Shown here: positions 1 through 64,000 of the stretch, in pieces
How positions within the stretch are numbered: the stretch's first letter is position 1
How the letters are laid out: the number at the start of each line of letters is the position of its first letter
Source: a bacterium
Lineage (GTDB): Bacteria > Actinomycetota > Coriobacteriia > Coriobacteriales > Eggerthellaceae
Assembly: GCA_963613135.1 (NCBI GenBank)
Contig: CAVDXU010000003.1
Location: 65,450-129,449 of the forward strand
Length of the DNA: 64,000 bases
Direction: 5' to 3'
Position numbers and translations under genes: made by a program
The notes under the pieces: model-generated
What the model was told of the DNA's origin: nothing
Databases searched by the model: none
Seen by the model: the letters and a program-made list of their open reading frames with translations, nothing else

Positions 1-439
1 TCAGGTGTTCCATGCCAACGGAGAGCGTTTCGGCCACCAGCACGTCGTTGAAACGGTCGACCACCAGGCCGGGAAAGCCGTCTGCCTCGCTGAACAGCAC
101 GCGACAGCACGATGAGTCCGAACCCATGACCGTCTTGCGATATTCCCACGCCCAGGCGACCTTGCGCTTCCAGAACGCCCGGTCAAACGCATCGTTGGCG
201 TTGCGCGTGATAAGCCGGATGCGGATCTTGCTCTGCTTCGAGATGAGGCCCGTGCCCAGATACGACCCCTTGCGGCTCACCACATCGACGAGGCTGCCGT
301 TGGCGATTTCGTCGCCCTGCCTCGGCGCACCTTCGACGAAGAGAACCTCGCCCTCGTATACCCACGGATGGCCTCCCGAAAGCGCGCGCTCGCCCTTCGG
401 CGTGATGGTGGCGCGGGGATACGGGCGTTGAGCTTTCAT
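1..439 (-). CDS. rlmI: Class I SAM-dependent rRNA methyltransferase, RlmI-like (5' part; runs off window edge)
   Basis: Manual translation MKAQRPYPRATITPKGERALSGGHPWVYEGEV...SKIRIR...CRVLFSEADGFPGLVVDRFND: GHPWVY and SEADGxPGLxVDRF motifs of the RlmI family; SD AAAGGA upstream. Not in ORF track because truncated. Confidence 0.8.
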   Translation of the reverse strand, partial: MKAQRPYPRATITPKGERALSGGHPWVYEGEVLFVEGAPRQGDEIANGSLVDVVSRKGSYLGTGLISKQSKIRIRLITRNANDAFDRAFWKRKVAWAWEYRKTVMGSDSSCCRVLFSEADGFPGLVVDRFNDVLVAETLSVGMEHL

Positions 440-495
440 GAGGGGTCCTTTCAGGAACGGGAATCGAAAATCGCAAACGACGCGAAGTCAGCGAA

Positions 496-592
496 GGCCG
501 CCGCAGCGCCCCGAACTTGCGAGAAACTCGAAGACTGCGCGTCTGGCACGCAGTCTTTCGGGTTCGCGCAAATACGGGTTGCCGCGGCGGCC
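496..592. repeat. Long imperfect inverted repeat (~97 nt) between aspS and rlmI
   Basis: GGCCGCCGCAGC..TTGCGAGAAACTCGAAGACTGCG / CGCAGTCTTTCGGGTTCGCGCAA..GCCGCGGCGGCC. Confidence 0.7.
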
Positions 593-633
593 CTAAGCAT
601 CAATGGCTCCGATACCGAGAAACAGTCGGAGCT

Positions 634-2421
634 TTACAGCAGGCGCAGGGAGACTTCCTTGAGCTGACGGCCGGTGACCGCGTTCGGGGCGCCGGTCATC
701 GGGTCGGATGCGCTCGAGGTCTTCGGGAAGGCGATGACGTCGCGGATGGACTGCTTGCCGGCGAGCAGCATCACCAGACGGTCGAGGCCCAGCGCAATGC
801 CGCCGTGCGGCGGGGCGCCCAGCTCAAGCGCGTGGATGAGGTGGCCGAACTTCGCCTCCATATCCTCCTCGGCGACGCCCAGGCGCGCAAGGACGCGCTT
901 CTGCAGCTCGGCGTTGTGGATACGGATGGAGCCGCCGCCCATCTCGAAGCCGTCCATGACGATGTCGTAGCTGTAGCTGCCGCAGGCCAGCGGGTCGGAC
1001 TCGATCTTGTCCCAATCGGCCTCGGGGATCATCGTGAACGGATGGTGCTCGGCGGCGTACTTCTTCTCTTCCTCGTCGTAGCGGAACATCGGGAAGTCGA
1101 CGACCCACAGAAGCGCATGGCCCTCGCGGGGGATCTCCAGCTTCTCGGCCATGTGCAGGCGCAGGGCGGACAGCACGGCGGATGCGACGTCGTACTTGTC
1201 GGCGGCGAACAGCAGCAGATCGCCCGGCTCGACGCCGGCGGCCTGCTTGATGGCCGCGTGCACCTCGTCGCCCAGGAACTTGATGATGGGGCTCTTGCCC
1301 GCCAGTTCCGCGTCGGCGTCGGTGTAGGCGATCCAGGCCATGCCCTTCGCGCCGTTGGCGGCCGCGACCTCGGCCAGCTTCTCCACGTCGCCGCGCGACC
1401 AGTTGCCCGCGCCCTTGGCGTTGATGCACTTCACCACGCCGCCGGCTTCCACGGCCTTGCCGAACACGCCGAAGCCGCAGCCGCGCACGATCTCGGTGAG
1501 GTCGACGAGCTCCATGCCGAAGCGCACGTCGGGGCGGTCGCAGCCGAAGCGGTCCATGGCTTCCTTCCACGGCATGCGCTGCAGCGGGAACTCGTGCTCG
1601 ACGCCTGCCGCGGCCAGCACCTCGGAGAACACGCCCTCCATAAGATCCATCACGTCGGTTTCCTCGACGAAGGACATCTCGATGTCCACCTGCGTGAACT
1701 CGGGCTGACGGTCGGCGCGCAGGTCCTCATCGCGGAAGCAGCGGGCGATCTGGTAGTAGCGCTCGACGCCGCCGACCATGAGCATCTGCTTGAACTGCTG
1801 CGGGGACTGCGGCAGCGCGTAGAACTTGCCCGGGTTCGGGCGGGAGGGCACCAGGTAGTCGCGCGCGCCCTCGGGCGTGGAGTTCGCCAGGATGGGCGTT
1901 TCGACCTCGATGAAGCCGCGCTCGTTGAGGGCGGAGCGCATGGCCTGGGCAACCGTATGGCGCAGGCGCAGGTTGCTGTACATCTCGGGACGGCGAAGGT
2001 CCATGTAGCGCCACTTCATGCGCGTGGTCTCGTCGGTCTCGATGCCGTCCTCGATGGAGAACGGCGGCGTGACGGATTCGTTGAGCACGCGGACCTTGCT
2101 GGCCAGAACCTCGATCTCGCCCGTGGCCATGTTCGGGTTGACGGCGTCCGCGCCGCGGCTGCGCACCGTGCCGGTTACCTGCAGAACGAATTCGCGGCCG
2201 AGATGCTCGGCGGCATGGAAATCTTCCTCGCTGACGCAATCGGGGTCGACGACCACCTGCGTGTAGCCCGCGCGGTCGCGCAGGTCGCAGAAGATAAGCC
2301 CGCCGTGGTCGCGGTTATGCCAAGCCCAGCCGCACAGCGTGACCTCGCGGCCCGCGTCGGTGCCGCGCAGCTCGCCGCACGTGGCGGTATGCATGCAGAA
2401 CTCGTTAACGTAATCCGTCAT
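634..2421 (-). CDS. aspS: Aspartate--tRNA ligase (probably non-discriminating Asp/Asn)
   Basis: [43 protein letters not shown] motifs; start moved to MTDYVNEF (SD AGGAAGGG). Confidence 0.97.
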
Positions 2422-2603
2422 GGGATCTTGCCCTTCCTGTCTCAAACCCGGCGAATGTGGAAGTCCGGGCATTGCTCAAACCTGGTTATTGTACCGCACG
2501 AAAAGGGCCGGCACGCACTCCGCCCACCAGCCCATTCGAAAACGACATGCTGCAAAGGCTCTTGCGGCGAGTGGCCACGGCAAACCCGTCCCGCAGGCAT
2601 CAT

Positions 2604-3968
2604 TTATTCGACGCCGAAGATATCCTCGATGGCGACGGCATCGCCGGAGAAGGGCATGCCGCCGAACTTCCCGAGAATAGCCCGCACCCGTTCGATGGAG
2701 ACGAGGCGCTCCTCGTGCGAGGCCATGTTGCGCACCTTCACCTTGCCGGCGGCAAGCTCATCGGGTCCTAAAATGGCGACCATCATCGCGCCGACCTTGT
2801 CCGCCAGCTTGAACTGGCTCTTAAGGCTGCGGTGCTGGTGGTCCATATCGGCAGGGATGCCCGCGTCACGGCACGCCTGCACCAGGGAGAACGCCTCGGC
2901 GCGGACCGAATCGTCCACGCAAGCGAAGAAGACGTCGCAGCGCTTTGCCGAAACGAACTGCTTGCCCGCCGCCTGGATGGCCAGCGCGCAGCGCTCATAG
3001 CCCAGCGCGAACCCGAAGCCCGGCGTGGGGCGGCCGCCAACCTCTTCGACCAGCTTATCGTAGCGCCCGCCGCCACCGATGGCGTTCTGACTGCCGGTGC
3101 CCAGGTCGGTCTGCACCTCGAAAACGGTGCGCGTATAGTAGTCGAGCCCGCGCACCAGCTTGTGATCCTCGGTGTAGTTGACGCCGGCCGCGTCGAGATA
3201 CTTCTTGACCGCCGCGTAATGATCGCGGCATTCGTCGCACAGATAGTCGGTGATCTTCGGGGCGTCGGCCATAACCTCGGCGCAGCCGGGGTTTTTGCAG
3301 TCGAAGGCGCGCAACGGGTTGATCTCGGCGCGACGCATGCACTCGTCGCACATGGCGTCGGCATGTTCGTTCAGAAACGCCTTGACGGCTTCACGATACT
3401 TAGGGCGGCAATGCTCGCAGCCCATGGAGTTCACCAGCAGCACCGTCGACTCGACCGGCACGCCGATGGCCGCGTAGAAGCGCATGAGCATGATGATGCC
3501 CTCGGCGTCGACGCTGGGGTCCTCGGCGCCCAGGCACTCGATGCCCACCTGGTTGAACATACGCTGGCGACCCTTCTGCGGACGCTCGGCGCGAAACATC
3601 GGGCCGGCGTACATGAGCTTGGCCGGAGCCGCGCCTTGCGGCACCAGATCATGCTGCACCGCCGCGCGCACCACGCCGGCCGTGCCCTCGGGGCGCAGGC
3701 TCAGGCGGCTTTTCGCCTTGATGGTGCCGCCATCGATGACGCGCTTGAAATTCTCACCGGAAATGGCCGTGAACATCTCTTTGGAGACGACATCGGTGGC
3801 CTGCCCGATGCCGCGCACGAACAGATCGGTCTGCTCGAACAGAGGCGTCTCGATGGGCTGGTAGCCATAACGCGAGAATATGTCGAAAGCAGTATCGCGG
3901 AAATGCGCCCAGAACTTCGCTTCCTCGGGCAAAAGGTCGCGCGTTCCTTCCGGTGAATTGATGGCCAT
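2604..3968 (-). CDS. hisS: Histidine--tRNA ligase
   Basis: LRPEGTAG, FRAERPQKGR, LVRGLDYY, GGGRYD motifs; start MAINSPEGT with SD AAAGGA. Confidence 0.97.
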   Translation of the reverse strand: MAINSPEGTRDLLPEEAKFWAHFRDTAFDIFSRYGYQPIETPLFEQTDLFVRGIGQATDVVSKEMFTAISGENFKRVIDGGTIKAKSRLSLRPEGTAGVVRAAVQHDLVPQGAAPAKLMYAGPMFRAERPQKGRQRMFNQVGIECLGAEDPSVDAEGIIMLMRFYAAIGVPVESTVLLVNSMGCEHCRPKYREAVKAFLNEHADAMCDECMRRAEINPLRAFDCKNPGCAEVMADAPKITDYLCDECRDHYAAVKKYLDAAGVNYTEDHKLVRGLDYYTRTVFEVQTDLGTGSQNAIGGGGRYDKLVEEVGGRPTPGFGFALGYERCALAIQAAGKQFVSAKRCDVFFACVDDSVRAEAFSLVQACRDAGIPADMDHQHRSLKSQFKLADKVGAMMVAILGPDELAAGKVKVRNMASHEERLVSIERVRAILGKFGGMPFSGDAVAIEDIFGVE

Positions 3969-4194
3969 GATGGGTCCTTTGCTTGGTGATTCGTCAAACC
4001 ATTGCATTTTAGCGCAGCGCGGCGGCGATGCGCCGTGGCGGGAAAAGCCCCATGCAATAAGCGGCAACAGGGCAGGCCGGCGTCGAACGGTGCGCCGGAG
4101 ATCAACGCAAGATCAGGCAGGCAGCAGGCAAGCCGCCAAACGCGCAACGCCCCGATGCGCCCGGCTGACCCGAGACGCGAGACGGTTATGCCGG

Positions 4195-7125
4195 CTACCC
4201 TCCGAAGCTGGCGAGCACATCCATCAGGGCATCATCGGGCCGATAGCGCACGCGAACCGCCAGGGCGCTGCGGGCAATGTGCGCAAGCCCCGCATCGGCA
4301 GCGCACGCGGCGGCCTCATCAAGAGCGTCGATGGCGGTTGGATCGGGGGCGCACGGAACGCCCGCCCCCTCAAGCAGCTCGTCGAGGTTCTCCATGTTCG
4401 GCACGCGCATCCGGGTCTCGTTCATCAGCTCCTGAAGCTCCGCCGTTGCCTGCACCGCCACGGCCGACGACACGGAGACGGACTTCAAATAGCACGCCAT
4501 GCCGGCCTTCGCGTCACCGGCCTTCCATAGCACATAGGCGAGCTGATAGTACAGAAGCGATATGTCGGCAGGCTGCAAAGCGACCCTCAGGCCGTCCACC
4601 AACACAGAGCGGGCGTGCTCCATATCGCCCATCAGCATGTACGCACGCCCCAACGTGCGATAAGACAGCGCTGATGCCGGGGCGAATCCGAGCATGTCTC
4701 GCCCGTAGCGCAGCGCCTCCTCGGAGCAGGTGAACGAGCGCTCAAGCAGATGGACGAGCTCCATATGGCAGAGGAAGAACGAATCAGGGGCCGGGAGCAC
4801 GCGCTTGCCGGCGTCGGCGGCGGCACGCGGGATGGCGTCGATCCGGCCGGCCATGCTCAGGTTGTACAGCACGCGCGAAGCGTAGCTATCGAAGTAACGG
4901 TAGACCACCTCGGCTCCGTCGGAGATGCCATCGAACAGCCTTGTTTCCGAAACGGCGTCGGACAGGAGGGAGATCGCCTGTTTTGCCTGTTCGGGATTGC
5001 CCATATCCATCGCACGAACCCGCCCAAGCGCCACCAGGCATCTATCTTCCCCCAGAAAACGACCGACGACCGCATTTTGATCGGAGGGTTCGAAAACGCC
5101 CTCGGCAAGCGAGGACATCAGGCGGGCGCAAGCGGTCACGGCCCGCTCGTCGTGCGCGGCGACCGCTTCGTCGGAAAACGTCCGAACGATCTTGATGGCC
5201 TCCGAAGCGCTGCCGGCATCAAGGAGCTTTTCGGCTATTTCCTCGGCCATGCTGCGGTAAACCGTGTCGTATTCGATATCCAGGTCGCGCACGTCGCGCG
5301 CCCCCAACGTCAAAGCGGCATCGGGAGAAAGCTCGCGGGCGCCGGCTGGCGACCTCCAGGCCTCGAAGACCGGCCGCAGCATCGCATCGCGCGGAAGATC
5401 CGGCGCAGGGACGTCGAAGCAGGCGCCGGCAGCAAGAAACGCCGCGTCAGGATTCCCCGAGCGGAAAGAAGAGAAGTGCGCAAGCGATTCCCAAAGATCA
5501 CGCGTGAACTCGACATCGTAGATCGCCGCTGCCCCATCGTCGATGGTGGACGCGACGCTTTTGACGGAAGCCACCGCGGCCGCGCTGGCGCAGGTCGCCT
5601 CAAGCGCGCCGGCAAACTGCTCAGCTTCGGACGCTGCCGCTTGCGCCTGCCCCATGGCCCGGTTGAGAAACGGCCGAGCGGCCGCGGGATCCTCGGCAAG
5701 AGGAACCGCAACCACGCGAACGCGCTCAACGACATCATGCAGGGAAAACGTATGGGAAGCGACCAGCAACCCGACGCTCATGGCGTAACTGCGCGCCTGG
5801 CACCACGGATCCGCAATGCCCAGGGAGGCGGCAACCTGCCGATATTCCTTTGGATCCTGTCCGGCGCTTGCCCCCGAACCGAGCCCCATCGCTTGAGAAA
5901 TTATCGAGGCGGCCTGATCGTCGGCGTCGGCGTTTTGCCCCAGTGGCATCAGGTTTTGACCCGGAGTCGTCAAGAAAAACGTGGCGCGGCCCGAAGGCGC
6001 GTCGTAGCGATACTCCACCGCCACACGCACCGGCAGACGCAACTGCTCGATCATGCAGGCGATGCGGCAACGGATATCCCAGTCTCCCCCAAGGGCGCCG
6101 ACCGGTGCGCCTTTGGGCATATCCCCCGTCGACTCCTGCGTGGCCGCCAGCTCGAACAGCAGCTCATCGGCTGCGCGGCACTGATTCATGGTTGCCGATG
6201 ACGCCGTGTCGCCCAGTGCGCTCGCGATGAATTGCAGTCGATTCATCGCGGCCTCGATCCCCCACAGCTCGCTTTGGGAAACATCGGCGTTATCGTCTGC
6301 CTTCGTCAGGTAGCGGACATGCGCATACGCGGTCGATTTCACCATGCGCAACGCCGAATCGGAAACACCGCGGGCGCGAATCGCCATCAAGCCGGCGCGT
6401 TCAAGATTCTCGACAAACAGATTCACGATGGCAGGGGCATGCAGCAGATCGTCCGCCTGAGCGGCATGCACCCCGTCCACCAAGTCGTAAAGCCCTGCCA
6501 GCGGCGCATCGGCCCGCACGGCGGAAAGCAACCGGTTCACACCATGGGTTGGAACGGAAGGGGCCCCAAGCGACGGGCGGTGGAAAAAGGCGAGGAAACA
6601 GCGGGCCATGACGCGCGCGTACGACAGGCCGCGGGCATGATCAGCGAAATCGTACCAACTGTTCGACAGCGAATATATATGGTTCTCGACTCGATATTCG
6701 GCGACCGCGCGGGCAGAGGCGTCAGCCGAATCGCGCACGTACACGTACCCGCCGTTCGATTCACCGCCGCCCTCCTCGGGGAAATGGGCGATCTCGATCT
6801 CGGGTGCGCGCGCAGGCGGAGCCTCGAAGGGGGCGTTGCAGGAAAAGGCGCGGCCGAACAAGTCGATGTACGCGAGCACGTAAAAACCGTCGGAGGCATC
6901 TTGGCTGACCAGACGCACAACATACGTGCCTCCTCCCGCAGGACGCGGAGAAAGCAGACGCCCTGACACGATGCCGAAAACGCCCTCGGCCGGAAGACCT
7001 CCGGGTAGATCGGGAACGGCGTCGGGAAGCGGCGAGAACATCGCCCCGAGCAGGCGTTCCCGTGCCTCGATTTGCCAAACGCCGACCTTTTCCTCAACCT
7101 GCCGCACGGAACCCTCCGAAATCAA
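4195..7125 (-). CDS. Large hypothetical protein with C-terminal TPR-like helical repeats
   Basis: 976-aa ORF; C-terminal SYRTLGRAYMLMGD..A and LYYQLAYVLWKAGD..A..CY patterns; start codon uncertain. Confidence 0.65.
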   Translation of the reverse strand: MISEGSVRQVEEKVGVWQIEARERLLGAMFSPLPDAVPDLPGGLPAEGVFGIVSGRLLSPRPAGGGTYVVRLVSQDASDGFYVLAYIDLFGRAFSCNAPFEAPPARAPEIEIAHFPEEGGGESNGGYVYVRDSADASARAVAEYRVENHIYSLSNSWYDFADHARGLSYARVMARCFLAFFHRPSLGAPSVPTHGVNRLLSAVRADAPLAGLYDLVDGVHAAQADDLLHAPAIVNLFVENLERAGLMAIRARGVSDSALRMVKSTAYAHVRYLTKADDNADVSQSELWGIEAAMNRLQFIASALGDTASSATMNQCRAADELLFELAATQESTGDMPKGAPVGALGGDWDIRCRIACMIEQLRLPVRVAVEYRYDAPSGRATFFLTTPGQNLMPLGQNADADDQAASIISQAMGLGSGASAGQDPKEYRQVAASLGIADPWCQARSYAMSVGLLVASHTFSLHDVVERVRVVAVPLAEDPAAARPFLNRAMGQAQAAASEAEQFAGALEATCASAAAVASVKSVASTIDDGAAAIYDVEFTRDLWESLAHFSSFRSGNPDAAFLAAGACFDVPAPDLPRDAMLRPVFEAWRSPAGARELSPDAALTLGARDVRDLDIEYDTVYRSMAEEIAEKLLDAGSASEAIKIVRTFSDEAVAAHDERAVTACARLMSSLAEGVFEPSDQNAVVGRFLGEDRCLVALGRVRAMDMGNPEQAKQAISLLSDAVSETRLFDGISDGAEVVYRYFDSYASRVLYNLSMAGRIDAIPRAAADAGKRVLPAPDSFFLCHMELVHLLERSFTCSEEALRYGRDMLGFAPASALSYRTLGRAYMLMGDMEHARSVLVDGLRVALQPADISLLYYQLAYVLWKAGDAKAGMACYLKSVSVSSAVAVQATAELQELMNETRMRVPNMENLDELLEGAGVPCAPDPTAIDALDEAAACAADAGLAHIARSALAVRVRYRPDDALMDVLASFGG

Positions 7126-7319
7126 GCATCAACGATGCCTGATAGCTTAGCAAAACGCGCCGAGCAAAACCGACCTGTGCGCAAAACTCCCGCAGGCGGT
7201 CAACGCGATCCGCAAATACGCCAGCGGGCGCGCTGAGAGAGTGGCGAACTCGATGAAACGAGCCGGCGCAGTTCGCTTTGAACTGCGCCGGCTCGTCGAT
7301 AGTTGTATTTCGATTCGCG

Positions 7320-7685
7320 TTATTCTGCTGCGCGCTGGGAGTTCTCGAAGGTGAAGCGGCCCATCTTGATACCGCCCAGGATATGGATGTGAAAGTGCTT
7401 GACCGTCGTGGCCGAATCGGGGCCGGTGTTCACGACCGTGCGGAAGCCGCTCTCGCGCACGCCCTTGAGCTCGGCGACCTTCGGCACCACCGACATCATA
7501 TGGCCGAACACCTCGGCCGGCACGCCGTCGCACATGTCGTCGTAGTGATGCTTCGGCACCAGCAGCGTATGCACCGGGGCTTCGGGCTCGATGTCGTCGA
7601 ACGCGAAGCAGATGTCGTCCTCGTACACCTTGTTCGTCGGGATCTCGCCCGAGATGAGCTTGCAGAACAGGCAATCGTCAGCCAT
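7320..7685 (-). CDS. HIT (histidine triad) family nucleotide-binding protein
   Basis: DCLFCK N-terminus, HFHIHILGG triad; SD AAGGAG. Confidence 0.93.
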   Translation of the reverse strand: MADDCLFCKLISGEIPTNKVYEDDICFAFDDIEPEAPVHTLLVPKHHYDDMCDGVPAEVFGHMMSVVPKVAELKGVRESGFRTVVNTGPDSATTVKHFHIHILGGIKMGRFTFENSQRAAE

Positions 7686-7793
7686 GATGGCTCCTTTCCT
7701 TGTCATCGCACCGCCGCGGCGGGCGCGATTGGGACGAATTACGCGCGGCCTGCCCTCTCGGGGCCAACGAGCCGCGAAAAACTTACCGCTTCC

Positions 7794-8903
7794 CTACAGG
7801 TACTTCACCACAAGATCGCCCATGCCGGCGCAACCGACCACCTTGTCGGCCGGCGTTTCGGCGTCCTTCAGGTCGCCCGTGCGCCAGCCATCGTTGAGCA
7901 GGTTGGTCACGGCGCGACGGATGTCGTCGGCGGCTTCCTGCATGTCGAAGCTGTAGCGCAGCATCATCTCAACCGACAGGATCTGCGCGAGCGGGTTGGC
8001 GATGCCCTTGCCCGCGATGTCAGGAGCGCTGCCGTGGCTAGGCTCGTAGAGCGCCGTGGAGTCGCCCAAGCTGGCGGATGCGAGCATGCCGAGCGAGCCC
8101 GTGATCTGGGCAGCCTCGTCGGAAAGGATGTCGCCGAACATGTTCTCGGTCACCACGACGTCGAAGTCGGCGGGGCGGTTGATCAGCTGCATGGCGGTGT
8201 TGTCCACCAGCAGGTCCTCGATCTCGATGTCGGGATATTCGCTCTCGCCGATGCGATGGACGATCTCACGCCACATGCGGCTCGTCTCGAGCACGTTAGC
8301 CTTGTCGACGCTGGTCACCTTGCCGCGGCGCTTGCGGGCGGCCTCGAACGCCTGGCGGGCGATGCGCTCGACCTCGTACTCGCGATATTCCAGCGTGTCG
8401 TAGGCGCGCTGGCCCTTCGCGCCGCCCGTGCCGGCGCCCTCTTCATCGTAGAAGCGCTCACGGCGGCCGAAGTACAAACCGCCGGTAAGTTCGCGCACGA
8501 TCATGAGGTCGACGCCGTCGATGATCTCGGGCTTGAGCGTGGAAGCGCCGGCCAGCGCAGAGAAGATCTGGACGGGACGCAGGTTGGTGTACAGGCCCAG
8601 GCCCTTGCGGATGCCCAGCAAACCCTGTTCGGGGCGCGGGGCGGCAGGATCGGTGGTGTCCCACTTCGGGCCGCCCACCGCCGCGAGCAGCACGGCGTCG
8701 GCCGCCTTGGCCGCCTCAAGCGTGGCTTCGGGCAGCGGGTCGCCCGTCGCGTCGATGGCGACGCCGCCGATAAGCGCTTCCTCGCACTTGAACTGCACGT
8801 CGTACTTCTCGCCGACGGCGTTGAGCACCTTGATGCCCTCGGCGATGATCTCCGGGCCGATGCCGTCGCCGGGCAACGTGCAGATGGTGTACTGCTTGGT
8901 CAT
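7794..8903 (-). CDS. leuB: 3-isopropylmalate dehydrogenase
   Basis: LPGDGIGPE, VRELTGGLYFG, VDKANVL, NMFGDILSDEA, EPSHGSAPDIAG. Confidence 0.96.
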   Translation of the reverse strand: MTKQYTICTLPGDGIGPEIIAEGIKVLNAVGEKYDVQFKCEEALIGGVAIDATGDPLPEATLEAAKAADAVLLAAVGGPKWDTTDPAAPRPEQGLLGIRKGLGLYTNLRPVQIFSALAGASTLKPEIIDGVDLMIVRELTGGLYFGRRERFYDEEGAGTGGAKGQRAYDTLEYREYEVERIARQAFEAARKRRGKVTSVDKANVLETSRMWREIVHRIGESEYPDIEIEDLLVDNTAMQLINRPADFDVVVTENMFGDILSDEAAQITGSLGMLASASLGDSTALYEPSHGSAPDIAGKGIANPLAQILSVEMMLRYSFDMQEAADDIRRAVTNLLNDGWRTGDLKDAETPADKVVGCAGMGDLVVKYL

Positions 8904-9133
8904 GTTCGCTTCCTTCCAAACGCTTTCAAGCACGCAATTTCGATTCGCATTGCAGCATACCGCAAAGGCAGCGATTTCGGGCACACAGACGCATCAAAGC
9001 ACGCAAGGCGCAAGGAGCGTGCGGCCAAAATAAGCCCTAAAGATGAGTGAGCGAATCATTTTATAGGTCTTGCTATGCAATTCTTAATTCAAACCTATAA
9101 TCGCTTATAGAGATTTACGGAAGCAGGGGGTCT

Positions 9134-10021
9134 ATGAACGCAACGGAAAACGAGTCTTCGCCGCGCAAGAAGCGGCGCTGGCCGAGGCGTGTCGCGATTA
9201 CGCTTGCGGTCGTGCTCGTCGCTGGTGGCGCGGGCTTTTTCGTCTACTTTAATGACTGCTATCACGCGAACGAGACCGTCGAGCAGTACTTCGCTGCATG
9301 GGAAAACAGCTCAGGCAACGCCGATGCCGGGCGCGCCGACGGAAAGGTCGCGGCGAGCGACCCCTCGTCCACCGAAAGCGCCGTCTCCGATGCGATCGAC
9401 CTCGCAACCGGGAGCGACCAAGCCGCATCGCAGCGCACCGTCACCGAATCCGATAGCTTCATCGCGCTGGGCAGCCCCGCTTCCGAATATGGGTTGGTCC
9501 TCTATCCGGGAGCCAAGGTGGAGCCGGCGGCCTACATGCCTCTCATGGAGAAGATCGCCGACGAGGGCATCTACTGCGTCATGGCGAAGATGCCCTTCAA
9601 CTTCGCCTTCTTCAACATCAATGCAGCCGACGCGCTGATGGCCACCGCGCCCGATATCAAGCATTGGTGGATTGGCGGGCACTCGCTCGGCGGCGTGGTG
9701 GCGGCAACCTATACCGCCGATCATGCCGATGCGCTCGAAGGCATCGCGCTTCTGGCCGCCTATTCGACGGAAGATCTAAACGTCGGCTCCTTGCGGGCCA
9801 TCGTCCTGTACGGATCGAATGACCAGGTCGTCAACAGGGAAAGCCTGGAGAAGGATGCGGGGAACTTGCCCGCCGATTCGCAAACCGTTCTGATCGAGGG
9901 CGGCAACCACGCCGGCTTCGGCGACTACGGCGCGCAGGAAGGCGACGGCGACGCGGCCATCAGCGCCGACGAGCAGCGGGCAATCACCGCCAGCGCCATA
10001 GCCGACGCGATGAAACGGTAA
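9134..10021 (+). CDS. Membrane-anchored alpha/beta hydrolase
   Basis: N-terminal TM; YPGAKV, GGHSLGG nucleophile elbow, GSND, GGNHAGFGDYG. Confidence 0.88.
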   Translation: MNATENESSPRKKRRWPRRVAITLAVVLVAGGAGFFVYFNDCYHANETVEQYFAAWENSSGNADAGRADGKVAASDPSSTESAVSDAIDLATGSDQAASQRTVTESDSFIALGSPASEYGLVLYPGAKVEPAAYMPLMEKIADEGIYCVMAKMPFNFAFFNINAADALMATAPDIKHWWIGGHSLGGVVAATYTADHADALEGIALLAAYSTEDLNVGSLRAIVLYGSNDQVVNRESLEKDAGNLPADSQTVLIEGGNHAGFGDYGAQEGDGDAAISADEQRAITASAIADAMKR

Positions 10022-10063
10022 GCCGGCGCCACGCCCGGCGAACGCGCTGCTCCCCCCTCGAAC

Positions 10064-10104
10064 GAAAAACCGCCCGCAGGTCCAAACGACCTGCGGGCGG
10101 TTTC
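10064..10104. terminator. Probable bidirectional intrinsic terminator between convergent genes
   Basis: AAACCGCCCGCAGGTC-CAAAC-GACCTGCGGGCGGTTT perfect stem with A/T tails. Confidence 0.8.
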
Positions 10105-10189
10105 ATGAGCAAGTAAAGCCACGGGGCAAAGCAGCGCCTCGCAGACCGGCGTACCGCGCAAAGCCGGCACGCTTCACAACCCTGAAGCC

Positions 10190-10684
10190 TTACAGCCCCA
10201 GAACCTTCTTCGTGCGGTTGATCAGCCCGCCTTCCTCGATGATCTCGCGGATGAACGGCGGGAAGGGCTGCGCCTTGAACGTCTCGCCCGTGGTGGTGTT
10301 CGTGATGATGCCCGCATCGGCATCGACATCGACCACGTCGCCCTGCTTGATGGCGTCAACGGCCTCGGGGCACTCCATGATGGCCAGGCCGGTGTTGATG
10401 GAATTGCGGTAGAAGATGCGTGCGAAGCTCTTCGCGATGACCACATCGACGCCCGCCGCCTTGATGGCGATGGGCGCATGCTCGCGGGAGCTTCCGCAGC
10501 CGAAGTTCTCGTCGGCGACGATGATGTCGCCGGGCTTCACCTTATTGACGAAGTCCTTGTCCAAGTCCTCCAGGCAATGCGCGGCAAGCCACTCAGGCTC
10601 GGACGAGTTCAGATAGCGGGCCGGGATGATGACGTCGGTGTCGATATCGCGGCCGTAACGATGCACGGATCCCTTGAAATGCAT
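10190..10684 (-). CDS. leuD: 3-isopropylmalate dehydratase small subunit (LeuD type 2)
   Basis: [33 protein letters not shown]. Confidence 0.94.
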
Positions 10685-10696
10685 GTTGGTTCCTCC

Positions 10697-11968
10697 CTAT
10701 TGCGCGATGTCTTCCGGCAGACCGATATGGCCGAGCACGGCGCTTGCCGCCGCGACAACGGGGCTTGCCAGGTAGACTTCGCTCGTCGGGTCGCCCATGC
10801 GGCCGACGAAGTTACGGTTCGACGTGGATACGCAGCGCTCGCCGGCGGCGAGGATGCCCATGTAGCCGCCCAGGCACGGGCCGCAGGTGGGCGTGGAAAC
10901 GGCGCAGTTCGCGTCAAGGAAAATGTCCATCAGGCCCTCGGCGATACACTGCTTGTAGACGGCCTGCGTCGCCGGGATTACGATGCAGCGCACATCCGGG
11001 TGCACCTTGCGGCCCTTGAGCACCGCGGCGGCCTGGCGCATGTCCTCCAAGCGGCCGTTCGTGCAGCTGCCGATGACCGCCTGGTCGATCTTCACGTCGC
11101 GCGAATCGGCGGCCGGGCGCGTGTTCGAAGGCAGGTGCGGCCACGCGACCGTCGCCGGGATGTCGGCGGCATCGATCTCGTAAACCTGGGCGTAGGTGGC
11201 GTCGGCATCGGAGTGGTATTCCGTATACGGGCGCTCGGTGCGGCCATCCATATAGGCGCGCGTAATGTCGTCAACCTCGATGAGGCCGGCCTTGCCGCCG
11301 GCTTCGATGGCCATGTTCGAAATGGAGAGGCGCTGGTCCATGGAAAGCGAGCGGATGGCGCTGCCCGTGAACTCCATGGCCTTGTACAGCGCACCGTCCA
11401 CACCGATCATGCCGATGATGTACAGGATGATGTCCTTGCCGGTCACGCCCGGGGCAAGCTCGCCCTCGATCTTGAACAGGAGGGTTTCGGGAACCTTGAA
11501 CCACGCCTTGCCGGTGGCGTAGCCGACGGCGGCGTCGGTGGAGCCCACGCCCGTGGAGAACGCGCCGAGCGCGCCGTAGGTGCACGTGTGGCTATCCGCG
11601 CCGATGATCAGATCGCCCGCGCCCACAACGCCCTGCTCGGGAAGCAGCGCGTGCTCGACGCCCATGCAGCCGACCTCGTAGTAATGGGTGATGCCCTGCT
11701 CGCGTGCGAACTCGCGCGTCATCTTCGCCTGCTCGGCGCTCTTGATGTCCTTGTTGGGAACGTAGTGATCGGGCACCAGCGCGATCTTGGTGGGGTCGAA
11801 CACCTTCTCCACGCCGATCTGCTTGAAATTCTTGATGGCGATGGGAGCCGTGATGTCGTTGGAAAGCACCAGGTCGAGATTGCACTCGATCAGCTGCCCC
11901 GGCTCGACCTCGTCAAGCCCCGCATGGGCGGCCAAAATCTTTTCCGCCATGGTCATGGGACGTGCCAT
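10697..11968 (-). CDS. leuC: 3-isopropylmalate dehydratase large subunit (LeuC type 2)
   Basis: [31 protein letters not shown]; start MARPMT with SD AAGGAG. Confidence 0.94.
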
Positions 11969-12052
11969 ATTCACTCCTTTTGCTTTTACCTCGTCTGCCC
12001 AAACGGGCCCTCGATGAAACGTGCCTGATTGTACCACCGTGAAGATTGCGGC

Positions 12053-12625
12053 CTAGAAATAAGAACCATAATAGTAGGAAGAACCCGTACTGCCCGAGGA
12101 GGCGACGGCAGCGATAACGGCTCCGAGGAAGCCCAAGCAGGCAAGGACCCAGAGAACCACCCAGACCGCCATCCCGATTGCCGAGAACTTGATGGCGTCG
12201 TTTTTCACCTGAGCGAATTTATCCGCGTTTGCCAACCAGGCGATCAAGATGCCGGGGATGCCCAGCAGGGCGCCGATGACGAACCACCCGAATTTCATGC
12301 CGCCCGTCAACTTGGTGAGCGGTGCGGGGATTACCACCTGCGGCGGCACTGCGCTCACCGTCGCAGCGGGCTGCTGCGGATGCGCGGGATGCGCGGGTTG
12401 CGGCGGCTGATTATACGCGGTCGGTGCCGTGGCCGTCTGCTGCGGCTGCTGATGCTGGCCATACTGAGCGGATGGCATGCTTGCCTGCTGTTGAGGCGCC
12501 GCTGGCTGCGGTGCGGGCTGCTGCGGTTGCGCCGCCGGCTGATGCGGTTGCGGTGCCGCGGGTTGCGGTGCCTGCTGCGCCGGCTGCGCGGGTACCGGCT
12601 GGTCCTGCATATTCTCGTCTGACAT
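12053..12625 (-). CDS. Pro/Gln-rich membrane protein, two C-terminal TM helices
   Basis: QQPAPQP low-complexity N-terminus then hydrophobic segments; SD GAAAGG. Confidence 0.75.
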   Translation of the reverse strand: MSDENMQDQPVPAQPAQQAPQPAAPQPHQPAAQPQQPAPQPAAPQQQASMPSAQYGQHQQPQQTATAPTAYNQPPQPAHPAHPQQPAATVSAVPPQVVIPAPLTKLTGGMKFGWFVIGALLGIPGILIAWLANADKFAQVKNDAIKFSAIGMAVWVVLWVLACLGFLGAVIAAVASSGSTGSSYYYGSYF

Positions 12626-12720
12626 GTTGAACCTTTCCCTCGTTCACGCCCTTATACACGTCGAAGCCGACAGGCGGCTTCGACGATTCTCATTATGTGC
12701 CGTGCCGACGCCCGCAAGCG

Positions 12721-13620
12721 CTACTCTTTGGACAACGCGGTGCACAGAGCATCAAGCAGGTTGATGGCGAAATGCTGCGCGCTGCGGCCCTCGCCGGCAT
12801 CCTCCCAAACCGTTCCGGGAAGCTCGACCGCGATACGGGCCGGATGCGCTCCCCGCGCCGCCGTCAGCGCGCTGGTCATGCGAACAGCCATGCCGTGCTC
12901 GGGTTCGTACGATACACGAGGCGTCGCACCGGTGTTTTCATCAGGAAGAACGATATGCACCATCAGCATGGTCTCATCCGGCGCAACGAGCAGGTTGTCG
13001 GCGCTGATGATCTTCGATGCAGGATTGGTGGCAAGCGCCAAGTTCGACATGCGCGAAGCAACGGCGCGCGTGAAAGATTGCGTGCCGAACAGGCACAGCG
13101 CATGGTTTTCGAGCACGCCGGCAGCACGCGCGAACCCCAGATGGGACGAGCGGCGGACGGTTTCCTTCCCTTCCCAGGAAAAATGCAGGTTGCGCAAAGA
13201 CGCATACGTGTATGCCCCGGCAATGCCGTCGGTGGGCAAGCCCATGTTGGTTTGGAACTTGCGAAGGGCGAGCTCGGTGAATGCGCCGAACATGCCGTCA
13301 ACTTCGCCGCAAGCGAACCCCAGCGCCGAAAGCGCGCGCTGCAGTTGCTCGACATCATGACCATGGAAATACGGCATGCGCAAATACAGCGTTCGATCAC
13401 CGAGGCTATAGGATGCATCGACCAACGTCGTCCATGTTTTCTCGTCGACATCACGCCCCGCGCCAAGCCCTGACTGCCTGCGAAATGCCGCCACCGCATC
13501 CGCGGTCTGCGGGCCGAACGTTCCGTCGATATGGGCTTCGTCCAAAAGCCCGATAAGGGATAAACGGTGCTGCACGTCCTCAACGGCCGCTCCAGCATCC
13601 CCTTCTTTGATGATTTCCAT
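12721..13620 (-). CDS. Peptidoglycan-binding domain protein (two PG_binding_1-like repeats)
   Basis: VEDVQHRL..IDGTFGPQT..AV and DVEQLQRAL..VDGMFGAFT..ALRKFQ..GL..DGIAG. Confidence 0.88.
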   Translation of the reverse strand: MEIIKEGDAGAAVEDVQHRLSLIGLLDEAHIDGTFGPQTADAVAAFRRQSGLGAGRDVDEKTWTTLVDASYSLGDRTLYLRMPYFHGHDVEQLQRALSALGFACGEVDGMFGAFTELALRKFQTNMGLPTDGIAGAYTYASLRNLHFSWEGKETVRRSSHLGFARAAGVLENHALCLFGTQSFTRAVASRMSNLALATNPASKIISADNLLVAPDETMLMVHIVLPDENTGATPRVSYEPEHGMAVRMTSALTAARGAHPARIAVELPGTVWEDAGEGRSAQHFAINLLDALCTALSKE

Positions 13621-13628
13621 AAACGCGC

Positions 13629-14684
13629 CTACTTCAATCGATTGACGAACCAGTCCGCCATCGACGCCAACAGATCACGCGACGTCGAGGGCTTCACCAT
13701 GTCGATCAGGCGATTCTTCGCGATGCTCGTCAGGTTCTCAGCATATGAGCGAGCGTAGTCGATGCTACCGGCCGCTTGCATGATCTCGACAGCCTCGGCA
13801 AGGACCGCAGGATCTTTCTCCTTCGCCGAAAGGATGGCGATCAGGCGATCGCGCGCGGCCCCGTTGGCGTTCGTGAGCGCATGCACGACCATAAGCGTGC
13901 GCTTACCTTCGGTGATATCGTTGCGGAAATCCTTCTTCGTGGACTCCTCGCTTCCAACCAGATTGAGAAGGTCGTCCTGGATCTGGAACGCCAATCCGGT
14001 ATCCAAACCGTAGTTGCGCAGGGCTTCGATCTCGGCCTCGGTGCCGCCGCCGATGATGGCGCCCACGGCCAAGGGGACAGCACCCGAATAATGGGCGGTC
14101 TTGTGCGTCGCCATGACCAGGTAATCCTCAGGGGTGATATCGTAGCGGCCGTCGCGCGCCCAACCGATGTCGAGAGCCTGTCCCTCGATCGTGCGACGGG
14201 TCATGTTGATCAGCTCGCCGATGACGCGAACCTTGGTAGGGTCATCCAGGTCGGGATCTTCCACCACCGTGCCGTTGACCAGGGAAAGCGCCAAGTCGCC
14301 AGCATTGATGGCAAGGCCAACGCCTTCGGTGAGATGCATGCACGGCTCGCCGCGGCGCAGCTCCGCCTCGTCGGCGATGTCGTCATGGATAAGGGCTGCC
14401 GTGTGAAAATGCTCGATAGCAGCCGCGGCGCAGGTTGCCAAACGCATGTCCCCGCCAACCGCGCGGCAAGCCGCGAAGCAGATGAGCGGGCGATGACGCT
14501 TGCCGCCGTTTTCGCTGTACTTCTTGAGCGGATCGTACAGGTAGCGGTCCATATCCGGATGAGTTCCCGATGGCAAATAGCCGTTAATCAGGTCGCCGAC
14601 CTGATTCGCATAGAGCGTAAGGTACTCTTCGAAGGTCTCGGGGGGTTCTGTGACGTCTGCGACGATATCGTTGATATTCTTCAT
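13629..14684 (-). CDS. Polyprenyl diphosphate synthase
   Basis: GGKRHRP, LIHDDIAD..RRG, GQALD, KT, FQIQDD motifs; start MKNIND. Confidence 0.93.
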   Translation of the reverse strand: MKNINDIVADVTEPPETFEEYLTLYANQVGDLINGYLPSGTHPDMDRYLYDPLKKYSENGGKRHRPLICFAACRAVGGDMRLATCAAAAIEHFHTAALIHDDIADEAELRRGEPCMHLTEGVGLAINAGDLALSLVNGTVVEDPDLDDPTKVRVIGELINMTRRTIEGQALDIGWARDGRYDITPEDYLVMATHKTAHYSGAVPLAVGAIIGGGTEAEIEALRNYGLDTGLAFQIQDDLLNLVGSEESTKKDFRNDITEGKRTLMVVHALTNANGAARDRLIAILSAKEKDPAVLAEAVEIMQAAGSIDYARSYAENLTSIAKNRLIDMVKPSTSRDLLASMADWFVNRLK

Positions 14685-14987
14685 AAGGCTTTCTTGTCTG
14701 AGTAGCCAATGTGCCTGAATCATGGTACCACATGCCGCGTTGCCGCTAGCAGGCTCCATCCAATCGGCGGCACGAAAAGGCCGAGAAGGGGAAATGCGCT
14801 TGAGACTCGCGCCCCCGCTGCGCGCGAGCGCACCCCTCCCTCGCAGGCTCGGTCGGGCGAAACCCTGAAAACGTGCCACCGGCACGTTTCCTTGACGGGT
14901 TTCCACCTCATCGTTTCGGGCCCCGCCGCACATGGCCGCTAGAAAGACCGCACGGAGTGTTTCCCGTGTTCCGTTCGTTATCTGAAA

Positions 14988-15072
14988 TGGTAGGAGCGGT
15001 GGGACTCGAACCCACAAGCCTTGCGGCGGCGGATTTTAAGTCCGCTGTGTATGCCAATTCCACCACGCTCCC
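14988..15072 (-). tRNA. tRNA-Leu (TAA)
   Basis: GGGAGCG..GCGGA-CTTAAAA-TCCGC, long variable arm, GTTCGAGTCC, encoded CCA. Confidence 0.97.
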
Positions 15073-15255
15073 GTAGTGATGCGGCCGCTCTAAGGCCGCT
15101 TACGCGACAGTTATGATACCAGAAGATGACCGCTCTCTTCCGTGGATTCGCCTGCGCTGCGTTTTGCGAATACCGCCGCATTCCCTGCCGGCGATGCGGG
15201 GCGATCCTCATCCCGGCGCAGATGCCGAGCCGAATTCGAGCCGAACCCGAGCACC

Positions 15256-16266
15256 CTAATCGTTCGCGCTTGCGGCGTCGAGGACCATGCCGTGCAGGAT
15301 GTCCGTTTCACTGACGGCGAAAGCGTCCACGCCGGCAAGGTCCATCACGACCTGCATGATCAGCAATCCGGCCACGATCACCGGCGCCCGCCCCGGATCG
15401 AGCCCTATCACTTCCTGCCGCCGCTCAAGCGGTATCGCTCGAAGCATATCGAACTGGCGGTTGATCTGCTCGCGCGTGACGTGCTGCTTGTGGACGAGCG
15501 CGCTATCGTATGTTGCGATGCAGTCACGCACGGTGACCACCGTGGTGGCTGTGCCCGCAACGGCGACGAGCCGATACGTTTCAGCCGACCGCCTCGCTTG
15601 ACAAAGCCCATCTTCCATCTCGCCGCGAATCCAGGCGCGTGCCTGCTCGAGCTCCGCTTCCGCAGGAGGATCCGCGCAGATGAAACGCTCGGTCACGCGA
15701 CGGCAGCCAACGTTGAACGAATGGGCCCAACATGGTTTCTCAGCGGCTTTTCCCACGACAACCTCCGTCGATCCGCCGCCGATATCGACCACCATGAGGG
15801 TTTCCCCCGCAAAATCGCATGAAGCGCCGGCAAACGACAGAGCCGCCTCCTTCTCGCCCGGGATAACCGCCAGCGTTACGCCCAGCTCGCTCAAGGCATT
15901 CACGAACGAGTCGGCATTCCGCGCGTCACGCGAAGCGCTCGTCGCCATGGCGATCGTGGCAACCACCGGATGGCTCGCCGTCGAAAGCGCGTCCCGAACG
16001 GCGATGAACCTGCGCAAAGTCGACACGACGCGGCTGATCGCCTCCGGCTTCAGAAGCCCTGTCGCATCGACGCCTTCTCCCAGATTGGTGATAGCGTATT
16101 CGCAGGCAAGCTCCTTGATGCCGCCCGCCTCATCAACATCGGCGACCAGCATTCGGCAGGTCACGGTGCCGATGTCGATGGCCGCATACCTACCAGCGCG
16201 CAGGCGGGGCGTCAATGACGTCAACGACGCGCTTGTCGTCGAGGCCGACGCGAGGGAATCGGGCAT
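15256..16266 (-). CDS. ppx: Ppx/GppA family exopolyphosphatase
   Basis: AAIDIGT, ATSASRDARN, GEKEA, DIGGGSTE, GTATT, SETDILHG. Confidence 0.92.
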   Translation of the reverse strand: MPDSLASASTTSASLTSLTPRLRAGRYAAIDIGTVTCRMLVADVDEAGGIKELACEYAITNLGEGVDATGLLKPEAISRVVSTLRRFIAVRDALSTASHPVVATIAMATSASRDARNADSFVNALSELGVTLAVIPGEKEAALSFAGASCDFAGETLMVVDIGGGSTEVVVGKAAEKPCWAHSFNVGCRRVTERFICADPPAEAELEQARAWIRGEMEDGLCQARRSAETYRLVAVAGTATTVVTVRDCIATYDSALVHKQHVTREQINRQFDMLRAIPLERRQEVIGLDPGRAPVIVAGLLIMQVVMDLAGVDAFAVSETDILHGMVLDAASAND

Positions 16267-16267
16267 G

Positions 16268-17419
16268 TTACTCCCCTTGGTTATAGCCGAACACAAAATC
16301 GAGCACCGGCGAATACCAGGTTCGCGGCGCCTTGATGTTGTCCGATGACACGTTGGCGATAACGACATCGGAATCGGAACTGGATTCAAGATCCAGCCCG
16401 CTCACATTGGCCGACTCCTCGCCCTTTTTGACCCATCCGAGCTGCTCGTGAGCGCGTTGACGAACACCCTCGTCGGTCTGCAGCGAATTCACCTCGGACT
16501 GCAGCTGCTCGTTGCGCTCCGAAACGGCCTGGTATTCGATAGCGAGCCGATCATGCTCGCGGACCTGTTGGTAATAACTCTGAGCCGGACCGTAAAGGAT
16601 GAACGCGCCGAGGAAAACGCACACGACCGCAACGGCACCGACCATGAAGCGCTTCGAGCTTAAGAGCGCCGAAGGTGAGAAACCCGAGATAAGGCCGCCG
16701 ACGGAGAACCCTTTCGATTCTTTTTCCTGCATGCGCGTCGCACGACGCTGCTTCGCGCCCATTTCCCCTTTATAGACCGCCGCACGCGACGAGGAGGAAT
16801 CGGAGGCCGGAGTATCATCCCCGAATTGCCGACGAAATTGCTCGGCGGCCTTCGCCTTAGCCTTTTGCTTCGATTTCGCGCGACGCCTGGCCTCGCGACG
16901 CTCGGCAGCCGTGATCTCCCCTCCGTCTTCCTCGGCTTCATTCCGGGAAGAACCGGATTGCACGGCACGTTCGGCGCGAGAGGCCGGAAGCGTCGTCGCG
17001 TCAGCAAACGCCGACGAGCGGCGAGCGGCCATCGTCTGACGGTTTGCCCCGGCCCTTGATCGACTGTCCCGATCAAGCGAATCGCTTGCATCGCCGCGCC
17101 GTGCGCGTCTTGCCTTGTCGCCGGCAAGACTCGACCGCCGGGCCTGCTCGTATTGGGCGATAGGCTCGTCGAGGTCATTGCGCCTGGCGCGCCCGCGGCG
17201 AGAAGCGGCGCTTCGGTGCCGCGCGGATCGCGAAGCTTCTGTTGAGTAAGGGGATGCGAAATCGTCTTCGGAAAGATACGACAAAAGAGCAGACGAGGAC
17301 CCGCCCCTGCGCGTGCGAGCGGTTTGCCCTGTGCGGCTGTTGCGAGAACGGCGATTTGACGACTGCCCGCCCGACGAGCGAGCTTCGTCAAATGAAAGAA
17401 TACGAGCCTGCGATCCCAC
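16268..17419 (-). CDS. Septum formation initiator (FtsB/DivIC-like) with long Arg/Ser-rich N-terminal extension
   Basis: Single TM, coiled coil, AHEQLGWVKKGE motif; position upstream of ppx and tRNA-Leu as in actinobacterial divIC loci. Confidence 0.8.
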   Translation of the reverse strand: MGSQARILSFDEARSSGGQSSNRRSRNSRTGQTARTRRGGSSSALLSYLSEDDFASPYSTEASRSARHRSAASRRGRARRNDLDEPIAQYEQARRSSLAGDKARRARRGDASDSLDRDSRSRAGANRQTMAARRSSAFADATTLPASRAERAVQSGSSRNEAEEDGGEITAAERREARRRAKSKQKAKAKAAEQFRRQFGDDTPASDSSSSRAAVYKGEMGAKQRRATRMQEKESKGFSVGGLISGFSPSALLSSKRFMVGAVAVVCVFLGAFILYGPAQSYYQQVREHDRLAIEYQAVSERNEQLQSEVNSLQTDEGVRQRAHEQLGWVKKGEESANVSGLDLESSSDSDVVIANVSSDNIKAPRTWYSPVLDFVFGYNQGE

Positions 17420-17620
17420 TGCTCATTGCTCCTTTAACGCATGATGTGCGGTTTGATGTTTCGTTTATGCGAGAAGCCCTGTAAGGTTGCCCCGAGGATA
17501 GCACAGACGGCGCGCGGGGCGGATGACGACGGCAGAACAACGCCCGCTTGTCAACAAATCAGGACAAACGGGCGAAACGGATTGCGATCGAGAACGCCTA
17601 TGGACGATGCGGAACGAAAG

Positions 17621-18004
17621 CTAGTCGAGATCGAGCTTCTTGATATACGCGCGCCACTTCTCAAACGATTCATCGCTGATGGCATGCTCCATCAGGCACG
17701 CCTCGTTTTCGGCAACATCCTCGGGAATTCCGAGCTCCTTGTTCAGGAACGTCAACAGCAAGCGATGACGATCATAGATGGCCGTAGCGTATTCGTATCC
17801 TTCTTCGGTAAGCGTGACATCGCCGTAGTACGGCTGCTCCGCAAGCTTCTTCTCTTTCAATGCCGTCACGGCTTTATTAACCGAAGCCTTTGAAACGCCC
17901 ATTTTGTTCGCTATATCAACCGAGCGGACGGAATCGGTGGTGGTGCCTCCGAGCATGACGATGGCCTCAAGGTAATCCTCATGAGATTTGGACATCTTCT
18001 CCAT
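17621..18004 (-). CDS. DtxR/MntR family metal-dependent transcriptional regulator
   Basis: SHEDYLEAI, HTH DIANKMGVSKASV, HRLL..FL, EACLMEH; short form with no C-terminal SH3/FeoA domain; SD AAAGGAG. Confidence 0.93.
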   Translation of the reverse strand: MEKMSKSHEDYLEAIVMLGGTTTDSVRSVDIANKMGVSKASVNKAVTALKEKKLAEQPYYGDVTLTEEGYEYATAIYDRHRLLLTFLNKELGIPEDVAENEACLMEHAISDESFEKWRAYIKKLDLD

Positions 18005-18083
18005 CAGGCTCTCCTTTCGTCTTTCAGCCCATACTACCACATTGAATTCGGGCAAACGGGCAATCGCGACCCATGTTCAAATT

Positions 18084-18251
18084 AACAGGAAGAGCGGCGT
18101 GGGAGAGGAGCTCGCGAGGGCGGAGAGGGGGGATTGCCCTCGCGAGCGTTGCTGTGCGGTGATAGCCAGACGAGAAGAGCTTCACCGCCGGGTCAGCAAA
18201 AGAAGGTTCGTCGGGCGGCGAAGAAAGAGGAGGATTCCGCGCACCTGACAT
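18084..18251 (-). ncRNA. Candidate metal-regulated small RNA (or structured leader) with three C/U-rich stem-loops
   Basis: Own promoter TTGACG-17-TATACT; hairpins 18210-18249, 18149-18199, 18110-18147 with pyrimidine loops; ends approximate. Confidence 0.6.
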
Positions 18252-18253
18252 TT

Positions 18254-18285
18254 GTTAGTATAGGATAACTATAGTAACCCGTCAA
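18254..18285 (-). promoter_or_regulatory. Sigma70-type promoter overlapped by DtxR-type operator
   Basis: -35 TTGACG (18280-18285), 17-nt spacer, -10 TATACT (18257-18262); palindrome GTTAGTATAG-GATAA-CTATAGTAAC (18254-18278). Confidence 0.8.
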
Positions 18286-18359
18286 TAACTTTGCGAAAAA
18301 GTTTTCCTTGGATAAGAAACATGGGGCGATCCGAGGCGGGCTGCTTGCGCACCCCCCGC

Positions 18360-18584
18360 TTAACGCTTGGGATTCGCGGCCTTGTTCATATCGGCGACCA
18401 TGTTTGCCGCCGCGCCGCACCCGGAGCATCCGGCGCAACCGCCGGCGCAACCGCCGCGGGGATCATCGGAGTGGCAATCGCACATGCCGTTTCGCCATAG
18501 GCGTCGAATGGCCCATGCGGCCCACGCAACGATAAGCAGCAGCACGACCACGGTCGGCAGGTTGAATTCCATTCCCAAAATCAT
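18360..18584 (-). CDS. FeoB-associated Cys-rich membrane protein
   Basis: 74 aa, TM then CDC..GCAGGCAGCSGC; directly downstream of feoB. Confidence 0.88.
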   Translation of the reverse strand: MILGMEFNLPTVVVLLLIVAWAAWAIRRLWRNGMCDCHSDDPRGGCAGGCAGCSGCGAAANMVADMNKAANPKR

Positions 18585-18654
18585 GCGCCGGCCATCCTTT
18601 CTGTGAACGCGCGGCAGGCGGCACGTTAACCAAAGATTACTTATATCGTACCCT

Positions 18655-18698
18655 AAAACGAAAGGGGACGCCACGTGAAAGTGATGTCCCCTTTCGTT
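18655..18698 (-). terminator. Intrinsic terminator downstream of feoB
   Basis: CGAAAGGGGAC..GTCCCCTTTCG stem followed by TTTT on minus strand. Confidence 0.7.
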
Positions 18699-18763
18699 CG
18701 CTTCACGAAGCCTGCCGCCCTACTGCTTCATGCGGCAGGCTTTCATGCAAGATCTCGCAAGCC

Positions 18764-21358
18764 CTACTTCGCCTGATCGTCCTTGGGCTTGGGAGCCGGA
18801 CGGAAGATCTGGAAGAGCATGGCTGCTGCGATGACGACGGCCAGGATGGTGAACGGACCGAACTCAACCTCGCCGATGGCAAGACCGTAGAACTGGTAGA
18901 TCATCGTGCCGACACACCAGGCGAAGGCGCACATGTAGCCGATGGTGATCCAGAACCACTTCGCAGAGTTCTGCTGCTGGCGAATGGTGCCCATCGCGGC
19001 AAAGCACGGGGCGCACAGCAGGTTGAACGCGCAGAAGGAAACGATGGCTGCGGTGTTGCCCTCGAACATCTGGGCAAAGCCGTACCACAGCTGGGCATCG
19101 CCCTCGCCGTAGCTGGAGAGCTGGGTGATGATGCCGACGGTGGCCACGACGTTCTCCTTGGCAACCAGGCCGGTGACGGTCGTTGCGGCCGCCTGCCAGT
19201 TATCGAAGCCCAGCGGTGCGAAGATCCAGGACAGCGCCGTGCCCAAGCCGGCCATCAGGCTGTAGTCGATGTAGCCCTCGACCTCGGTATCGAGCAAGCC
19301 GAAGCCATCGCCCATGTCGCCGAAGTTCATGAGGAACCAGATGACGATGGTGGACAGGAAGATGATGGTGCCGGCCTTGATGATGTAACCCTTCACGCGC
19401 TCCCACACGGACTGCAGGATGGAGCGGATGGTGGGCATATGGTACTCGGGCAGCTCCATGACGAACGGGGTTGCCTCGCCGGCGAACAGCTTCGTCTTCT
19501 TCAGCATGATGCCGGACAGGATGATGGCGATGACGCCCAGGAAGTAGAACAGCGGGGCGACGTACCAGGTGGCATCGGAGTTGGCGCCGGCGACGGCACC
19601 GAACACGAGCGCGATGATCGGCATCTTCGCGCCGCAAGGGATCATCGTGGTGGTCATGATGGTCATGCGACGATCCATCTCGTTCTCGATGGTCTTGGTG
19701 GCCATGACGGCGGGCACGCCGCAACCGGAGGCCACGAGCATCGGGATGAACGATTTGCCGGACAGGCCGAACTTGCGGAAGATGCGGTCCATGATGAACG
19801 CGACGCGCGACATGTAACCGCACAGCTCCAGGATGCCGAGCAGCAGGAACAGGATGACCATCTGCGGGATGAAGCCGATAACGGCGCCGACGCCGGCAAC
19901 GATGCCGTCATTGACCAGCGACTGCAGCCACGGGGCAACGTTGGCGCTCTCCATGCCGTCAGCGATGATCTTGCCCAAGCCGGGGATCCACAATCCCCAA
20001 GAGCCGTCGGAAGCGTCGGGTTCTTCGACCTCGAGGGCTTTCTTGTAGTCGGAGAAGGTGATGGCGCGTTCTTCGACCTCGCCGTTTTCGCCCTCGTCCT
20101 CAACGGTAGCCACGGCACGCTGAGATTCGGCTTGCTTCTCGAAGTCGGTGACGACTTCCTGAGCCTCTTCGTAAGCTTCGCGCTCCTCCTTGTAGGTTGC
20201 CTTCGCATCCTCGTCGGCATCAGCATCGGGCTTCTCGGGTTCCCCGACCGCTAGAGCATCGATGACCTCCTGCGATTTCTCGCTGGGAAGACCGGTCTCC
20301 TTGTCCTCGCCGAGAAGGTTCGTGACATAGGCCTGGACATCGCTCTGAGCGGCCTCGTATTGCTCGGTCGCCTCGTCGAACGCGGCGCGATTGGTGTAAA
20401 GGAAGCCGTCGCCGGAAATGCCGTCGTTGGCCCAGTCGGTCACCACACCCGTGCCCACGCTGATGGCGAGCCAGTACACGAAGAACATGATGACGATGAA
20501 GATCGGCAGGCCCAGCCAGCGGTTGGTGACCACGCGGTCGATCTTCTGGGAGGTGGTCAGGCCCTGGCGGTTGCGCTTAACCGTCTCGTCGACGACGTGG
20601 CTGATGGCGTCGTAGCGCTCGGCGGTGATGATGGATTCCGCATCGTCATCGAGCTGGTTCTCCAAATCCTCGCGAACGGCCGCGATGGCCTTGAGGTCGG
20701 CATCGGAAAGCTTCAGGTCGCCCTTGGTCTTCTCCTCGTCCTCGAACAGCTTGATGGCGTACCAGCGGGCAGAGGCCTGCGGGACCTTCGAGCCGAGCAC
20801 GTCGGCGATCTTCGAGAGGCCGTCCTCGACGGCGGCGTCGAATTGCAGCTGCGTGGCGGGAGCCTGCTTGGCCTTCGCGAGCTCGATGGCCTTGGCGACC
20901 ACATCGGACATGCCGCGGCCCTTGAGCGCAGAGGTGGGGATGATCGGGCAGCCGAGGCGTTCGGACAGGCCATCGACGTCGATCTTGTCGCCGTTGCGCT
21001 CGACGAGGTCCATCATGTTCAGCGCGATGACGACCGGTACGCCCAGGTTCAGGATCTGGCTGGTCAGATACAAGTTGCGCTCGAGGTTGGTAGCGTCGAT
21101 CAGGTTGATGACGGCGTCAGGGCCGCCGTCAAGCAGGTAATCGCGCGCGCAGATTTCCTCGGGGGAATACGGGGAAAGCGAGTAGATGCCCGGAAGGTCC
21201 GTGATGGTCACGTCCTTGTCGCGGGTGTACTTGCCCTCCTTCTTTTCAACGGTAACGCCCGGCCAGTTGCCAACGTATTGGTTGGCACCGGTCAGCTCGT
21301 TGAACATCGTTGTCTTGCCGCAATTCGGGTTGCCGGCAAGAGCAATGCAAATGCCCAT
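18764..21358 (-). CDS. feoB: Ferrous iron transport protein B
   Basis: GNPNCGKTT, VGNWPGVTVE, DLPGIYSL, NMMD G-domain; GCGVPA, PFVMELP, PCFAA membrane motifs. Confidence 0.97.
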   Translation of the reverse strand: MGICIALAGNPNCGKTTMFNELTGANQYVGNWPGVTVEKKEGKYTRDKDVTITDLPGIYSLSPYSPEEICARDYLLDGGPDAVINLIDATNLERNLYLTSQILNLGVPVVIALNMMDLVERNGDKIDVDGLSERLGCPIIPTSALKGRGMSDVVAKAIELAKAKQAPATQLQFDAAVEDGLSKIADVLGSKVPQASARWYAIKLFEDEEKTKGDLKLSDADLKAIAAVREDLENQLDDDAESIITAERYDAISHVVDETVKRNRQGLTTSQKIDRVVTNRWLGLPIFIVIMFFVYWLAISVGTGVVTDWANDGISGDGFLYTNRAAFDEATEQYEAAQSDVQAYVTNLLGEDKETGLPSEKSQEVIDALAVGEPEKPDADADEDAKATYKEEREAYEEAQEVVTDFEKQAESQRAVATVEDEGENGEVEERAITFSDYKKALEVEEPDASDGSWGLWIPGLGKIIADGMESANVAPWLQSLVNDGIVAGVGAVIGFIPQMVILFLLLGILELCGYMSRVAFIMDRIFRKFGLSGKSFIPMLVASGCGVPAVMATKTIENEMDRRMTIMTTTMIPCGAKMPIIALVFGAVAGANSDATWYVAPLFYFLGVIAIILSGIMLKKTKLFAGEATPFVMELPEYHMPTIRSILQSVWERVKGYIIKAGTIIFLSTIVIWFLMNFGDMGDGFGLLDTEVEGYIDYSLMAGLGTALSWIFAPLGFDNWQAAATTVTGLVAKENVVATVGIITQLSSYGEGDAQLWYGFAQMFEGNTAAIVSFCAFNLLCAPCFAAMGTIRQQQNSAKWFWITIGYMCAFAWCVGTMIYQFYGLAIGEVEFGPFTILAVVIAAAMLFQIFRPAPKPKDDQAK

Positions 21359-21533
21359 GTTCGACCTTTCATTGAATCGTTCGGCACTTCGGGGATCCCT
21401 TGACTCCGATCCGGGAAATATCGTTTGTTACCCCAGGTGAAGTGCTCATTCGAGTTAGAAATTGGTAACTCGACCTCGAAAAAAACGGCGCCTTGGCGCC
21501 TAATCCTCGTGAACTGATACGCGCGGGCGCACG

Positions 21534-21770
21534 TTATTCGTTCACGAGGATGCTCTCGGCCTCGCTCTTGCGCAGCGACAGCTCATAGCCGCGAACCGTG
21601 ACCTCGATGGGGTCGCCCAAAGGCGCGACCTTGCGGACGAACACTTCGGTACCCTTCGTGATGCCCATGTCCATGATGTGGCGCTTAAGGGCACCGCCGC
21701 CCGTCAAACGACGCACCGTGGCGGTTTCGCCGATCTTGACGTCACGAAGCGTTTTCTGATCTTCAGCCAT
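21534..21770 (-). CDS. feoA: Ferrous iron transport protein A
   Basis: MDMGITKG..VRKVAPLGDPIEV.VRGYELSLRKSEA. Confidence 0.95.
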   Translation of the reverse strand: MAEDQKTLRDVKIGETATVRRLTGGGALKRHIMDMGITKGTEVFVRKVAPLGDPIEVTVRGYELSLRKSEAESILVNE

Positions 21771-21883
21771 CAAGCATCCTCCTCTCTCTTCTCCTACGTC
21801 TTCTGCTACCGTTATACTTCATCGGGGACGAGCCCCGATACGAACGGCCTGCGCACAGCGCGGCCGATATCGCCGATAAACGT

Positions 21884-22171
21884 CTAGGCGGTGGTGATGA
21901 TGTGGGATGCGGCAGCGCGGCCGATGGCCACTTGAGCGCCTTTAACCTCGACGATCAAGTCGCCGGCGATGCCGGAAACAACCTTGATGTCGGCGCCCTC
22001 GACGAACCCGAGGTTCTCGAGATGGTGCTGCAAATCCTGCTTTCCGCGAACCTTCACAACCTTGGCCGCCTCGCCCTCCTTCAGAAAAGAAAGGGGCATC
22101 TGCTGAACGGAGACGCCGGACGCCGATGCTGCGGCGGGCGTACCCGCGGTTGCTGCCATTGCGTTACTCAT
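21884..22171 (-). CDS. feoA: FeoA domain protein (first copy)
   Basis: MPLSFL..GE..HHLENLGFVEG..LIVEVKG..VAI. Confidence 0.9.
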   Translation of the reverse strand: MSNAMAATAGTPAAASASGVSVQQMPLSFLKEGEAAKVVKVRGKQDLQHHLENLGFVEGADIKVVSGIAGDLIVEVKGAQVAIGRAAASHIITTA

Positions 22172-22303
22172 GATGAGACTCCTGTCTGCACGTCATCCAT
22201 TGCGAAATCCATTACGGATATGCCTTTCGGCGATCTCCCGAACCCCCCTTGATTACCTCGGCTGCAGCGTCCCAAAGGGCCCGCCAACGCCTTCCATCAA
22301 TGA

Positions 22304-22347
22304 GTTAGCCTCGTTCAACGAACCGATATTAGCGTAGGCAAACCTTT
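22304..22347 (-). promoter_or_regulatory. DtxR/IdeR-type operator(s) at feo promoter
   Basis: TTAGCGTAGGCAAACCTTT (22329-22347) matches TTAGGTTAGGCTAACCTAA at 14/19; second half-site GTTAG-N7-CAAC at 22304-22319. Confidence 0.7.
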
Positions 22348-22581
22348 TTTGGAAGCCGTAGTCAACTTTTCTTTGTTGCGTAAAGGTAATTTTGCTGTTT
22401 CCTCACACAAACTTCACTGATTTAGCCCCACGCGAGGTGGAAAGGTAACAATTGAGACCCTGCCTCCACGGAACTTGGACGCAGGCGCGACGTTGCGGCC
22501 TTCCGATGGGCTCTCGGCAGAGTGTGCGGAAAGCGAGGGGGACGGAAAGCGGGAGGGGCGTCAAGCGAGGGGCGAAACAGT

Positions 22582-22633
22582 GCCCGCAAAGGGGCAAACG
22601 GGAGGCGCGGCAGCGCCCGCAAAGGGGCAAACG
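22582..22633. repeat. 19-bp direct repeat x2 within a G-tract-rich intergenic stretch
   Basis: GCCCGCAAAGGGGCAAACG at 22582-22600 and 22615-22633. Confidence 0.8.
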
Positions 22634-22749
22634 CCCGATTTGCGGCGCCGCGACACTTTCGGTGAAGAACCTGCGATCCAACTTCCAACTGTGCATTTAC
22701 GGGGATACTATTAGCGCAGTGAATAATTCATATGCATCTTGGAGGAAGC

Positions 22750-24315
22750 ATGGGCGCAACGAAAGCCAACCGATACATCGACACGCGCGGAGCATGTGCT
22801 GAGCCGGTCGACTTCACCGAAGCCGTTATCAAAGGTCTCGCATCGGGCGGCGGGCTATACGTCCCCGAAGCCATTCCCTCGCTTTCGCTTGAGCAGATCT
22901 GCGAACTTGCAAAGCTAAGCTATGCCGAGCGAGCATCCTTTATTTACAAGGCTTTCGACATCGACCTTCCGGATGAGACGATCGACCACCTCATGGCCGA
23001 AACCTATGGGAGCAACTTCGACGATGAGCGCATCTGCCCTATAACCTCCCTTGACGACAACACGCACGTGCTCGAGCTGTGGCACGGCCCCACCAGCGCG
23101 TTCAAGGACATGGCCTTGCAATGCCTGCCGCGTTTCTTCTCCGCGTCGGCAACCCAACTGCGCCAGCTCGGCAAACTCGATCACGACTTCCTTATTCTCG
23201 TCGCGACCTCCGGAGACACGGGCAAGGCGGCACTCGAGGGCTTCAAGAATCAAGAGCACGTCGCTATTTCGGTCATGTATCCCGACGGCGGCGTAAGCGA
23301 TATCCAGTACCGCCAGATGGCCACGCAGCGCGGCGGCAACGTGAACGTCTGGGGCGTGCGCGGGAATTTCGACGACTGCCAAACCGGGGCTAAGAACGTC
23401 TTCGGCGACGAGGCGTTTGCCGCCGAGCTGCTTGAGCAGCACGGGGTTGCGCTTTCGAGCGCGAACTCGATCAACTGGGGTCGCTTGCTCCCCCAGGTCG
23501 TTTACTACGTTTCTTCTTACGCGCAGCTTGTCGCGGACGGCAAGCTTGCCGCGGGCGCGCCGATCGACGTGTGCGTTCCGACGGGCAACTTCGGCAACAT
23601 CCTTGCCGCCTATTACGCTAAGCGCATGGGAACGCCCATCGACATGCTTTTCTGTGCAAGCAACGAAAACCGCGTGCTGACCGACTTCATCAACACCGGA
23701 ACGTACGACATCTCCGACCGCCCCTTCGTGCTGACCCCCTCCCCTTCCATGGACATTCTGGTCAGCTCGAACCTTGAGCGTCAGCTCTTCGAGCTCACCG
23801 GGCGCGACGCGCAGGCCATCTCCCGATGGATGGCCGATCTGAAGCAGCAGCGCCGCTTCCGCGTCGACGAGCAGACCTTCGCCCGCGTGCGCGAGCAGTT
23901 GCGTGCCGATTCGGTCGCTAACGACGAATGCCTGCGCACCATCAAGGAAGTGCTCGACGAGCACGATTACCTGATGGACCCGCACACGGCGGTTGCCTAC
24001 CGAGTCGCTCAAAATCTCCGCGGCGAAAACCCGGTGCTTATCGCAAGCACCGCGCATTGGGCGAAATTCGGCAACAACGTGTACCGTGCGCTGCACGAAA
24101 TGCAGCCCAGCCAGGATCTCCCTGCCGAGGTTGCCGCGCTTTCAGGGTGCGATCTGAACAAACTCGTAGCGCGCGAGTCCGGTCACGACGACATTCCGCA
24201 GGGTCTCGCCGAGCTCGATTCGCTGCCCATCCGCTTCACCGACGTGATCAACGGCACCACCCAGGACATCGAAACCGCTACGGCGCAATTCCTGGCAAGC
24301 CGTGCAAATAAGTAA
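22750..24315 (+). CDS. thrC: Threonine synthase
   Basis: LELWHGPTSAFKDMAL, ATSGDTGKAAL, SANSINWGRL, VPTGNFGN, DPHTAVA; SD GGAGG. Confidence 0.95.
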   Translation: MGATKANRYIDTRGACAEPVDFTEAVIKGLASGGGLYVPEAIPSLSLEQICELAKLSYAERASFIYKAFDIDLPDETIDHLMAETYGSNFDDERICPITSLDDNTHVLELWHGPTSAFKDMALQCLPRFFSASATQLRQLGKLDHDFLILVATSGDTGKAALEGFKNQEHVAISVMYPDGGVSDIQYRQMATQRGGNVNVWGVRGNFDDCQTGAKNVFGDEAFAAELLEQHGVALSSANSINWGRLLPQVVYYVSSYAQLVADGKLAAGAPIDVCVPTGNFGNILAAYYAKRMGTPIDMLFCASNENRVLTDFINTGTYDISDRPFVLTPSPSMDILVSSNLERQLFELTGRDAQAISRWMADLKQQRRFRVDEQTFARVREQLRADSVANDECLRTIKEVLDEHDYLMDPHTAVAYRVAQNLRGENPVLIASTAHWAKFGNNVYRALHEMQPSQDLPAEVAALSGCDLNKLVARESGHDDIPQGLAELDSLPIRFTDVINGTTQDIETATAQFLASRANK

Positions 24316-24351
24316 CGACGGGGAACCGTCAACCGGGGGAAGGAATCACTC

Positions 24352-24705
24352 ATGAGCAAACTGGATAACCTCCAACCTACGATCCGCCTTTCGATCGTTA
24401 ACCCGAGCACGGAAAGCTCGTCGGTGTTCGGGCGGGGCATAGCGAGCCTTTGCATAGGCGTGAGGGAAACCGGATCGCTCAACGCCGCCGCGAAAAGCAT
24501 GCGCATGGCCTACAGCAAGGCATGGCGCATCATCAAAGAGACCGAGGCGGCTCTTGGCGTTCAGCTGCTCAACCGCGACGGTGCGCACGGCAGCACGCTC
24601 ACCGAGGAATGCGAGCAAATCCTCGAGGCCTACCAGACCATTGAAAAGAACTTGCAGCAGCAGGCGGTCGCTTTGTACAACGAAGAAGTGGCAAACGCGA
24701 AATAG
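24352..24705 (+). CDS. ModE N-terminal-like winged-helix regulator (no TOBE domain)
   Basis: FGRG..L..V.ETGSLNAAAKSMRMAYSKAW..I...E..LG..LL.R.G..GS.LT. Confidence 0.85.
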   Translation: MSKLDNLQPTIRLSIVNPSTESSSVFGRGIASLCIGVRETGSLNAAAKSMRMAYSKAWRIIKETEAALGVQLLNRDGAHGSTLTEECEQILEAYQTIEKNLQQQAVALYNEEVANAK

Positions 24706-24743
24706 CCCAACCGCAACGTCGGCGCAATGGTTATCCCGAGCTT

Positions 24744-27269
24744 TTAGGACACCTCGATTCCTTCATAGCGAGCCGGGCGCCATGCACGATAGAGCGTCGT
24801 GTCCGCCGTGATGCGCAGCGACGAGGTCGGCGCTGTCTTTGCGTCTGCGTCAACATAAGCTCCTGAAACCGCCTTGGCTTCTCGCGCTTGCCCATGCGCC
24901 GAGTACCACAGCGAGCTTAAGGACGGCGCGGATACTCTGCTTGACCAAGGCACGAACCACGCCTCGCCAAGCAAGGAGGCGACATCGACCGCTCGCGTTA
25001 GTGCATTATCGCTGAATAGGGAGTGATTTGCGACCAGCTCGACCGTATCGCTCGTAAGCCGGTATTCAACGCGTGCCATGTTCCTTCCATAAAGGTTCAT
25101 CGATGTATCGAAAACAACCGTATTATCCTGAAATGGTTGAGTGCACGACGCATCGGTGAACCAGCATTCGAATTTCGAGCACTTTGGCTTTTTGCCTGCC
25201 GTGAAAGCCGCATCGTTCACCGTGTACGGCTTTCCGCGCTCCGCTTTATCCTGATAACACGGCTTCGCCTCCCCGTCAACAAAATAGCTGATGACGGCCT
25301 TACTACTTGCAATGCGAACGGGCTTCGAGAATGCCGCGCCACGATACGGGATCGACCCATGCACCGTCTTAGCCCGTGCGATGCAAGCGATATATTTGCC
25401 CTCGTGCGCAGATGAGGTTTGAAAATACTGAAGATTCGAGCCCTCGATGTAGCTGTCGATGTGTCTGAGGATTATCCGTATCCCGGAAAACTTGGTTCTC
25501 GGAGTTCCCGCCGTAGCCCCATCGCGAAACCACTCGCTCCAGCCGGATCCGTCGACATACACGCTATAACGCAACGAGAAATGCTCCTTCAGGCCGCCCG
25601 TCAGCTTCATCCAGACGCTCTCGTAGCCACCCACCCCGAATGCGCTTGTGATGATTTCCCCTGTCAAAGTGGTTCCTTCGATGCTCAGCTCCAAATTATC
25701 GATCCTCGCACCCAGGCCCATAACTCCTATAAGACCCGCAGCAGGCTGCCAGGACAGCCAATCACCGCCGTAAAGGTGAGCGCGACCGACGATCTCCGGC
25801 GCCTCGGAGAGCCAGGTCCCCTGTTCATCCGAGATAATCCAATCGTATTCGTGCATGATTCCGGAACCGGCAAGCCCATATCCGGAAAGTTTCGCATTCG
25901 GCCGCACGCGAGAAGTCCACTGAGCAGCAGACAGCAGCGTGCCGGCCTCAACGTCATCGGTTCCGCCAGAGGGCTCAAGATCCAGCGGGCTGCCATCGAT
26001 CGAACCGAAGCGAGCGTCCGATAAAAGCCATTTATGCGAATCGTTCGACCATTCCCCTGCAGGATACCCGTTTGAATGGAACTGCACGAGCGTGCCGGAA
26101 GCGCTTTCCCCCGACACGCGATCGAGCGCCATCCCCGAACAGTCCGCGAACAGCCATTGGGAGCTTCCGTCATCATGAACCCATAGCGACTGATTCCTGC
26201 TTTGCGCGACCGTATGCCAAAGTTGCGCCGCGCAGGGATAGGTGCACGGGCCACCACCCGCCTGATCAAGGGAGAGGGAGTCGTTGCCTAGGTGGACGGG
26301 GATAAAACGCAGCGTTCCCTTGACCGGATCATCGGTGTTTACCTGCGCTATCCACTGCTGGCTCGTCACGCATTCTTTTGTCGCGATAGCGCATTGCACG
26401 TCGGAGACGGCCTGCGCACCCGGCACAGCCAGACTCATATTCGGCCATGATAGCGGCGATACGTTCAGGACGCGATTACCCCAAGCAAGGTTACTTGAAA
26501 TCATGATCCTGTCAGCCTGTTGCTCCACCCATTGCGTGGTGTAGTTGATCGGGGGGTCGTCCCTGCGTGCGTAATACCAGTTCTTACCGTAATAGTAATA
26601 GTTCCAAAAACTTGATTTCAATCGAAACGAATGGGGCACGCATCGATCCTCGCGCCGAACCCAAACGCTGTAATCCGAACCAGGATAGCTACGATAGTCC
26701 GTCCAAACATGGGCACCATCTTTATGCAGCCCTTCTCCGACCTCGTTGTCTATGACCACAACATGGCTACCCTCGACAGCGCCCTCGCCTGGCAACCCAT
26801 CCACCCGATGCAAAAGCGTGTAGCAAGTGTCGTCGCCCGAAGTGGGATGCCAAAGATTGTAATCGGCATTGAGACCGTTATAGCTCCCACAAGCTATTTC
26901 GAGCTTCCCGGTGATGTGATGATACAACTCGGTGCAAAAATCGCACCGCATGGTGATCTTCGCCGCGGTGCGAATAAACTGCCTGGCTGAAATATCCCAT
27001 TCAACCCAAGGCGTCTTCGCGCATACCCATCGATCGGTGTACATAACGCCCCCAAGGCTTGCACCCCCGCCGGCTTCGAGCACGCCGATGCCGCTCCATA
27101 GCTTTGCGTCGTAATGCGATCCGTTACCGCGAAATATCAGCGCATTATCCCACCAGGGCTCATCGCCGAAAGCCAAACGTGGACGCCACAGCAAAAGGCC
27201 GCATGCAACACCCAAGCCAACCGCGAATGCGCGACGCGTCATCGCCCGTCCGGATCCATTCCCACCCAT
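24744..27269 (-). CDS. Tat-signal secreted multidomain protein (ricin-type lectin-like and ChW-like segments)
   Basis: TRRAF twin-arginine signal; QxW-like repeats; YSVYVDGSGWSEWFRDGATAGT segment; last gene of tad locus. Confidence 0.7.
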   Translation of the reverse strand: MGGNGSGRAMTRRAFAVGLGVACGLLLWRPRLAFGDEPWWDNALIFRGNGSHYDAKLWSGIGVLEAGGGASLGGVMYTDRWVCAKTPWVEWDISARQFIRTAAKITMRCDFCTELYHHITGKLEIACGSYNGLNADYNLWHPTSGDDTCYTLLHRVDGLPGEGAVEGSHVVVIDNEVGEGLHKDGAHVWTDYRSYPGSDYSVWVRREDRCVPHSFRLKSSFWNYYYYGKNWYYARRDDPPINYTTQWVEQQADRIMISSNLAWGNRVLNVSPLSWPNMSLAVPGAQAVSDVQCAIATKECVTSQQWIAQVNTDDPVKGTLRFIPVHLGNDSLSLDQAGGGPCTYPCAAQLWHTVAQSRNQSLWVHDDGSSQWLFADCSGMALDRVSGESASGTLVQFHSNGYPAGEWSNDSHKWLLSDARFGSIDGSPLDLEPSGGTDDVEAGTLLSAAQWTSRVRPNAKLSGYGLAGSGIMHEYDWIISDEQGTWLSEAPEIVGRAHLYGGDWLSWQPAAGLIGVMGLGARIDNLELSIEGTTLTGEIITSAFGVGGYESVWMKLTGGLKEHFSLRYSVYVDGSGWSEWFRDGATAGTPRTKFSGIRIILRHIDSYIEGSNLQYFQTSSAHEGKYIACIARAKTVHGSIPYRGAAFSKPVRIASSKAVISYFVDGEAKPCYQDKAERGKPYTVNDAAFTAGKKPKCSKFECWFTDASCTQPFQDNTVVFDTSMNLYGRNMARVEYRLTSDTVELVANHSLFSDNALTRAVDVASLLGEAWFVPWSSRVSAPSLSSLWYSAHGQAREAKAVSGAYVDADAKTAPTSSLRITADTTLYRAWRPARYEGIEVS

Positions 27270-27332
27270 ACTTATCCCTTCCCTAGCCGCAAGACCCCCG
27301 TCGGCAGCCCGACAGGAACCTTGCGCCTTTCA

Positions 27333-28259
27333 CTACATCGAGGTCTGCAGAAAATTCAGCAGCCGAACCACCGTAGGCACCAGCACTAAAACCGTCGTCG
27401 GAGGCAGGAAGCACACGGACAAAATCACATCGAGCTTCGTCGGCATCTTGCGTATCTCCTCGAGCGCCGCAGCTTGAGCGCATTCACGCGCCAGCGACGA
27501 CTGGGCGGCAAGCCCCTCGGTAATGGACGATCCTTGGTTTATCGCCTGCAGAAGCTGCGCCACGAACGCCGAAACCTCTTGACTTTCGCAACGGTCGGCA
27601 AGATGACGAAGCGCCTTCTCCCGCGATATGCCCAACATGTTCACCTCGCGATCTACCAGCATAAATTCCTCCGAAAGAGGTCCTTCTAAACTGGAGGCCA
27701 CCTCCTTGAAGCACTGCTCGACAGGGGATCCGGCGGCAAGAGCGACGCCGAGCAAGTCCATCGCATCGGGTAGCGTTGCCTCGATCAGCGCCCGGCGCTC
27801 CTTCCTTTTAATATCAAGGAAGACATCGGATAAAAACCAGCCACCTGCAGCGCCCATCACAGCAATGGCGATGCCAAGCGGCGCGGACGCCCCCGCGACG
27901 AACAAGCCGAACCAGATCAAGGTTGCCGGTGCTGCGGCCGCAAGCAGCCGCAGCACGCGCCATGATTCCGGAGAGATGGACATGCCCGCAAGGCGCAAAC
28001 GCTCCCGTGTGCTCTGCATATCGGCCATGGTGGCGGGCGAGAAAGACTCGAGGGCCCCCGATATGCGCGCGATCATCGTATGCAGAGCGCTTTTCGCATA
28101 CCCCTTCGACGGACGGACGGCCTCTTCCTTTTGAGAACCTATCGCATCGAATGCTGCAGCCCTCTCCTTTGCCCCGCTCCATGTGCCAAGTGCCTCGTAC
28201 ACCGCAAGACCAGCCGCTATTGCCAATAACGAGAATCCTATGACGACGAACGATCCCAT
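27333..28259 (-). CDS. tadC: Tad pilus platform protein TadC (T2SSF family), set 2
   Basis: LPDAMDLL.V...AG, L.EEF, A...G..I...L, K.PTKL..FLPP. Confidence 0.88.
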   Translation of the reverse strand: MGSFVVIGFSLLAIAAGLAVYEALGTWSGAKERAAAFDAIGSQKEEAVRPSKGYAKSALHTMIARISGALESFSPATMADMQSTRERLRLAGMSISPESWRVLRLLAAAAPATLIWFGLFVAGASAPLGIAIAVMGAAGGWFLSDVFLDIKRKERRALIEATLPDAMDLLGVALAAGSPVEQCFKEVASSLEGPLSEEFMLVDREVNMLGISREKALRHLADRCESQEVSAFVAQLLQAINQGSSITEGLAAQSSLARECAQAAALEEIRKMPTKLDVILSVCFLPPTTVLVLVPTVVRLLNFLQTSM

Positions 28260-28339
28260 ATTCCCAGCCCTTCCTTATCCCTAGCCTCAAGCCATCCGCT
28301 CCGAATCAGTTCAACCTCAAAGTCCCTTCGACAGCCCTC

Positions 28340-29260
28340 TCAGGCAAGCGCGCGTTTGCACTTCGTCACACGACGGCAAGCGCAAACGCCGACGACCTCC
28401 ATTAAGGCCGCCCCGCCGAGAACGATCCAACCCAAAGGCTCTTCCCGATAGAATGCGGCGAAATCAGCGTTCAGAACGTACGACATGAGAAAAATCGCCG
28501 GCATCGAGCAGGCCACGAAGCCCTGGGCAAGCTTCGTGCCGGCAAGCTCGGTGGTCAGCTCCCGCTCGAGACGCATACGCGCATTGGCGTGAGCGGCGAT
28601 GGAGTCGAGCACGGCGGCAAGCGGCCCTCCAAAACGGCTCTGCACCCGCATCGCCGATGCAAGAGCCCGAACGTCCGCACAGCCCGTTCGTTTCGCCAGC
28701 AGCTCGAACGCCTCGGGCAAAGCCATGCCATAGGAAGCCTGAGCCAACACGCGCGTCAATTCCCCTTTCAGAGGATCGGGCGCGTGATCGGCGCAAACGC
28801 GCAACGATCGCTCAAGCGTCAGCGAGCTTTTCACGCTTGCCGACAACTGGGGCAGCAGGCGCACGAACTGCTCGGAGAACAACTCCCTGCGCTTCTTCAC
28901 GCCCCGCAAAACATAGAGCGCCGCAGCAAGCGGCGTTGCCGCCAGAGCGATCAAGGCGGCAAGAACCCCTGCAGCCAAGTTCGCGAAGGCCGCAAGCACC
29001 AGGCCGAGAGCGATGACGCTTGCCGTCCATACGAGCGGGCTCGCTTCAATGCCCGCATCCTCAAGCGAGCGGCCAATTAAGCCCGGCGATGACGATTCAT
29101 CTTTTTCGCTTTCACGTTTTCCCTGCTCGTAGAGCTGTTTAGAACTCAAGGCCTGATCTTTGCTTGCCGCCCGTTGCCTCCGCATCACACTATACGCAGC
29201 AGCCCCGAGAACTCCTGCCGCCAAAGCCATGAAGACGGCGATCAGATAAACCGCTCCCAT
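28340..29260 (-). CDS. tadB: Tad pilus platform protein TadB (T2SSF family), set 2
   Basis: RR..FSEQF..L, PDPLKGE, Q.RFGG.LA.VLD; follows TadA. Confidence 0.88.
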   Translation of the reverse strand: MGAVYLIAVFMALAAGVLGAAAYSVMRRQRAASKDQALSSKQLYEQGKRESEKDESSSPGLIGRSLEDAGIEASPLVWTASVIALGLVLAAFANLAAGVLAALIALAATPLAAALYVLRGVKKRRELFSEQFVRLLPQLSASVKSSLTLERSLRVCADHAPDPLKGELTRVLAQASYGMALPEAFELLAKRTGCADVRALASAMRVQSRFGGPLAAVLDSIAAHANARMRLERELTTELAGTKLAQGFVACSMPAIFLMSYVLNADFAAFYREEPLGWIVLGGAALMEVVGVCACRRVTKCKRALA

Positions 29261-29269
29261 AAGGCCTCC

Positions 29270-30586
29270 TCACGATTCGAAAAACCATGTCGGGTCGTAC
29301 CACACGCCCGCCGCCGCCATGCGTTCCTTGATGCGCTGGGGCTGCACCCCAAGAGCACGCCATCGGCCCATCACGCGCTCGAAAGCATCAATACCCTGCA
29401 CCTCGAAACGGAACAGCTCGGCACGAGGAATGACCGTCGAGCCCTCGGGAAGACGGTCGATCGCCACAACGCTCGTCACACGACGGGCGCCATCGCGCAT
29501 ACGCTCGACATGCACGATCAGGCCGCCTTGCAAGGACTCGGCTATCTGCTGGGCTATGACGTCGATCCCTAGATCAGCGTTCGCGTAGCCGACCATCGTG
29601 CGCAAGCGGCTCAGCGCATTGCTCGGGTCGTTCGCGTGAACCGTCGTCATCGAGCCCGGATGGTCGGTTTGCATGGCCTGAAGCATCTCGTACGCCTCGG
29701 CACCTCGGCACTCGCCGACGATGATGCGATCCGGCCGCCGACGCAGCGACAGCGCGACAAGCTCCCGCATGCCGACAGCACCCTGGCCTTCGACGTTCGC
29801 CTCACGCGTTTGCATGCGCTCGGTATGAGAGGCCCGCAAACGAAGCTCCGGCGTGTCCTCGATGGTGATCACACGCTCATCGTCGGCGATGAAACCCGAC
29901 AGCGCCCCCAGCAGCGTCGTTTTGCCCGAACCGGTTCCGCCCGAAATCACGATCGGGCATCGCGCACGGACCGCCGCACCCAAGAACTCGGCGATCGGGA
30001 CGGGAAGCGCGCCTTTCGCCACCAGGTCATCAATGCTCATCACATGCTCGCTGAACATACGAAGGTTAAGCGCCGGCCCGTCAGGGGCAAGTGGCGGGAT
30101 GATATACGTCGCCCGCGCCCGTCCCCCTGGAAGCATCGCGCACCCCATGGCATGGGATTCGTCGCAGCGCATCCCCGCCTGCTCGGCGATCTTGTTGATG
30201 ATACGCCGCAGATGGTCTGCGTCATCGAACGCTATATCGGGGCGAGCCTCGATGCGACCGGCGCGCTCGACGAACACCTTCGGCTCGCGAAAGGGCATCG
30301 CCGGATCGGAAAGATCGATCCCGCCCCCGTTGACCATGATCTCGGTGATCGACGAATCTTCAAGCAAAGGCTGCAAGGGCCCGTATCGAAGAAAGTCATC
30401 GACGATCGCGCGGCGAAGCATATCGAGGTCTACCGGCGACGCCTCAAGCCCCCATGATCGAGCCGTCTCTTCGACAAGGGCGGCGATCACGCTCTCGACA
30501 CCGTCGGTTTGGGAATCACCTTGCATGCGCAAGGCAAGCCCGTCCCGCACCGACCGTTTGAGCGCTAGCTCGATGGTCCTGTCCAT
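29270..30586 (-). CDS. tadA: CpaF/TadA pilus assembly ATPase, set 2
   Basis: [40 protein letters not shown]; alternative GTG start at 30595. Confidence 0.93.
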   Translation of the reverse strand: MDRTIELALKRSVRDGLALRMQGDSQTDGVESVIAALVEETARSWGLEASPVDLDMLRRAIVDDFLRYGPLQPLLEDSSITEIMVNGGGIDLSDPAMPFREPKVFVERAGRIEARPDIAFDDADHLRRIINKIAEQAGMRCDESHAMGCAMLPGGRARATYIIPPLAPDGPALNLRMFSEHVMSIDDLVAKGALPVPIAEFLGAAVRARCPIVISGGTGSGKTTLLGALSGFIADDERVITIEDTPELRLRASHTERMQTREANVEGQGAVGMRELVALSLRRRPDRIIVGECRGAEAYEMLQAMQTDHPGSMTTVHANDPSNALSRLRTMVGYANADLGIDVIAQQIAESLQGGLIVHVERMRDGARRVTSVVAIDRLPEGSTVIPRAELFRFEVQGIDAFERVMGRWRALGVQPQRIKERMAAAGVWYDPTWFFES

Positions 30587-30591
30587 GCCCC

Positions 30592-31437
30592 TCACACCTT
30601 CGCCGACGAAGCATCGACCGTGGCGATAAGCTGCAAGCTCACTCGGCCAGCAGATTGCGCTGCACGAATTTCGTCAGCCTGATCAGGAGTGACCTCAACG
30701 GTGACGGCTGCATAGGAAACGCCTTCGCCGGTCCCATCGCCCCCCGTCGAAAGCACTCGAGCGCTTTCGCACACTTCAACGACCGCGGCAGATCCCCCGC
30801 TTTCGGTTTCGACCGAAACGATGCGAACGTGATCAAGCGGCTTGATCTGGCCCGAAACGCCCGTTTCGTCGTCAACGGAAATGGACACGGCTTCCATGCC
30901 CTCGGAAAGGCTTCCCGCTATCCTGCCGTCACCGCCTGCCGACGCGATCGACCCGCCTGAGAGCTGCGTTCCGGCGGGAACGTCGACCAGCACGCGCGCT
31001 CCGACGATGCCCGCCGATGAGGCGCTCTGAGCGAGGTATACGCCCTCCGCACGATAGGCCTGCGGGACAAGCTGCGACGAAAGATCCGCCTCCGCGATCA
31101 CCTCTCCTGCATGAATCTCCCTCGTGGTCACGAGCACCGCAGCCTGATTACGCGTCGCTGCATCAACAGCGGTCGACGCCGAAGCAGACTGCCAAACGCC
31201 GAAAGCGATCGACACGAACGCAACTGCGACCGCCGCGGCTGCGATAACGGAAAGCTGCTTGAGCCTTTCGACCGCCTGCTTCTCCGCCTCGGACGCGCCG
31301 GCGCCATCACGAATAGAAGCTTCGTCCGCCCACGATGAGCTTGCAGCGTTTTTCGCACGAACCGAGCTCCTCTGTCCCGCACCGCGATGCACCGGCGCAC
31401 GACCGAAGCGACGCGATCCTGTCTTAGCTAGCGCCAT
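30592..31437 (-). CDS. cpaB: Flp pilus assembly protein CpaB/RcpC, set 2
   Basis: TM, SAF domain (VLV..REI.AGEVI..DL), GMEAVSISVD..GVSG.IKP.D.V, VTVEVTP.QA. Confidence 0.88.
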   Translation of the reverse strand: MALAKTGSRRFGRAPVHRGAGQRSSVRAKNAASSSWADEASIRDGAGASEAEKQAVERLKQLSVIAAAAVAVAFVSIAFGVWQSASASTAVDAATRNQAAVLVTTREIHAGEVIAEADLSSQLVPQAYRAEGVYLAQSASSAGIVGARVLVDVPAGTQLSGGSIASAGGDGRIAGSLSEGMEAVSISVDDETGVSGQIKPLDHVRIVSVETESGGSAAVVEVCESARVLSTGGDGTGEGVSYAAVTVEVTPDQADEIRAAQSAGRVSLQLIATVDASSAKV

Positions 31438-31465
31438 ATTCTCTCCTTCCCCGCCTGCAACGAGG

Positions 31466-32065
31466 TTATCCCTGATTTCCCTTCCGAACCTGCTCGACCA
31501 TCTCGGCGGGAAACCCATCGAGGCTCCCCACCGCGGTGAAAACTCCTTGCGAAGCTCCCTTGCCCGCCGAAAAGGTGTATTTGCCGCAAATGCGCTGATC
31601 TGGGCGCCAGACCTTTTGCGAAGCATAAGGGGCCGCCCGCACAACACGGCACGAAGCGGCGCTCACCGAGTCGAACCCGAGACCTTTGCCGAATATGGTG
31701 GGAACCTCTTCGGTAACCTGCATCCCGACGATCCACAACCGCTCCGATTCGGGAACCGATCCTTTCGGGGCTTCGTAAAACCACACGGTGAGATCTCCTC
31801 CAACACCCTGGCTGCGAACAGTCGAGGCGATCACGTCTGCCAGGAGCCCTCCTGGATCGTCATCGTATTTTGCCTGCTGAGACGTCACCGCATCCATGCA
31901 AGACGCCCGCGCCGCGTCAAGCGCTTGCTCCTGATGGCTTTTCGCGCAGTAGGCGATCCCAACATCGACCGCTGCCCCCATGATCGCCACCAAAACGAAT
32001 ATCGAAACGATGACGAGCGGAGCGATATTGCCGCGCTCGCACCTTGCTGCAGCCAATCGTTTCAT
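31466..32065 (-). CDS. TadG-like pseudopilin (Tad N-terminal domain)
   Basis: ERG|NIAPLV hydrophobic helix, AVDVG, QALDAA; ATGA-coupled to upstream gene. Confidence 0.8.
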   Translation of the reverse strand: MKRLAAARCERGNIAPLVIVSIFVLVAIMGAAVDVGIAYCAKSHQEQALDAARASCMDAVTSQQAKYDDDPGGLLADVIASTVRSQGVGGDLTVWFYEAPKGSVPESERLWIVGMQVTEEVPTIFGKGLGFDSVSAASCRVVRAAPYASQKVWRPDQRICGKYTFSAGKGASQGVFTAVGSLDGFPAEMVEQVRKGNQG

Positions 32066-32532
32066 GCGCCCACCTGCACTTCCACAGCCCGCTCGTCGTT
32101 GCATGAAAACGAAACGTGTCGGGAAAAGCCCTCGTTCGACCACCCCGGGATGACGATGATCGAGGATGGCCGATAAAGCGCATCGAAGGACACATCCGTG
32201 GCCACCAAGCGCGTTTTCAGCCCGCCTTCCGCCTCGTCCCATGCCGCGCCATCGCGCCTTGTCCTGACCACGACGTTCTTCACCTCGATCGAGGATGCAT
32301 CGAGCTGGCTTACCTGCCCGACAATCTCGTCCGCGACGAAACGCTCTTTGTCCCCTGCAGCCACCAGACCTGCAGTGTCGATGCGCAAGCTCGCCTGGCT
32401 GACCTCAGAGAAGAACACTTCGGCGGAGAACATCGTCAGGGCAACCTGGATGATGCCGAACACGATCGCGAGCAGCAGCGGCATCACGCAAACGAACTGC
32501 ACGATTTCGCTTCCCGACTCTCTACGAGACAT
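32062..32532 (-). CDS. TadE-like pseudopilin (Q+5 variant)
   Basis: ESG|SEIVQFVCVMPLLLAIVFGIIQ; SD GGAGG. Confidence 0.8.
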   Translation of the reverse strand: MSRRESGSEIVQFVCVMPLLLAIVFGIIQVALTMFSAEVFFSEVSQASLRIDTAGLVAAGDKERFVADEIVGQVSQLDASSIEVKNVVVRTRRDGAAWDEAEGGLKTRLVATDVSFDALYRPSSIIVIPGWSNEGFSRHVSFSCNDERAVEVQVGA

Positions 32533-33043
32533 GTGCGCCTCCCTCCGGAGCGTATGCCCGACGCTGCGCGAGCGCCTCGAGGGCGAACATGCCATCGCTC
32601 GATCCGCCCGCTAACGCGACCGCACGACCGACGGGGGTGAGATAAGGTGCTTTGAGCTTCGCATGCGCCTTCACATCGCATGCGGCGAGCCGGACGCTTT
32701 CCTGCATGAACGAGTCGCTCTCCTCGGAATACATCCGGCGCACAAACCCCTCCTCGGACGCCTCGCCCACGACGACGTCGACGATAAGATCGGATCCGTC
32801 GAGGGCGGGGACGGCCGCAAGAGTCGCACGTCGCGCCGCATCTGCGGCAAGCGGCGTGCGGGCACCTTGCGACACCTGATCGCAACTCCAGCTTAGGGCG
32901 GCATATGAGGCATCGGTTAGCATCATCTGGCAGATCACGACCCGCCCGAAATCAAGCGCCGCGCATAAGAACACCGCTAGCAGGGGCAGCACCATCACGA
33001 ACGTCACGACGCTGCTGCCGGCCTCCGAAGAGCCTTGCGTCAG
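32522..33043 (-). CDS. TadE-like pseudopilin; start codon uncertain (CTG proposed)
   Basis: EAG|SSVVTFVMVLPLLAVFLCAALDFG; C-terminal YLTP motif. Confidence 0.7.
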   Translation of the reverse strand: MTQGSSEAGSSVVTFVMVLPLLAVFLCAALDFGRVVICQMMLTDASYAALSWSCDQVSQGARTPLAADAARRATLAAVPALDGSDLIVDVVVGEASEEGFVRRMYSEESDSFMQESVRLAACDVKAHAKLKAPYLTPVGRAVALAGGSSDGMFALEALAQRRAYAPEGGAHVS

Positions 33044-33078
33044 GAGACTTCGCTTCCTGCATCCTGCAGGAAAAGCCG

Positions 33079-33318
33079 CTATTGAACCCCGGTGGCGGCG
33101 CCCTTCGTCACCGATTTGAACATCTGGGTGATCGAATCCCCCGCTCCCTTGATCGCGGTGTTGATCTGCCCTTGCAGCGCCATAAGCGCCGCACCGAGGC
33201 CGACCGCGAAGCCGAGCACGATGACCACCTGCACGATCTCCGAACCGCCGTCCTCTTCCCCGCAGACCGCCTGCGCGTAGACCTTCTTGAGAGCACCCTT
33301 CATGTTCGCCTTTTCCAT
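33079..33318 (-). CDS. Flp-like major pilin, set 2 (non-canonical Q+5)
   Basis: 79 aa; EEDGG|SEIVQVVIVLGFAVGLGAAL then amphipathic helix; strong purine-rich RBS; downstream hairpin TTCCTGCA-GGA-TGCAGGAA. Confidence 0.75.
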   Translation of the reverse strand: MEKANMKGALKKVYAQAVCGEEDGGSEIVQVVIVLGFAVGLGAALMALQGQINTAIKGAGDSITQMFKSVTKGAATGVQ

Positions 33319-33435
33319 GCCTCTCCCTTTCCTGTTTTTCTTCCTTTTCCGTTTTCCCAATACCGCCATCTTCGCGGTATCGCCTGATCAAGCACTGACA
33401 TCCGGCCGGTCTGTCACGCGCTCGCATACGGCCTT

Positions 33436-34326
33436 TCATACCGTCACCATCCCTCCGAACACCAGCCACAGAGCCAGAAACGGCGCCATGGGAATCCCGT
33501 CGCGCCTACCGAGCCTGCGCGAAACCAAGCCGACTATCGAGAACGCCGATGCCGCAACGTAGCAAGCCAAAGCACCCGCCAAGGCGCCCGGCCCTGTCGC
33601 AAGGGACAGCGCCACCATGCAACGCATATCCCCTCCGCCCACGGAGCGGGCGTTCTGCCCGAAAAGATGCCGGGCGATCCAGCAAACGATCAGGACGACC
33701 GCCACCGCGACGACGCCGCTTCCAAGTGCCGGCAGCCCGCCCCGCAGCAATTGGAATACGAGGCCGAACGATGCAAGAGCCGCGCAGGATTCAAGCGGGA
33801 TCATCCGCGCGCGAAGATCGCACGCGATCCCGCATAGCATCGCGACGATGCACCCGGCAAGCGGCACGGTCTGCTGCAAAGGCATGCCGGAGGCCGGCAG
33901 GATACCGAACGCGACAGCGCCGCCAAGGCCCAAGCCAACTCGCTGCAAAACGCTCGGCTGAAACGAGCATCGAGCCACCTGATCGCTCTCCGAACGTTTA
34001 GCCAGCGACGGATCGGCGTCAAACCCCGCATCAGCGAGCAGCTGCGCACGCTCTCGCGCAAGCACGCCGCCGCGCGCCGCCGCAAGCGCATCGGCGAGCC
34101 AAATGCCGATCGAGCCATCATCGCCGGCGTCGCTTGGGCTCGGCAGCTTATCCGGATGCAGTCGTTGATACCGTTGAAGTTCCTCGTACGAATCCATCCA
34201 CCAGGAATAACTTCTGCGATAAGCGCGGCGAAGCATCAGATCTGACAGCACCGGCACCAAAGCAGACCCCAGAACCGCCCCCGATACCGCCCACAACGCC
34301 AGCAAGCCCGCGAAATACGACGTCAT
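33436..34326 (-). CDS. Prepilin peptidase (A24 family) with HA-like insertion
   Basis: Catalytic aspartates in CDLRARMIP and GGGDMR; C-terminal IPMAPFL; multi-TM. Confidence 0.9.
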   Translation of the reverse strand: MTSYFAGLLALWAVSGAVLGSALVPVLSDLMLRRAYRRSYSWWMDSYEELQRYQRLHPDKLPSPSDAGDDGSIGIWLADALAAARGGVLARERAQLLADAGFDADPSLAKRSESDQVARCSFQPSVLQRVGLGLGGAVAFGILPASGMPLQQTVPLAGCIVAMLCGIACDLRARMIPLESCAALASFGLVFQLLRGGLPALGSGVVAVAVVLIVCWIARHLFGQNARSVGGGDMRCMVALSLATGPGALAGALACYVAASAFSIVGLVSRRLGRRDGIPMAPFLALWLVFGGMVTV

Positions 34327-35078
34327 GCTCCCACCGCACATAAATCATGCTGAGATGCCTGCGCATGGCGCGGGGAAGCGGCCTGACGAGAACGGCTTTC
34401 CCGATCGCGAGACCGCGAACCGTGCATGCCGGTCGCGCATTCCGAAGCATCCGGATAGCGCACCTCAACGCGTGCACCTGGGGAGGTTCCCTGATGGAAA
34501 CGAGCACACGCGCGGGACCGCGCAGCATCAATCTGCTGATCTCGCGAATTCGCATGCGCGAGCGAATCCCGCACATCATGAAGCTCGATCCTCAAAACGA
34601 TCTCCCCGCTTCGCGATGGCACCGAAATCAGCTGCCCGGAAGATGGCTGCGGCTCACGCGCTTCCTCGGCAGCCAGCTCATCCACCACGCAAGCCGCCGC
34701 TACTCGATCCGCCCGGGCCGAAGCTGATGCCGACGGCGAAGCCGATGCCGACGGCGCTTCGGCGTTCACCGGAGCCTCGAAATCCCTCGACGCGGCAGGC
34801 GACGTTACGCCAGCCGGGGTACCCAAACGCCCCGACTCGCCCACCAAAGAAGACGGCGCGGAAATCGCCGGGCGCGCCACCGCCAAGGCCGGCACCTCCA
34901 TAACCGTGGGCGATTCCTGCTTGCCCCCAAGAGAAGCAGCAGCGCCCGATGGTGCCCCTGGCACCGGACGATGAAGCGCCACCTGAGCGTTTTGACCCGG
35001 ATCGAATCGGTGCAAGCACCCATAGCAAACCTCGGCATCGTCGAACGATCCCGCCTTGCAGACCGGACATTCCTTCAC
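34323..35078 (-). CDS. Hypothetical protein with N-terminal zinc ribbon
   Basis: MKECPVC..FDDAEVCYGCLHRF then Ala/Pro/Ser-rich linker; GTGA/ATGA overlaps on both sides. Confidence 0.75.
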   Translation of the reverse strand: MKECPVCKAGSFDDAEVCYGCLHRFDPGQNAQVALHRPVPGAPSGAAASLGGKQESPTVMEVPALAVARPAISAPSSLVGESGRLGTPAGVTSPAASRDFEAPVNAEAPSASASPSASASARADRVAAACVVDELAAEEAREPQPSSGQLISVPSRSGEIVLRIELHDVRDSLAHANSRDQQIDAARSRACARFHQGTSPGARVEVRYPDASECATGMHGSRSRDRESRSRQAASPRHAQASQHDLCAVGA

Positions 35079-35410
35079 GAATCATCACCTCCACCGCGTA
35101 CGACGAGAACTTGATCGCCACCTTCGAACCAAGAGCCGTCGGACGCCGAAAACCTTTCCAATACCCCAACCGCCTGCCGGCATCTCAAATGCCTGCGCGG
35201 CGCAACACTTCGATACGACTCGATAACCGCCCCATCCGCCGCAACAAAAGCGATATCGATCGGATATTTCATACCGAACGTGTGGACGCTCCTGCACGGC
35301 ATGAGCAGCATGACGTTTCCTTCCGGCCCGGGCCGAGATCGCAAAAGACCTTTCATCCGCGCCGAAAACCGGCCGGCCAGCAGCAACAATGACGACGCGC
35401 CCTTCCCCAT
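35075..35410 (-). CDS. DUF192 family protein
   Basis: RMKGLL, PCRSVHTFGMKYPIDIAFV, VLE motifs. Confidence 0.85.
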   Translation of the reverse strand: MGKGASSLLLLAGRFSARMKGLLRSRPGPEGNVMLLMPCRSVHTFGMKYPIDIAFVAADGAVIESYRSVAPRRHLRCRQAVGVLERFSASDGSWFEGGDQVLVVRGGGDDS

Positions 35411-35429
35411 AAGCTCACCTTCCCTTTCC

Positions 35430-35987
35430 TCATGAAACTTGAATCACCACGCTTACCGAACTCCCGATCTGGGCGCACATCAGAAACGCCCAGCGATAGC
35501 AACCGCTCGCCTTCGTGAACGACGCGCAGGTCGCAGAGCCGCTTTCCATGCGTCTCCAGCCTTTCTGCTCAAGTTCGGTCACCACCGAGGAGAGCACATC
35601 GGGCGCTGCACCCTCGCACGTCCATCCGATGATCCGCGACTCCTCGTCGATACGGCCTTCGTTGCGGCCCGCCAAAGATGCGACCTCGTCGGCGAAGGCG
35701 TCAGCCCGGCTTGCCGCAGCCAGCTCATAAGCGTCGCTCGACCCATCGATAACCGCTCCGTACCCCACGGTCGAAGAGCCCGCCGCCTGGATCTGCCGAA
35801 GGACCGGCTCGACGAATTGTTCCGCTGAACGACTTGCGCAAACTGCTCCAATCAGGCAAAACACGGCAAGGCAGGCAACGATAACCCTTCGGCCGGAAAC
35901 GCCAAGGCGCTTCTGCGCGGCACGCCCGCGCTCGACGCGCCGCGCGCGCTCGTCAACAGGCGCACGACTCCGGCGCGGAATCTTCAT
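35430..35987 (-). CDS. Hypothetical membrane-anchored protein of tad locus
   Basis: Basic N-terminus, single TM, L..KGW motif; ATGA-coupled. Confidence 0.7.
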   Translation of the reverse strand: MKIPRRSRAPVDERARRVERGRAAQKRLGVSGRRVIVACLAVFCLIGAVCASRSAEQFVEPVLRQIQAAGSSTVGYGAVIDGSSDAYELAAASRADAFADEVASLAGRNEGRIDEESRIIGWTCEGAAPDVLSSVVTELEQKGWRRMESGSATCASFTKASGCYRWAFLMCAQIGSSVSVVIQVS

Positions 35988-36418
35988 GCGAGCACCCCCG
36001 GCTTGTAGCAGTCCACGGTGAACTCCTCTCTGTGCACCAGCTTCGGCAACGCGACGCCGAAGATCGAATCCTTCAGACCGAGCCCGAACAGCGTCGGCAA
36101 GAACTCGACGGTGCCGGTAAAGGTCGTATGCCCGCCCGATGCCGCCCGCGCCGACACATGCACGCTCACGTTGTCCTGACTCGCGAATGCTTCCGCAAGA
36201 TCTTGCTCGATAGCGACGCAGCTTTGCGCAACATCCTGCCCATATGCAGGCGACGCAGCATGCACGCGCGCGAGATCGCGCAAATCGTTATCGAACGCCG
36301 CACAAGTGCCAAAGAATGTCATCGCGTTCACGGCTATCACAGCGATCGCGATCATGACCGGCAACGCAACCACGAACTCGATCGTCATCTGCCCATCGAA
36401 ATCCCTCATCAATCCCAT
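35984..36418 (-). CDS. TadE-like pseudopilin
   Basis: DG|QMTIEFVVALPVMIAIAVI canonical E+5. Confidence 0.85.
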   Translation of the reverse strand: MGLMRDFDGQMTIEFVVALPVMIAIAVIAVNAMTFFGTCAAFDNDLRDLARVHAASPAYGQDVAQSCVAIEQDLAEAFASQDNVSVHVSARAASGGHTTFTGTVEFLPTLFGLGLKDSIFGVALPKLVHREEFTVDCYKPGVLA

Positions 36419-38535
36419 GGCCGTGACCCCGATATGCTCGAATGAACATCAATCAGCCTCTCCGCAAGCCGCTCGACGAAGCTAGGAGCGGCGTCTTTAA
36501 CCGCCTCGGGAAGGCTGATGGTGATGGGGATGGACGCCCCGCCGCCCCCGAAATCGAAAGAGGCGACCTCGATCGTTCCGTCAGACGATTCGATAGCATC
36601 GGATGCACGCGACCCCACAGCTCTGACCAGGGCCGCAAACGGATCATTCGACGCAAGCGGGTTCTCAACCGCAACCTTCTTCAACTCAAGCAGCCGTGCC
36701 GAGAAAGCCCCATCGTCGCTTGACGCAACATGCGCCGTGCTCACGACTACCGGGCGCAGGGCATCCAGGTTCGCCGGGGCAAAACCAGCCGCCTCGACAA
36801 CGGACGAGAACGTGGATGCCGCCCAGGTCCCCAATCCGCTCGGGCCGGCAAGCGGCACGGAATTGAGCCCGTCACGAATCGCGCCCTCGAGAGCTTCCTG
36901 ACCGCCCCCATACACCTCGAGCATCCCCGACCACACATCGAGTACCACGCCCGCCGCGCCAAGCGCAGACCCTTTATCCTTCAGGCCGTCGGTGAGCGAG
37001 GCGATGACGCTTTTCCCTTCGCCTGACGGATCAGCGATAAGCGTGGCGGCGGAAATCGACACCCGCGCCCCGAGATTGCCGGTCGCCTTGACGAACGTTG
37101 ACTCGAATCCCTTTGCGGGAGCATCCTCTCCCGTATTCGCGACAAGCACCACCACCCCGTTCGAACCTGGCGGATTCGCGTCGATGCGCATCTTCGCCGC
37201 ATGCGAAAGCAAATTCCCTATCGCGTCGAAGACGCCGCCTGCACGCCGTTTCACCTCCGATTTCGCCGGGCGGGCACGTTCAAGCGCATCCTGATAATCC
37301 TGTGCAGCACGGGCGACGCAGGCATAGTGGTACTCGAAACCGTTTTCGATCGCGCTCGAGGCAGCCGCGACCTTGCCCATGCTCGATCGAGAGAAGCCGC
37401 ATTGCGAACAGGGCACATAACCGTCATCCGGAATGTCCTGTATAGACGCCGATCCCTGCGCCCCCGATGCATTCGGGCAGCCATCCCAGGCATGCAAGGT
37501 CGTCTTCCCATCCTCGACGGTGCAGGGGTACACCCGATCGGTATACAAGGACGTATCCTGCACCTCGGAGGCGTTCTTCGGCACCGTCGGAAAATAGCAG
37601 ACGAAACTGTCCCCGAGATCATGCGCGTAAGCCTGCGCGATCATGTCGCACGCATATGCGTAGAAACGCTTGCGCAGGGCTGATTCCGCCTGCTCCCCCA
37701 CCGAAGACCCCGTCGGCGCCTCCTGAGCCAAACGCCGTGGATAGTACGCTTTCGCACGGTTGACCGCCACCAAGAACGACCAGGTGTCAATGCTTGAATA
37801 CAGCGGGTTATCCGAGCCCGCAAGCCCTGCCAACGTCGCCGCGCGTTCCGCCATGCAATACGCCGGATAGACGCCGCAATCGTGCTCGAACGCCTCCTGC
37901 TTCGCGCGCTGCGCATCTTTTGCCGCATCATCGGCGATGCGAGCCTGCTCGCGAATCTCCGAAGCGTTATCCCTCGCCTCGTCCAGCGCATCGCTCAATG
38001 CGCCGTCATCGGTTGGCGCGGATATATCCGAAACCTCTGACGGAACCGACAAAGCCAGCGCGACATAGGATGAATCCCTTCCATTCGCCGCTGCGGTCGA
38101 AGCAGCCTCGACCGAGCATAGGAACGGCAACGCCTTCTGAACCCGGTTCAACCCGTCGGCCGCACGGCGCGAGAACTTGTCTCGAGCTTCGCCGATACGG
38201 TACGAAGATTCGAGGAGCTTCTCGCCGATCGATTGCCCCCCGGGGATGCACATCGCCGCAATCCCGATCCCGCATGCCGACGCGCTCGTCAAGCTGAGCG
38301 ACAGCACGACGGCATCGCACAGTCGCACCACGATCATGTACTCCGCAACCACGTTCTGCGCCGCCAAAGCGGAGGCATCGGCCACCGATTGCACGCGCGA
38401 TGAGATCGAATTCACGCGGTAGACCTGAGCTGACGAGAAAATAAGGGACAACGTCAGCAGCAGCGACAGCACGACGGAGAGCGTCGTCATGCCTTCCTCG
38501 TCCCGGAAAAGGGCTCTTCCCGTAAAACGCCTCAT
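36409..38535 (-). CDS. Large TadG-like pilus-associated protein
   Basis: DEEG|MTTLSVVLSLLL, QSVADASALAA Tad motif; 708 aa; Cys/His motif. Confidence 0.78.
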   Translation of the reverse strand: MRRFTGRALFRDEEGMTTLSVVLSLLLTLSLIFSSAQVYRVNSISSRVQSVADASALAAQNVVAEYMIVVRLCDAVVLSLSLTSASACGIGIAAMCIPGGQSIGEKLLESSYRIGEARDKFSRRAADGLNRVQKALPFLCSVEAASTAAANGRDSSYVALALSVPSEVSDISAPTDDGALSDALDEARDNASEIREQARIADDAAKDAQRAKQEAFEHDCGVYPAYCMAERAATLAGLAGSDNPLYSSIDTWSFLVAVNRAKAYYPRRLAQEAPTGSSVGEQAESALRKRFYAYACDMIAQAYAHDLGDSFVCYFPTVPKNASEVQDTSLYTDRVYPCTVEDGKTTLHAWDGCPNASGAQGSASIQDIPDDGYVPCSQCGFSRSSMGKVAAASSAIENGFEYHYACVARAAQDYQDALERARPAKSEVKRRAGGVFDAIGNLLSHAAKMRIDANPPGSNGVVVLVANTGEDAPAKGFESTFVKATGNLGARVSISAATLIADPSGEGKSVIASLTDGLKDKGSALGAAGVVLDVWSGMLEVYGGGQEALEGAIRDGLNSVPLAGPSGLGTWAASTFSSVVEAAGFAPANLDALRPVVVSTAHVASSDDGAFSARLLELKKVAVENPLASNDPFAALVRAVGSRASDAIESSDGTIEVASFDFGGGGASIPITISLPEAVKDAAPSFVERLAERLIDVHSSISGSRPWD

Positions 38536-39050
38536 CGCGCCCACGCCCCGATCCAATCTTTCGGGCTTGCGCCCTGAACGGCATTCGAAACCCAATCAGG
38601 CTGAGATTGCCGCGAATGCTCGACACGCACGGTCAACGTGCCGTCATCGTTCAAAGACCCGGCAAGCGCCGTGCCGATATCGAGCAGCGGCAAAGGTTTG
38701 ACACGACCGGAAATCGCGACGCGAACATGATCCGAGCATTCGTCTCCCTCGGTTTCGATCTCCCAAGAGCATTCGTCCCCATGAACATGGAAGCAATCCA
38801 CCGGTGGAATGGAGCCGAGCCGATGACGGATGAACGCGTCGACGGATCCCGACATGTCGCCCGAGACGTCGGTTTTCGTCATCAACAAGCGACAGGCATC
38901 CGTCGCGGCCGCCTGCATGACCATCCGGTCGTACAGGACGATTCCCGGCTGGATGAGCAGCAGAAGCACGCAGAACACGACCGGGATGAGAAACGCCGCC
39001 TCGACCGTTGCCTGACCTGCCTCCTCGCATCGCCCAAAAGCCCCGACCAT
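38532..39050 (-). CDS. TadE-like pseudopilin
   Basis: EAG|QATVEAAFLIPV..., MQAAA..ACR. Confidence 0.87.
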   Translation of the reverse strand: MVGAFGRCEEAGQATVEAAFLIPVVFCVLLLLIQPGIVLYDRMVMQAAATDACRLLMTKTDVSGDMSGSVDAFIRHRLGSIPPVDCFHVHGDECSWEIETEGDECSDHVRVAISGRVKPLPLLDIGTALAGSLNDDGTLTVRVEHSRQSQPDWVSNAVQGASPKDWIGAWAR

Positions 39051-39102
39051 GCTGAAACCTCCTTTCCACACGAACCTTTGATTAGGATCCGAAAGCCCTT
39101 GC

Positions 39103-39360
39103 TCAATACAGCAGCACGTCCGCTGCCGCCTGGGGGGATATGCCATGCACGTGATGAGACGCCGAAGACAGCGCATGCTCGACGAACATGCCGCCGGAAA
39201 TGCCGTGCCACATCGCGCCGAACCCCAGGCACAACGCGAGAAACGCAGCGGTAACGACCGCGAACTCAACCGTCGACTGGCCAACGTCGGGCGAGGGCAC
39301 CCACCTCAAGCCGTGCTTCGGTCGACGAATCCGCAACGCCCTCCGAGTCCTTCCTTGCAA
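39103..39360 (-). CDS. Small pilin-like protein
   Basis: VG|QSTVEFAVVTAAFLAL; TTG start with GGAGG SD (start uncertain). Confidence 0.78.
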   Translation of the reverse strand: MQGRTRRALRIRRPKHGLRWVPSPDVGQSTVEFAVVTAAFLALCLGFGAMWHGISGGMFVEHALSSASHHVHGISPQAAADVLLY

Positions 39361-39403
39361 TGCACGCCTCCGCTTGCGATAGCTTCGCTTTCGCAAGCGG
39401 AGC

Positions 39404-39619
39404 CTATAAGCTGTCAAACCCTGAAACGATCGCATCCCAAAGCTCCTGCAGCTTCGGTCGAAACAGCGTGATCGCAAGAATGGCTATCACCACGAGCACG
39501 CCGACCAGAATGGCATACTCGGTCGTGCCCTGGCCGTCCTCGCGCCTGCGCAGCGCACTGAACCGACACACCGCCTTCGCAAGGACGGAACGATACACAT
39601 CCATAACCGATTCCAACAT
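39404..39619 (-). CDS. flp: Flp family major pilin, set 1
   Basis: REDG|QGTTEYAILVGVLVVIAI canonical Flp motif (E+5, Y+6). Confidence 0.92.
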   Translation of the reverse strand: MLESVMDVYRSVLAKAVCRFSALRRREDGQGTTEYAILVGVLVVIAILAITLFRPKLQELWDAIVSGFDSL

Positions 39620-40549
39620 TTAGATTCCTCCCATCAATTCCAGCAAAACCGGCCCGAGCACCATGATCAGCATGGCCGGCAAAATCAACGTTCCCGTCGG
39701 TATCATCATTTTGACCGGGGCTTTCGCAACACGCTCCTCGACACGCGCCCGGCGTTCGGCTCGCGCCTGCGCCGCAGCCTGCTCAAGGCATTCGCCGAGC
39801 GCGGTACCGAAACGCAGCGATCTAACGACCGATGACATCGTGCGCGCGAAAAGGGGTGAATCGTACGAAGCCGCAAGAGCTTTCAATGCCTCCTCGCGCG
39901 TCGCCAAACCGAACGACCACGCTCTTTGAGCAGCCGCGCACTCACGCGCCAGCATGGAGTCGAAATGACTGGTATACAGCTCTAAGCTTCGATCGAACGA
40001 CAGGCCGCTTCGAACACCGAGCGCGATCACCTCGAGCATCTCCGACATACCTTTCTCCAAGGCCAAAGATCGGGCCTCGGCAAGCGCCGCAAGCGTTCGG
40101 CGAGGCAAAGTGAGTCCCCAAAACGCGCCGACGACAAGGCCGAGAAGCGCAAGCTCGTTCGAGATCGTGCATCCGACCAAGCCGCAAACCGCAGCCCCCG
40201 CGAACGCGAACCGAAGCATCGTTTCGACATAAGCATCCTCGCCTACCTCAACCGACGACCCCACGGTTGAAACCGCATTCGCAAAGCGCCCGCGAGCACC
40301 GCTGAACAGCCGCTTCGAAGCGATCGGCTTCATCGTCCGCGCAGCAAGGCATCTGCTTATCGTGACCATGCGCCGCAAACACCAGGCCGTATCCCAACCA
40401 AGATGATTCGCTGCGGGAACATCGGGAGCGCGCGCCCGCGCTCGGGAACCGCGCCGGGCAACCCGCCTGGCAACCGATGTGGCGACAAGCGCGCCCGACA
40501 CACCTGAAAGCAACACCGCGACCACCGAAAGCAAACCTACCGAGTTCAT
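39620..40549 (-). CDS. tadC: TadC (T2SSF family), set 1
   Basis: SGLSFD, FGT.L...L, KAPVKMMIP..LILPA. Confidence 0.88.
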   Translation of the reverse strand: MNSVGLLSVVAVLLSGVSGALVATSVARRVARRGSRARARAPDVPAANHLGWDTAWCLRRMVTISRCLAARTMKPIASKRLFSGARGRFANAVSTVGSSVEVGEDAYVETMLRFAFAGAAVCGLVGCTISNELALLGLVVGAFWGLTLPRRTLAALAEARSLALEKGMSEMLEVIALGVRSGLSFDRSLELYTSHFDSMLARECAAAQRAWSFGLATREEALKALAASYDSPLFARTMSSVVRSLRFGTALGECLEQAAAQARAERRARVEERVAKAPVKMMIPTGTLILPAMLIMVLGPVLLELMGGI

Positions 40550-41502
40550 CACGCCACCTCCACGGCCAGCATCCGGCGAACGGCCAAAACGCCCGCAGTC
40601 TCCATCGCAATCGCAAGCGAAAGAAGGCCCATGCCGGCGATACTCGTGAAGAATGGTTCCAAAAACCCATCGCTGATCAGCGAGAACAATGCCACCAAAA
40701 GAAACGGCATCGCCGTCACCACACGAGCGGACAAGCGAGCCTGGGCCGTTTGCACCTTCAGCGAGCGGCGAAGCTCGCACTCGCCCTCGACCGTATCGCG
40801 CGCCGCATCCAAAACCTGCCGCATGCTGCCGCCCGCCTCATGCTGCACATCGAGCGCAACCGCAATGAAGGCAAGCTCGGAAGACGTGTCGCCACGGCGG
40901 ATCTCGCTGATCGCCGACGATGCCGGCTGACCCGTCTCAAGCCTGTTCGCCGCCGACAAAAAGCGCTTTCCCAACGGCCCTTTCGTTTCGCTTGCCAGCT
41001 GACGGAAAGTCTGAAGCAGGGAAAACCCGGCCTGAAAGCATGCGCTCATCGCATGAAGCGCATCCGGCACCGCATCGCGCAGAGCCTCGCAACCCTTCTC
41101 AGCTCGCGATCGCACCCGGGATGCCGCCAATACCGCAAGCAGCGCTGGAACCGCAAGAGCCGCAACCGGTGACTGCGCGATCGCCCCCGCAACCAGCGCC
41201 GAAAGCGCGCATGCCCCGAATAGCGACGACAGGGATTCTTCGGCGGAAAGCCGGATCCCGCGATCACCCAGCAAACCGCTCAAGCCCGTCGCGAGCGAAG
41301 CCACCCGCTCATTGCGCGATAAGGCGGTGGCGATCGGAAGCATCGGCTTCGCCAGCTTTCTCAGCGCGAACCGGCCTTTCCCTTCCTTGCGACCCGCACG
41401 ACGGGCGCCGTTGGCGATGCCGTTGCCCACGCGCCAGGCAAGCGTAGCCCCGCAGGCAAACGCAAGCGCCATCGCTATGCAGCATTCAAATTCCTGCGCC
41501 AT
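40549..41502 (-). CDS. tadB: TadB (T2SSF family), set 1
   Basis: VPDAL..AGFSL.Q, QHEAGG.M..VLD, TAQARLSARVV..MP. Confidence 0.9.
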   Translation of the reverse strand: MAQEFECCIAMALAFACGATLAWRVGNGIANGARRAGRKEGKGRFALRKLAKPMLPIATALSRNERVASLATGLSGLLGDRGIRLSAEESLSSLFGACALSALVAGAIAQSPVAALAVPALLAVLAASRVRSRAEKGCEALRDAVPDALHAMSACFQAGFSLLQTFRQLASETKGPLGKRFLSAANRLETGQPASSAISEIRRGDTSSELAFIAVALDVQHEAGGSMRQVLDAARDTVEGECELRRSLKVQTAQARLSARVVTAMPFLLVALFSLISDGFLEPFFTSIAGMGLLSLAIAMETAGVLAVRRMLAVEVA

Positions 41503-42797
41503 GCTTCCACCTCCTCGTCGTCTATTCCGCACGAACGCGGCAGATCATCGATCCATGCGGGAACCGCCAGCCAGCACCCGGCATGCTGCGAAGCGTCTCG
41601 GGAGAACAGCTGCTTCACCGTGCAAGCGCGCCGCGCCCCATCGAAGGAAAGCTCCGCGACCTCGCTCACGAAACGATGGCCATCGAGGGCGCGCGCCGTT
41701 TGCACGACGACATCGAATGCGCTCGCAGCGTTCGCCTCTATGACATCGACCGGCAAGTCGACCCCATAGCGAACCATGGTCACCAGACGGGAGAGCACAT
41801 CGCTCGGCGAATTCGCATGCAACGTGGTGAGGGATCCATCATGCCCGGTCAGCATTGCCTGGAGCATGTCGGTGGCCTCCGCCCCGCGGCATTCCCCGAC
41901 GACGATGCGGTCCGGGCGCATGCGCAATGCGTTGATCACCAGATCTCGAATGGTCACCTCGCCGGCACCCTCGGCGTTTCGCGGCCGAGCCTCAAGCCTC
42001 ACCACATGAGGGTGCTCCAGAAAGCGAAGCTCTACCGTATCCTCTATGGTCACGATGCGCTCCCCTTCGGGAATGCAGCATGACATGGCGTTGAGCAGCG
42101 TCGTCTTGCCCGACCCGGTGCCTCCGGATACCACGATGTTCTTCCGCGCCCGAACCGCCCAAGTCAGAAACGTCCTCATCGACTCATCCATCGAACCCGA
42201 GCGAACCATTTCCTCCAACGTGATCACGCGGTCGCTGAACTTGCGAATGGTCACCACCGGGCCGTCTGGGGCAAGCGGTGGAATGATCACATGCACGCGG
42301 TGTCCTTCCGGCAACCGGGCGTTAACCATCGGCGACGATTCATCGATGCGCCGTCCCAGCGGGCCGAGCACGCGATCGATCAGAGCCCGTAGATCCGACG
42401 CATCCGCAAACGATCGATCGAACTTCATCAACCGGCCTTCGCGCTCGAAGAACACGTCGGCAGGACCGTTGATCATGATCTCGGTAACGGATGGGTCCTC
42501 TAAAAGCTCCTCGATCGGCCCGAATCCCATCACCTCGTCGAGCAAAGCGCGCGAGAGTTCACGTCTGCGAGATTCGGCGACATCGCGCCACGCTTCAAGC
42601 TGGAACGCCTGACGGCATGCACCGAGTAGCTCGCTGCGAGCTTGACCTGGCCGAACCGCCAGCAACCGTGCGATTTCATCGGTCGTGACGAAGCGCGCTA
42701 TGTCCTCTTTCAGGTGCGGCAGCGTCATCCCCGCCGTCGCCGTCGCAGGCGCTTTGTCATCGATCATCTGCGCTTGCACTCGTTTCGCCAACGACAT
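41475..42797 (-). CDS. tadA: CpaF/TadA pilus assembly ATPase, set 1
   Basis: [63 protein letters not shown]. Confidence 0.95.
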
Positions 42798-42798
42798 A

Positions 42799-44364
42799 TC
42801 AGCCACGCTTCCTACGCCGCGGCTTCTTTCCTCGGAAAAGAGACCCGGAGGTGCCAGGCTGCTGCCCGCCGTCACGCAAACGCTGCGCCATCTCATCGGG
42901 AAGCATATCGGCAAGCACTTCGATCAAGCTTGAAGCAAGCTCGTTTCGCGAATCGATGAGCTCAAGCGGTGCCGCGGCAGCAAGCAAATCCTCGACGTCG
43001 GGGCCTCCATCGCGCAACTCGCGAATCTCCGCCCCCTTCAAAGCGCACGATACGTCGATCGATGTAAGCGGAGCCCCTTTCCCGCATCCGTTCAAGGCGA
43101 ACACGAACGGGTTCACAGCGATTCCGCAGCGCGTGCAAAGATCGATGGCGCGACGGGTGGCACGGATGGACGTTTGCCGCTGATCAACCAGGAAAAGCAC
43201 TTTCGAGCTGCACTCGAGCAGCACGGCATGCTGCTCCGCCCACGCTGCTCCGGTATTCGCGATGACGACGTCGAAGCGACCACGCAGCGCCTCGATCAAC
43301 TCCCCCGCCTGTTCCGCGACGGCCTCGGCGGAGTCGACGTGCGCAGGTGCCGCCAGCAAAGCCGGTATGCTGCCCTCGCTCTTCAAGGCATCCAGACGCG
43401 AAGGCTGAACCAATAGCTCGTCGATGCGCAGCGGGCGCTCCACGCCCGCAAGCTCCGCCATATCGCCGAACTGCAGATCGAAATCGAGCAACAACGTGTT
43501 GATACCGGCCGCCTGCAGCAAATACGCCGAAAGCAATGCGATCGCGCTCTTCCCGCAGCCCCCGCTTGCGCTCACAACCGGGAGCAGTAGTCCGGTTTTC
43601 CTGCGATCGGCAGAGCCCGCAGACCCCAGCGCGCCCGCAGAGCCCGCACCGGCAAACGAAGAAGCCGCTCGAGAAGACCCGCTGGCGCCGAATGCCGTCG
43701 AACCTGCAGCACCCAGCACCCCCGCCGCCTCAAGCGCCACCGACGCTACCGCCGGCGCCGGAGCAGTCCCCGCGCCGGGAACCGCCCCGGCGATTCCGCT
43801 CATCCCGCATGGGCCGCCTGCCGCGTTCGGGGCAACGGCACCGCCGAAACCCCCATCCCGCGACGACGTCGCGACCTGCCCCGGAGCGCACTGCCCCTCG
43901 TGACCGGGAAAGGGAGCCGCCATTGCAGCGCCCACCTTGCCCCTTTCTTGCGCGTAAAGCGATCCCGGCATAGCCGAAACCCCGAACGCCCCGCTCGCCG
44001 CCATTTGCTTGCAACGCGCATACCGTTCCACGAATGCCTGCGGCGACAGCGATGCATCGATTCCCGCAGCCGAGGAGCGGCTACGCAGCGATCCCGAATC
44101 CTGCGCGGTAAGCATGCATACCCGCCGGCCCGCTCGATCGCTTTTCAGCGTCGCAGCGAGATTGATCGGCGCGATGGGGCCGCACGCCGCAACCCAAACC
44201 TCCTGAATGCTCGAATCGCGGCCAAGGTATAAGCGGGCATCTTCCGCCGTCGTCAACAACGCGAGCCATCGCTGTGCCGCGAGGTTTTCCCCGGCAAGCC
44301 CGAGCATCTCCGGGTTTCTCACGCTTTCCTCGTCCGCAACGAGCGCCACTACCGGCATCGTCAT
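42799..44364 (-). CDS. CpaE/TadZ-like MinD/ParA-type ATPase with degenerate receiver-like N-terminus
   Basis: SASGGCGKS deviant Walker A, LLDFDLQFGD; long Ala/Gly linker; SD AAAGGAG. Confidence 0.85.
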   Translation of the reverse strand: MTMPVVALVADEESVRNPEMLGLAGENLAAQRWLALLTTAEDARLYLGRDSSIQEVWVAACGPIAPINLAATLKSDRAGRRVCMLTAQDSGSLRSRSSAAGIDASLSPQAFVERYARCKQMAASGAFGVSAMPGSLYAQERGKVGAAMAAPFPGHEGQCAPGQVATSSRDGGFGGAVAPNAAGGPCGMSGIAGAVPGAGTAPAPAVASVALEAAGVLGAAGSTAFGASGSSRAASSFAGAGSAGALGSAGSADRRKTGLLLPVVSASGGCGKSAIALLSAYLLQAAGINTLLLDFDLQFGDMAELAGVERPLRIDELLVQPSRLDALKSEGSIPALLAAPAHVDSAEAVAEQAGELIEALRGRFDVVIANTGAAWAEQHAVLLECSSKVLFLVDQRQTSIRATRRAIDLCTRCGIAVNPFVFALNGCGKGAPLTSIDVSCALKGAEIRELRDGGPDVEDLLAAAAPLELIDSRNELASSLIEVLADMLPDEMAQRLRDGGQQPGTSGSLFRGKKPRRRKRG

Positions 44365-44396
44365 GGATCGTCTCCTTTCCTGCAAGCAAACCTGCT

Positions 44397-45041
44397 TTAT
44401 TTCGATTGCGCCCCTGGAAGCGTCAAATACAGTTCGGTCTTCTGCGATGCCGCCACGAGTTCCTCAACCTGCTCGGGTTTTGACGACAGCGTTACCCAGG
44501 AAACCTTCGCGGAGGACGTCCCCTCCGACGATCCGGCGGACGTTGCAAGAACCTGCACATCGTGCGCAAGCGCCTTCGTCCCGGAGTCGCCCGTCGCATA
44601 GACGTCGACCAAATCACCCGCGCACACCGCCCCGCCAACTGCCTGGACGTCTTTTACGGGAATGCTGATGGCGCACATTCCGTCGGGCACATCGACCTTT
44701 GATGCACCGGCGCCGAACCTGCGATCGGTCAACACCTCTCCCGCTAGCACTAAAGCCGATGCTTTCGACCCGACAACCTCGCTAGCCGACCGAACGGCAC
44801 CAGCCGGCAGCAGATCGGCGACCCACAGCTTCGTTTCAACCATCGAAGCATCAACCGTCTCGCCTGCTGCGATATCGCGTTTCGCAACGCAGATCTCAAC
44901 CTGATCCCCGCCGTAACGGGCTAGCGCGTCGGCCCTAGCCTGATCCGCCTCCCCACGCACGCCCTGCGTGTACACGAACACGCAGGCTGCGCAGGCGATG
45001 CCGCAAACGATGCCGACGATTATCGATTTATTTCTTCTCAC
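44397..45041 (-). CDS. cpaB: Flp pilus assembly protein CpaB/RcpC, set 1
   Basis: TM, VAKRDIAAGE SAF domain, VPDGMCAISIP..AVGG...GD.VDVY, DVQVLA; SD GAGGAGG. Confidence 0.9.
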   Translation of the reverse strand: MRRNKSIIVGIVCGIACAACVFVYTQGVRGEADQARADALARYGGDQVEICVAKRDIAAGETVDASMVETKLWVADLLPAGAVRSASEVVGSKASALVLAGEVLTDRRFGAGASKVDVPDGMCAISIPVKDVQAVGGAVCAGDLVDVYATGDSGTKALAHDVQVLATSAGSSEGTSSAKVSWVTLSSKPEQVEELVAASQKTELYLTLPGAQSK

Positions 45042-45120
45042 GTGGCCTCCTCGAAATCATTGCGATGACGAGTATGCCCGGCGGATATTGCGCCTCGCAT
45101 GCCATTCATTCCGCTGAACG

Positions 45121-45147
45121 TTGCATCCAGCTTGCACATAGCTTGCA
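45121..45147. promoter_or_regulatory. Three TTGCA direct repeats at 11-bp period upstream of tad operon
   Basis: TTGCA at 45121, 45132, 45143. Confidence 0.5.
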
Positions 45148-45220
45148 AATCCGCTCGTATGCAATTTTTGCGAACTCGGTTTTCTTATGCGAAAATCTAC
45201 TTCGCTCGAATCGAGCATAC

Positions 45221-45295
45221 GGCCGGTTGGCGCAGCGGGAGCGCAGGTGCCTTACAAGCACAAGGTCACAGGTTCAAATCCTGTACCGGCCACCA
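45221..45295 (+). tRNA. tRNA-Val (TAC)
   Basis: GGCCGGT..GTGC-CTTACAA-GCAC..GGTTCAAATCC..ACCGGCCACCA. Confidence 0.96.
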
Positions 45296-45304
45296 GAAAC
45301 GGCA

Positions 45305-45337
45305 ATGGCCAGGGGCGAAAGCCTCTGGCCATTTTTC
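45305..45337 (+). terminator. Intrinsic terminator after tRNA-Val
   Basis: AATGGCCAGGGGC-GAAA-GCCTCTGGCCATT-TTT. Confidence 0.85.
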
Positions 45338-45534
45338 AATAAGATCAGGATATAAGGAAAAGGCACGGGGACTGTCGAGATATAGACGTACAGGCAGGAG
45401 CGTACCTCAAGCCACTTGTCTCCATAAGGCCCGGGCTCGCCGCCCCGGCAAGCTTTGACCGCACCGCAATTGCAAAACGCGCGACACGGCGCACTCGCAT
45501 GGGAAAGCTCGCCTTATCCCACGAGAGGACGGTA

Positions 45535-47277
45535 TCACCTCATCCCAAGCATCTCGCGTGCATGAGCGAGCGAGGCTTCGGTCTCGTCACCGGAAAGCAT
45601 GCGCGCGATCTCCGCAGGGCGATCTTCGCCATCAAGAAGCTTAAGGCAGGTTTCCGGCTTGCCATCAATGCCGGCGACCTTGCTCACCACGTAATGCGTC
45701 TGACCTCGGACGGCCACCTGCGCCAAATGCGTCACCACGATAACCTGATGCGTTTTCGCAAGATCCTCGAGAACGTCCGCCAACGCATTGGCCGCCGATC
45801 CTCCGACACCCGCATCAACTTCATCGAACACCAGCGTTTCCACTTGGTCGGCTTGACCGAGCACCACCTTCATTGCAAGCATCACGCGGCTGATCTCGCC
45901 GCCAGACGCAATGCGGGCAAGCGGCCGCGGCTGCATGCCCTCGCCCGAGCAGAAAAGGAACTCGATGGCAGATGGCCCTGTGGTCGTCCACGACGATCGA
46001 GGCAGCATCTCGGCGGAGCACAGCAATTTCGCGCCCGACATCTCCAGGCGAGCCATCTGCTCGCAAACAGCCTGCGCGAACCGCGGTGCCGCGGCAGCTC
46101 GAGCCTCATGAAGAGCATCGGCCGCTTCAGCCAAAGCCTCTTCCGCCTCATCGAGGCGCCGACGCGCCTCGCGCTCGCGGACATCCGCATCGTCCACCAA
46201 TGACACCAAGTCGGCCGCCTCGTCACGTGCCGCGAACACATCTTCCATACGAGGGCCGTACGTGCGCAGAAGACCTTGCAGAGCTGACATTCTTTCCTGG
46301 GAGGACTCAAGCTCATCAGGATCGAATTCGACCGTATCGCGGTAATCGCGTGCCGAGCGCGACACGTCTTCCATCACATAGCCGACTTCGCGCAGCGAGT
46401 CCGCAAGCGACGCCAGACCCTCATCGAAACGACCGCCTTCGGATAACGCCGATACCGCCTCGTTCAGCTTATCGATCGCCCCATCCTCTTCACCGAGCGC
46501 GCTATAGGCCCTCATGGCCGCAACGGCGAGGGCCTCGGCATGCTCAGAGCGCGCAAGCCTCGCTGAAAGCTCCTCGTATTCCCCTTCGCCGGGCGACACT
46601 TCCCCGATTCGCCTCAAAACGAATCGCGCATCGTCCAACTTCGCCGACGAGGCCGCCTGGGCCTCCTGCACGCGCTCCAGCTCACCTGCTGCGGCCTTCG
46701 CCTGCGAGAGCGCCCCCCGATACCGCGCGAGCGGAGCCGATATGGTATCGGCGGCCCATGCGTCAAGCATGTTGGCATGCGTTGCGCTTCGAAGCAGTTG
46801 TTGCTGATCATGCTGCCCGCACAGGTCGATCAAAGGAGCAATGCGTCCGGAAAGCTCGCGAACGCTGGCCATGCGCCCATCGATCTGCGCCCGCGATCTC
46901 CCGTCCACGCCGACGCGCCGCATGACGACCAGATCGTCTGCCGCGTCGGCCACATCGGCCGCCCCAGCCGCGTCGATCCCTTCGGCCGCCCCGTCAGCCC
47001 CAGCCACATCAACCGCGTCGACCTCGCACTCCTCGCCGCCCGCGGACACGGCTCCGCGAACCGCGCTCCCGTAAAAGCGCCCGGAAACCTCCAAGGCGCA
47101 CTCGCCTTCCCTCACATCCGCTTTATCGGCGCGCGCCCCCATCAACAGTTTCAAAGCGGACAGCAAGGCGGTCTTTCCGGCGCCCGTCTCGCCCGTCAAC
47201 ACGGTCAAACCCTCGGATGGCACGAGCGATGCTTGCCTGATAAGGGCCAGGTTTCTGACTTCTATCTCGTCGATCAT
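45535..47277 (-). CDS. recN: DNA repair protein RecN
   Basis: LTGETGAGKT, GQHDQQ, ASGGEISR, FDEVDAGVGG, THLAQVA. Confidence 0.96.
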   Translation of the reverse strand: MIDEIEVRNLALIRQASLVPSEGLTVLTGETGAGKTALLSALKLLMGARADKADVREGECALEVSGRFYGSAVRGAVSAGGEECEVDAVDVAGADGAAEGIDAAGAADVADAADDLVVMRRVGVDGRSRAQIDGRMASVRELSGRIAPLIDLCGQHDQQQLLRSATHANMLDAWAADTISAPLARYRGALSQAKAAAGELERVQEAQAASSAKLDDARFVLRRIGEVSPGEGEYEELSARLARSEHAEALAVAAMRAYSALGEEDGAIDKLNEAVSALSEGGRFDEGLASLADSLREVGYVMEDVSRSARDYRDTVEFDPDELESSQERMSALQGLLRTYGPRMEDVFAARDEAADLVSLVDDADVREREARRRLDEAEEALAEAADALHEARAAAAPRFAQAVCEQMARLEMSGAKLLCSAEMLPRSSWTTTGPSAIEFLFCSGEGMQPRPLARIASGGEISRVMLAMKVVLGQADQVETLVFDEVDAGVGGSAANALADVLEDLAKTHQVIVVTHLAQVAVRGQTHYVVSKVAGIDGKPETCLKLLDGEDRPAEIARMLSGDETEASLAHAREMLGMR

Positions 47278-47349
47278 CGAATCTCCTCCGCCGTCGAGGT
47301 TCTGCGCGCACGGCTTTTCCTCCCCACCCGAAATCGGGTGAGATTAGAC

Positions 47350-47377
47350 CGTACAATTGTTCTATTTCGGTAGTATA
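47350..47377 (-). promoter_or_regulatory. LexA (SOS) box next to recN -10 element
   Basis: Minus strand TATACT then AGAACAATTGTACG (GAAC-N4-GTAC, one mismatch to Gram-positive GAAC-N4-GTTC). Confidence 0.7.
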
Positions 47378-47734
47378 GCAGCTTTCCCTACATCATTTTC
47401 GAGAAGAAATCCGCCCGAGAAAAACCGAGCGCCCACCTTGCTGAAGCATGGCGAAAACATGGCGCGCCTGATCATGAGCCAACCGCGCTCTTCCACCTCT
47501 GCAGCGACCGCTCGATCGCCTCCACGATCCGCCCACAATCGCTTGAACAGCAGCCCTTGGCTGGCGCAAAAAAATCCGCTTCGCCTTCGAAGAAGAAAGC
47601 GGAGCGGATTGCGAAACCTTTATTCCTTGAAGCGTTTGCGCTCGAACGAGATTCCCCCCAAAAGGGAAAGCCGCACGCAAACGAGCGGAACGCCCAAGCG
47701 AAATCATCGCAGCGCCTCGCCGAGGCCGATAGGG

Positions 47735-48151
47735 CTACAGCGCCACCGTGCCCTCAAGCACGTCGGCAAGCGTTACGCCGTCCATGTACCGCTCCAGCGC
47801 ATTGCTCATGCCCCGCCAAAATGCGGAAGCTTCGCAATCGCCGAAACGATCGCAGGCACTTTCGTCATCAAGGCACGAGACCAGCCGACAACTGCCCTCG
47901 GTCGCACGAAGCACATCGCCCATGATGATCTCGTTCGGCGGATACGCCAGATAATAGCCGCCGTTGACGCCGCGAACGCTCTTCAGCACCCCAGCGCGCA
48001 CCAGCGCTCCCCCCAGTTGCTCGAGATACTTTACGGATAGCCCCTGTCGCTCAGCTGCCTGACGCATCGTGACCAAAGTGCCCGCTTCGCCCTGTTTTGC
48101 AATGTCGATCATCAGGCGGAGCGCGTAACGCCCCCTCGTCGATACCATCAT
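47735..48151 (-). CDS. Rrf2 family transcriptional regulator
   Basis: STRGRYALRLM, SVKYLEQL, SVRGVNGGY.L, C-x6-C-x5-C cluster. Confidence 0.93.
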   Translation of the reverse strand: MMVSTRGRYALRLMIDIAKQGEAGTLVTMRQAAERQGLSVKYLEQLGGALVRAGVLKSVRGVNGGYYLAYPPNEIIMGDVLRATEGSCRLVSCLDDESACDRFGDCEASAFWRGMSNALERYMDGVTLADVLEGTVAL

Positions 48152-48449
48152 CTGAGTGCTCCGTCCTATCGCGTCGGCGGTTGCCGAAATTCCCCCGACC
48201 CCTCATCAACAATGCACGAGCCCTCTTCGATGCGCGGTTTCCGAATGGCAGCTGCATTATTTAAGAAATTTGCTAATCGATTATAGAACCATCAATCTAA
48301 TTCAACAACGTAACAATACGGGAACATTAAAATACGACAGAACTACCTATATATACGGATCAATCGTAGGGATTAACCCTGCCTTTGGAAAGCTCACGAG
48401 GAAAAGGACCCGAGCGCAACGCGACGCATCCATTTGCTACCATGGACTT

Positions 48450-49403
48450 ATGGATACGAAACGCAATCATCCCCGCAACGGACGGCCCCGTGCGAACGGC
48501 ACGCCCCGCAAGCGCTCGCATGCAAGCACGCGAAGAACTTCTCCAGGCAATGCTTGGGCAGGCCATTCGAAAGCGCAGGCACGCAAAAGCCCCCTGCCCG
48601 CCATCATCGCCCTCATCGCGCTCGTGCTGCTGGGCGTTGCTGCCGCGAACATAACATCATCCCTGCTCAACCAGCCGGTTCAAACCTCTACGACGAAAAC
48701 CTCGTCCAAAGCGCCTTATGTCAGCCCGTACGATTTCTCGGGCCTTGTGTTCGATGCCGCCGGGCGGCCCACCTATTCGGAAGGAGGCGTGCTGAAGTCG
48801 CAGCTCGGCGTCGACGTCTCCGAATACCAGGGCGAAATCGACTGGGATGCCGTGGCCGAAGACGGCATTTCCTTCGCCATGGTGCGCCTGGGCAGCCGCG
48901 GATATACCGAAGGGGCACTCAGAACCGATTCGCTCTACGAATACAACCTTGATGGCGCCGCAGCCGCGGGTCTTCAGGTTGGGGCCTACTACTATTCCCA
49001 AGCGACAAGCGTTGCGGAAGCTGTTGAGGAAGCCGACCTGGTGATCGAGCTGCTCAATGGGCGTGCGCTCGATCTGCCCGTCGCCTTCGACCACGAGCAG
49101 AATCCCGACCCCATATCACGCGGCAATACCGTCGACTCGGAAACGCTAACCCAGGCAGCGCTCGCGTTCTGCCAGCGCATTGAATCAGCCGGCTACAAAA
49201 CCATGATCTACGGGAATGCAAGCGACATCAGCCGCTTCAACCTCGACGAGTTGGGCGGGCGTCTGGTTTGGTATGCCGAATACGGATCAGCTCAGCCGAA
49301 CGGTCAGTTCGACTTCTGTCTCTGGCAGTACGACAGCGAAGGCGTCGTTGCCGGGATAGACGCTGCTGTCGACATGAATCTGCGCTTCACCGGCGCACTG
49401 TAA
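48450..49403 (+). CDS. Membrane-anchored glycoside hydrolase family 25 (muramidase)
   Basis: GVDVSEYQGEIDW, GAYYYSQA, PVAFDHE, WQY..G.V.GI...VDMN; N-terminal TM. Confidence 0.92.
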   Translation: MDTKRNHPRNGRPRANGTPRKRSHASTRRTSPGNAWAGHSKAQARKSPLPAIIALIALVLLGVAAANITSSLLNQPVQTSTTKTSSKAPYVSPYDFSGLVFDAAGRPTYSEGGVLKSQLGVDVSEYQGEIDWDAVAEDGISFAMVRLGSRGYTEGALRTDSLYEYNLDGAAAAGLQVGAYYYSQATSVAEAVEEADLVIELLNGRALDLPVAFDHEQNPDPISRGNTVDSETLTQAALAFCQRIESAGYKTMIYGNASDISRFNLDELGGRLVWYAEYGSAQPNGQFDFCLWQYDSEGVVAGIDAAVDMNLRFTGAL

Positions 49404-49544
49404 GCGCATAGGGCGCAAGCACCGTGCCCGACGAACTCGGCAAGCTCGATCCATAACATGAGACGTCGCCCATTCGATACCCGGCGGCTTGCCTTGAACC
49501 CAGCTCCAAGTGCTACGATATCGCGCGAATCGATAGGAGCAACC

Positions 49545-50384
49545 GTGCAATCTCAATCCATCCCCACCCATCCCGTGCTTAGGGACGACCTAGCCGCGAA
49601 ATACGCCGCTCTACAGGAAAACATCCGCTCGCTTGGACGCGTTGCCATCGCGTTTTCCGGCGGCGTGGACTCAACGCTGCTTTTGAAGGTGGCAACGGAC
49701 ACCTTGGGACGCGATGCCCTCGGCATCACGGCGAACGCCCAGATGATACCTGCGCGCGAGCTTTCGGAGGCCACTGCCTTCTGCAAGGAGCACGCGATCG
49801 GGCATGTAGTCATGGATATCGACGCGCTCGCCATCGAAGGCTTTGCCGCAAATCCGCCCGAGCGCTGCTACATCTGCAAGACGGCGCTGTTCACCGCAAT
49901 CATGGAAAAGGCTGCCGAGCTGGGCTTCGCCTACGTTGCCGAAGGCACGAACGTAAGCGATCTGGGAGACTTCCGACCGGGCTTGAAAGCCCTTAAAGAG
50001 CTTACGGTCAAAAGCCCGCTGTTGGAAAGCGGCCTGACGAAGGCCGACGTGCGCGAGCTTTCACGCGCACTGGGGCTGCCCACCTGGGACAAACCGTCCT
50101 ATGCGTGCCTTGCCAGCCGCATCCCCTGCAACAGCCCCATCACGGCCGAAAATCTCTCAGCGGTGGAAGTAGCGGAAGATGCGCTGATCGAAGCGGGCTT
50201 TGACCAGGTGCGTTGTCGCGCCCACGGCGATCTCGCGCGTATCGAAGTAGCTCCTGAGCTGCGCGAGGCCCTTATGCACGCACTCGTCGAGGACGACCTG
50301 GCGAGGCGCATCCATAACGCCGGGTTCGCCTTCGTGACGGTGGACGCCGACGGCTACCGCACCGGCAGCATGAACGGCCGCTAG
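49545..50384 (+). CDS. larE: LarE family ATP-dependent sulfur transferase
   Basis: AFSGGVDS PP-loop, RCYICK, DLGDFRPG, KPSYACLASRIP, GYRTGSMN; GTG start with AGGAG. Confidence 0.9.
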   Translation: MQSQSIPTHPVLRDDLAAKYAALQENIRSLGRVAIAFSGGVDSTLLLKVATDTLGRDALGITANAQMIPARELSEATAFCKEHAIGHVVMDIDALAIEGFAANPPERCYICKTALFTAIMEKAAELGFAYVAEGTNVSDLGDFRPGLKALKELTVKSPLLESGLTKADVRELSRALGLPTWDKPSYACLASRIPCNSPITAENLSAVEVAEDALIEAGFDQVRCRAHGDLARIEVAPELREALMHALVEDDLARRIHNAGFAFVTVDADGYRTGSMNGR

Positions 50385-50482
50385 CTGCGATCCGCTGCGA
50401 ACGACAAGGTTTGACGTCGCACCGATCCGCAAGGCTCGGCGCGACTCGTCCTTGCCTGCGTCGAACGAGGACGGATTTCCCC

Positions 50483-52636
50483 CTAGCTGCGCCGCGACCC
50501 GCCGTAGGCCGCGTTCTTCCTATTCCCGAAGGCGCTGCCCTTGCGCGCGGTCTTCTTCAAGTCCTTCAGCACGTCGGCCTCGCTTTCGCCCTCGACCGCC
50601 GAGCGCAGGCGCACCACCTCGTCACGCAGGCGTGCGGCCTCCTCGAAGTCCATATTGCGGCTCGCCTCGGCCATGTCGTCCTCCATGTTGGAGATCACGC
50701 GCAACACCTCTTCGCGCGAAAGCTCGGCCAACTGGCGATTCACGTCCTCGGAAGACACGTCGCCCATCTCATCGTGCACGTAGCTCATGATGTCCACGAC
50801 AGCTTTCGAAATGGTCTTCGGCGTGATGCCATGCTCTTCGTTATAGGCCATCTGAATCTCACGGCGCCGCCGCGTCTCGGTGATGGCGATGTCCATGGAG
50901 TCGGTTGTTTTGTCGGCATACATGATGACCTGGCCGTTCGCGTTTCGCGCGGCACGCCCGATGGTCTGGATAAGGCTTCGCTGGTTGCGCAGGAACCCTT
51001 CTTTGTCGGCATCGAGGATGGCGACAAGCGTTACCTCGGGCAGGTCAAGACCCTCCCGCAGCAAGTTGATGCCCACCAGCACGTCGAACTTCCCCAAACG
51101 CAAATCGCGCAGGATGTCCACGCGCTCAAGCGTACCGATGTCGCTATGCATGTAGCGCGCACGAACGCCCCGATCGAGCAGATGATCGGTCAAATCTTCG
51201 GCCATCTTCTTCGTCAGCGTGGTGATGAGCACGCGCTCGCTTCTCTCGGCGCGTTCCTTCGCCTCGTCAATGATGTCGTCGATCTGACTCGCCGAGGTGC
51301 GCACGATGATTTCGGGATCCAAAAGACCGGTCGGGCGGATGATCTGCTCAACCTGCTGCTGGCTTACCTTGAGTTCGTAATCACCGGGCGTGGCAGAGAC
51401 GTAGATGAACTGCGGGATGCGCTCCTCGAACTCGTCGAAGCGTAGCGGTCGGTTGTCCAAGCAGCTCGGTAGGCGAAACCCGTGCTCGGCCAGGGTGATT
51501 TTGCGGCTGCGGTCGCCCTCGTGCATGCCGCGGATCTGCGGCACCGTCACATGGCTCTCGTCGATGATGCAAAGGAAATCATCCGGGAAATAGTCGATGA
51601 GCGTATAAGGCGGCTCGCCCGGCTCGCGCCCGTCCAAGTGCCGCGAGTAATTCTCAATGCCGCTGCAAAATCCCATGGTTTCGAGCATTTCAAGGTCGTA
51701 GTTGACGCGCATCTCCAAACGCTGCGCCTCGAGCAGCTTGCCCTCCTCCTTGAACTGCTGAAGGCGTTCGCGCAACTCATCCTGAATGGTTTGAATGGCG
51801 CGCTCCATCTTCGGGCGCGCGGTGACGTAATGCGACGCCGGCCACACCGGCAGCGCCTCGTAACTTTGCAGCACCTCGCCGGTCACGTTGTCGATCTCGG
51901 CGATCTCCTCGATCTCGTCGCCCCAGAACTCCACGCGGATGGGATTGTCGGCATAGGGCGGGAAAATGTCCAGGTTATCGCCGCGCACGCGGAACGTTCC
52001 GCGCTTCAGCTCGTAATCGTTCCGATCGTACTGGATGTCTATCAAGTCGTGAATGACCTGGTCACGGTCCTGCTCGACCTGTTTGTCCAGAAACACCGCC
52101 ATACCCGCGTAATCCATCGGGCTGCCGATGCCGTAGATGCAGCTCACCGACGCCACCACGATAACGTCGCGCCGGGAAAGCAGCGCGCTGGTGGCCGCAT
52201 GACGCAGCTTCTCAACCTCTTCGTTGATGGATGCATCTTTCTCAATGAACGTGTCCGAGCTGGGGACATAGGCCTCGGGCTGGTAATAGTCGTAGTAGCT
52301 GACGAAGTACACGACGGCGTTGTCGGGGAAGAACTCCTTGAGCTCGCTGGCAAGCTGGGCGGCGAGCGTCTTGTTCGGGGCCATCACCAGCGTGGGCTTC
52401 TGCACCGCCTCGATGGTTTTCGCCATGGTGAACGTCTTGCCCGAACCGGTGACGCCAAGAAGCGTTTGGTAACGCATGCCCGCGCGAATTCCCTGCGCGA
52501 GCTTTTCAATGGCCTTGGGCTGGTCACCCGACGGCTCGTAGGGGCTCACCACGCGCAAAGGCGTGTTGGCAAGCCGCACCTCCGGCAGCTTGCCAACCAT
52601 TTCCATACCCTCGATGTTCTTGAGATGCGAACTCAC
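50483..52636 (-). CDS. uvrB: Excinuclease ABC subunit B
   Basis: [34 protein letters not shown]-terminal UVR domain; GTG start with GGAGG. Confidence 0.97.
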
Positions 52637-52706
52637 CTGCAAGCCTCCCCGAATTATAGCTCTCCCTGTGCACAGCCCCTGCGCTCGGCCTCGCCGTGCC
52701 CGGGGA

Positions 52707-52720
52707 CGAACAGCCCTTCG
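52707..52720. promoter_or_regulatory. Possible LexA box upstream of uvrB
   Basis: CGAACAGCCCTTCG (GAAC-N4-CTTC); -10 TATAAT at 52653-52658. Confidence 0.45.
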
Positions 52721-52763
52721 GGCCGTATGCCATTCTTGAGATGCGAGCTCGTCTGCTGTTCGC

Positions 52764-53369
52764 TTACAGCGTTTTCTCGTACTCTTTCCACCAAGCGACG
52801 ACCTGCTCGGCCAAATCTTCCTGCGTGCCGTCGTTATTGAACACCACATCCGCCTGATCGATGCGATCGGCGTCGCTGATCTGGCGTGCGATGCGCCGAC
52901 GCACGTCATCCTCGTCCCAGCCGCCGGCGACGGCGCGTTTGATGCGGTCCTCCAACGGCGCAAGCACGGCGAGCACCACGTCGGCGCCGTTCGCCATGGA
53001 CGTCTGACGATTCTTGAACACCGAATACTCGACCACGACGGCCTTGTGGCCCTCGCGAGCAAGCTCGTCAAGCTGATCGGTCAGCGATTCCTCGATGCGC
53101 GGCATGCTGATACGGTTGAGCTTGCGCGTTTCTGCAGGGGTGGCGAACGCCTTTGCGGCAACCTTGCTGCGCACAACGCGCCCGTCCGCACCGAGGATGT
53201 CGGCGCCGAACGCCTCGACCAGATCTTCCTTCACCGTGTCCCACTCAAGCACGTCATGGCCGACTTTATCTAGATCGATGAAAGGAACACCCTGATCAGC
53301 AAGTACTTTTCGAGCTGTCGATTTACCGGCGCCCATGCCGCCGATAACGAAGATCTTCTTCATGGTCAT
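52764..53369 (-). CDS. coaE: Dephospho-CoA kinase
   Basis: [28 protein letters not shown]; rpsA-coaE-uvrB synteny. Confidence 0.92.
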
Positions 53370-53465
53370 GCCTGCCTCCTTTTACATGAACTGATGCTTA
53401 CATGATACACGTGCTCTTCTTCCTCGACGCCGACGCGTTTGACGAAGTGCCCATGTTCGACAACG

Positions 53466-53494
53466 AAAAACGCCCCCGGGTTTCCCCAGGGGCG
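53466..53494 (-). terminator. Intrinsic terminator after rpsA
   Basis: GC-rich stem CGCCCC..GGGGCG followed by TTTTT on minus strand. Confidence 0.75.
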
Positions 53495-53527
53495 CTCCTC
53501 ATGCAAGATCAGCTGCGTGCAGAGAGG

Positions 53528-54745
53528 TTATTCGGCCTTCTGCTCGGAAGCCTCGGCCTTGGCAGGCTTGTCAGACTTCTTCTCGCGCTTCTTGGCGGGC
53601 TTTTCCTCAGCCTGGATGGACTCGTCCACGGCGATCTCGATGCCCAACTCGGCGGCAGCAGCCTTCATGGACAGGCTGATGCGACGACGATCGGGGTTGA
53701 TCTCCATGACCTTGACCTTGACGGCGTCGCCAGCCTTGACGACCTGCGCCGGGGTGTCGATGTGGCGCATAGCCATCTCGGAGATGTGCACCAGACCCTC
53801 GATGGACTGGCCCAGCTCGACGAACGCGCCGAACGGAACGGTCTTGGTGACCTTGCCATCGACGATGGAGCCGACCGGGTAGGACTCGACGAGCTTGATC
53901 CACGGATCCTCGGTGGTCTGCTTCAGGCCGAGCGAGATGCGCTCACGCTGCAGATCGACGTCGAGAACCTCGACCTCGACCTCGTCGCCGACCTTGACGA
54001 CCTCGGAGGGATGGTTGACATGGTTCCAGGACAGCTCGGAGATGTGCACCAGACCGTCGATGCCGCCCAGGTCCACGAAGGCACCGAAGTCGACGATGGA
54101 GGAAACCGTGCCCTTGAGGCGCATGCCCTTGGACAGCTTGGAGAGGATCTCGGCGCGCTCGTTCTTGCGGCCTTCCTCGAGCAGCACGCGGCGGGAAAGC
54201 ACGACGTTGTTGCGGTTGCGATCCATCTCGATGACGCGAGCTTCGATCTCGGTGTGCAGGTACATGTCCAGATCCTTGACGCGACGAAGGTCGACCAAGG
54301 AAGCGGGCAGGAAGCCGCGCAGGCCGATGTCGAGGATAAGACCGCCCTTGACGACCTCGATAACCTCGCCAGTGACGTTCTCGCCGGCCTTGAACTTCTC
54401 TTCGACGCTGATCCAGGCGCGCTCGTACTCGGCACGCTTCTTGGACAGGATCAGGCGGCCGTCCTTGTCTTCCTTCTGGAGAACGAGAGCCTCGATGGCG
54501 TCGCCCAGGCTGACCAGGTCGGACGGATCGGCATCCTTGCGGATGGACAGCTCGCGGACGGGCACGACGCCCTCGGACTTGAACCCGATGTCAACGAGCA
54601 CCTCGTCATGCTCGATTTTGACGATCGTGCCGTTGACCAGGTCGCCCTCGTCGAACTCGGTCAGCGTGCCGTCGATCATCTGGTTCATCTGCTCGTCGGA
54701 GATGTCCTCGAAGTCGATGACGGACGTGTTCTTGATGTCGGTCAA
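53528..54745 (-). CDS. rpsA: 30S ribosomal protein S1
   Basis: Four S1 domains ([43 protein letters not shown]); TTG start. Confidence 0.96.
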
Positions 54746-55156
54746 AACGGACCCCTTTCAAAAATGTTCGGGGACCCTTCGTCATGAATGATTGCTACAT
54801 AAACCATGTTCACTTGCAAGGGCGAATGCCCTTATTAGCAGTGCAACAAACATGTCTCGGGGGCCTACAGTACGTCTGCTTGCGGCCTATTCCACAAGCT
54901 TTGTGATTGTACCATGCTCGCGCGCCGCCCCGCCGACGTTTTACTCCTGCACGATTTCTTCGCGCTTTCGGGTTTACTTTTTTGGACGCGGAAAAGCACC
55001 TGCGCCTCTTTTGCATAAATGCGCGCAGATGATCCGAGACGCCATGACCCGAGCCCCCCAGACGTGCGACCCTGCCCGTCCTTTTACGCAAGAAAGATGC
55101 CCGCTCCCCCGATCGGGAAAGCGGGCATCTCGCATAAATTTGGTTATGCCGCTGCG

Positions 55157-55495
55157 CTAGATCGCGGATTCCCCGCGCTCGTCGGTACGGATGCGCACAA
55201 CCTCGTCAACCGGGAAGACGAAGATCTTGCCATCACCGACGTTGCCGGTGCGGGCCGTGGTGCAGATGACGTCGATCAAAGCGTCGACCTGCTCGTCGTC
55301 GGCGATGATCTCGAACTTCACCTTCGGCACCATGTTCAGCAGCACCTCGGTGCCGCGGTAGTATTCCTTCCAGCCATGCTGGGAGCCGCAGCCTTGCACC
55401 TGCGAGATGGTCATGCCGGAAACCTTGGCGGCGAACAGGGCGTCTTTGAGCGGTTCGAGCTTTTCGGGACGCACGATCGCGGTAATCTTCTTCAT
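55157..55495 (-). CDS. glnK: P-II family nitrogen regulator
   Basis: MKKI.AIVRPEKL, YRG, ARTG.VGDGKIFV, RIRT.E.G; follows amtB. Confidence 0.93.
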   Translation of the reverse strand: MKKITAIVRPEKLEPLKDALFAAKVSGMTISQVQGCGSQHGWKEYYRGTEVLLNMVPKVKFEIIADDEQVDALIDVICTTARTGNVGDGKIFVFPVDEVVRIRTDERGESAI

Positions 55496-55527
55496 TGCTT
55501 CGCTCCTTTCAAGCTATCCGTAGAGGG

Positions 55528-56847
55528 TTAGTCCAGGCCGATGTAGGCAGGGTAAGCCGACTCGCCGTGTTCCGCAACGTCGAGGCCGCGGGCTTCGGCT
55601 TCCTCGCTGACGCGCAGGCTGCCTTTGAAGACGGCCTTGATGATGAAGCCGAGGATGAGGTCGGCGATGCCGACGAAGGCGATCGTGATGACGATGCCGA
55701 GCACCTGGCTGATAAGCAGGCTCGCGTCGCCGGTGTAGAACAGACCGCCGAAGTCGGTCCAGGACAGCTCGGGCACGCAGAACAGGCCGGTCAAGATGCC
55801 GCCGGTGATGCCGCCGACTGCATGGCAGCCGAAGGCGTCAAGCGCGTCGTCGTAGCCGATCTTGGCCTTGAGGAACGAGATGGCGAAGTAGCACACCGGG
55901 GAAACGATGAAGCCCATGACGACGGCAGCCCAGGGCTCGACGAAGCCGGCAGCCGGGGTGATGACGACCAGGCCAGCGACCAGGCCCGTTGCAGCGCCGA
56001 CGAGCGTGGGGGTGCCCACCTTGACGCGCTCGACGACCATCCAGGAAACCAGCGCGGCGCCGGAAGCGACCACGGTGTTGAGCAGAGCCAGGCCGGCAAT
56101 GCCATCAGCAGCGAAGGCGGAGCCGCCGTTGAAGCCGAACCAGCCGAACCACAGAAGCGCTGCGCCCAGAGCCACGAAGGGCACGTTATGCGGGCGGTAG
56201 CTCATCATGCCGAAGCCCTTGCGCTTGCCCAGGAGCAGGCACAGGATCAAGCCGGTCAAGCCGGAGGAGATGTGCACAACGTCGCCGCCGGCGAAGTCGA
56301 GGGCGCCGATCATATCGCCGATCAGGCTGCCGTCGCCGCCCCAAACCATATGAGCCAGCGGAGCGTAGACGAGGGCGACCCAGATGGTCACGAACGCGCA
56401 GATCGCGCCGAACTTCATGCGGCCCGCAACCGAACCGGTGATGATGGCGGTGGTGATCATGGCGAACGCCAGCTGGAACGTGATGTCGATGATGGCCGGA
56501 TAGCCGGATTCGGCGTCGGAGGCCAAGGTGGCCGCACCAGAAAGCACCGCGAAGGCGTTCGGGGTGTCCTCTGCCTCAGCCAACATGCTCTGCACCGTTT
56601 CCGTCAGGCAGATTTGATCGAAGCCGCCGAAGAACGGGATGGACCCATCTCCGCCGTAGCTGAACGACCAGCCACATACCACCCATACAACTGCGACGAT
56701 GCCCATGACCGCGAACGACATGATCATGGTGTTGACCACGTTCTTGCGGCGCGACAGACCTCCGTAGAAGAACGCCAGGCCGGGCGTCATAAGCAGAACC
56801 AGCATCGCGCTCACCAACATGAACGCGGTTGTTCCTGTGTCAAGCAT
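55528..56847 (-). CDS. amtB: Ammonium transporter
   Basis: MTPGLAFFYGG, DFAGG.VVH, LWFGWFGFNGGS, DDALDAFG.H. Confidence 0.97.
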   Translation of the reverse strand: MLDTGTTAFMLVSAMLVLLMTPGLAFFYGGLSRRKNVVNTMIMSFAVMGIVAVVWVVCGWSFSYGGDGSIPFFGGFDQICLTETVQSMLAEAEDTPNAFAVLSGAATLASDAESGYPAIIDITFQLAFAMITTAIITGSVAGRMKFGAICAFVTIWVALVYAPLAHMVWGGDGSLIGDMIGALDFAGGDVVHISSGLTGLILCLLLGKRKGFGMMSYRPHNVPFVALGAALLWFGWFGFNGGSAFAADGIAGLALLNTVVASGAALVSWMVVERVKVGTPTLVGAATGLVAGLVVITPAAGFVEPWAAVVMGFIVSPVCYFAISFLKAKIGYDDALDAFGCHAVGGITGGILTGLFCVPELSWTDFGGLFYTGDASLLISQVLGIVITIAFVGIADLILGFIIKAVFKGSLRVSEEAEARGLDVAEHGESAYPAYIGLD

Positions 56848-56941
56848 TGCAACCTCCTTCTTTCAGAACCGAACACGCAACGTGCCTTGACGCATCCCAT
56901 CTTGCCACCTTGGCAGGAATCGAATCGTGCGATGAGCCATT

Positions 56942-56992
56942 GTTAACGGAGCGGGAAACGGGTTGTAACGCATGCGAATCACTGGTGTTACA
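56942..56992 (-). promoter_or_regulatory. Putative actinobacterial GlnR-type boxes upstream of amtB
   Basis: Minus strand GTAAC-N6-GATTC-N6-GTTAC at 11-bp period, resembling gTnAc-n6-GaAAc. Confidence 0.55.
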
Positions 56993-57098
56993 ATGTCGAA
57001 ATAGAGGTTTGTTTTTTGCATTGTGCCTGTTCGAAACAGAGTTGAAACGCCAGATAGGCATTTAGGCCGCCCCTTGGACGGCAATGAAAGGAAGTGCC

Positions 57099-57605
57099 AT
57101 GGAAGTCACGTTCGCCCCCATCACCACCGAGCAGGACCAGAAGGCTTTAGCGAAGCTGGCCGGCGAGATCTGGCATGAATACTGGCCCGCGCTCATCGGG
57201 CCCGAGCAAACCGACTACATGGTCGAGAACTTCCAGAGCCTTGCCGCCATCAAGCGCGACATGGCCGAGAACGCCTATGAATATTGGTTCGTCGTTGACG
57301 AAGCCGGCAAAACGGTCGGCTACACCGGCGGGCACGAAGAGCCCGAGACCAGCCGCTTCTTCATCTCGAAAATCTACCTTTTGGCCGAGGAGCGCGGCAA
57401 GCACTACGCTTCACAGGTGATCGCCTTCTACACAACGCTATGCCGCAACCGCGATTTGCACAGCATGTATTTGACGGTGAACAAGCACAACGAGCTAGGC
57501 ATCCGCGCTTATCTGGGCAAAGGATTCGTCACCATCGAGTCGGTGGAAACCGACATCGGCAACGGCTTCATCATGGATGACTACGTTATGGAGAAGGAAG
57601 CCTAA
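57099..57605 (+). CDS. GNAT family N-acetyltransferase
   Basis: FISKIYL...RG...A, LTVNKHN..I.AY...GF, MDDYVMEK. Confidence 0.9.
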   Translation: MEVTFAPITTEQDQKALAKLAGEIWHEYWPALIGPEQTDYMVENFQSLAAIKRDMAENAYEYWFVVDEAGKTVGYTGGHEEPETSRFFISKIYLLAEERGKHYASQVIAFYTTLCRNRDLHSMYLTVNKHNELGIRAYLGKGFVTIESVETDIGNGFIMDDYVMEKEA

Positions 57606-57761
57606 AGCACCTCGGGCAAATGCATGCGCACCGCATACGAGTTGCTCGTCGAATAGCGGCGGAAGGCGCCTCGGGCAAATGGGCCTAGCCCATCGTCGAA
57701 TAGCGGCGGGAACGGCGATGCGCAACGCAGGCAAGCCGCAAGCCGCTAGCCTGCGTTGCGC

Positions 57762-59651
57762 CTAGAGTTCCGCAAAGCGCGCCTTGACGGCTTTCGCTAT
57801 TCCTTCGGCATCGAGGCCCAGATCGTGCAGAAGCATGTTTACCGATCCTTGCGTGACGAACTCGTCGTCGATGCCGAGCGTCATCGCGGGCGTATGCAAG
57901 CCCATGGCCGCCATTTCACCGAGCACGCCTTCACCGACACCGCCGGCGACAACCCCGCCCTCGACGGTAACCACCAGCTTGGTTTCAGCGGCTTGGGCAA
58001 TAGCGCTTTTGTCAAGCGGCTTGACCCAGCGCATGTCGACGACGCGCGCGCTGATTCCCTGATCAGCAAGCAGCTCCGCCGCGGCCTTCGCCTGCGCGAC
58101 CATACGGCCGAACGCCAAAATGGCAGCGTCGTCGCCTTCGCGCACCACGCGCGACTTGCCTTCGGGAAGCACTTCGGGAGCCTCAGGCAACGGCACGCCT
58201 TCCGCCTCGCCACGCGGATAGCGCACTGCGAACGGGCCTCCCATTTGCAATGCGGTATGCAAGCCGTTCACCAACTCAGCTTCGTCGGAAGGGGCGAGCA
58301 CGCGCATGTTGGGAATCATGCGCGCGTACACCAGATCAAACACGCCATGATGCGTTGGGCCATCGGCGCCGACTATGCCGGCGCGGTCGATGGCGAACAC
58401 CACGTCGAGCTTCGGCAACGCCACGTTGATGATCATCTGATCGATCGCGCGCTGCAAAAACGTTGAGTAGATGGCGACGACCGGCTTGCGCCCGCCAGCC
58501 GCCAATCCGCCCGCGAAGCCCACCGCATGCTCCTCGGCGATACCGGTGTCGATGAAACGATCGGGGAACTGCTCGGCAAACGCGTCGAGGCCGGTACCGC
58601 CCTTCATGGCGGCCGTTATCGCAACGATGCGATCGTCGGCCTTCGCCTCGGCCACCAGGGCGTCCCCGAAAACATTGGTGTATTTCGGGGCCGAAGGCTT
58701 GCCCGACTTCACCACCTCGCCTGTAGCAATATTGTACGGGGAGATGCCGTGGAACTTCTCAGGGTTACGGCGTGCAGGCGTGTACCCCTCTCCCTTCCGC
58801 GTGACCACATGCATGAGGACCGGGCCGTCGGCGTTTAACACGGTGCGCAGCATTTCGCGCAGCTGGCCGATGTTGTGCCCATCAAGCGGCGTGGTGCATA
58901 CGATACCGAGCTGCTCGAAAATCATGGAGTGCGGAATGACGAACTGCTTCAGCGACTCCTTCATGTTGCGCCCAAGGCTTGTGATGGCCTTTCCCATAGG
59001 CCCGGAGCTTTCCAAATGCTCCTGCACGTTGTCGCGTGCCTGGCGATATTGCGCCGATGCGCGCATGGAGCCAAGGTGCTTCATGAGCGCGCCGACGTTA
59101 TGCGAGATGGACATCTCGTTGTCGTTGAGGATGACGACCATCGGGGTTTGCGCCTGGCCGATGTTGTTCAACGCCTCGAAGGCCATGCCGCCCGACAAGG
59201 ACGCATCACCGATAAGCGCGACCACCTTTTCGTCGGTACCTGCCATATCGCGCGCCTGCGCAAGACCGAGCGCGACGGATAGCGAATCGGATGCATGACC
59301 CGAAAAGTGGACGTCATAGGGGCTTTCGGTCGGTTTCGGGAACCCGGATATGCCGCCATAGGTTCGCAGCGTCTCGAACCCGGGAAGGCGACCCGTTACC
59401 AATTTATGCGCGTAGGCCTGGTGCCCGACATCGAACACGATTTTGTCGGTCGGGCAATCAAGTTCCGCGTGCAGCGCAAGGATGATCTCAACCGCCCCGA
59501 GAGATGAGGCGACGTGCCCGCCCGTCTTAGAGGTGGTCGCAACGATTTCTTGGCGAATTTCGCCCGCCAATATGGAGAGCTCCTCGTTGGAGAGGAGCTT
59601 CAAATCAGCCGGAGAGGAAATCATATCGAGTATGCGCTGTTTACCGCTCAT
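57762..59651 (-). CDS. dxs: 1-deoxy-D-xylulose-5-phosphate synthase
   Basis: GGH..SLG, FDVGHQAY.HK, GDASL.GGMAFEALN, LNDNEMSI, DGPTHHG, RYPRG. Confidence 0.97.
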   Translation of the reverse strand: MSGKQRILDMISSPADLKLLSNEELSILAGEIRQEIVATTSKTGGHVASSLGAVEIILALHAELDCPTDKIVFDVGHQAYAHKLVTGRLPGFETLRTYGGISGFPKPTESPYDVHFSGHASDSLSVALGLAQARDMAGTDEKVVALIGDASLSGGMAFEALNNIGQAQTPMVVILNDNEMSISHNVGALMKHLGSMRASAQYRQARDNVQEHLESSGPMGKAITSLGRNMKESLKQFVIPHSMIFEQLGIVCTTPLDGHNIGQLREMLRTVLNADGPVLMHVVTRKGEGYTPARRNPEKFHGISPYNIATGEVVKSGKPSAPKYTNVFGDALVAEAKADDRIVAITAAMKGGTGLDAFAEQFPDRFIDTGIAEEHAVGFAGGLAAGGRKPVVAIYSTFLQRAIDQMIINVALPKLDVVFAIDRAGIVGADGPTHHGVFDLVYARMIPNMRVLAPSDEAELVNGLHTALQMGGPFAVRYPRGEAEGVPLPEAPEVLPEGKSRVVREGDDAAILAFGRMVAQAKAAAELLADQGISARVVDMRWVKPLDKSAIAQAAETKLVVTVEGGVVAGGVGEGVLGEMAAMGLHTPAMTLGIDDEFVTQGSVNMLLHDLGLDAEGIAKAVKARFAEL

Positions 59652-59668
59652 GCACTGCCTTTCGAACG

Positions 59669-60004
59669 TTAGGCGGAATGACCGTCGCCCTGCCCGGATT
59701 CACTGGACACATCCGCCGAATCGTCCGCTTCAGCATACTCCATATTGTCGGGATTGGGCAAAGGCGATTCCGTTTGCGGCGCCTGTTCGTTGGCAAGCGC
59801 ATCCTGCTTGGCCAGCACTTCGGCGATGCGGCTCTCGTCAATGCCCTCTTCCAACAGATCGCTCGCCCGAAGTCCCAGGCCAACGGCCTCTTCGTAAAGG
59901 TTGAGCGCCTCATCGAGGGACAGTTCGTCGCTACCGACGGCTTCGACTATCTCATCGAGCCTGCCTTGAACGGACTCGAACGATTCGTAGGATTCGTACG
60001 CCAT
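59669..60004 (-). CDS. xseB: Exodeoxyribonuclease VII small subunit with acidic tail
   Basis: SFE....RLDEIV....S.ELSLDEAL.LYEEAV.L. Confidence 0.88.
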   Translation of the reverse strand: MAYESYESFESVQGRLDEIVEAVGSDELSLDEALNLYEEAVGLGLRASDLLEEGIDESRIAEVLAKQDALANEQAPQTESPLPNPDNMEYAEADDSADVSSESGQGDGHSA

Positions 60005-60019
60005 GACGATAAGCCTTGT

Positions 60020-60505
60020 CTAGACGAGCGGTTGCGCCGGATCGTCGAGAGTCGGCTTCGAGTCCTGCGGTTGCGAAGCTGCATCCGCGGCCTCGATGTC
60101 CTTGGCGATACGGCCGAGAACGCCGTTGACGAACCGCGAGGAGTCATCCTCGCCGCCAAAATCTTTCGCCAGCTCGACGGCCTCGTTGATGGAAACGGAA
60201 ACCGGCACATCGTCGACGAACTTCATCTCGTAGACGGCCAAGCGCAGAATCGAACGGTCGACGATGGGCATGCGGCCCAGCGACCAGTTCTCGGCAGCGG
60301 CACGCAGCGAGCTATCGATGATGGCGCGCTGCTCTTCGACACCGCGCACCAGGGCGAGCGCGTAATCGGACATCGGACCTTCTTCGGTCGGGAACGACCC
60401 CGATTCGGCCACCTGCACTGCGGAGGTGCCGGTGATCTCGCCGGTGTAGAGCACTTGCAGCGCAACGCGGCGCGCAACGGTTCTCTCGTGTCTCTTCGAT
60501 GCCAT
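60020..60505 (-). CDS. nusB: Transcription antitermination factor NusB
   Basis: ARR.ALQ.LY, W.L.RM..VDR.ILR, VSINEAVELAK.FG, FVNGVLG. Confidence 0.95.
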   Translation of the reverse strand: MASKRHERTVARRVALQVLYTGEITGTSAVQVAESGSFPTEEGPMSDYALALVRGVEEQRAIIDSSLRAAAENWSLGRMPIVDRSILRLAVYEMKFVDDVPVSVSINEAVELAKDFGGEDDSSRFVNGVLGRIAKDIEAADAASQPQDSKPTLDDPAQPLV

Positions 60506-60665
60506 GGGCTGTATTTCCTTCGTCTTCTTCGATTTCGTCTCGTTCGTCAATCGGTTGTCTGCCGCTTAGCTTCACCAAGCATTGCGGTAAACGCAAATTC
60601 GCAGCGTTTGCGGCCTGATTGCACCTGCAAAGAGGCGCTCATCGCAAACGCTGCGAAATAATGAG

Positions 60666-61019
60666 TTAGTTCTTGAATTGGATGCCGTCGATGTAGACGT
60701 CAACGGAGCTGACCGTCGTGCCTACCTGACTTACGACCGCATCGGCCACCGCAGAGCGCACGTTTGCCGCGACGTCGGGCAGCGCATAGCCGTAATAGGC
60801 CTCGATGCGAACCGAAACCTGCAGCTTGCCGTCCTCGTCGGCGGTAACTTCGATGCCTTGCAGCGGGGACTTCGGGCCGAGCACCGTGCGGATGACGCTG
60901 TTCGCGGGGTTTGCCGAGCCGACGCAGGCAACGCCGTCAACATCGGCAACGGCTATGGAAACAACGGTTTCGACGACGCCGGGCGCAACCGCCATGCCTT
61001 CAATATTCAGATCGCTCAT
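60666..61019 (-). CDS. Asp23/Gls24 family envelope stress protein
   Basis: V.P.VV...V..A...V.GV, YG..LP.VA..V...V, VDVYIDGI; accC-asp23-nusB synteny. Confidence 0.88.
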   Translation of the reverse strand: MSDLNIEGMAVAPGVVETVVSIAVADVDGVACVGSANPANSVIRTVLGPKSPLQGIEVTADEDGKLQVSVRIEAYYGYALPDVAANVRSAVADAVVSQVGTTVSSVDVYIDGIQFKN

Positions 61020-62367
61020 AGGACATCTCCCATCTGGGTCTCGATGAAGTCGGTCGTAGCTTCGCCGGCGCAGAATACCTCGTTGTCAAGCACGCGACGA
61101 TGGAACGGCAGCGTGGTTTGTATGCCCTCGATGACGAACTCGTCGAGGGCGCGGCGCGCACGGGCCAGGCATTCCTCGCGGTCTTGACCGGAAACGATGA
61201 GCTTGGCGACCATCGAATCGTAATACGGGCTGATCTTCGTGCCGGTGTGCACGTAGGTTTCGATGCGCACGCCCGGGCCCGACGGGGGCTCGAAGCGCGT
61301 GACGGTGCCGGGGCACGGACGGAAGCCATGCTCGGGGTCCTCGGCGTTGATGCGGAACTCCATCGCATGGCCGAACGGGCTGAACGGTGCGCGGCTCGCG
61401 CAGCTCATCGGCTCGCCGGAAGCGATGCGCAGCTGCTCTTTGATGATGTCGGTGCCGGTAATTTGCTCGGAAACCGGGTGCTCGACCTGCACGCGCGTGT
61501 TCATTTCCATGAAGTAGAACTTGTTGTCGGGCGCGAGCAGGAACTCGATGGTTCCGGCATTGCGGTAGTCGACCGCGCGCACGGCCTTGATGGCCGCCAC
61601 GCCCATGGCGCGACGAAGGTCGTCGGTCAGAGCCGGCGAGGGAGCTTCCTCGATGAGCTTCTGGTGGCGACGTTGCACCGAGCAGTCGCGCTCGCAAAGG
61701 GCGACGTTGTTGCCGAAATCGTCGGCAAGCACCTGCACCTCGACGTGGCGGGGGCGCAGCACGAGCTTTTCCAGGTACACCTCGTCGTTGGCGAACGCGG
61801 CCCCAGCCTCGGCGCGGGCGGCCTTGTAGCTGGACTCAAGGTCGGCAGGATCGTGTACCTCGCGCATGCCCTTGCCGCCGCCGCCGGCCGTTGCCTTGAT
61901 GAGCACGGGGTAGCCGACGCGATCGGCGAACGCGCGCGCTTCCTCGACGGTGTCGATGCAGCCGTCGGAGCCGGGCACGGTGGGGACGCCGCACGACTTC
62001 ATGGTTTCACGAGCCGAGGACTTGTCGCCCATGCGCTCGATGCATTCCGGCGCAGGGCCGATGAAGACGATGTCGTTGTCGGCGCATGCGCGGGCGAAGT
62101 CGGCGTTTTCGGCCAAGAAGCCGTAACCAGGATGGATGGCATCGGCGCCCGTGATCTGCGCAGCACCGATAATGTTCTGCATGACAAGATAGCTTTTGTT
62201 TGCCTGAGCAGGGCCGATGCACACCTTCTCATCAGCATACTGCACCGGATAGGTGTTCTCATCCTCGGTGGAATACACCGCGACGGTTTTCACGCCAAGC
62301 TCTTTGCAAGCGCGCATGACGCGCAAAGCCACCTCGCCTCGATTGGCGATGAGGACTTTCTTAAACA

Positions 62368-62368
<1 letters not shown>
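61016..62368 (-). CDS. accC: Biotin carboxylase
   Basis: IANRGEVA, HPGYGFLAEN, GGGGKGMR, ERDCSVQRRHQK, EMNTRVQVEH, YDSMVAKL. Confidence 0.96.

Positions 62369-64000
<1,632 letters not shown>

Follow-up and report, generated by a model that had tools for sequence, protein, structure and literature searches.

Gut bacteria of the family Eggerthellaceae carry a small RNA (sRNA) gene between the genes of a ferrous-iron transporter and the gene of a DtxR-family regulator. The locus was analyzed in a window of 64,000 nt (contig CAVDXU010000003.1, positions 65,450 to 129,449), to whose numbering all coordinates given here refer, and the element is best explained, with guarded confidence, as a metal-repressed sRNA gene that acts in trans. 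An initial annotation of the window had described a discrete sRNA gene that is structured and has a promoter of its own, an operator-like palindrome, C/U-rich loops and a separate promoter for the downstream regulator gene dtxA. These parts of the description held; of the three hairpins, two are conserved.

Genomic Context of the sRNA Gene

The genes of the locus are located on the minus strand in the order feoA, a second feoA, feoB, an ORF for a Cys-rich protein, the sRNA element, dtxA, a DivIC-domain gene and a Ppx/GppA gene. The first feoA copy (21884..22171, minus strand) was assigned by its Pfam FeoA match (2.3e-16) and feoB (18764..21358, minus strand) by FeoB_N (8.1e-67) together with Gate, FeoB_C and FeoB_Cyto. 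The second copy, feoA2 (21534..21773, minus strand), was assigned by tblastn, which detected orthologs with 77-92% identity in 10 of the 10 relatives' loci that hold the region. The following ORF (18360..18674, minus strand) matches the domain of FeoB-associated Cys-rich membrane proteins (PF12669) over residues 41-86 with an E-value of 0.0015, which is under the curated cut-off, and its real start is probably internal to these coordinates.

The gene dtxA (17621..18004, minus strand) codes for DtxA, a two-domain metalloregulator of the DtxR family with 127 aa, in which the Pfam domains Fe_dep_repress (PF01325, 2e-08) and Fe_dep_repr_C (PF02742, 7.2e-18) represent the winged-helix and the metal-binding dimerisation domain. 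Its relatives are found in Senegalimassilia (84-89% identity) and, further out, in Gordonibacter, Ellagibacter, Adlercreutzia, Enterorhabdus and 'Eggerthellaceae'. In the NCBIfam search, DtxA scored 86.8 bits (PRK11050, cut-off 153) and 56.8 bits with MntR models and 30.8 bits with the DtxR model (cut-off 290), so that no curated DtxR or MntR equivalog cut-off was reached. Among solved structures, its best relatives are 5zr4, 8pvt and the E. coli MntR 2h09; in the EAC..EH motif of DtxA, a Cys takes the place of the Glu found in the aligned MntR-like chains.

The predicted sRNA of approximately 140-160 nt is placed at 18095..18251 on the minus strand, with a tentative 3' end, and is supported by its fold and by a covariance-model match of 111.1 bits at 18096-18204. 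Its start is placed near position 18251, as inferred from the position of the -10 hexamer.

Promoter and Operator-Like Box

The promoter scan revealed a -35 hexamer TTGACG (18280..18285, minus strand) and, after 17 nt, a -10 hexamer TATACT (18257..18262, minus strand), which together match 10 of the 12 consensus positions. The -35 hexamer is invariant in 22 aligned genus sequences, and the genus alignment supports the -10 hexamer as well. Within 17400-18800, three promoter-like sites were counted, compared to 0.6 +/- 0.8 in shuffled sequences. The near-consensus promoter proposed by the initial annotation was thus recovered at 18285-18257. The palindrome that had been placed across the -10 is present too, consisting of GTTACTATAG (18278-18269), TTATC and CTATACTAAC (18263-18254), and its arms are complementary in 9 of 10 positions with one mismatch; the operator that is conserved across genera, however, is not this 10-5-10 arrangement but GTTA-N8-TAAC. 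In the window, this core lies at 18269-18254 within an operator-like box (18254..18272, minus strand) that spans the -10. Promoter and box are almost invariant in the alignment of 22 orthologous regions, and a TTGnnn -35 followed with proper spacing by GTTA-N8-TAAC embedding the -10 was found in 72 of 80 copies from the family.

From 34 distinct boxes of sRNA promoters, a position weight matrix (PWM) was built. It ranked the two sRNA promoters of the window's own genome highest (30.5 bits for the window's box and 22.0 bits for the other), on a background of 65 matches above 9 bits in this 2.4 Mb genome. The PWM was also applied to 13 feo-sRNA loci (the own locus and 12 relatives, at least seven genera), 11 of which contain a complete feoA-feoA-feoB arrangement. 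In 9 of these 11 loci a box is located approximately 100-250 nt upstream of feoA1, and in 9 of 11 one is located in the feoA2-feoB spacer; the loci L232 and L239 had a PWM match at neither feo position. The corresponding boxes of the window, both on the minus strand, lie at 22325..22347 upstream of feoA1 (PWM score 9.2), overlapping a match to the classical DtxR/IdeR consensus, and at 21454..21472 in the feoA2-feoB spacer (PWM score 10.6-10.7), where CGAGTTA-N8-TAACTCG forms a perfect 7-bp inverted repeat with an 8-bp spacer. Since only about 0.16 PWM matches per 6 kb are expected by chance, the recurrence of the box indicates an operator-like motif common to the sRNA and feo. On this basis, it is quite likely that the sRNA is co-regulated with feo through the common box.

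Judged from sequence, the neighboring DtxR-family protein is the probable repressor of the sRNA, where DtxA is presumed to bind the box because of the adjacency of the genes. The tie to feo favours Fe2+ as the metal. The classical DtxR/IdeR consensus fits the box only moderately: its best sites in the own genome have four mismatches, so that it discriminates poorly, and the feoA-upstream site and both sRNA promoter sites are among 83 sites with at most five mismatches. Beyond the sRNA promoters and feo, the genome-wide PWM matches pointed to no evident metal genes. The next matches, which precede a DUF454 gene, nrfA with a histidine kinase gene, a subtilase gene, trpE and a Crp-family gene, are treated as unexplained or due to chance.

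Structure and Conservation of the sRNA

The minimum-free-energy (MFE) fold of 18005-18251 consists of three hairpins and is more stable than all of 200 shuffled sequences (z = -3.2). Hairpin 1 (18210..18249) has a CCUCC-bearing loop, AUCCUCCUCUUUC, hairpin 2 (18149..18199) the loop CUUCUCGUCU with the near-invariant core UCUCGUCUG, and hairpin 3 (18110..18147) a stem of 12 bp with the loop AAUCCCCCCUCUCC, which contains CCCCCCUCUCC; the single-stranded tail CUCCUCUCCC (18100..18109) follows, all on the minus strand. Both the MFE and the consensus folds leave the loops unpaired. The MFE fold therefore reproduced the three hairpins, the loops and the tail that the initial annotation had drawn by eye. 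The conservation of these hairpins is partial: among 22 orthologous regions, hairpins 2 and 3 show compensatory substitutions in their stems and fixed loops, whereas hairpin 1 varies in sequence and length across species, with C-richness as its only recurring trait.

By BLAST, the element region was detected in 21 of 22 genomes of the same genus and in four other genera of the Eggerthellaceae, and in none of 24 genomes from the other families of the order. RNAalifold predicted 22 pairs in hairpins 2 and 3 from 26 sequences, 13 of them with compensatory double changes. With a covariance model built from these two hairpins, the element was found in 77 of 151 sampled Eggerthellaceae genomes. These span 33 of 64 genera and include 61 of the 110 genomes of high quality, and a carrying genome has one to three copies. 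In a class-wide sample, 14 of 24 Eggerthellaceae genomes contained it, and 4 of 126 genomes outside the family gave weak matches with E-values of 9e-4 or weaker.

In the alignment of 81 matches (78 distinct sequences), all 22 model pairs show compensatory double changes, the observed covariation was reached in none of 500 shuffles, and 96.8% of the cells pair, compared to 32-52% after sliding the partners. Being fitted to the model, this alignment favours the structure; an unfitted MAFFT alignment of 26 sequences gave the same pattern. The proposed search for covariation thus supported hairpins 2 and 3 across the family. In loop 2, the core UCUCGUCUG recurs in at least 97% of the 81 aligned copies; the C-run of loop 3 is near-invariant too. 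G-U pairs occur on the minus strand only, which fits the minus strand as the transcribed one. Taken together, it is highly probable that the element is a real, conserved and structured RNA with its own promoter.

The comparison with Rfam that had been suggested for the element matched no known family. Of the 4227 models in Rfam 15, the best reached at most 19.6 bits, also when the element was scanned alone, and belonged to unrelated families whose gathering scores are at least 35. For the 6C RNA (RF01066), relaxed filters yielded no match at the locus either, nor did a scan of the own genome (88% complete, E <= 1).

A leaderless gene for a protein of 75 aa (18024-18251) had been named as an alternative, as an open frame begins at the ATG at 18251, the predicted transcription start. 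From the matching ATG, frames could be read in 23 of 26 related loci. They range from 9 to 104 aa and differ in register and sequence, 14 of them stop within 20 codons, and 75 aa are reached by the frame of the window only. Because the frame is not conserved, has no Pfam match and lies in a region where base pairs rather than codons are conserved, the protein gene was rejected.

Relation to the Regulator Gene dtxA and Its Paralog

A separate extended -10 of dtxA, TGTGGTAGTAT (18031..18041, minus strand), was identified in the genus alignment, where its TGTGGTA is kept in 21 of 22 sequences, the own included, in agreement with the initial annotation. Words resembling TGnTAnnAT are found in other genera too.

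In 6 of 25 element-bearing loci of the family, no DtxR-family gene is located within 1.5 kb. In the loci L050 and L060, feoB and the sRNA are followed by an extra GC hairpin with a U-tract and then by a convergent yqeY; in L063/L233 the RNA is again located downstream of feoB, and in L053 the convergent yqeY is present with a different upstream gene. Among ten further copies, fetched from multi-copy genomes, six lack a neighboring dtx gene. At the sequence level, the stand-alone copies carry a candidate promoter and a candidate terminator. Conversely, the sRNA is positioned directly upstream of dtxA on the same strand in 43 of 80 dtxA loci, and 36 of the 80 are without it. The loci that carry it include those of the cultivable Senegalimassilia anaerobia and Gordonibacter pamelaeae (L085 and L088). 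Since dtxA keeps its own extended -10 and stand-alone copies exist without a dtx gene, the element appears to be a gene of its own and is not solely a leader of dtxA. A reading as a riboswitch was rejected, as nothing lies downstream of the stand-alone copies that a riboswitch could control.

The own genome and many relatives contain a paralogous copy, here termed the B copy. A second DtxR-family gene, dtxB, begins 35-45 nt downstream of this copy, and a Usp gene comes after dtxB; the dtxB product matches PF01325 and PF02742 at 4.9e-13 and 9.9e-12. The B copy ends in a clean U-tract terminator and is followed by a G-rich ribosome-binding region, leaving no obvious room for a promoter. Its RNA thus has the look of a terminated leader, with the regulator mRNA arising by read-through, which would probably be the only route to transcription of the regulator gene. 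The initial annotation had also considered a regulatory 5'UTR of the regulator; this is weakened as a sole explanation by the stand-alone copies.

In the window's copy, hairpin 3 is followed by CUCCUCUCCC and not by a U-tract, and the transcript may for this reason continue toward dtxA. Within the first 10 nt past the stem of hairpin 3, at least six T were counted in 26 of 81 copies, four or five in 31 and three or fewer in 24, and a C/U-rich word is present in 38 of the 81 tails. In the fold of the window, the CUCUCC of the tail pairs with GGAGAG in the ribosome-binding site of dtxA.

Predicted Interaction Partners of the Loops

The loops were scanned for duplexes with 1707 translation-initiation regions derived from crude gene calls in the own genome. 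At a threshold of -18 kcal/mol and in 60-nt windows, loop 1 formed 34 duplexes with initiation regions compared to 0 with gene-internal windows, and loop 3 formed 199 compared to 45. Such a preference is in line with anti-Shine-Dalgarno action of the type demonstrated for IsrR (PMC9410917). For loops 2 and 3, strong duplexes with the 1707 initiation regions were no more common than for composition-matched shuffled seeds.

Among the 40 highest-ranked partners of loop 2, six carry the motif CxxCxxCxxxC, which is present in 45 of the 1707 gene calls; none of 60 shuffled seeds reached six (mean 1.42, maximum 5). Similarly, eight Fe-S or Tat-signal proteins are among these 40 partners (shuffled mean 1.88, 0 of 60). 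The predicted partners of loop 2 can thus be described as modestly enriched in Fe-S proteins, where the numbers are small, the gene calls crude, the paralogs non-independent and several tests and thresholds were applied.

Partners that were hand-picked from the lists of the loops, and hence are not a random sample, were checked with Pfam. Confirmed were a 4Fe-4S protein, three molybdopterin oxidoreductases with Fe4S4 domains, a 4Fe-4S aldo-keto reductase, another 4Fe-4S protein, a TerC protein (loop 2) and a Fur-family protein. The partners of loop 3 include the gene of a NifH-type protein, which adjoins the gene of the second 4Fe-4S protein. Of 21 loci, 8 retain the predicted site at the 4Fe-4S (ferredoxin-type) gene; these belong to one subclade of the genus, and the site is weaker elsewhere. 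The Fur-family gene was rejected as a conserved target, as its best predicted site of 13 bp is strain-specific and absent from 29 of 29 homologs, which are 37-60% identical and not close orthologs. Two regions of the feo-sRNA system itself rank high among the 1707, namely the initiation region of dtxB (sixth for loop 3) and that of feoA2 (first for the species-specific loop 1); both predicted pairings are to be taken as leads.

Proposed Function and Alternative Explanations

In the proposed mechanism, a sigma-70-type promoter would drive a structured sRNA of about 150 nt, which the neighboring DtxR-family protein would repress as long as the metal, probably Fe2+, is plentiful. When the metal becomes scarce, the promoter would be derepressed, and the near-invariant C/U-rich loops could then pair in trans with purine-rich ribosome-binding regions of mRNAs. 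This pairing would silence translation, possibly that of Fe-S protein mRNAs, and transcripts reading through into the regulator gene would provide an autoregulatory arm as well. On balance, we lean toward an sRNA that acts in trans through its loops; that it spares iron by silencing the mRNAs of Fe-S proteins is a more tentative proposal. IsrR and MrsI provide a precedent for such action (PMC9410917, PMC6016810).

A farther-reaching and rather unlikely version is an sRNA-repressor cassette, in which an sRNA that is duplicated and spread through the family is arranged head-to-tail with its own metalloregulator gene. One promoter, derepressed on metal starvation, would both silence the synthesis of Fe-S and molybdo-enzymes, through an RNA with anti-Shine-Dalgarno-like loops, and tune the repressor. 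The repressor level would be adjusted by read-through and by the C-rich loops, which would pair with the regulator mRNA at its G-rich ribosome-binding site. If true, this would constitute a mixed transcriptional and post-transcriptional feedback loop within one locus.

The locus could also be read entirely in cis, with the element as a leader or attenuator of the DtxR-family gene and the short RNA as a by-product: the box-controlled promoter would drive the regulator, hairpin 3 would terminate most transcripts and the C/U-rich stretches would mask the ribosome-binding site of the regulator. The 43 of 80 dtxA loci with the element directly upstream on the same strand are consistent with this, as are the B copies with their U-tract terminator, the 35-45 nt to a G-rich ribosome-binding site and start, and no room for a promoter; the same holds for the sixth rank of the dtxB initiation region for loop 3 among the 1707 and for the CUCUCC tail that pairs with the GGAGAG of dtxA in the fold of the window. 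Such a leader is nevertheless held to be improbable as the sole function, considering the stand-alone copies, which are followed by an additional terminator and a convergent gene or have no dtx gene nearby, the conserved extended -10 of dtxA downstream of the element, the 36 of 80 dtxA loci without the element and the loops, whose invariance across 33 genera exceeds what a terminator or a masking stem needs. Of similarly low probability is the same architecture with manganese or another metal as the signal, an MntR-type sensor and a role of the RNA in the manganese response. Manganese is disfavoured by the box, found in 9 of 11 loci at the promoters of feoA and feoB, and by the position of the sRNA next to feoB even where dtxA is missing, and for DtxA itself the picture is mixed: the higher scores of the MntR models (86.8 and 56.8 bits, compared to 30.8 bits for the DtxR model), the MntR proteins among the best solved relatives and an N-terminal EDYLE that resembles MntR ligand positions (judged by alignment) point to MntR, whereas no NCBIfam cut-off is reached and the Cys of EAC..EH replaces the Glu of the aligned MntR-like chains. 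The TerC-family gene among the loop-2 partners would fit manganese as well.

An RNA that works via a protein, which would be bound or sequestered by the invariant hairpin 2 with the ACCCGG internal loop, would account for the conservation of the loop and the internal-loop sequence beyond the needs of pairing to varied targets, and also for loops 2 and 3 fitting initiation regions no better than shuffled seeds. It is considered very unlikely, as the gene neighborhood suggests no partner protein, C/U-rich loops are typical of Gram-positive pairing sRNAs (PMC9410917), and the predicted partners are modestly enriched in Fe-S proteins. The leaderless gene for 75 aa has in its favour the open frame from an ATG at the predicted transcription start and can be dismissed almost with certainty, since neither the frame nor its codons are conserved, pairs being conserved instead, and no Pfam match was obtained.

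The metal-repressed, trans-acting sRNA gene therefore remains the preferred explanation. Eggerthellaceae such as Eggerthella, Gordonibacter, Adlercreutzia and Senegalimassilia are gut Actinomycetota that metabolize drugs and polyphenols via many Fe-S and molybdopterin reductases. An sRNA family with covariance support at feo, together with a candidate operator, offers testable handles on how metal is rationed among these reductases.

Comparison With Known Systems

In the open-access full-text literature on Eggerthellaceae, Eggerthella lenta and Coriobacteriia, no description of such an sRNA was found. Tandem arrangement of sRNA and regulator gene, paralogous copies and a leader-like B form are unusual traits of the element. 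FsrA of Bacillus has a Fur box and C-rich regions. For IsrR of Staphylococcus, which targets Fe-S and molybdo-enzymes, an anti-Shine-Dalgarno action has been shown, and C/U-rich single-stranded loops are described in the same source as a hallmark of pairing sRNAs in Gram-positive bacteria (PMC9410917). The C-rich regions of both sRNAs resemble the loops of the Eggerthellaceae sRNA. In contrast, IsrR and FsrA are Fur-controlled and belong to Firmicutes, whereas the Eggerthellaceae sRNA adjoins a gene of a DtxR-family regulator, has a box unlike theirs and no sequence or Rfam relation to them, occurs in one to three paralogous copies and is mostly located in tandem upstream of the regulator gene.

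In Proteobacteria, the repressor of iron uptake also represses RyhB or PrrF, sRNAs that lower the synthesis of iron-using proteins. This logic is the same as that proposed here, but RyhB and PrrF depend on Fur and Hfq and are unrelated to the element in sequence and structure.

With the 6C RNA (RF01066), the element has in common that it is an actinobacterial sRNA with a hairpin loop of at least six C, here CCCCCCUCUCC in loop 3. It differs in that the RF01066 model is unmatched and loop 2 is not C6. For the 6C RNA, a SigA/SigB promoter is reported, and the abstract of the respective paper mentions no metal box (PMC5014011).

The closest likeness within the phylum is to MrsI (ncRv11846), an independent sRNA with an IdeR site near its start and a seed in the apical loop, which takes part in an iron-sparing response (PMC6016810). 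It is reported to have a 6-nt seed in a 7-nt loop and to be conserved in Mycobacteriaceae and Nocardiaceae (PMC6016810). The Eggerthellaceae sRNA likewise has a candidate operator near its start and predicted seeds in its loops. By its description MrsI is set apart from the Eggerthellaceae sRNA, whose C/U-rich loops comprise 10-14 nt and which was found in the Eggerthellaceae only, bar the weak outside matches. The initial annotation had inferred a functional analogue of iron-sparing sRNAs and knew of none described in the lineage. The family is new, whereas the concept is known, as MrsI is an IdeR-controlled, iron-sparing sRNA from the same phylum (PMC6016810). The element represents a new sRNA family that would belong to the known metal-repressed kind with C-rich seeds, and it would be the second DtxR-family-linked sRNA of the phylum, after MrsI.

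Paralogous sRNA copy and promoter-associated motifs

The sRNA is present a second time in the same genome, as a paralogous copy located immediately upstream of the second DtxR-family gene (G000:C44:9190-9850, corresponding to positions 1890-2550 of locus L031). The gene order at this site is sRNA, second DtxR-family gene (141 aa) and Usp gene, and the sRNA copy has a promoter with the operator-like box as well as a U-tract terminator. The RBS region of the second DtxR-family gene is G-rich (GGGGGG...GGAGGGGGG) and shows complementarity to the C-rich loops of the sRNA.

An additional conserved motif of approximately GTGRAGRAAWTGTAWRC, followed by a GGYTAAC-like word, precedes the -35 region by about 30-60 nt in many genera, at the sRNA promoters of both the feo-locus copy and the paralogous copy (loci L024-L030, L050-L065, and L157-L160). 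The corresponding position in the window is 18290-18330 on the minus strand, where the own genus carries a AAACTTTTT..AAAAAGTT palindrome in its place. The motif could be the site of a second regulator or an UP-like element.

Moderate box-like palindromes were also found as candidate sites elsewhere in the own genome (G000:C5:57689 and C5:62331). They are located between the genes for a GAF histidine kinase and NrfA (cytochrome c552), and upstream of a DUF454 gene.

In one genus member (locus L008, G004:C12), the spacer between sRNA and regulator gene contains a duplicated CTCCTTCCTCTTCTT..GGTTAGCGCC segment downstream of hairpin 3. This spacer lacks the usual TGTGGTA word.

Candidate targets of individual loops

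Among 1707 partners, the one that pairs best with the species-specific hairpin 1 loop is the second feoA gene, through its initiation region (21774-21800, minus strand; -24.9 kcal/mol). As a target of an iron-starvation RNA this gene would be unexpected, and the pairing may simply reflect the gene's very purine-rich RBS.

A 13-bp match to loop 2 covers the RBS of a Fur-family gene (G000:C19:5930-6395, locus L163/L171). TGATAAT-type palindromes are present in the promoters of its closest homologs and suggest that a Fur-like protein of this bacterial family is autoregulated.

Follow-up and report, generated by a model that had tools for sequence, protein, structure and literature searches.

A prepilin peptidase gene from an Eggerthellaceae bacterium joins two Pfam families, Peptidase_A24 (PF01478) and the helicase-associated (HA) family (PF03457), and represents a real, conserved and lineage-restricted new architecture of a known enzyme. 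The gene is located in the window, i.e., the whole 64,000-nucleotide stretch of DNA that was analysed, between two tandem Tad modules. A single HA-family domain is inserted between the first two transmembrane helices (TM1 and TM2), and the genomes that carry it also carry the second of these modules. The features of the locus are collected in Table 1.

Table 1. Features of the peptidase gene and of the adjoining Tad modules (positions in the window).
Feature	Position	Strand	Remarks
HA-bearing prepilin peptidase gene	33436..34326	-	296 aa; alternative in-frame ATG at 34341 gives 301 aa
TM1	34237..34314	-	approximately residues 10-35; from hydropathy; basic RRAYRR next
Single HA (PF03457)-family domain	34021..34203	-	residues 47-107; probably cytoplasmic; core kept, QR pair lost
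Linker ending in RCSF	33952..34020	-	aligns to the second CxxC of PilD; possible relic
Peptidase_A24 domain	33562..33849	-	catalytic D175 (33817-33819) and GGGD D238 (33628-33630)
Module 1	34323..45041	-	RcpC, TadZ, TadA1, TadB1, TadC1, Flp1, TadE-like genes, DUF192, zinc-ribbon gene
Module 2 major Flp-like pilin	33079..33369	-	cleavage motif G|SEIVQ; identified by motif and position, no Pfam match
Module 2 minor pilins	31466..33082	-	two TadE-like, one TadG/Tad-like; PF07811, PF13400
Module 2 machinery	27333..31647	-	RcpC/CpaB, TadA2 ATPase, TadB2, TadC2; TadZ absent
841-aa putative surface protein	24744..27269	-	travels with module 2; weak ChW, ricin-B and Flg_new matches

The open reading frame of the peptidase spans positions 33436-34341 (-) and encodes 301 residues when counted from the ATG at 34341. 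The ATG at 34326 is the likelier start, since it is preceded by GGTGGGAGC and overlaps the stop codon of the upstream gene; residue numbers refer to the 301-residue form unless stated otherwise. The whole protein matches only the two Pfam families mentioned, and no NCBIfam model covers it. The Peptidase_A24 match (residues 165-260, E 6.3e-8) reaches 33.5 bits for a cut-off of 26.5, and both catalytic aspartates, D175 and D238 of the GxGD motif, are present in 52 of 52 aligned homologues. Membership of the A24 family makes the protein a putative prepilin-cleaving enzyme. No CxxC was found in its N-domain, a single CxxC occurs in the N-domain of two of the 52 homologues, and PF06750 has zero matches in the source genome (assembly 88% complete), where this gene is both the sole A24 and the sole HA match. 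The marks of a PilD-type enzyme (two N-domain CxxC pairs, PF06750) are thus missing from the window peptidase. The first-pass annotation was right in calling it a prepilin peptidase and in reporting the CxxC pairs absent.

By its sequence, the insert belongs to the HA family. The 61 residues that the same annotation had singled out as HA-like correspond exactly to positions 34021-34203 (-), or to residues 42-102 when counted from the ATG at 34326. The Pfam HA profile aligns with residues 48-107 of the whole protein over profile positions 5-64 of 64 (E 1.7e-5, 25.5 bits). The outcome is borderline, as the segment alone (E 3.3e-6, 27.7 bits) falls just below the curated cut-off of 28.4 and lies above it, at 29 bits, in the genome-wide search. 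PF03457 is also matched at E ≤ 1 by 14 of 18 homologues (best 4.5e-8). A profile built from 39 inserts retrieved 4416 matches at E ≤ 0.001 from 1.84 billion proteins. The best 150 of these comprise 142 repeat arrays (4-20 repeats) and eight single-copy peptidase-type proteins, and all 18 multi-repeat matches that were scanned are PF03457 arrays, located on SF2 helicases, TniQ or a sigma factor. With the profile made from canonical HA repeats (n=1258), the window segment scores 50.6 bits, against a maximum of 6.9 bits for shuffled segments (1664 of 2000 scored) and 3.8 bits for reversed inserts (37 of 39 scored), a control that is partly circular because the 1258 repeats were gathered using the insert profile. 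An artefact or a chance match is ruled out by the homologue matches, the insert-profile search and the shuffled and reversed controls.

In a sequence search of the PDB, the HA structure 2KTA ranked second (E 0.4), spanning the whole domain. Foldseek aligned the predicted domain with 2KTA at a weak E of 7.8, though with the best TM (0.44/0.56) and rmsd (2.9) of the list, and the VIA Z of 4.2 is level with that of unrelated helical chains; neither the whole model nor the HA domain gave a significant Foldseek match. The modelled fold is consistent with the HA identity but gives no independent proof of it.

The protein is ordered as TM1, a basic stretch, the HA domain, the linker ending in RCSF, TM2, TM3 ending at D175, and finally the remaining part of the peptidase, which includes GGGD238. 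In the AlphaFold model (pLDDT 93.0 for the whole protein and 93.6 for the HA domain), TM1 and the first HA helix are predicted to form one continuous helix (H2-56 in the 296-residue numbering). Its top fold match among 48,161 chains is the archaeal GxGD preflagellin peptidase FlaK/PibD (3S0X; Z 8.8, rmsd 3.6, 135 aligned residues; next Z 6.1). The likeness covers model residues 152-294, whereas the aligned range of FlaK has nothing matching TM1-HA-TM2. A profile alignment to nine same-family PilD-type peptidases (probability 97%) brings TM1 and TM2 into register, so that the insert occupies the zinc/methylase slot of PilD, as had been proposed from the first reading of the gene. PilD/ComC (PF06750 and PF01478) has the same TM1-cytoplasmic domain-TM2-peptidase layout, a similar length and the two catalytic aspartates, but a C4 zinc-finger loop takes the place of the HA domain. 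As this zinc finger is absent, the window peptidase is not expected to methylate pilins. In the same alignment, RCSF falls on the second CxxC of PilD, and two homologues have CxFC at this position, which is no more than a hint that HA took the place of the zinc finger. TadV/CpaA of Tad (T4c) pili is likewise encoded in a tad locus and devoid of a methylase domain; compared with it, the window peptidase adds two TM helices and the 60-residue cytoplasmic HA domain. One source labels close relatives of the window peptidase CpaA. The location of D175 and the positive-inside rule lead us to infer that the HA domain faces the cytoplasm, where leader cleavage takes place; the topology of prepilin peptidases and the side of leader cleavage are described in the available part of PMC10191384.

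Flp/TadE pilins, TadA, TadB, TadC, RcpC and the peptidase are encoded in one locus, which identifies it as a Tad (T4c) system. Module 1 is near-universal in Eggerthellaceae. In the window, TadZ, a recruiting hub according to the accessible part of PMC6668835, is encoded by module 1 only, and the module 2 stretches examined contain no match to it (the labels Flp2, TadG and "module 2" were coined in this analysis). Relatives of the 841-aa putative surface protein also adjoin divergent module 2 loci.

Three genes of module 1 deserve mention. The zinc-ribbon gene (34323-35078 (-)), with an N-terminal CxxC-x10-CxxC and a low-complexity body, overlaps the peptidase start; whether or not HA is present, almost every module 1 locus has it immediately before the peptidase. 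The DUF192 gene (35075-35410 (-)) is found with module 1 and also in many of the module 2 loci that stand alone (L104, L111, L112, L116, L119, L121 and L184), suggesting a Tad-related role. The third (36409-38595 (-)) encodes a 728-aa protein whose N-terminus has a pilin motif of the Tad type and whose body is rich in Cys; it is conserved across the loci of the family and has no family match besides a weak Tad match.

The HA insert was found in 54 of 301 Eggerthellaceae genomes. A class-wide sample of 401 genomes contained it in 13 members of Eggerthellaceae, and the 355 genomes of other Coriobacteriia families gave no real match; a spurious-looking one (G480, E 4.8e-4) was rejected, as it covers 50 residues of a frame that looks unrelated and has neither TM1 nor peptidase. 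Within the 301 family genomes, the Pfam HA profile matched nothing but these inserts (27 matches, spread over 26 genomes). Plasmid and viral-contig searches gave no match, and the ESM Atlas no usable one. TadA is present in 285 of the 301 genomes, and a module 2-type TadA, defined by a full-length alignment at E 4e-86 or better, in 55 among the matches listed (44 close, 11 divergent; 203 weaker matches lie outside the list). Very divergent module 2 ATPases reach only ~1e-70, yet all but two of the other genomes have at most one TadA match. All 54 insert-bearing genomes fall within these 55; the remaining one, G107, is an 80% complete assembly in which the contig stops short of the peptidase. 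In the 39 double-locus HA stretches, some of which share a genome, Flp2 always comes after the peptidase. Nineteen of the 22 HA-less relatives that were fetched sit at the module 1 end, behind the zinc-ribbon gene and with no module 2 gene after them (in two of the HA-less loci, the contigs stop within ~2 kb). The HA-less peptidase of L063 keeps TM1 and ADELLRRAYRR and goes straight to TM2, resembling a clean deletion. Records L053-L057 are labelled Prevotella, Butyrivibrio, Eubacterium, Anaerovoracaceae or archaeon; in peptidase and gene order they agree with the genus of the window, and the labels are probably wrong.

Module 2 loci that stand alone and have HA peptidases are found elsewhere on the chromosome, and mobile regions contain additional copies. 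The copy of genome G130 (L116) lies within an ICE with a relaxase, a coupling protein, PrgI and a serine recombinase; this element (L116 and L187, G130:C1:3712000-3750000) carries the Tad module as cargo, along with Abi_2, AbiH and an SNF2/methylase gene. The L116 insert is shortened, and that of L119 is unrecognisable by profile. In G168, TM1 and HA form their own 148-aa gene, overlapping a short peptidase gene. Four more TM1+HA protein clusters (143-144 aa, 68-71% identity) end at the same place, suggesting that the TM1+HA module can work as its own chain; as DNA, the split form is known from one locus, a metagenome scan having returned no genomic context for the other four clusters. A frameshift origin of this form is unlikely in view of the shared end and the ~30 extra residues at the junction. 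L115 (G294:C17) represents a third type of Tad locus, which possesses TadZ, TadA, TadB, TadC and DUF192 of its own.

HA-bearing and HA-less peptidases form one supported clade (100/97, 100/99), apart from PilD-type and other short peptidases. The trees have 50 rows, after removal of 19 near-duplicate, long-branch or out-of-clade rows, and 20 further rows (short or PilD-type) lie outside them. In the best trees, the HA-less members are nested among the HA-bearing ones, which suggests repeated loss jointly with module 2; the AU tests gave p 0.29 and 0.61, and a single HA clade was not rejected (p 0.29). The co-occurrence of HA and module 2 corresponds to two (supported branches) to four independent contrasts, and the sign test gave p 0.5, with trait b taken as identical to trait a because there was no row in which they differed. 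With so few contrasts, the strict tie is suggestive rather than statistically shown, and co-inheritance as one block explains it equally well.

The domain could accordingly be a structural passenger, which replaced the zinc loop once, does no more than stabilise or space TM1 and TM2, and moves with module 2 as a block with no module-specific partner. Besides the small number of contrasts, this would account for conserved residues that are those of the core, for HA-less orthologues with short linkers or without TM1, and for the shortened or degenerate inserts of L116 and L119. We nevertheless consider it unlikely. Judging from dN/dS over 11 close orthologues, the insert is under purifying selection, with a value (0.15) as low as that of the catalytic domain (0.11). 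It is retained in divergent stand-alone loci at 20-30% peptidase identity and even when it is a separate gene, and among the matches listed, none of the 54 HA-bearing genomes lacks module 2. The segment is conserved among the orthologues that carry it, a point on which its first description had depended.

Like canonical HA domains (2KTA; repeats of SF2 helicases, TtrA, TniQ and nucleases), the window domain has a three-helix core with W, H, LG.W, G.L..ER and L..G; it differs in being single, membrane-anchored, neutral to acidic and fused to a protease. Fusions with TniQ and nucleases are described in the PF03457 literature, as far as available. Compared with the 1258 canonical repeats, the inserts retain the core W, Y/F, H, G.W, G.L, ER and L..G. 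The QR pair, which is the best conserved basic feature of the canonical repeats (Q 74%, K/R 94%, with R 87%), is replaced by A in 56% and L in 33% of the inserts, its flanking lysines are also lost, and Asp or Glu immediately precedes the lost position in 77%. The mean net charge is -1.1 for the inserts (n=35) versus +2.9 for canonical repeats (n=1250), and -6 for the window domain. The QR pair and basic surface, which the inserts lack, are a consensus feature measured in this analysis and not a curated criterion of PF03457. In the divergent copies L076, L095 and L184, the second helix is still basic.

The large loss of the QR pair and of basic charge argues against a link with nucleic acids. 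A nucleic-acid sensor is therefore improbable, whether the HA domain, by binding cytoplasmic DNA or RNA, were to control the maturation of pilins or to hold DNA at the base of the pilus and so serve uptake or conjugation; the acidic residue before the QR position, the negative net charge and the single copy, compared with 4-20 repeats in 142 other top matches, all stand against it. The first-pass annotation had envisaged a link to a nucleic-acid or protein signal. Its nucleic-acid half does not fit the neutral or acidic domain, and the protein-signal half fits better.

The reading that we prefer, tentatively and at somewhat less than an even chance, is that of a repurposed cytoplasmic docking domain serving the module 2 Tad subtype, as a candidate role with a presumed partner. 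The peptidase would be the cell's Flp/TadE prepilin peptidase, its two membrane-edge aspartates cutting the leader on the cytoplasmic side. In the model, the HA domain would be held rigidly beneath the membrane through the helix continuous with TM1. The HA fold would have been kept and its basic face exchanged for a neutral or acidic one, yielding a protein-docking piece. Docking might tie pilin processing to the TadA2/TadB2/TadC2 machinery, a set that lacks a TadZ hub. Loci without module 2 have no HA domain either, and their peptidase is kept for module 1.

The pilins themselves offer another possible partner. In all 16 double-locus examples, position +5 of the module 2 major pilin (G|SEIVQ) is Gln instead of Glu. 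The acidic HA face by the active site might act as an exosite binding the basic leaders of module 2 prepilins, so that one peptidase handles pilins without the usual Glu+5. The HA domain, leader and catalytic aspartates would lie on the same membrane side (putative topology; PMC10191384, available part), and the peptidase is the only A24 in G000 (the source genome), G236 and G076, so that it must serve both modules there, provided that the assemblies are complete. However, the HA-linked pilins of L101 and L102 carry the canonical Glu+5, and the module 1 Flp leader is equally long and basic and is served by HA-less peptidases in other genera, which leaves the exosite a rather poor prospect. Several divergent loci have pilins with GG|QTHTVE or GG|QSHTVE, with Glu at +6.

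Beyond the docking role, it is conceivable, though we would not expect it, that this is a mobile TadZ-less Tad subtype whose peptidase is also an organiser, its helicase-derived HA domain linking the cutting of leaders with the assembly motor or, in the basic copies, with DNA. If so, this prepilin peptidase would possess a domain for regulation or scaffolding, and HA would have a direct function outside nucleic-acid enzymes.

In the part of PMC10191384 that is available, prepilin peptidases either combine peptidase with methylase or have the peptidase only, and they are described as working alone. The selected foreign cytoplasmic domain makes a third layout, suggesting a possible coupling between the maturation of pilins and something else. 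No publication joining "helicase associated domain" with "prepilin peptidase", and none that treats the fusion described here or the tad loci of Eggerthellaceae, was found in a search with most subscription journals outside its range (related literature, in the parts available: 10.1101/2024.11.13.623437; PMC4322843). Since the database cluster P0008 already bears both Pfam labels, the HA and A24 pair is visible in annotation yet undescribed, as far as we found. With its single copy and its natural with/without and split variants, it offers a test bed for HA, the function of which is still only proposed. According to record titles, it is carried by the culturable gut genera Eggerthella, Gordonibacter, Paraeggerthella and Senegalimassilia, and the tie to an ICE-borne second Tad system bears on attachment or DNA exchange in these bacteria. 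The source genome also contains a ComEC-family match with one TGA inside (G000:C1:82175-82975 (-)).
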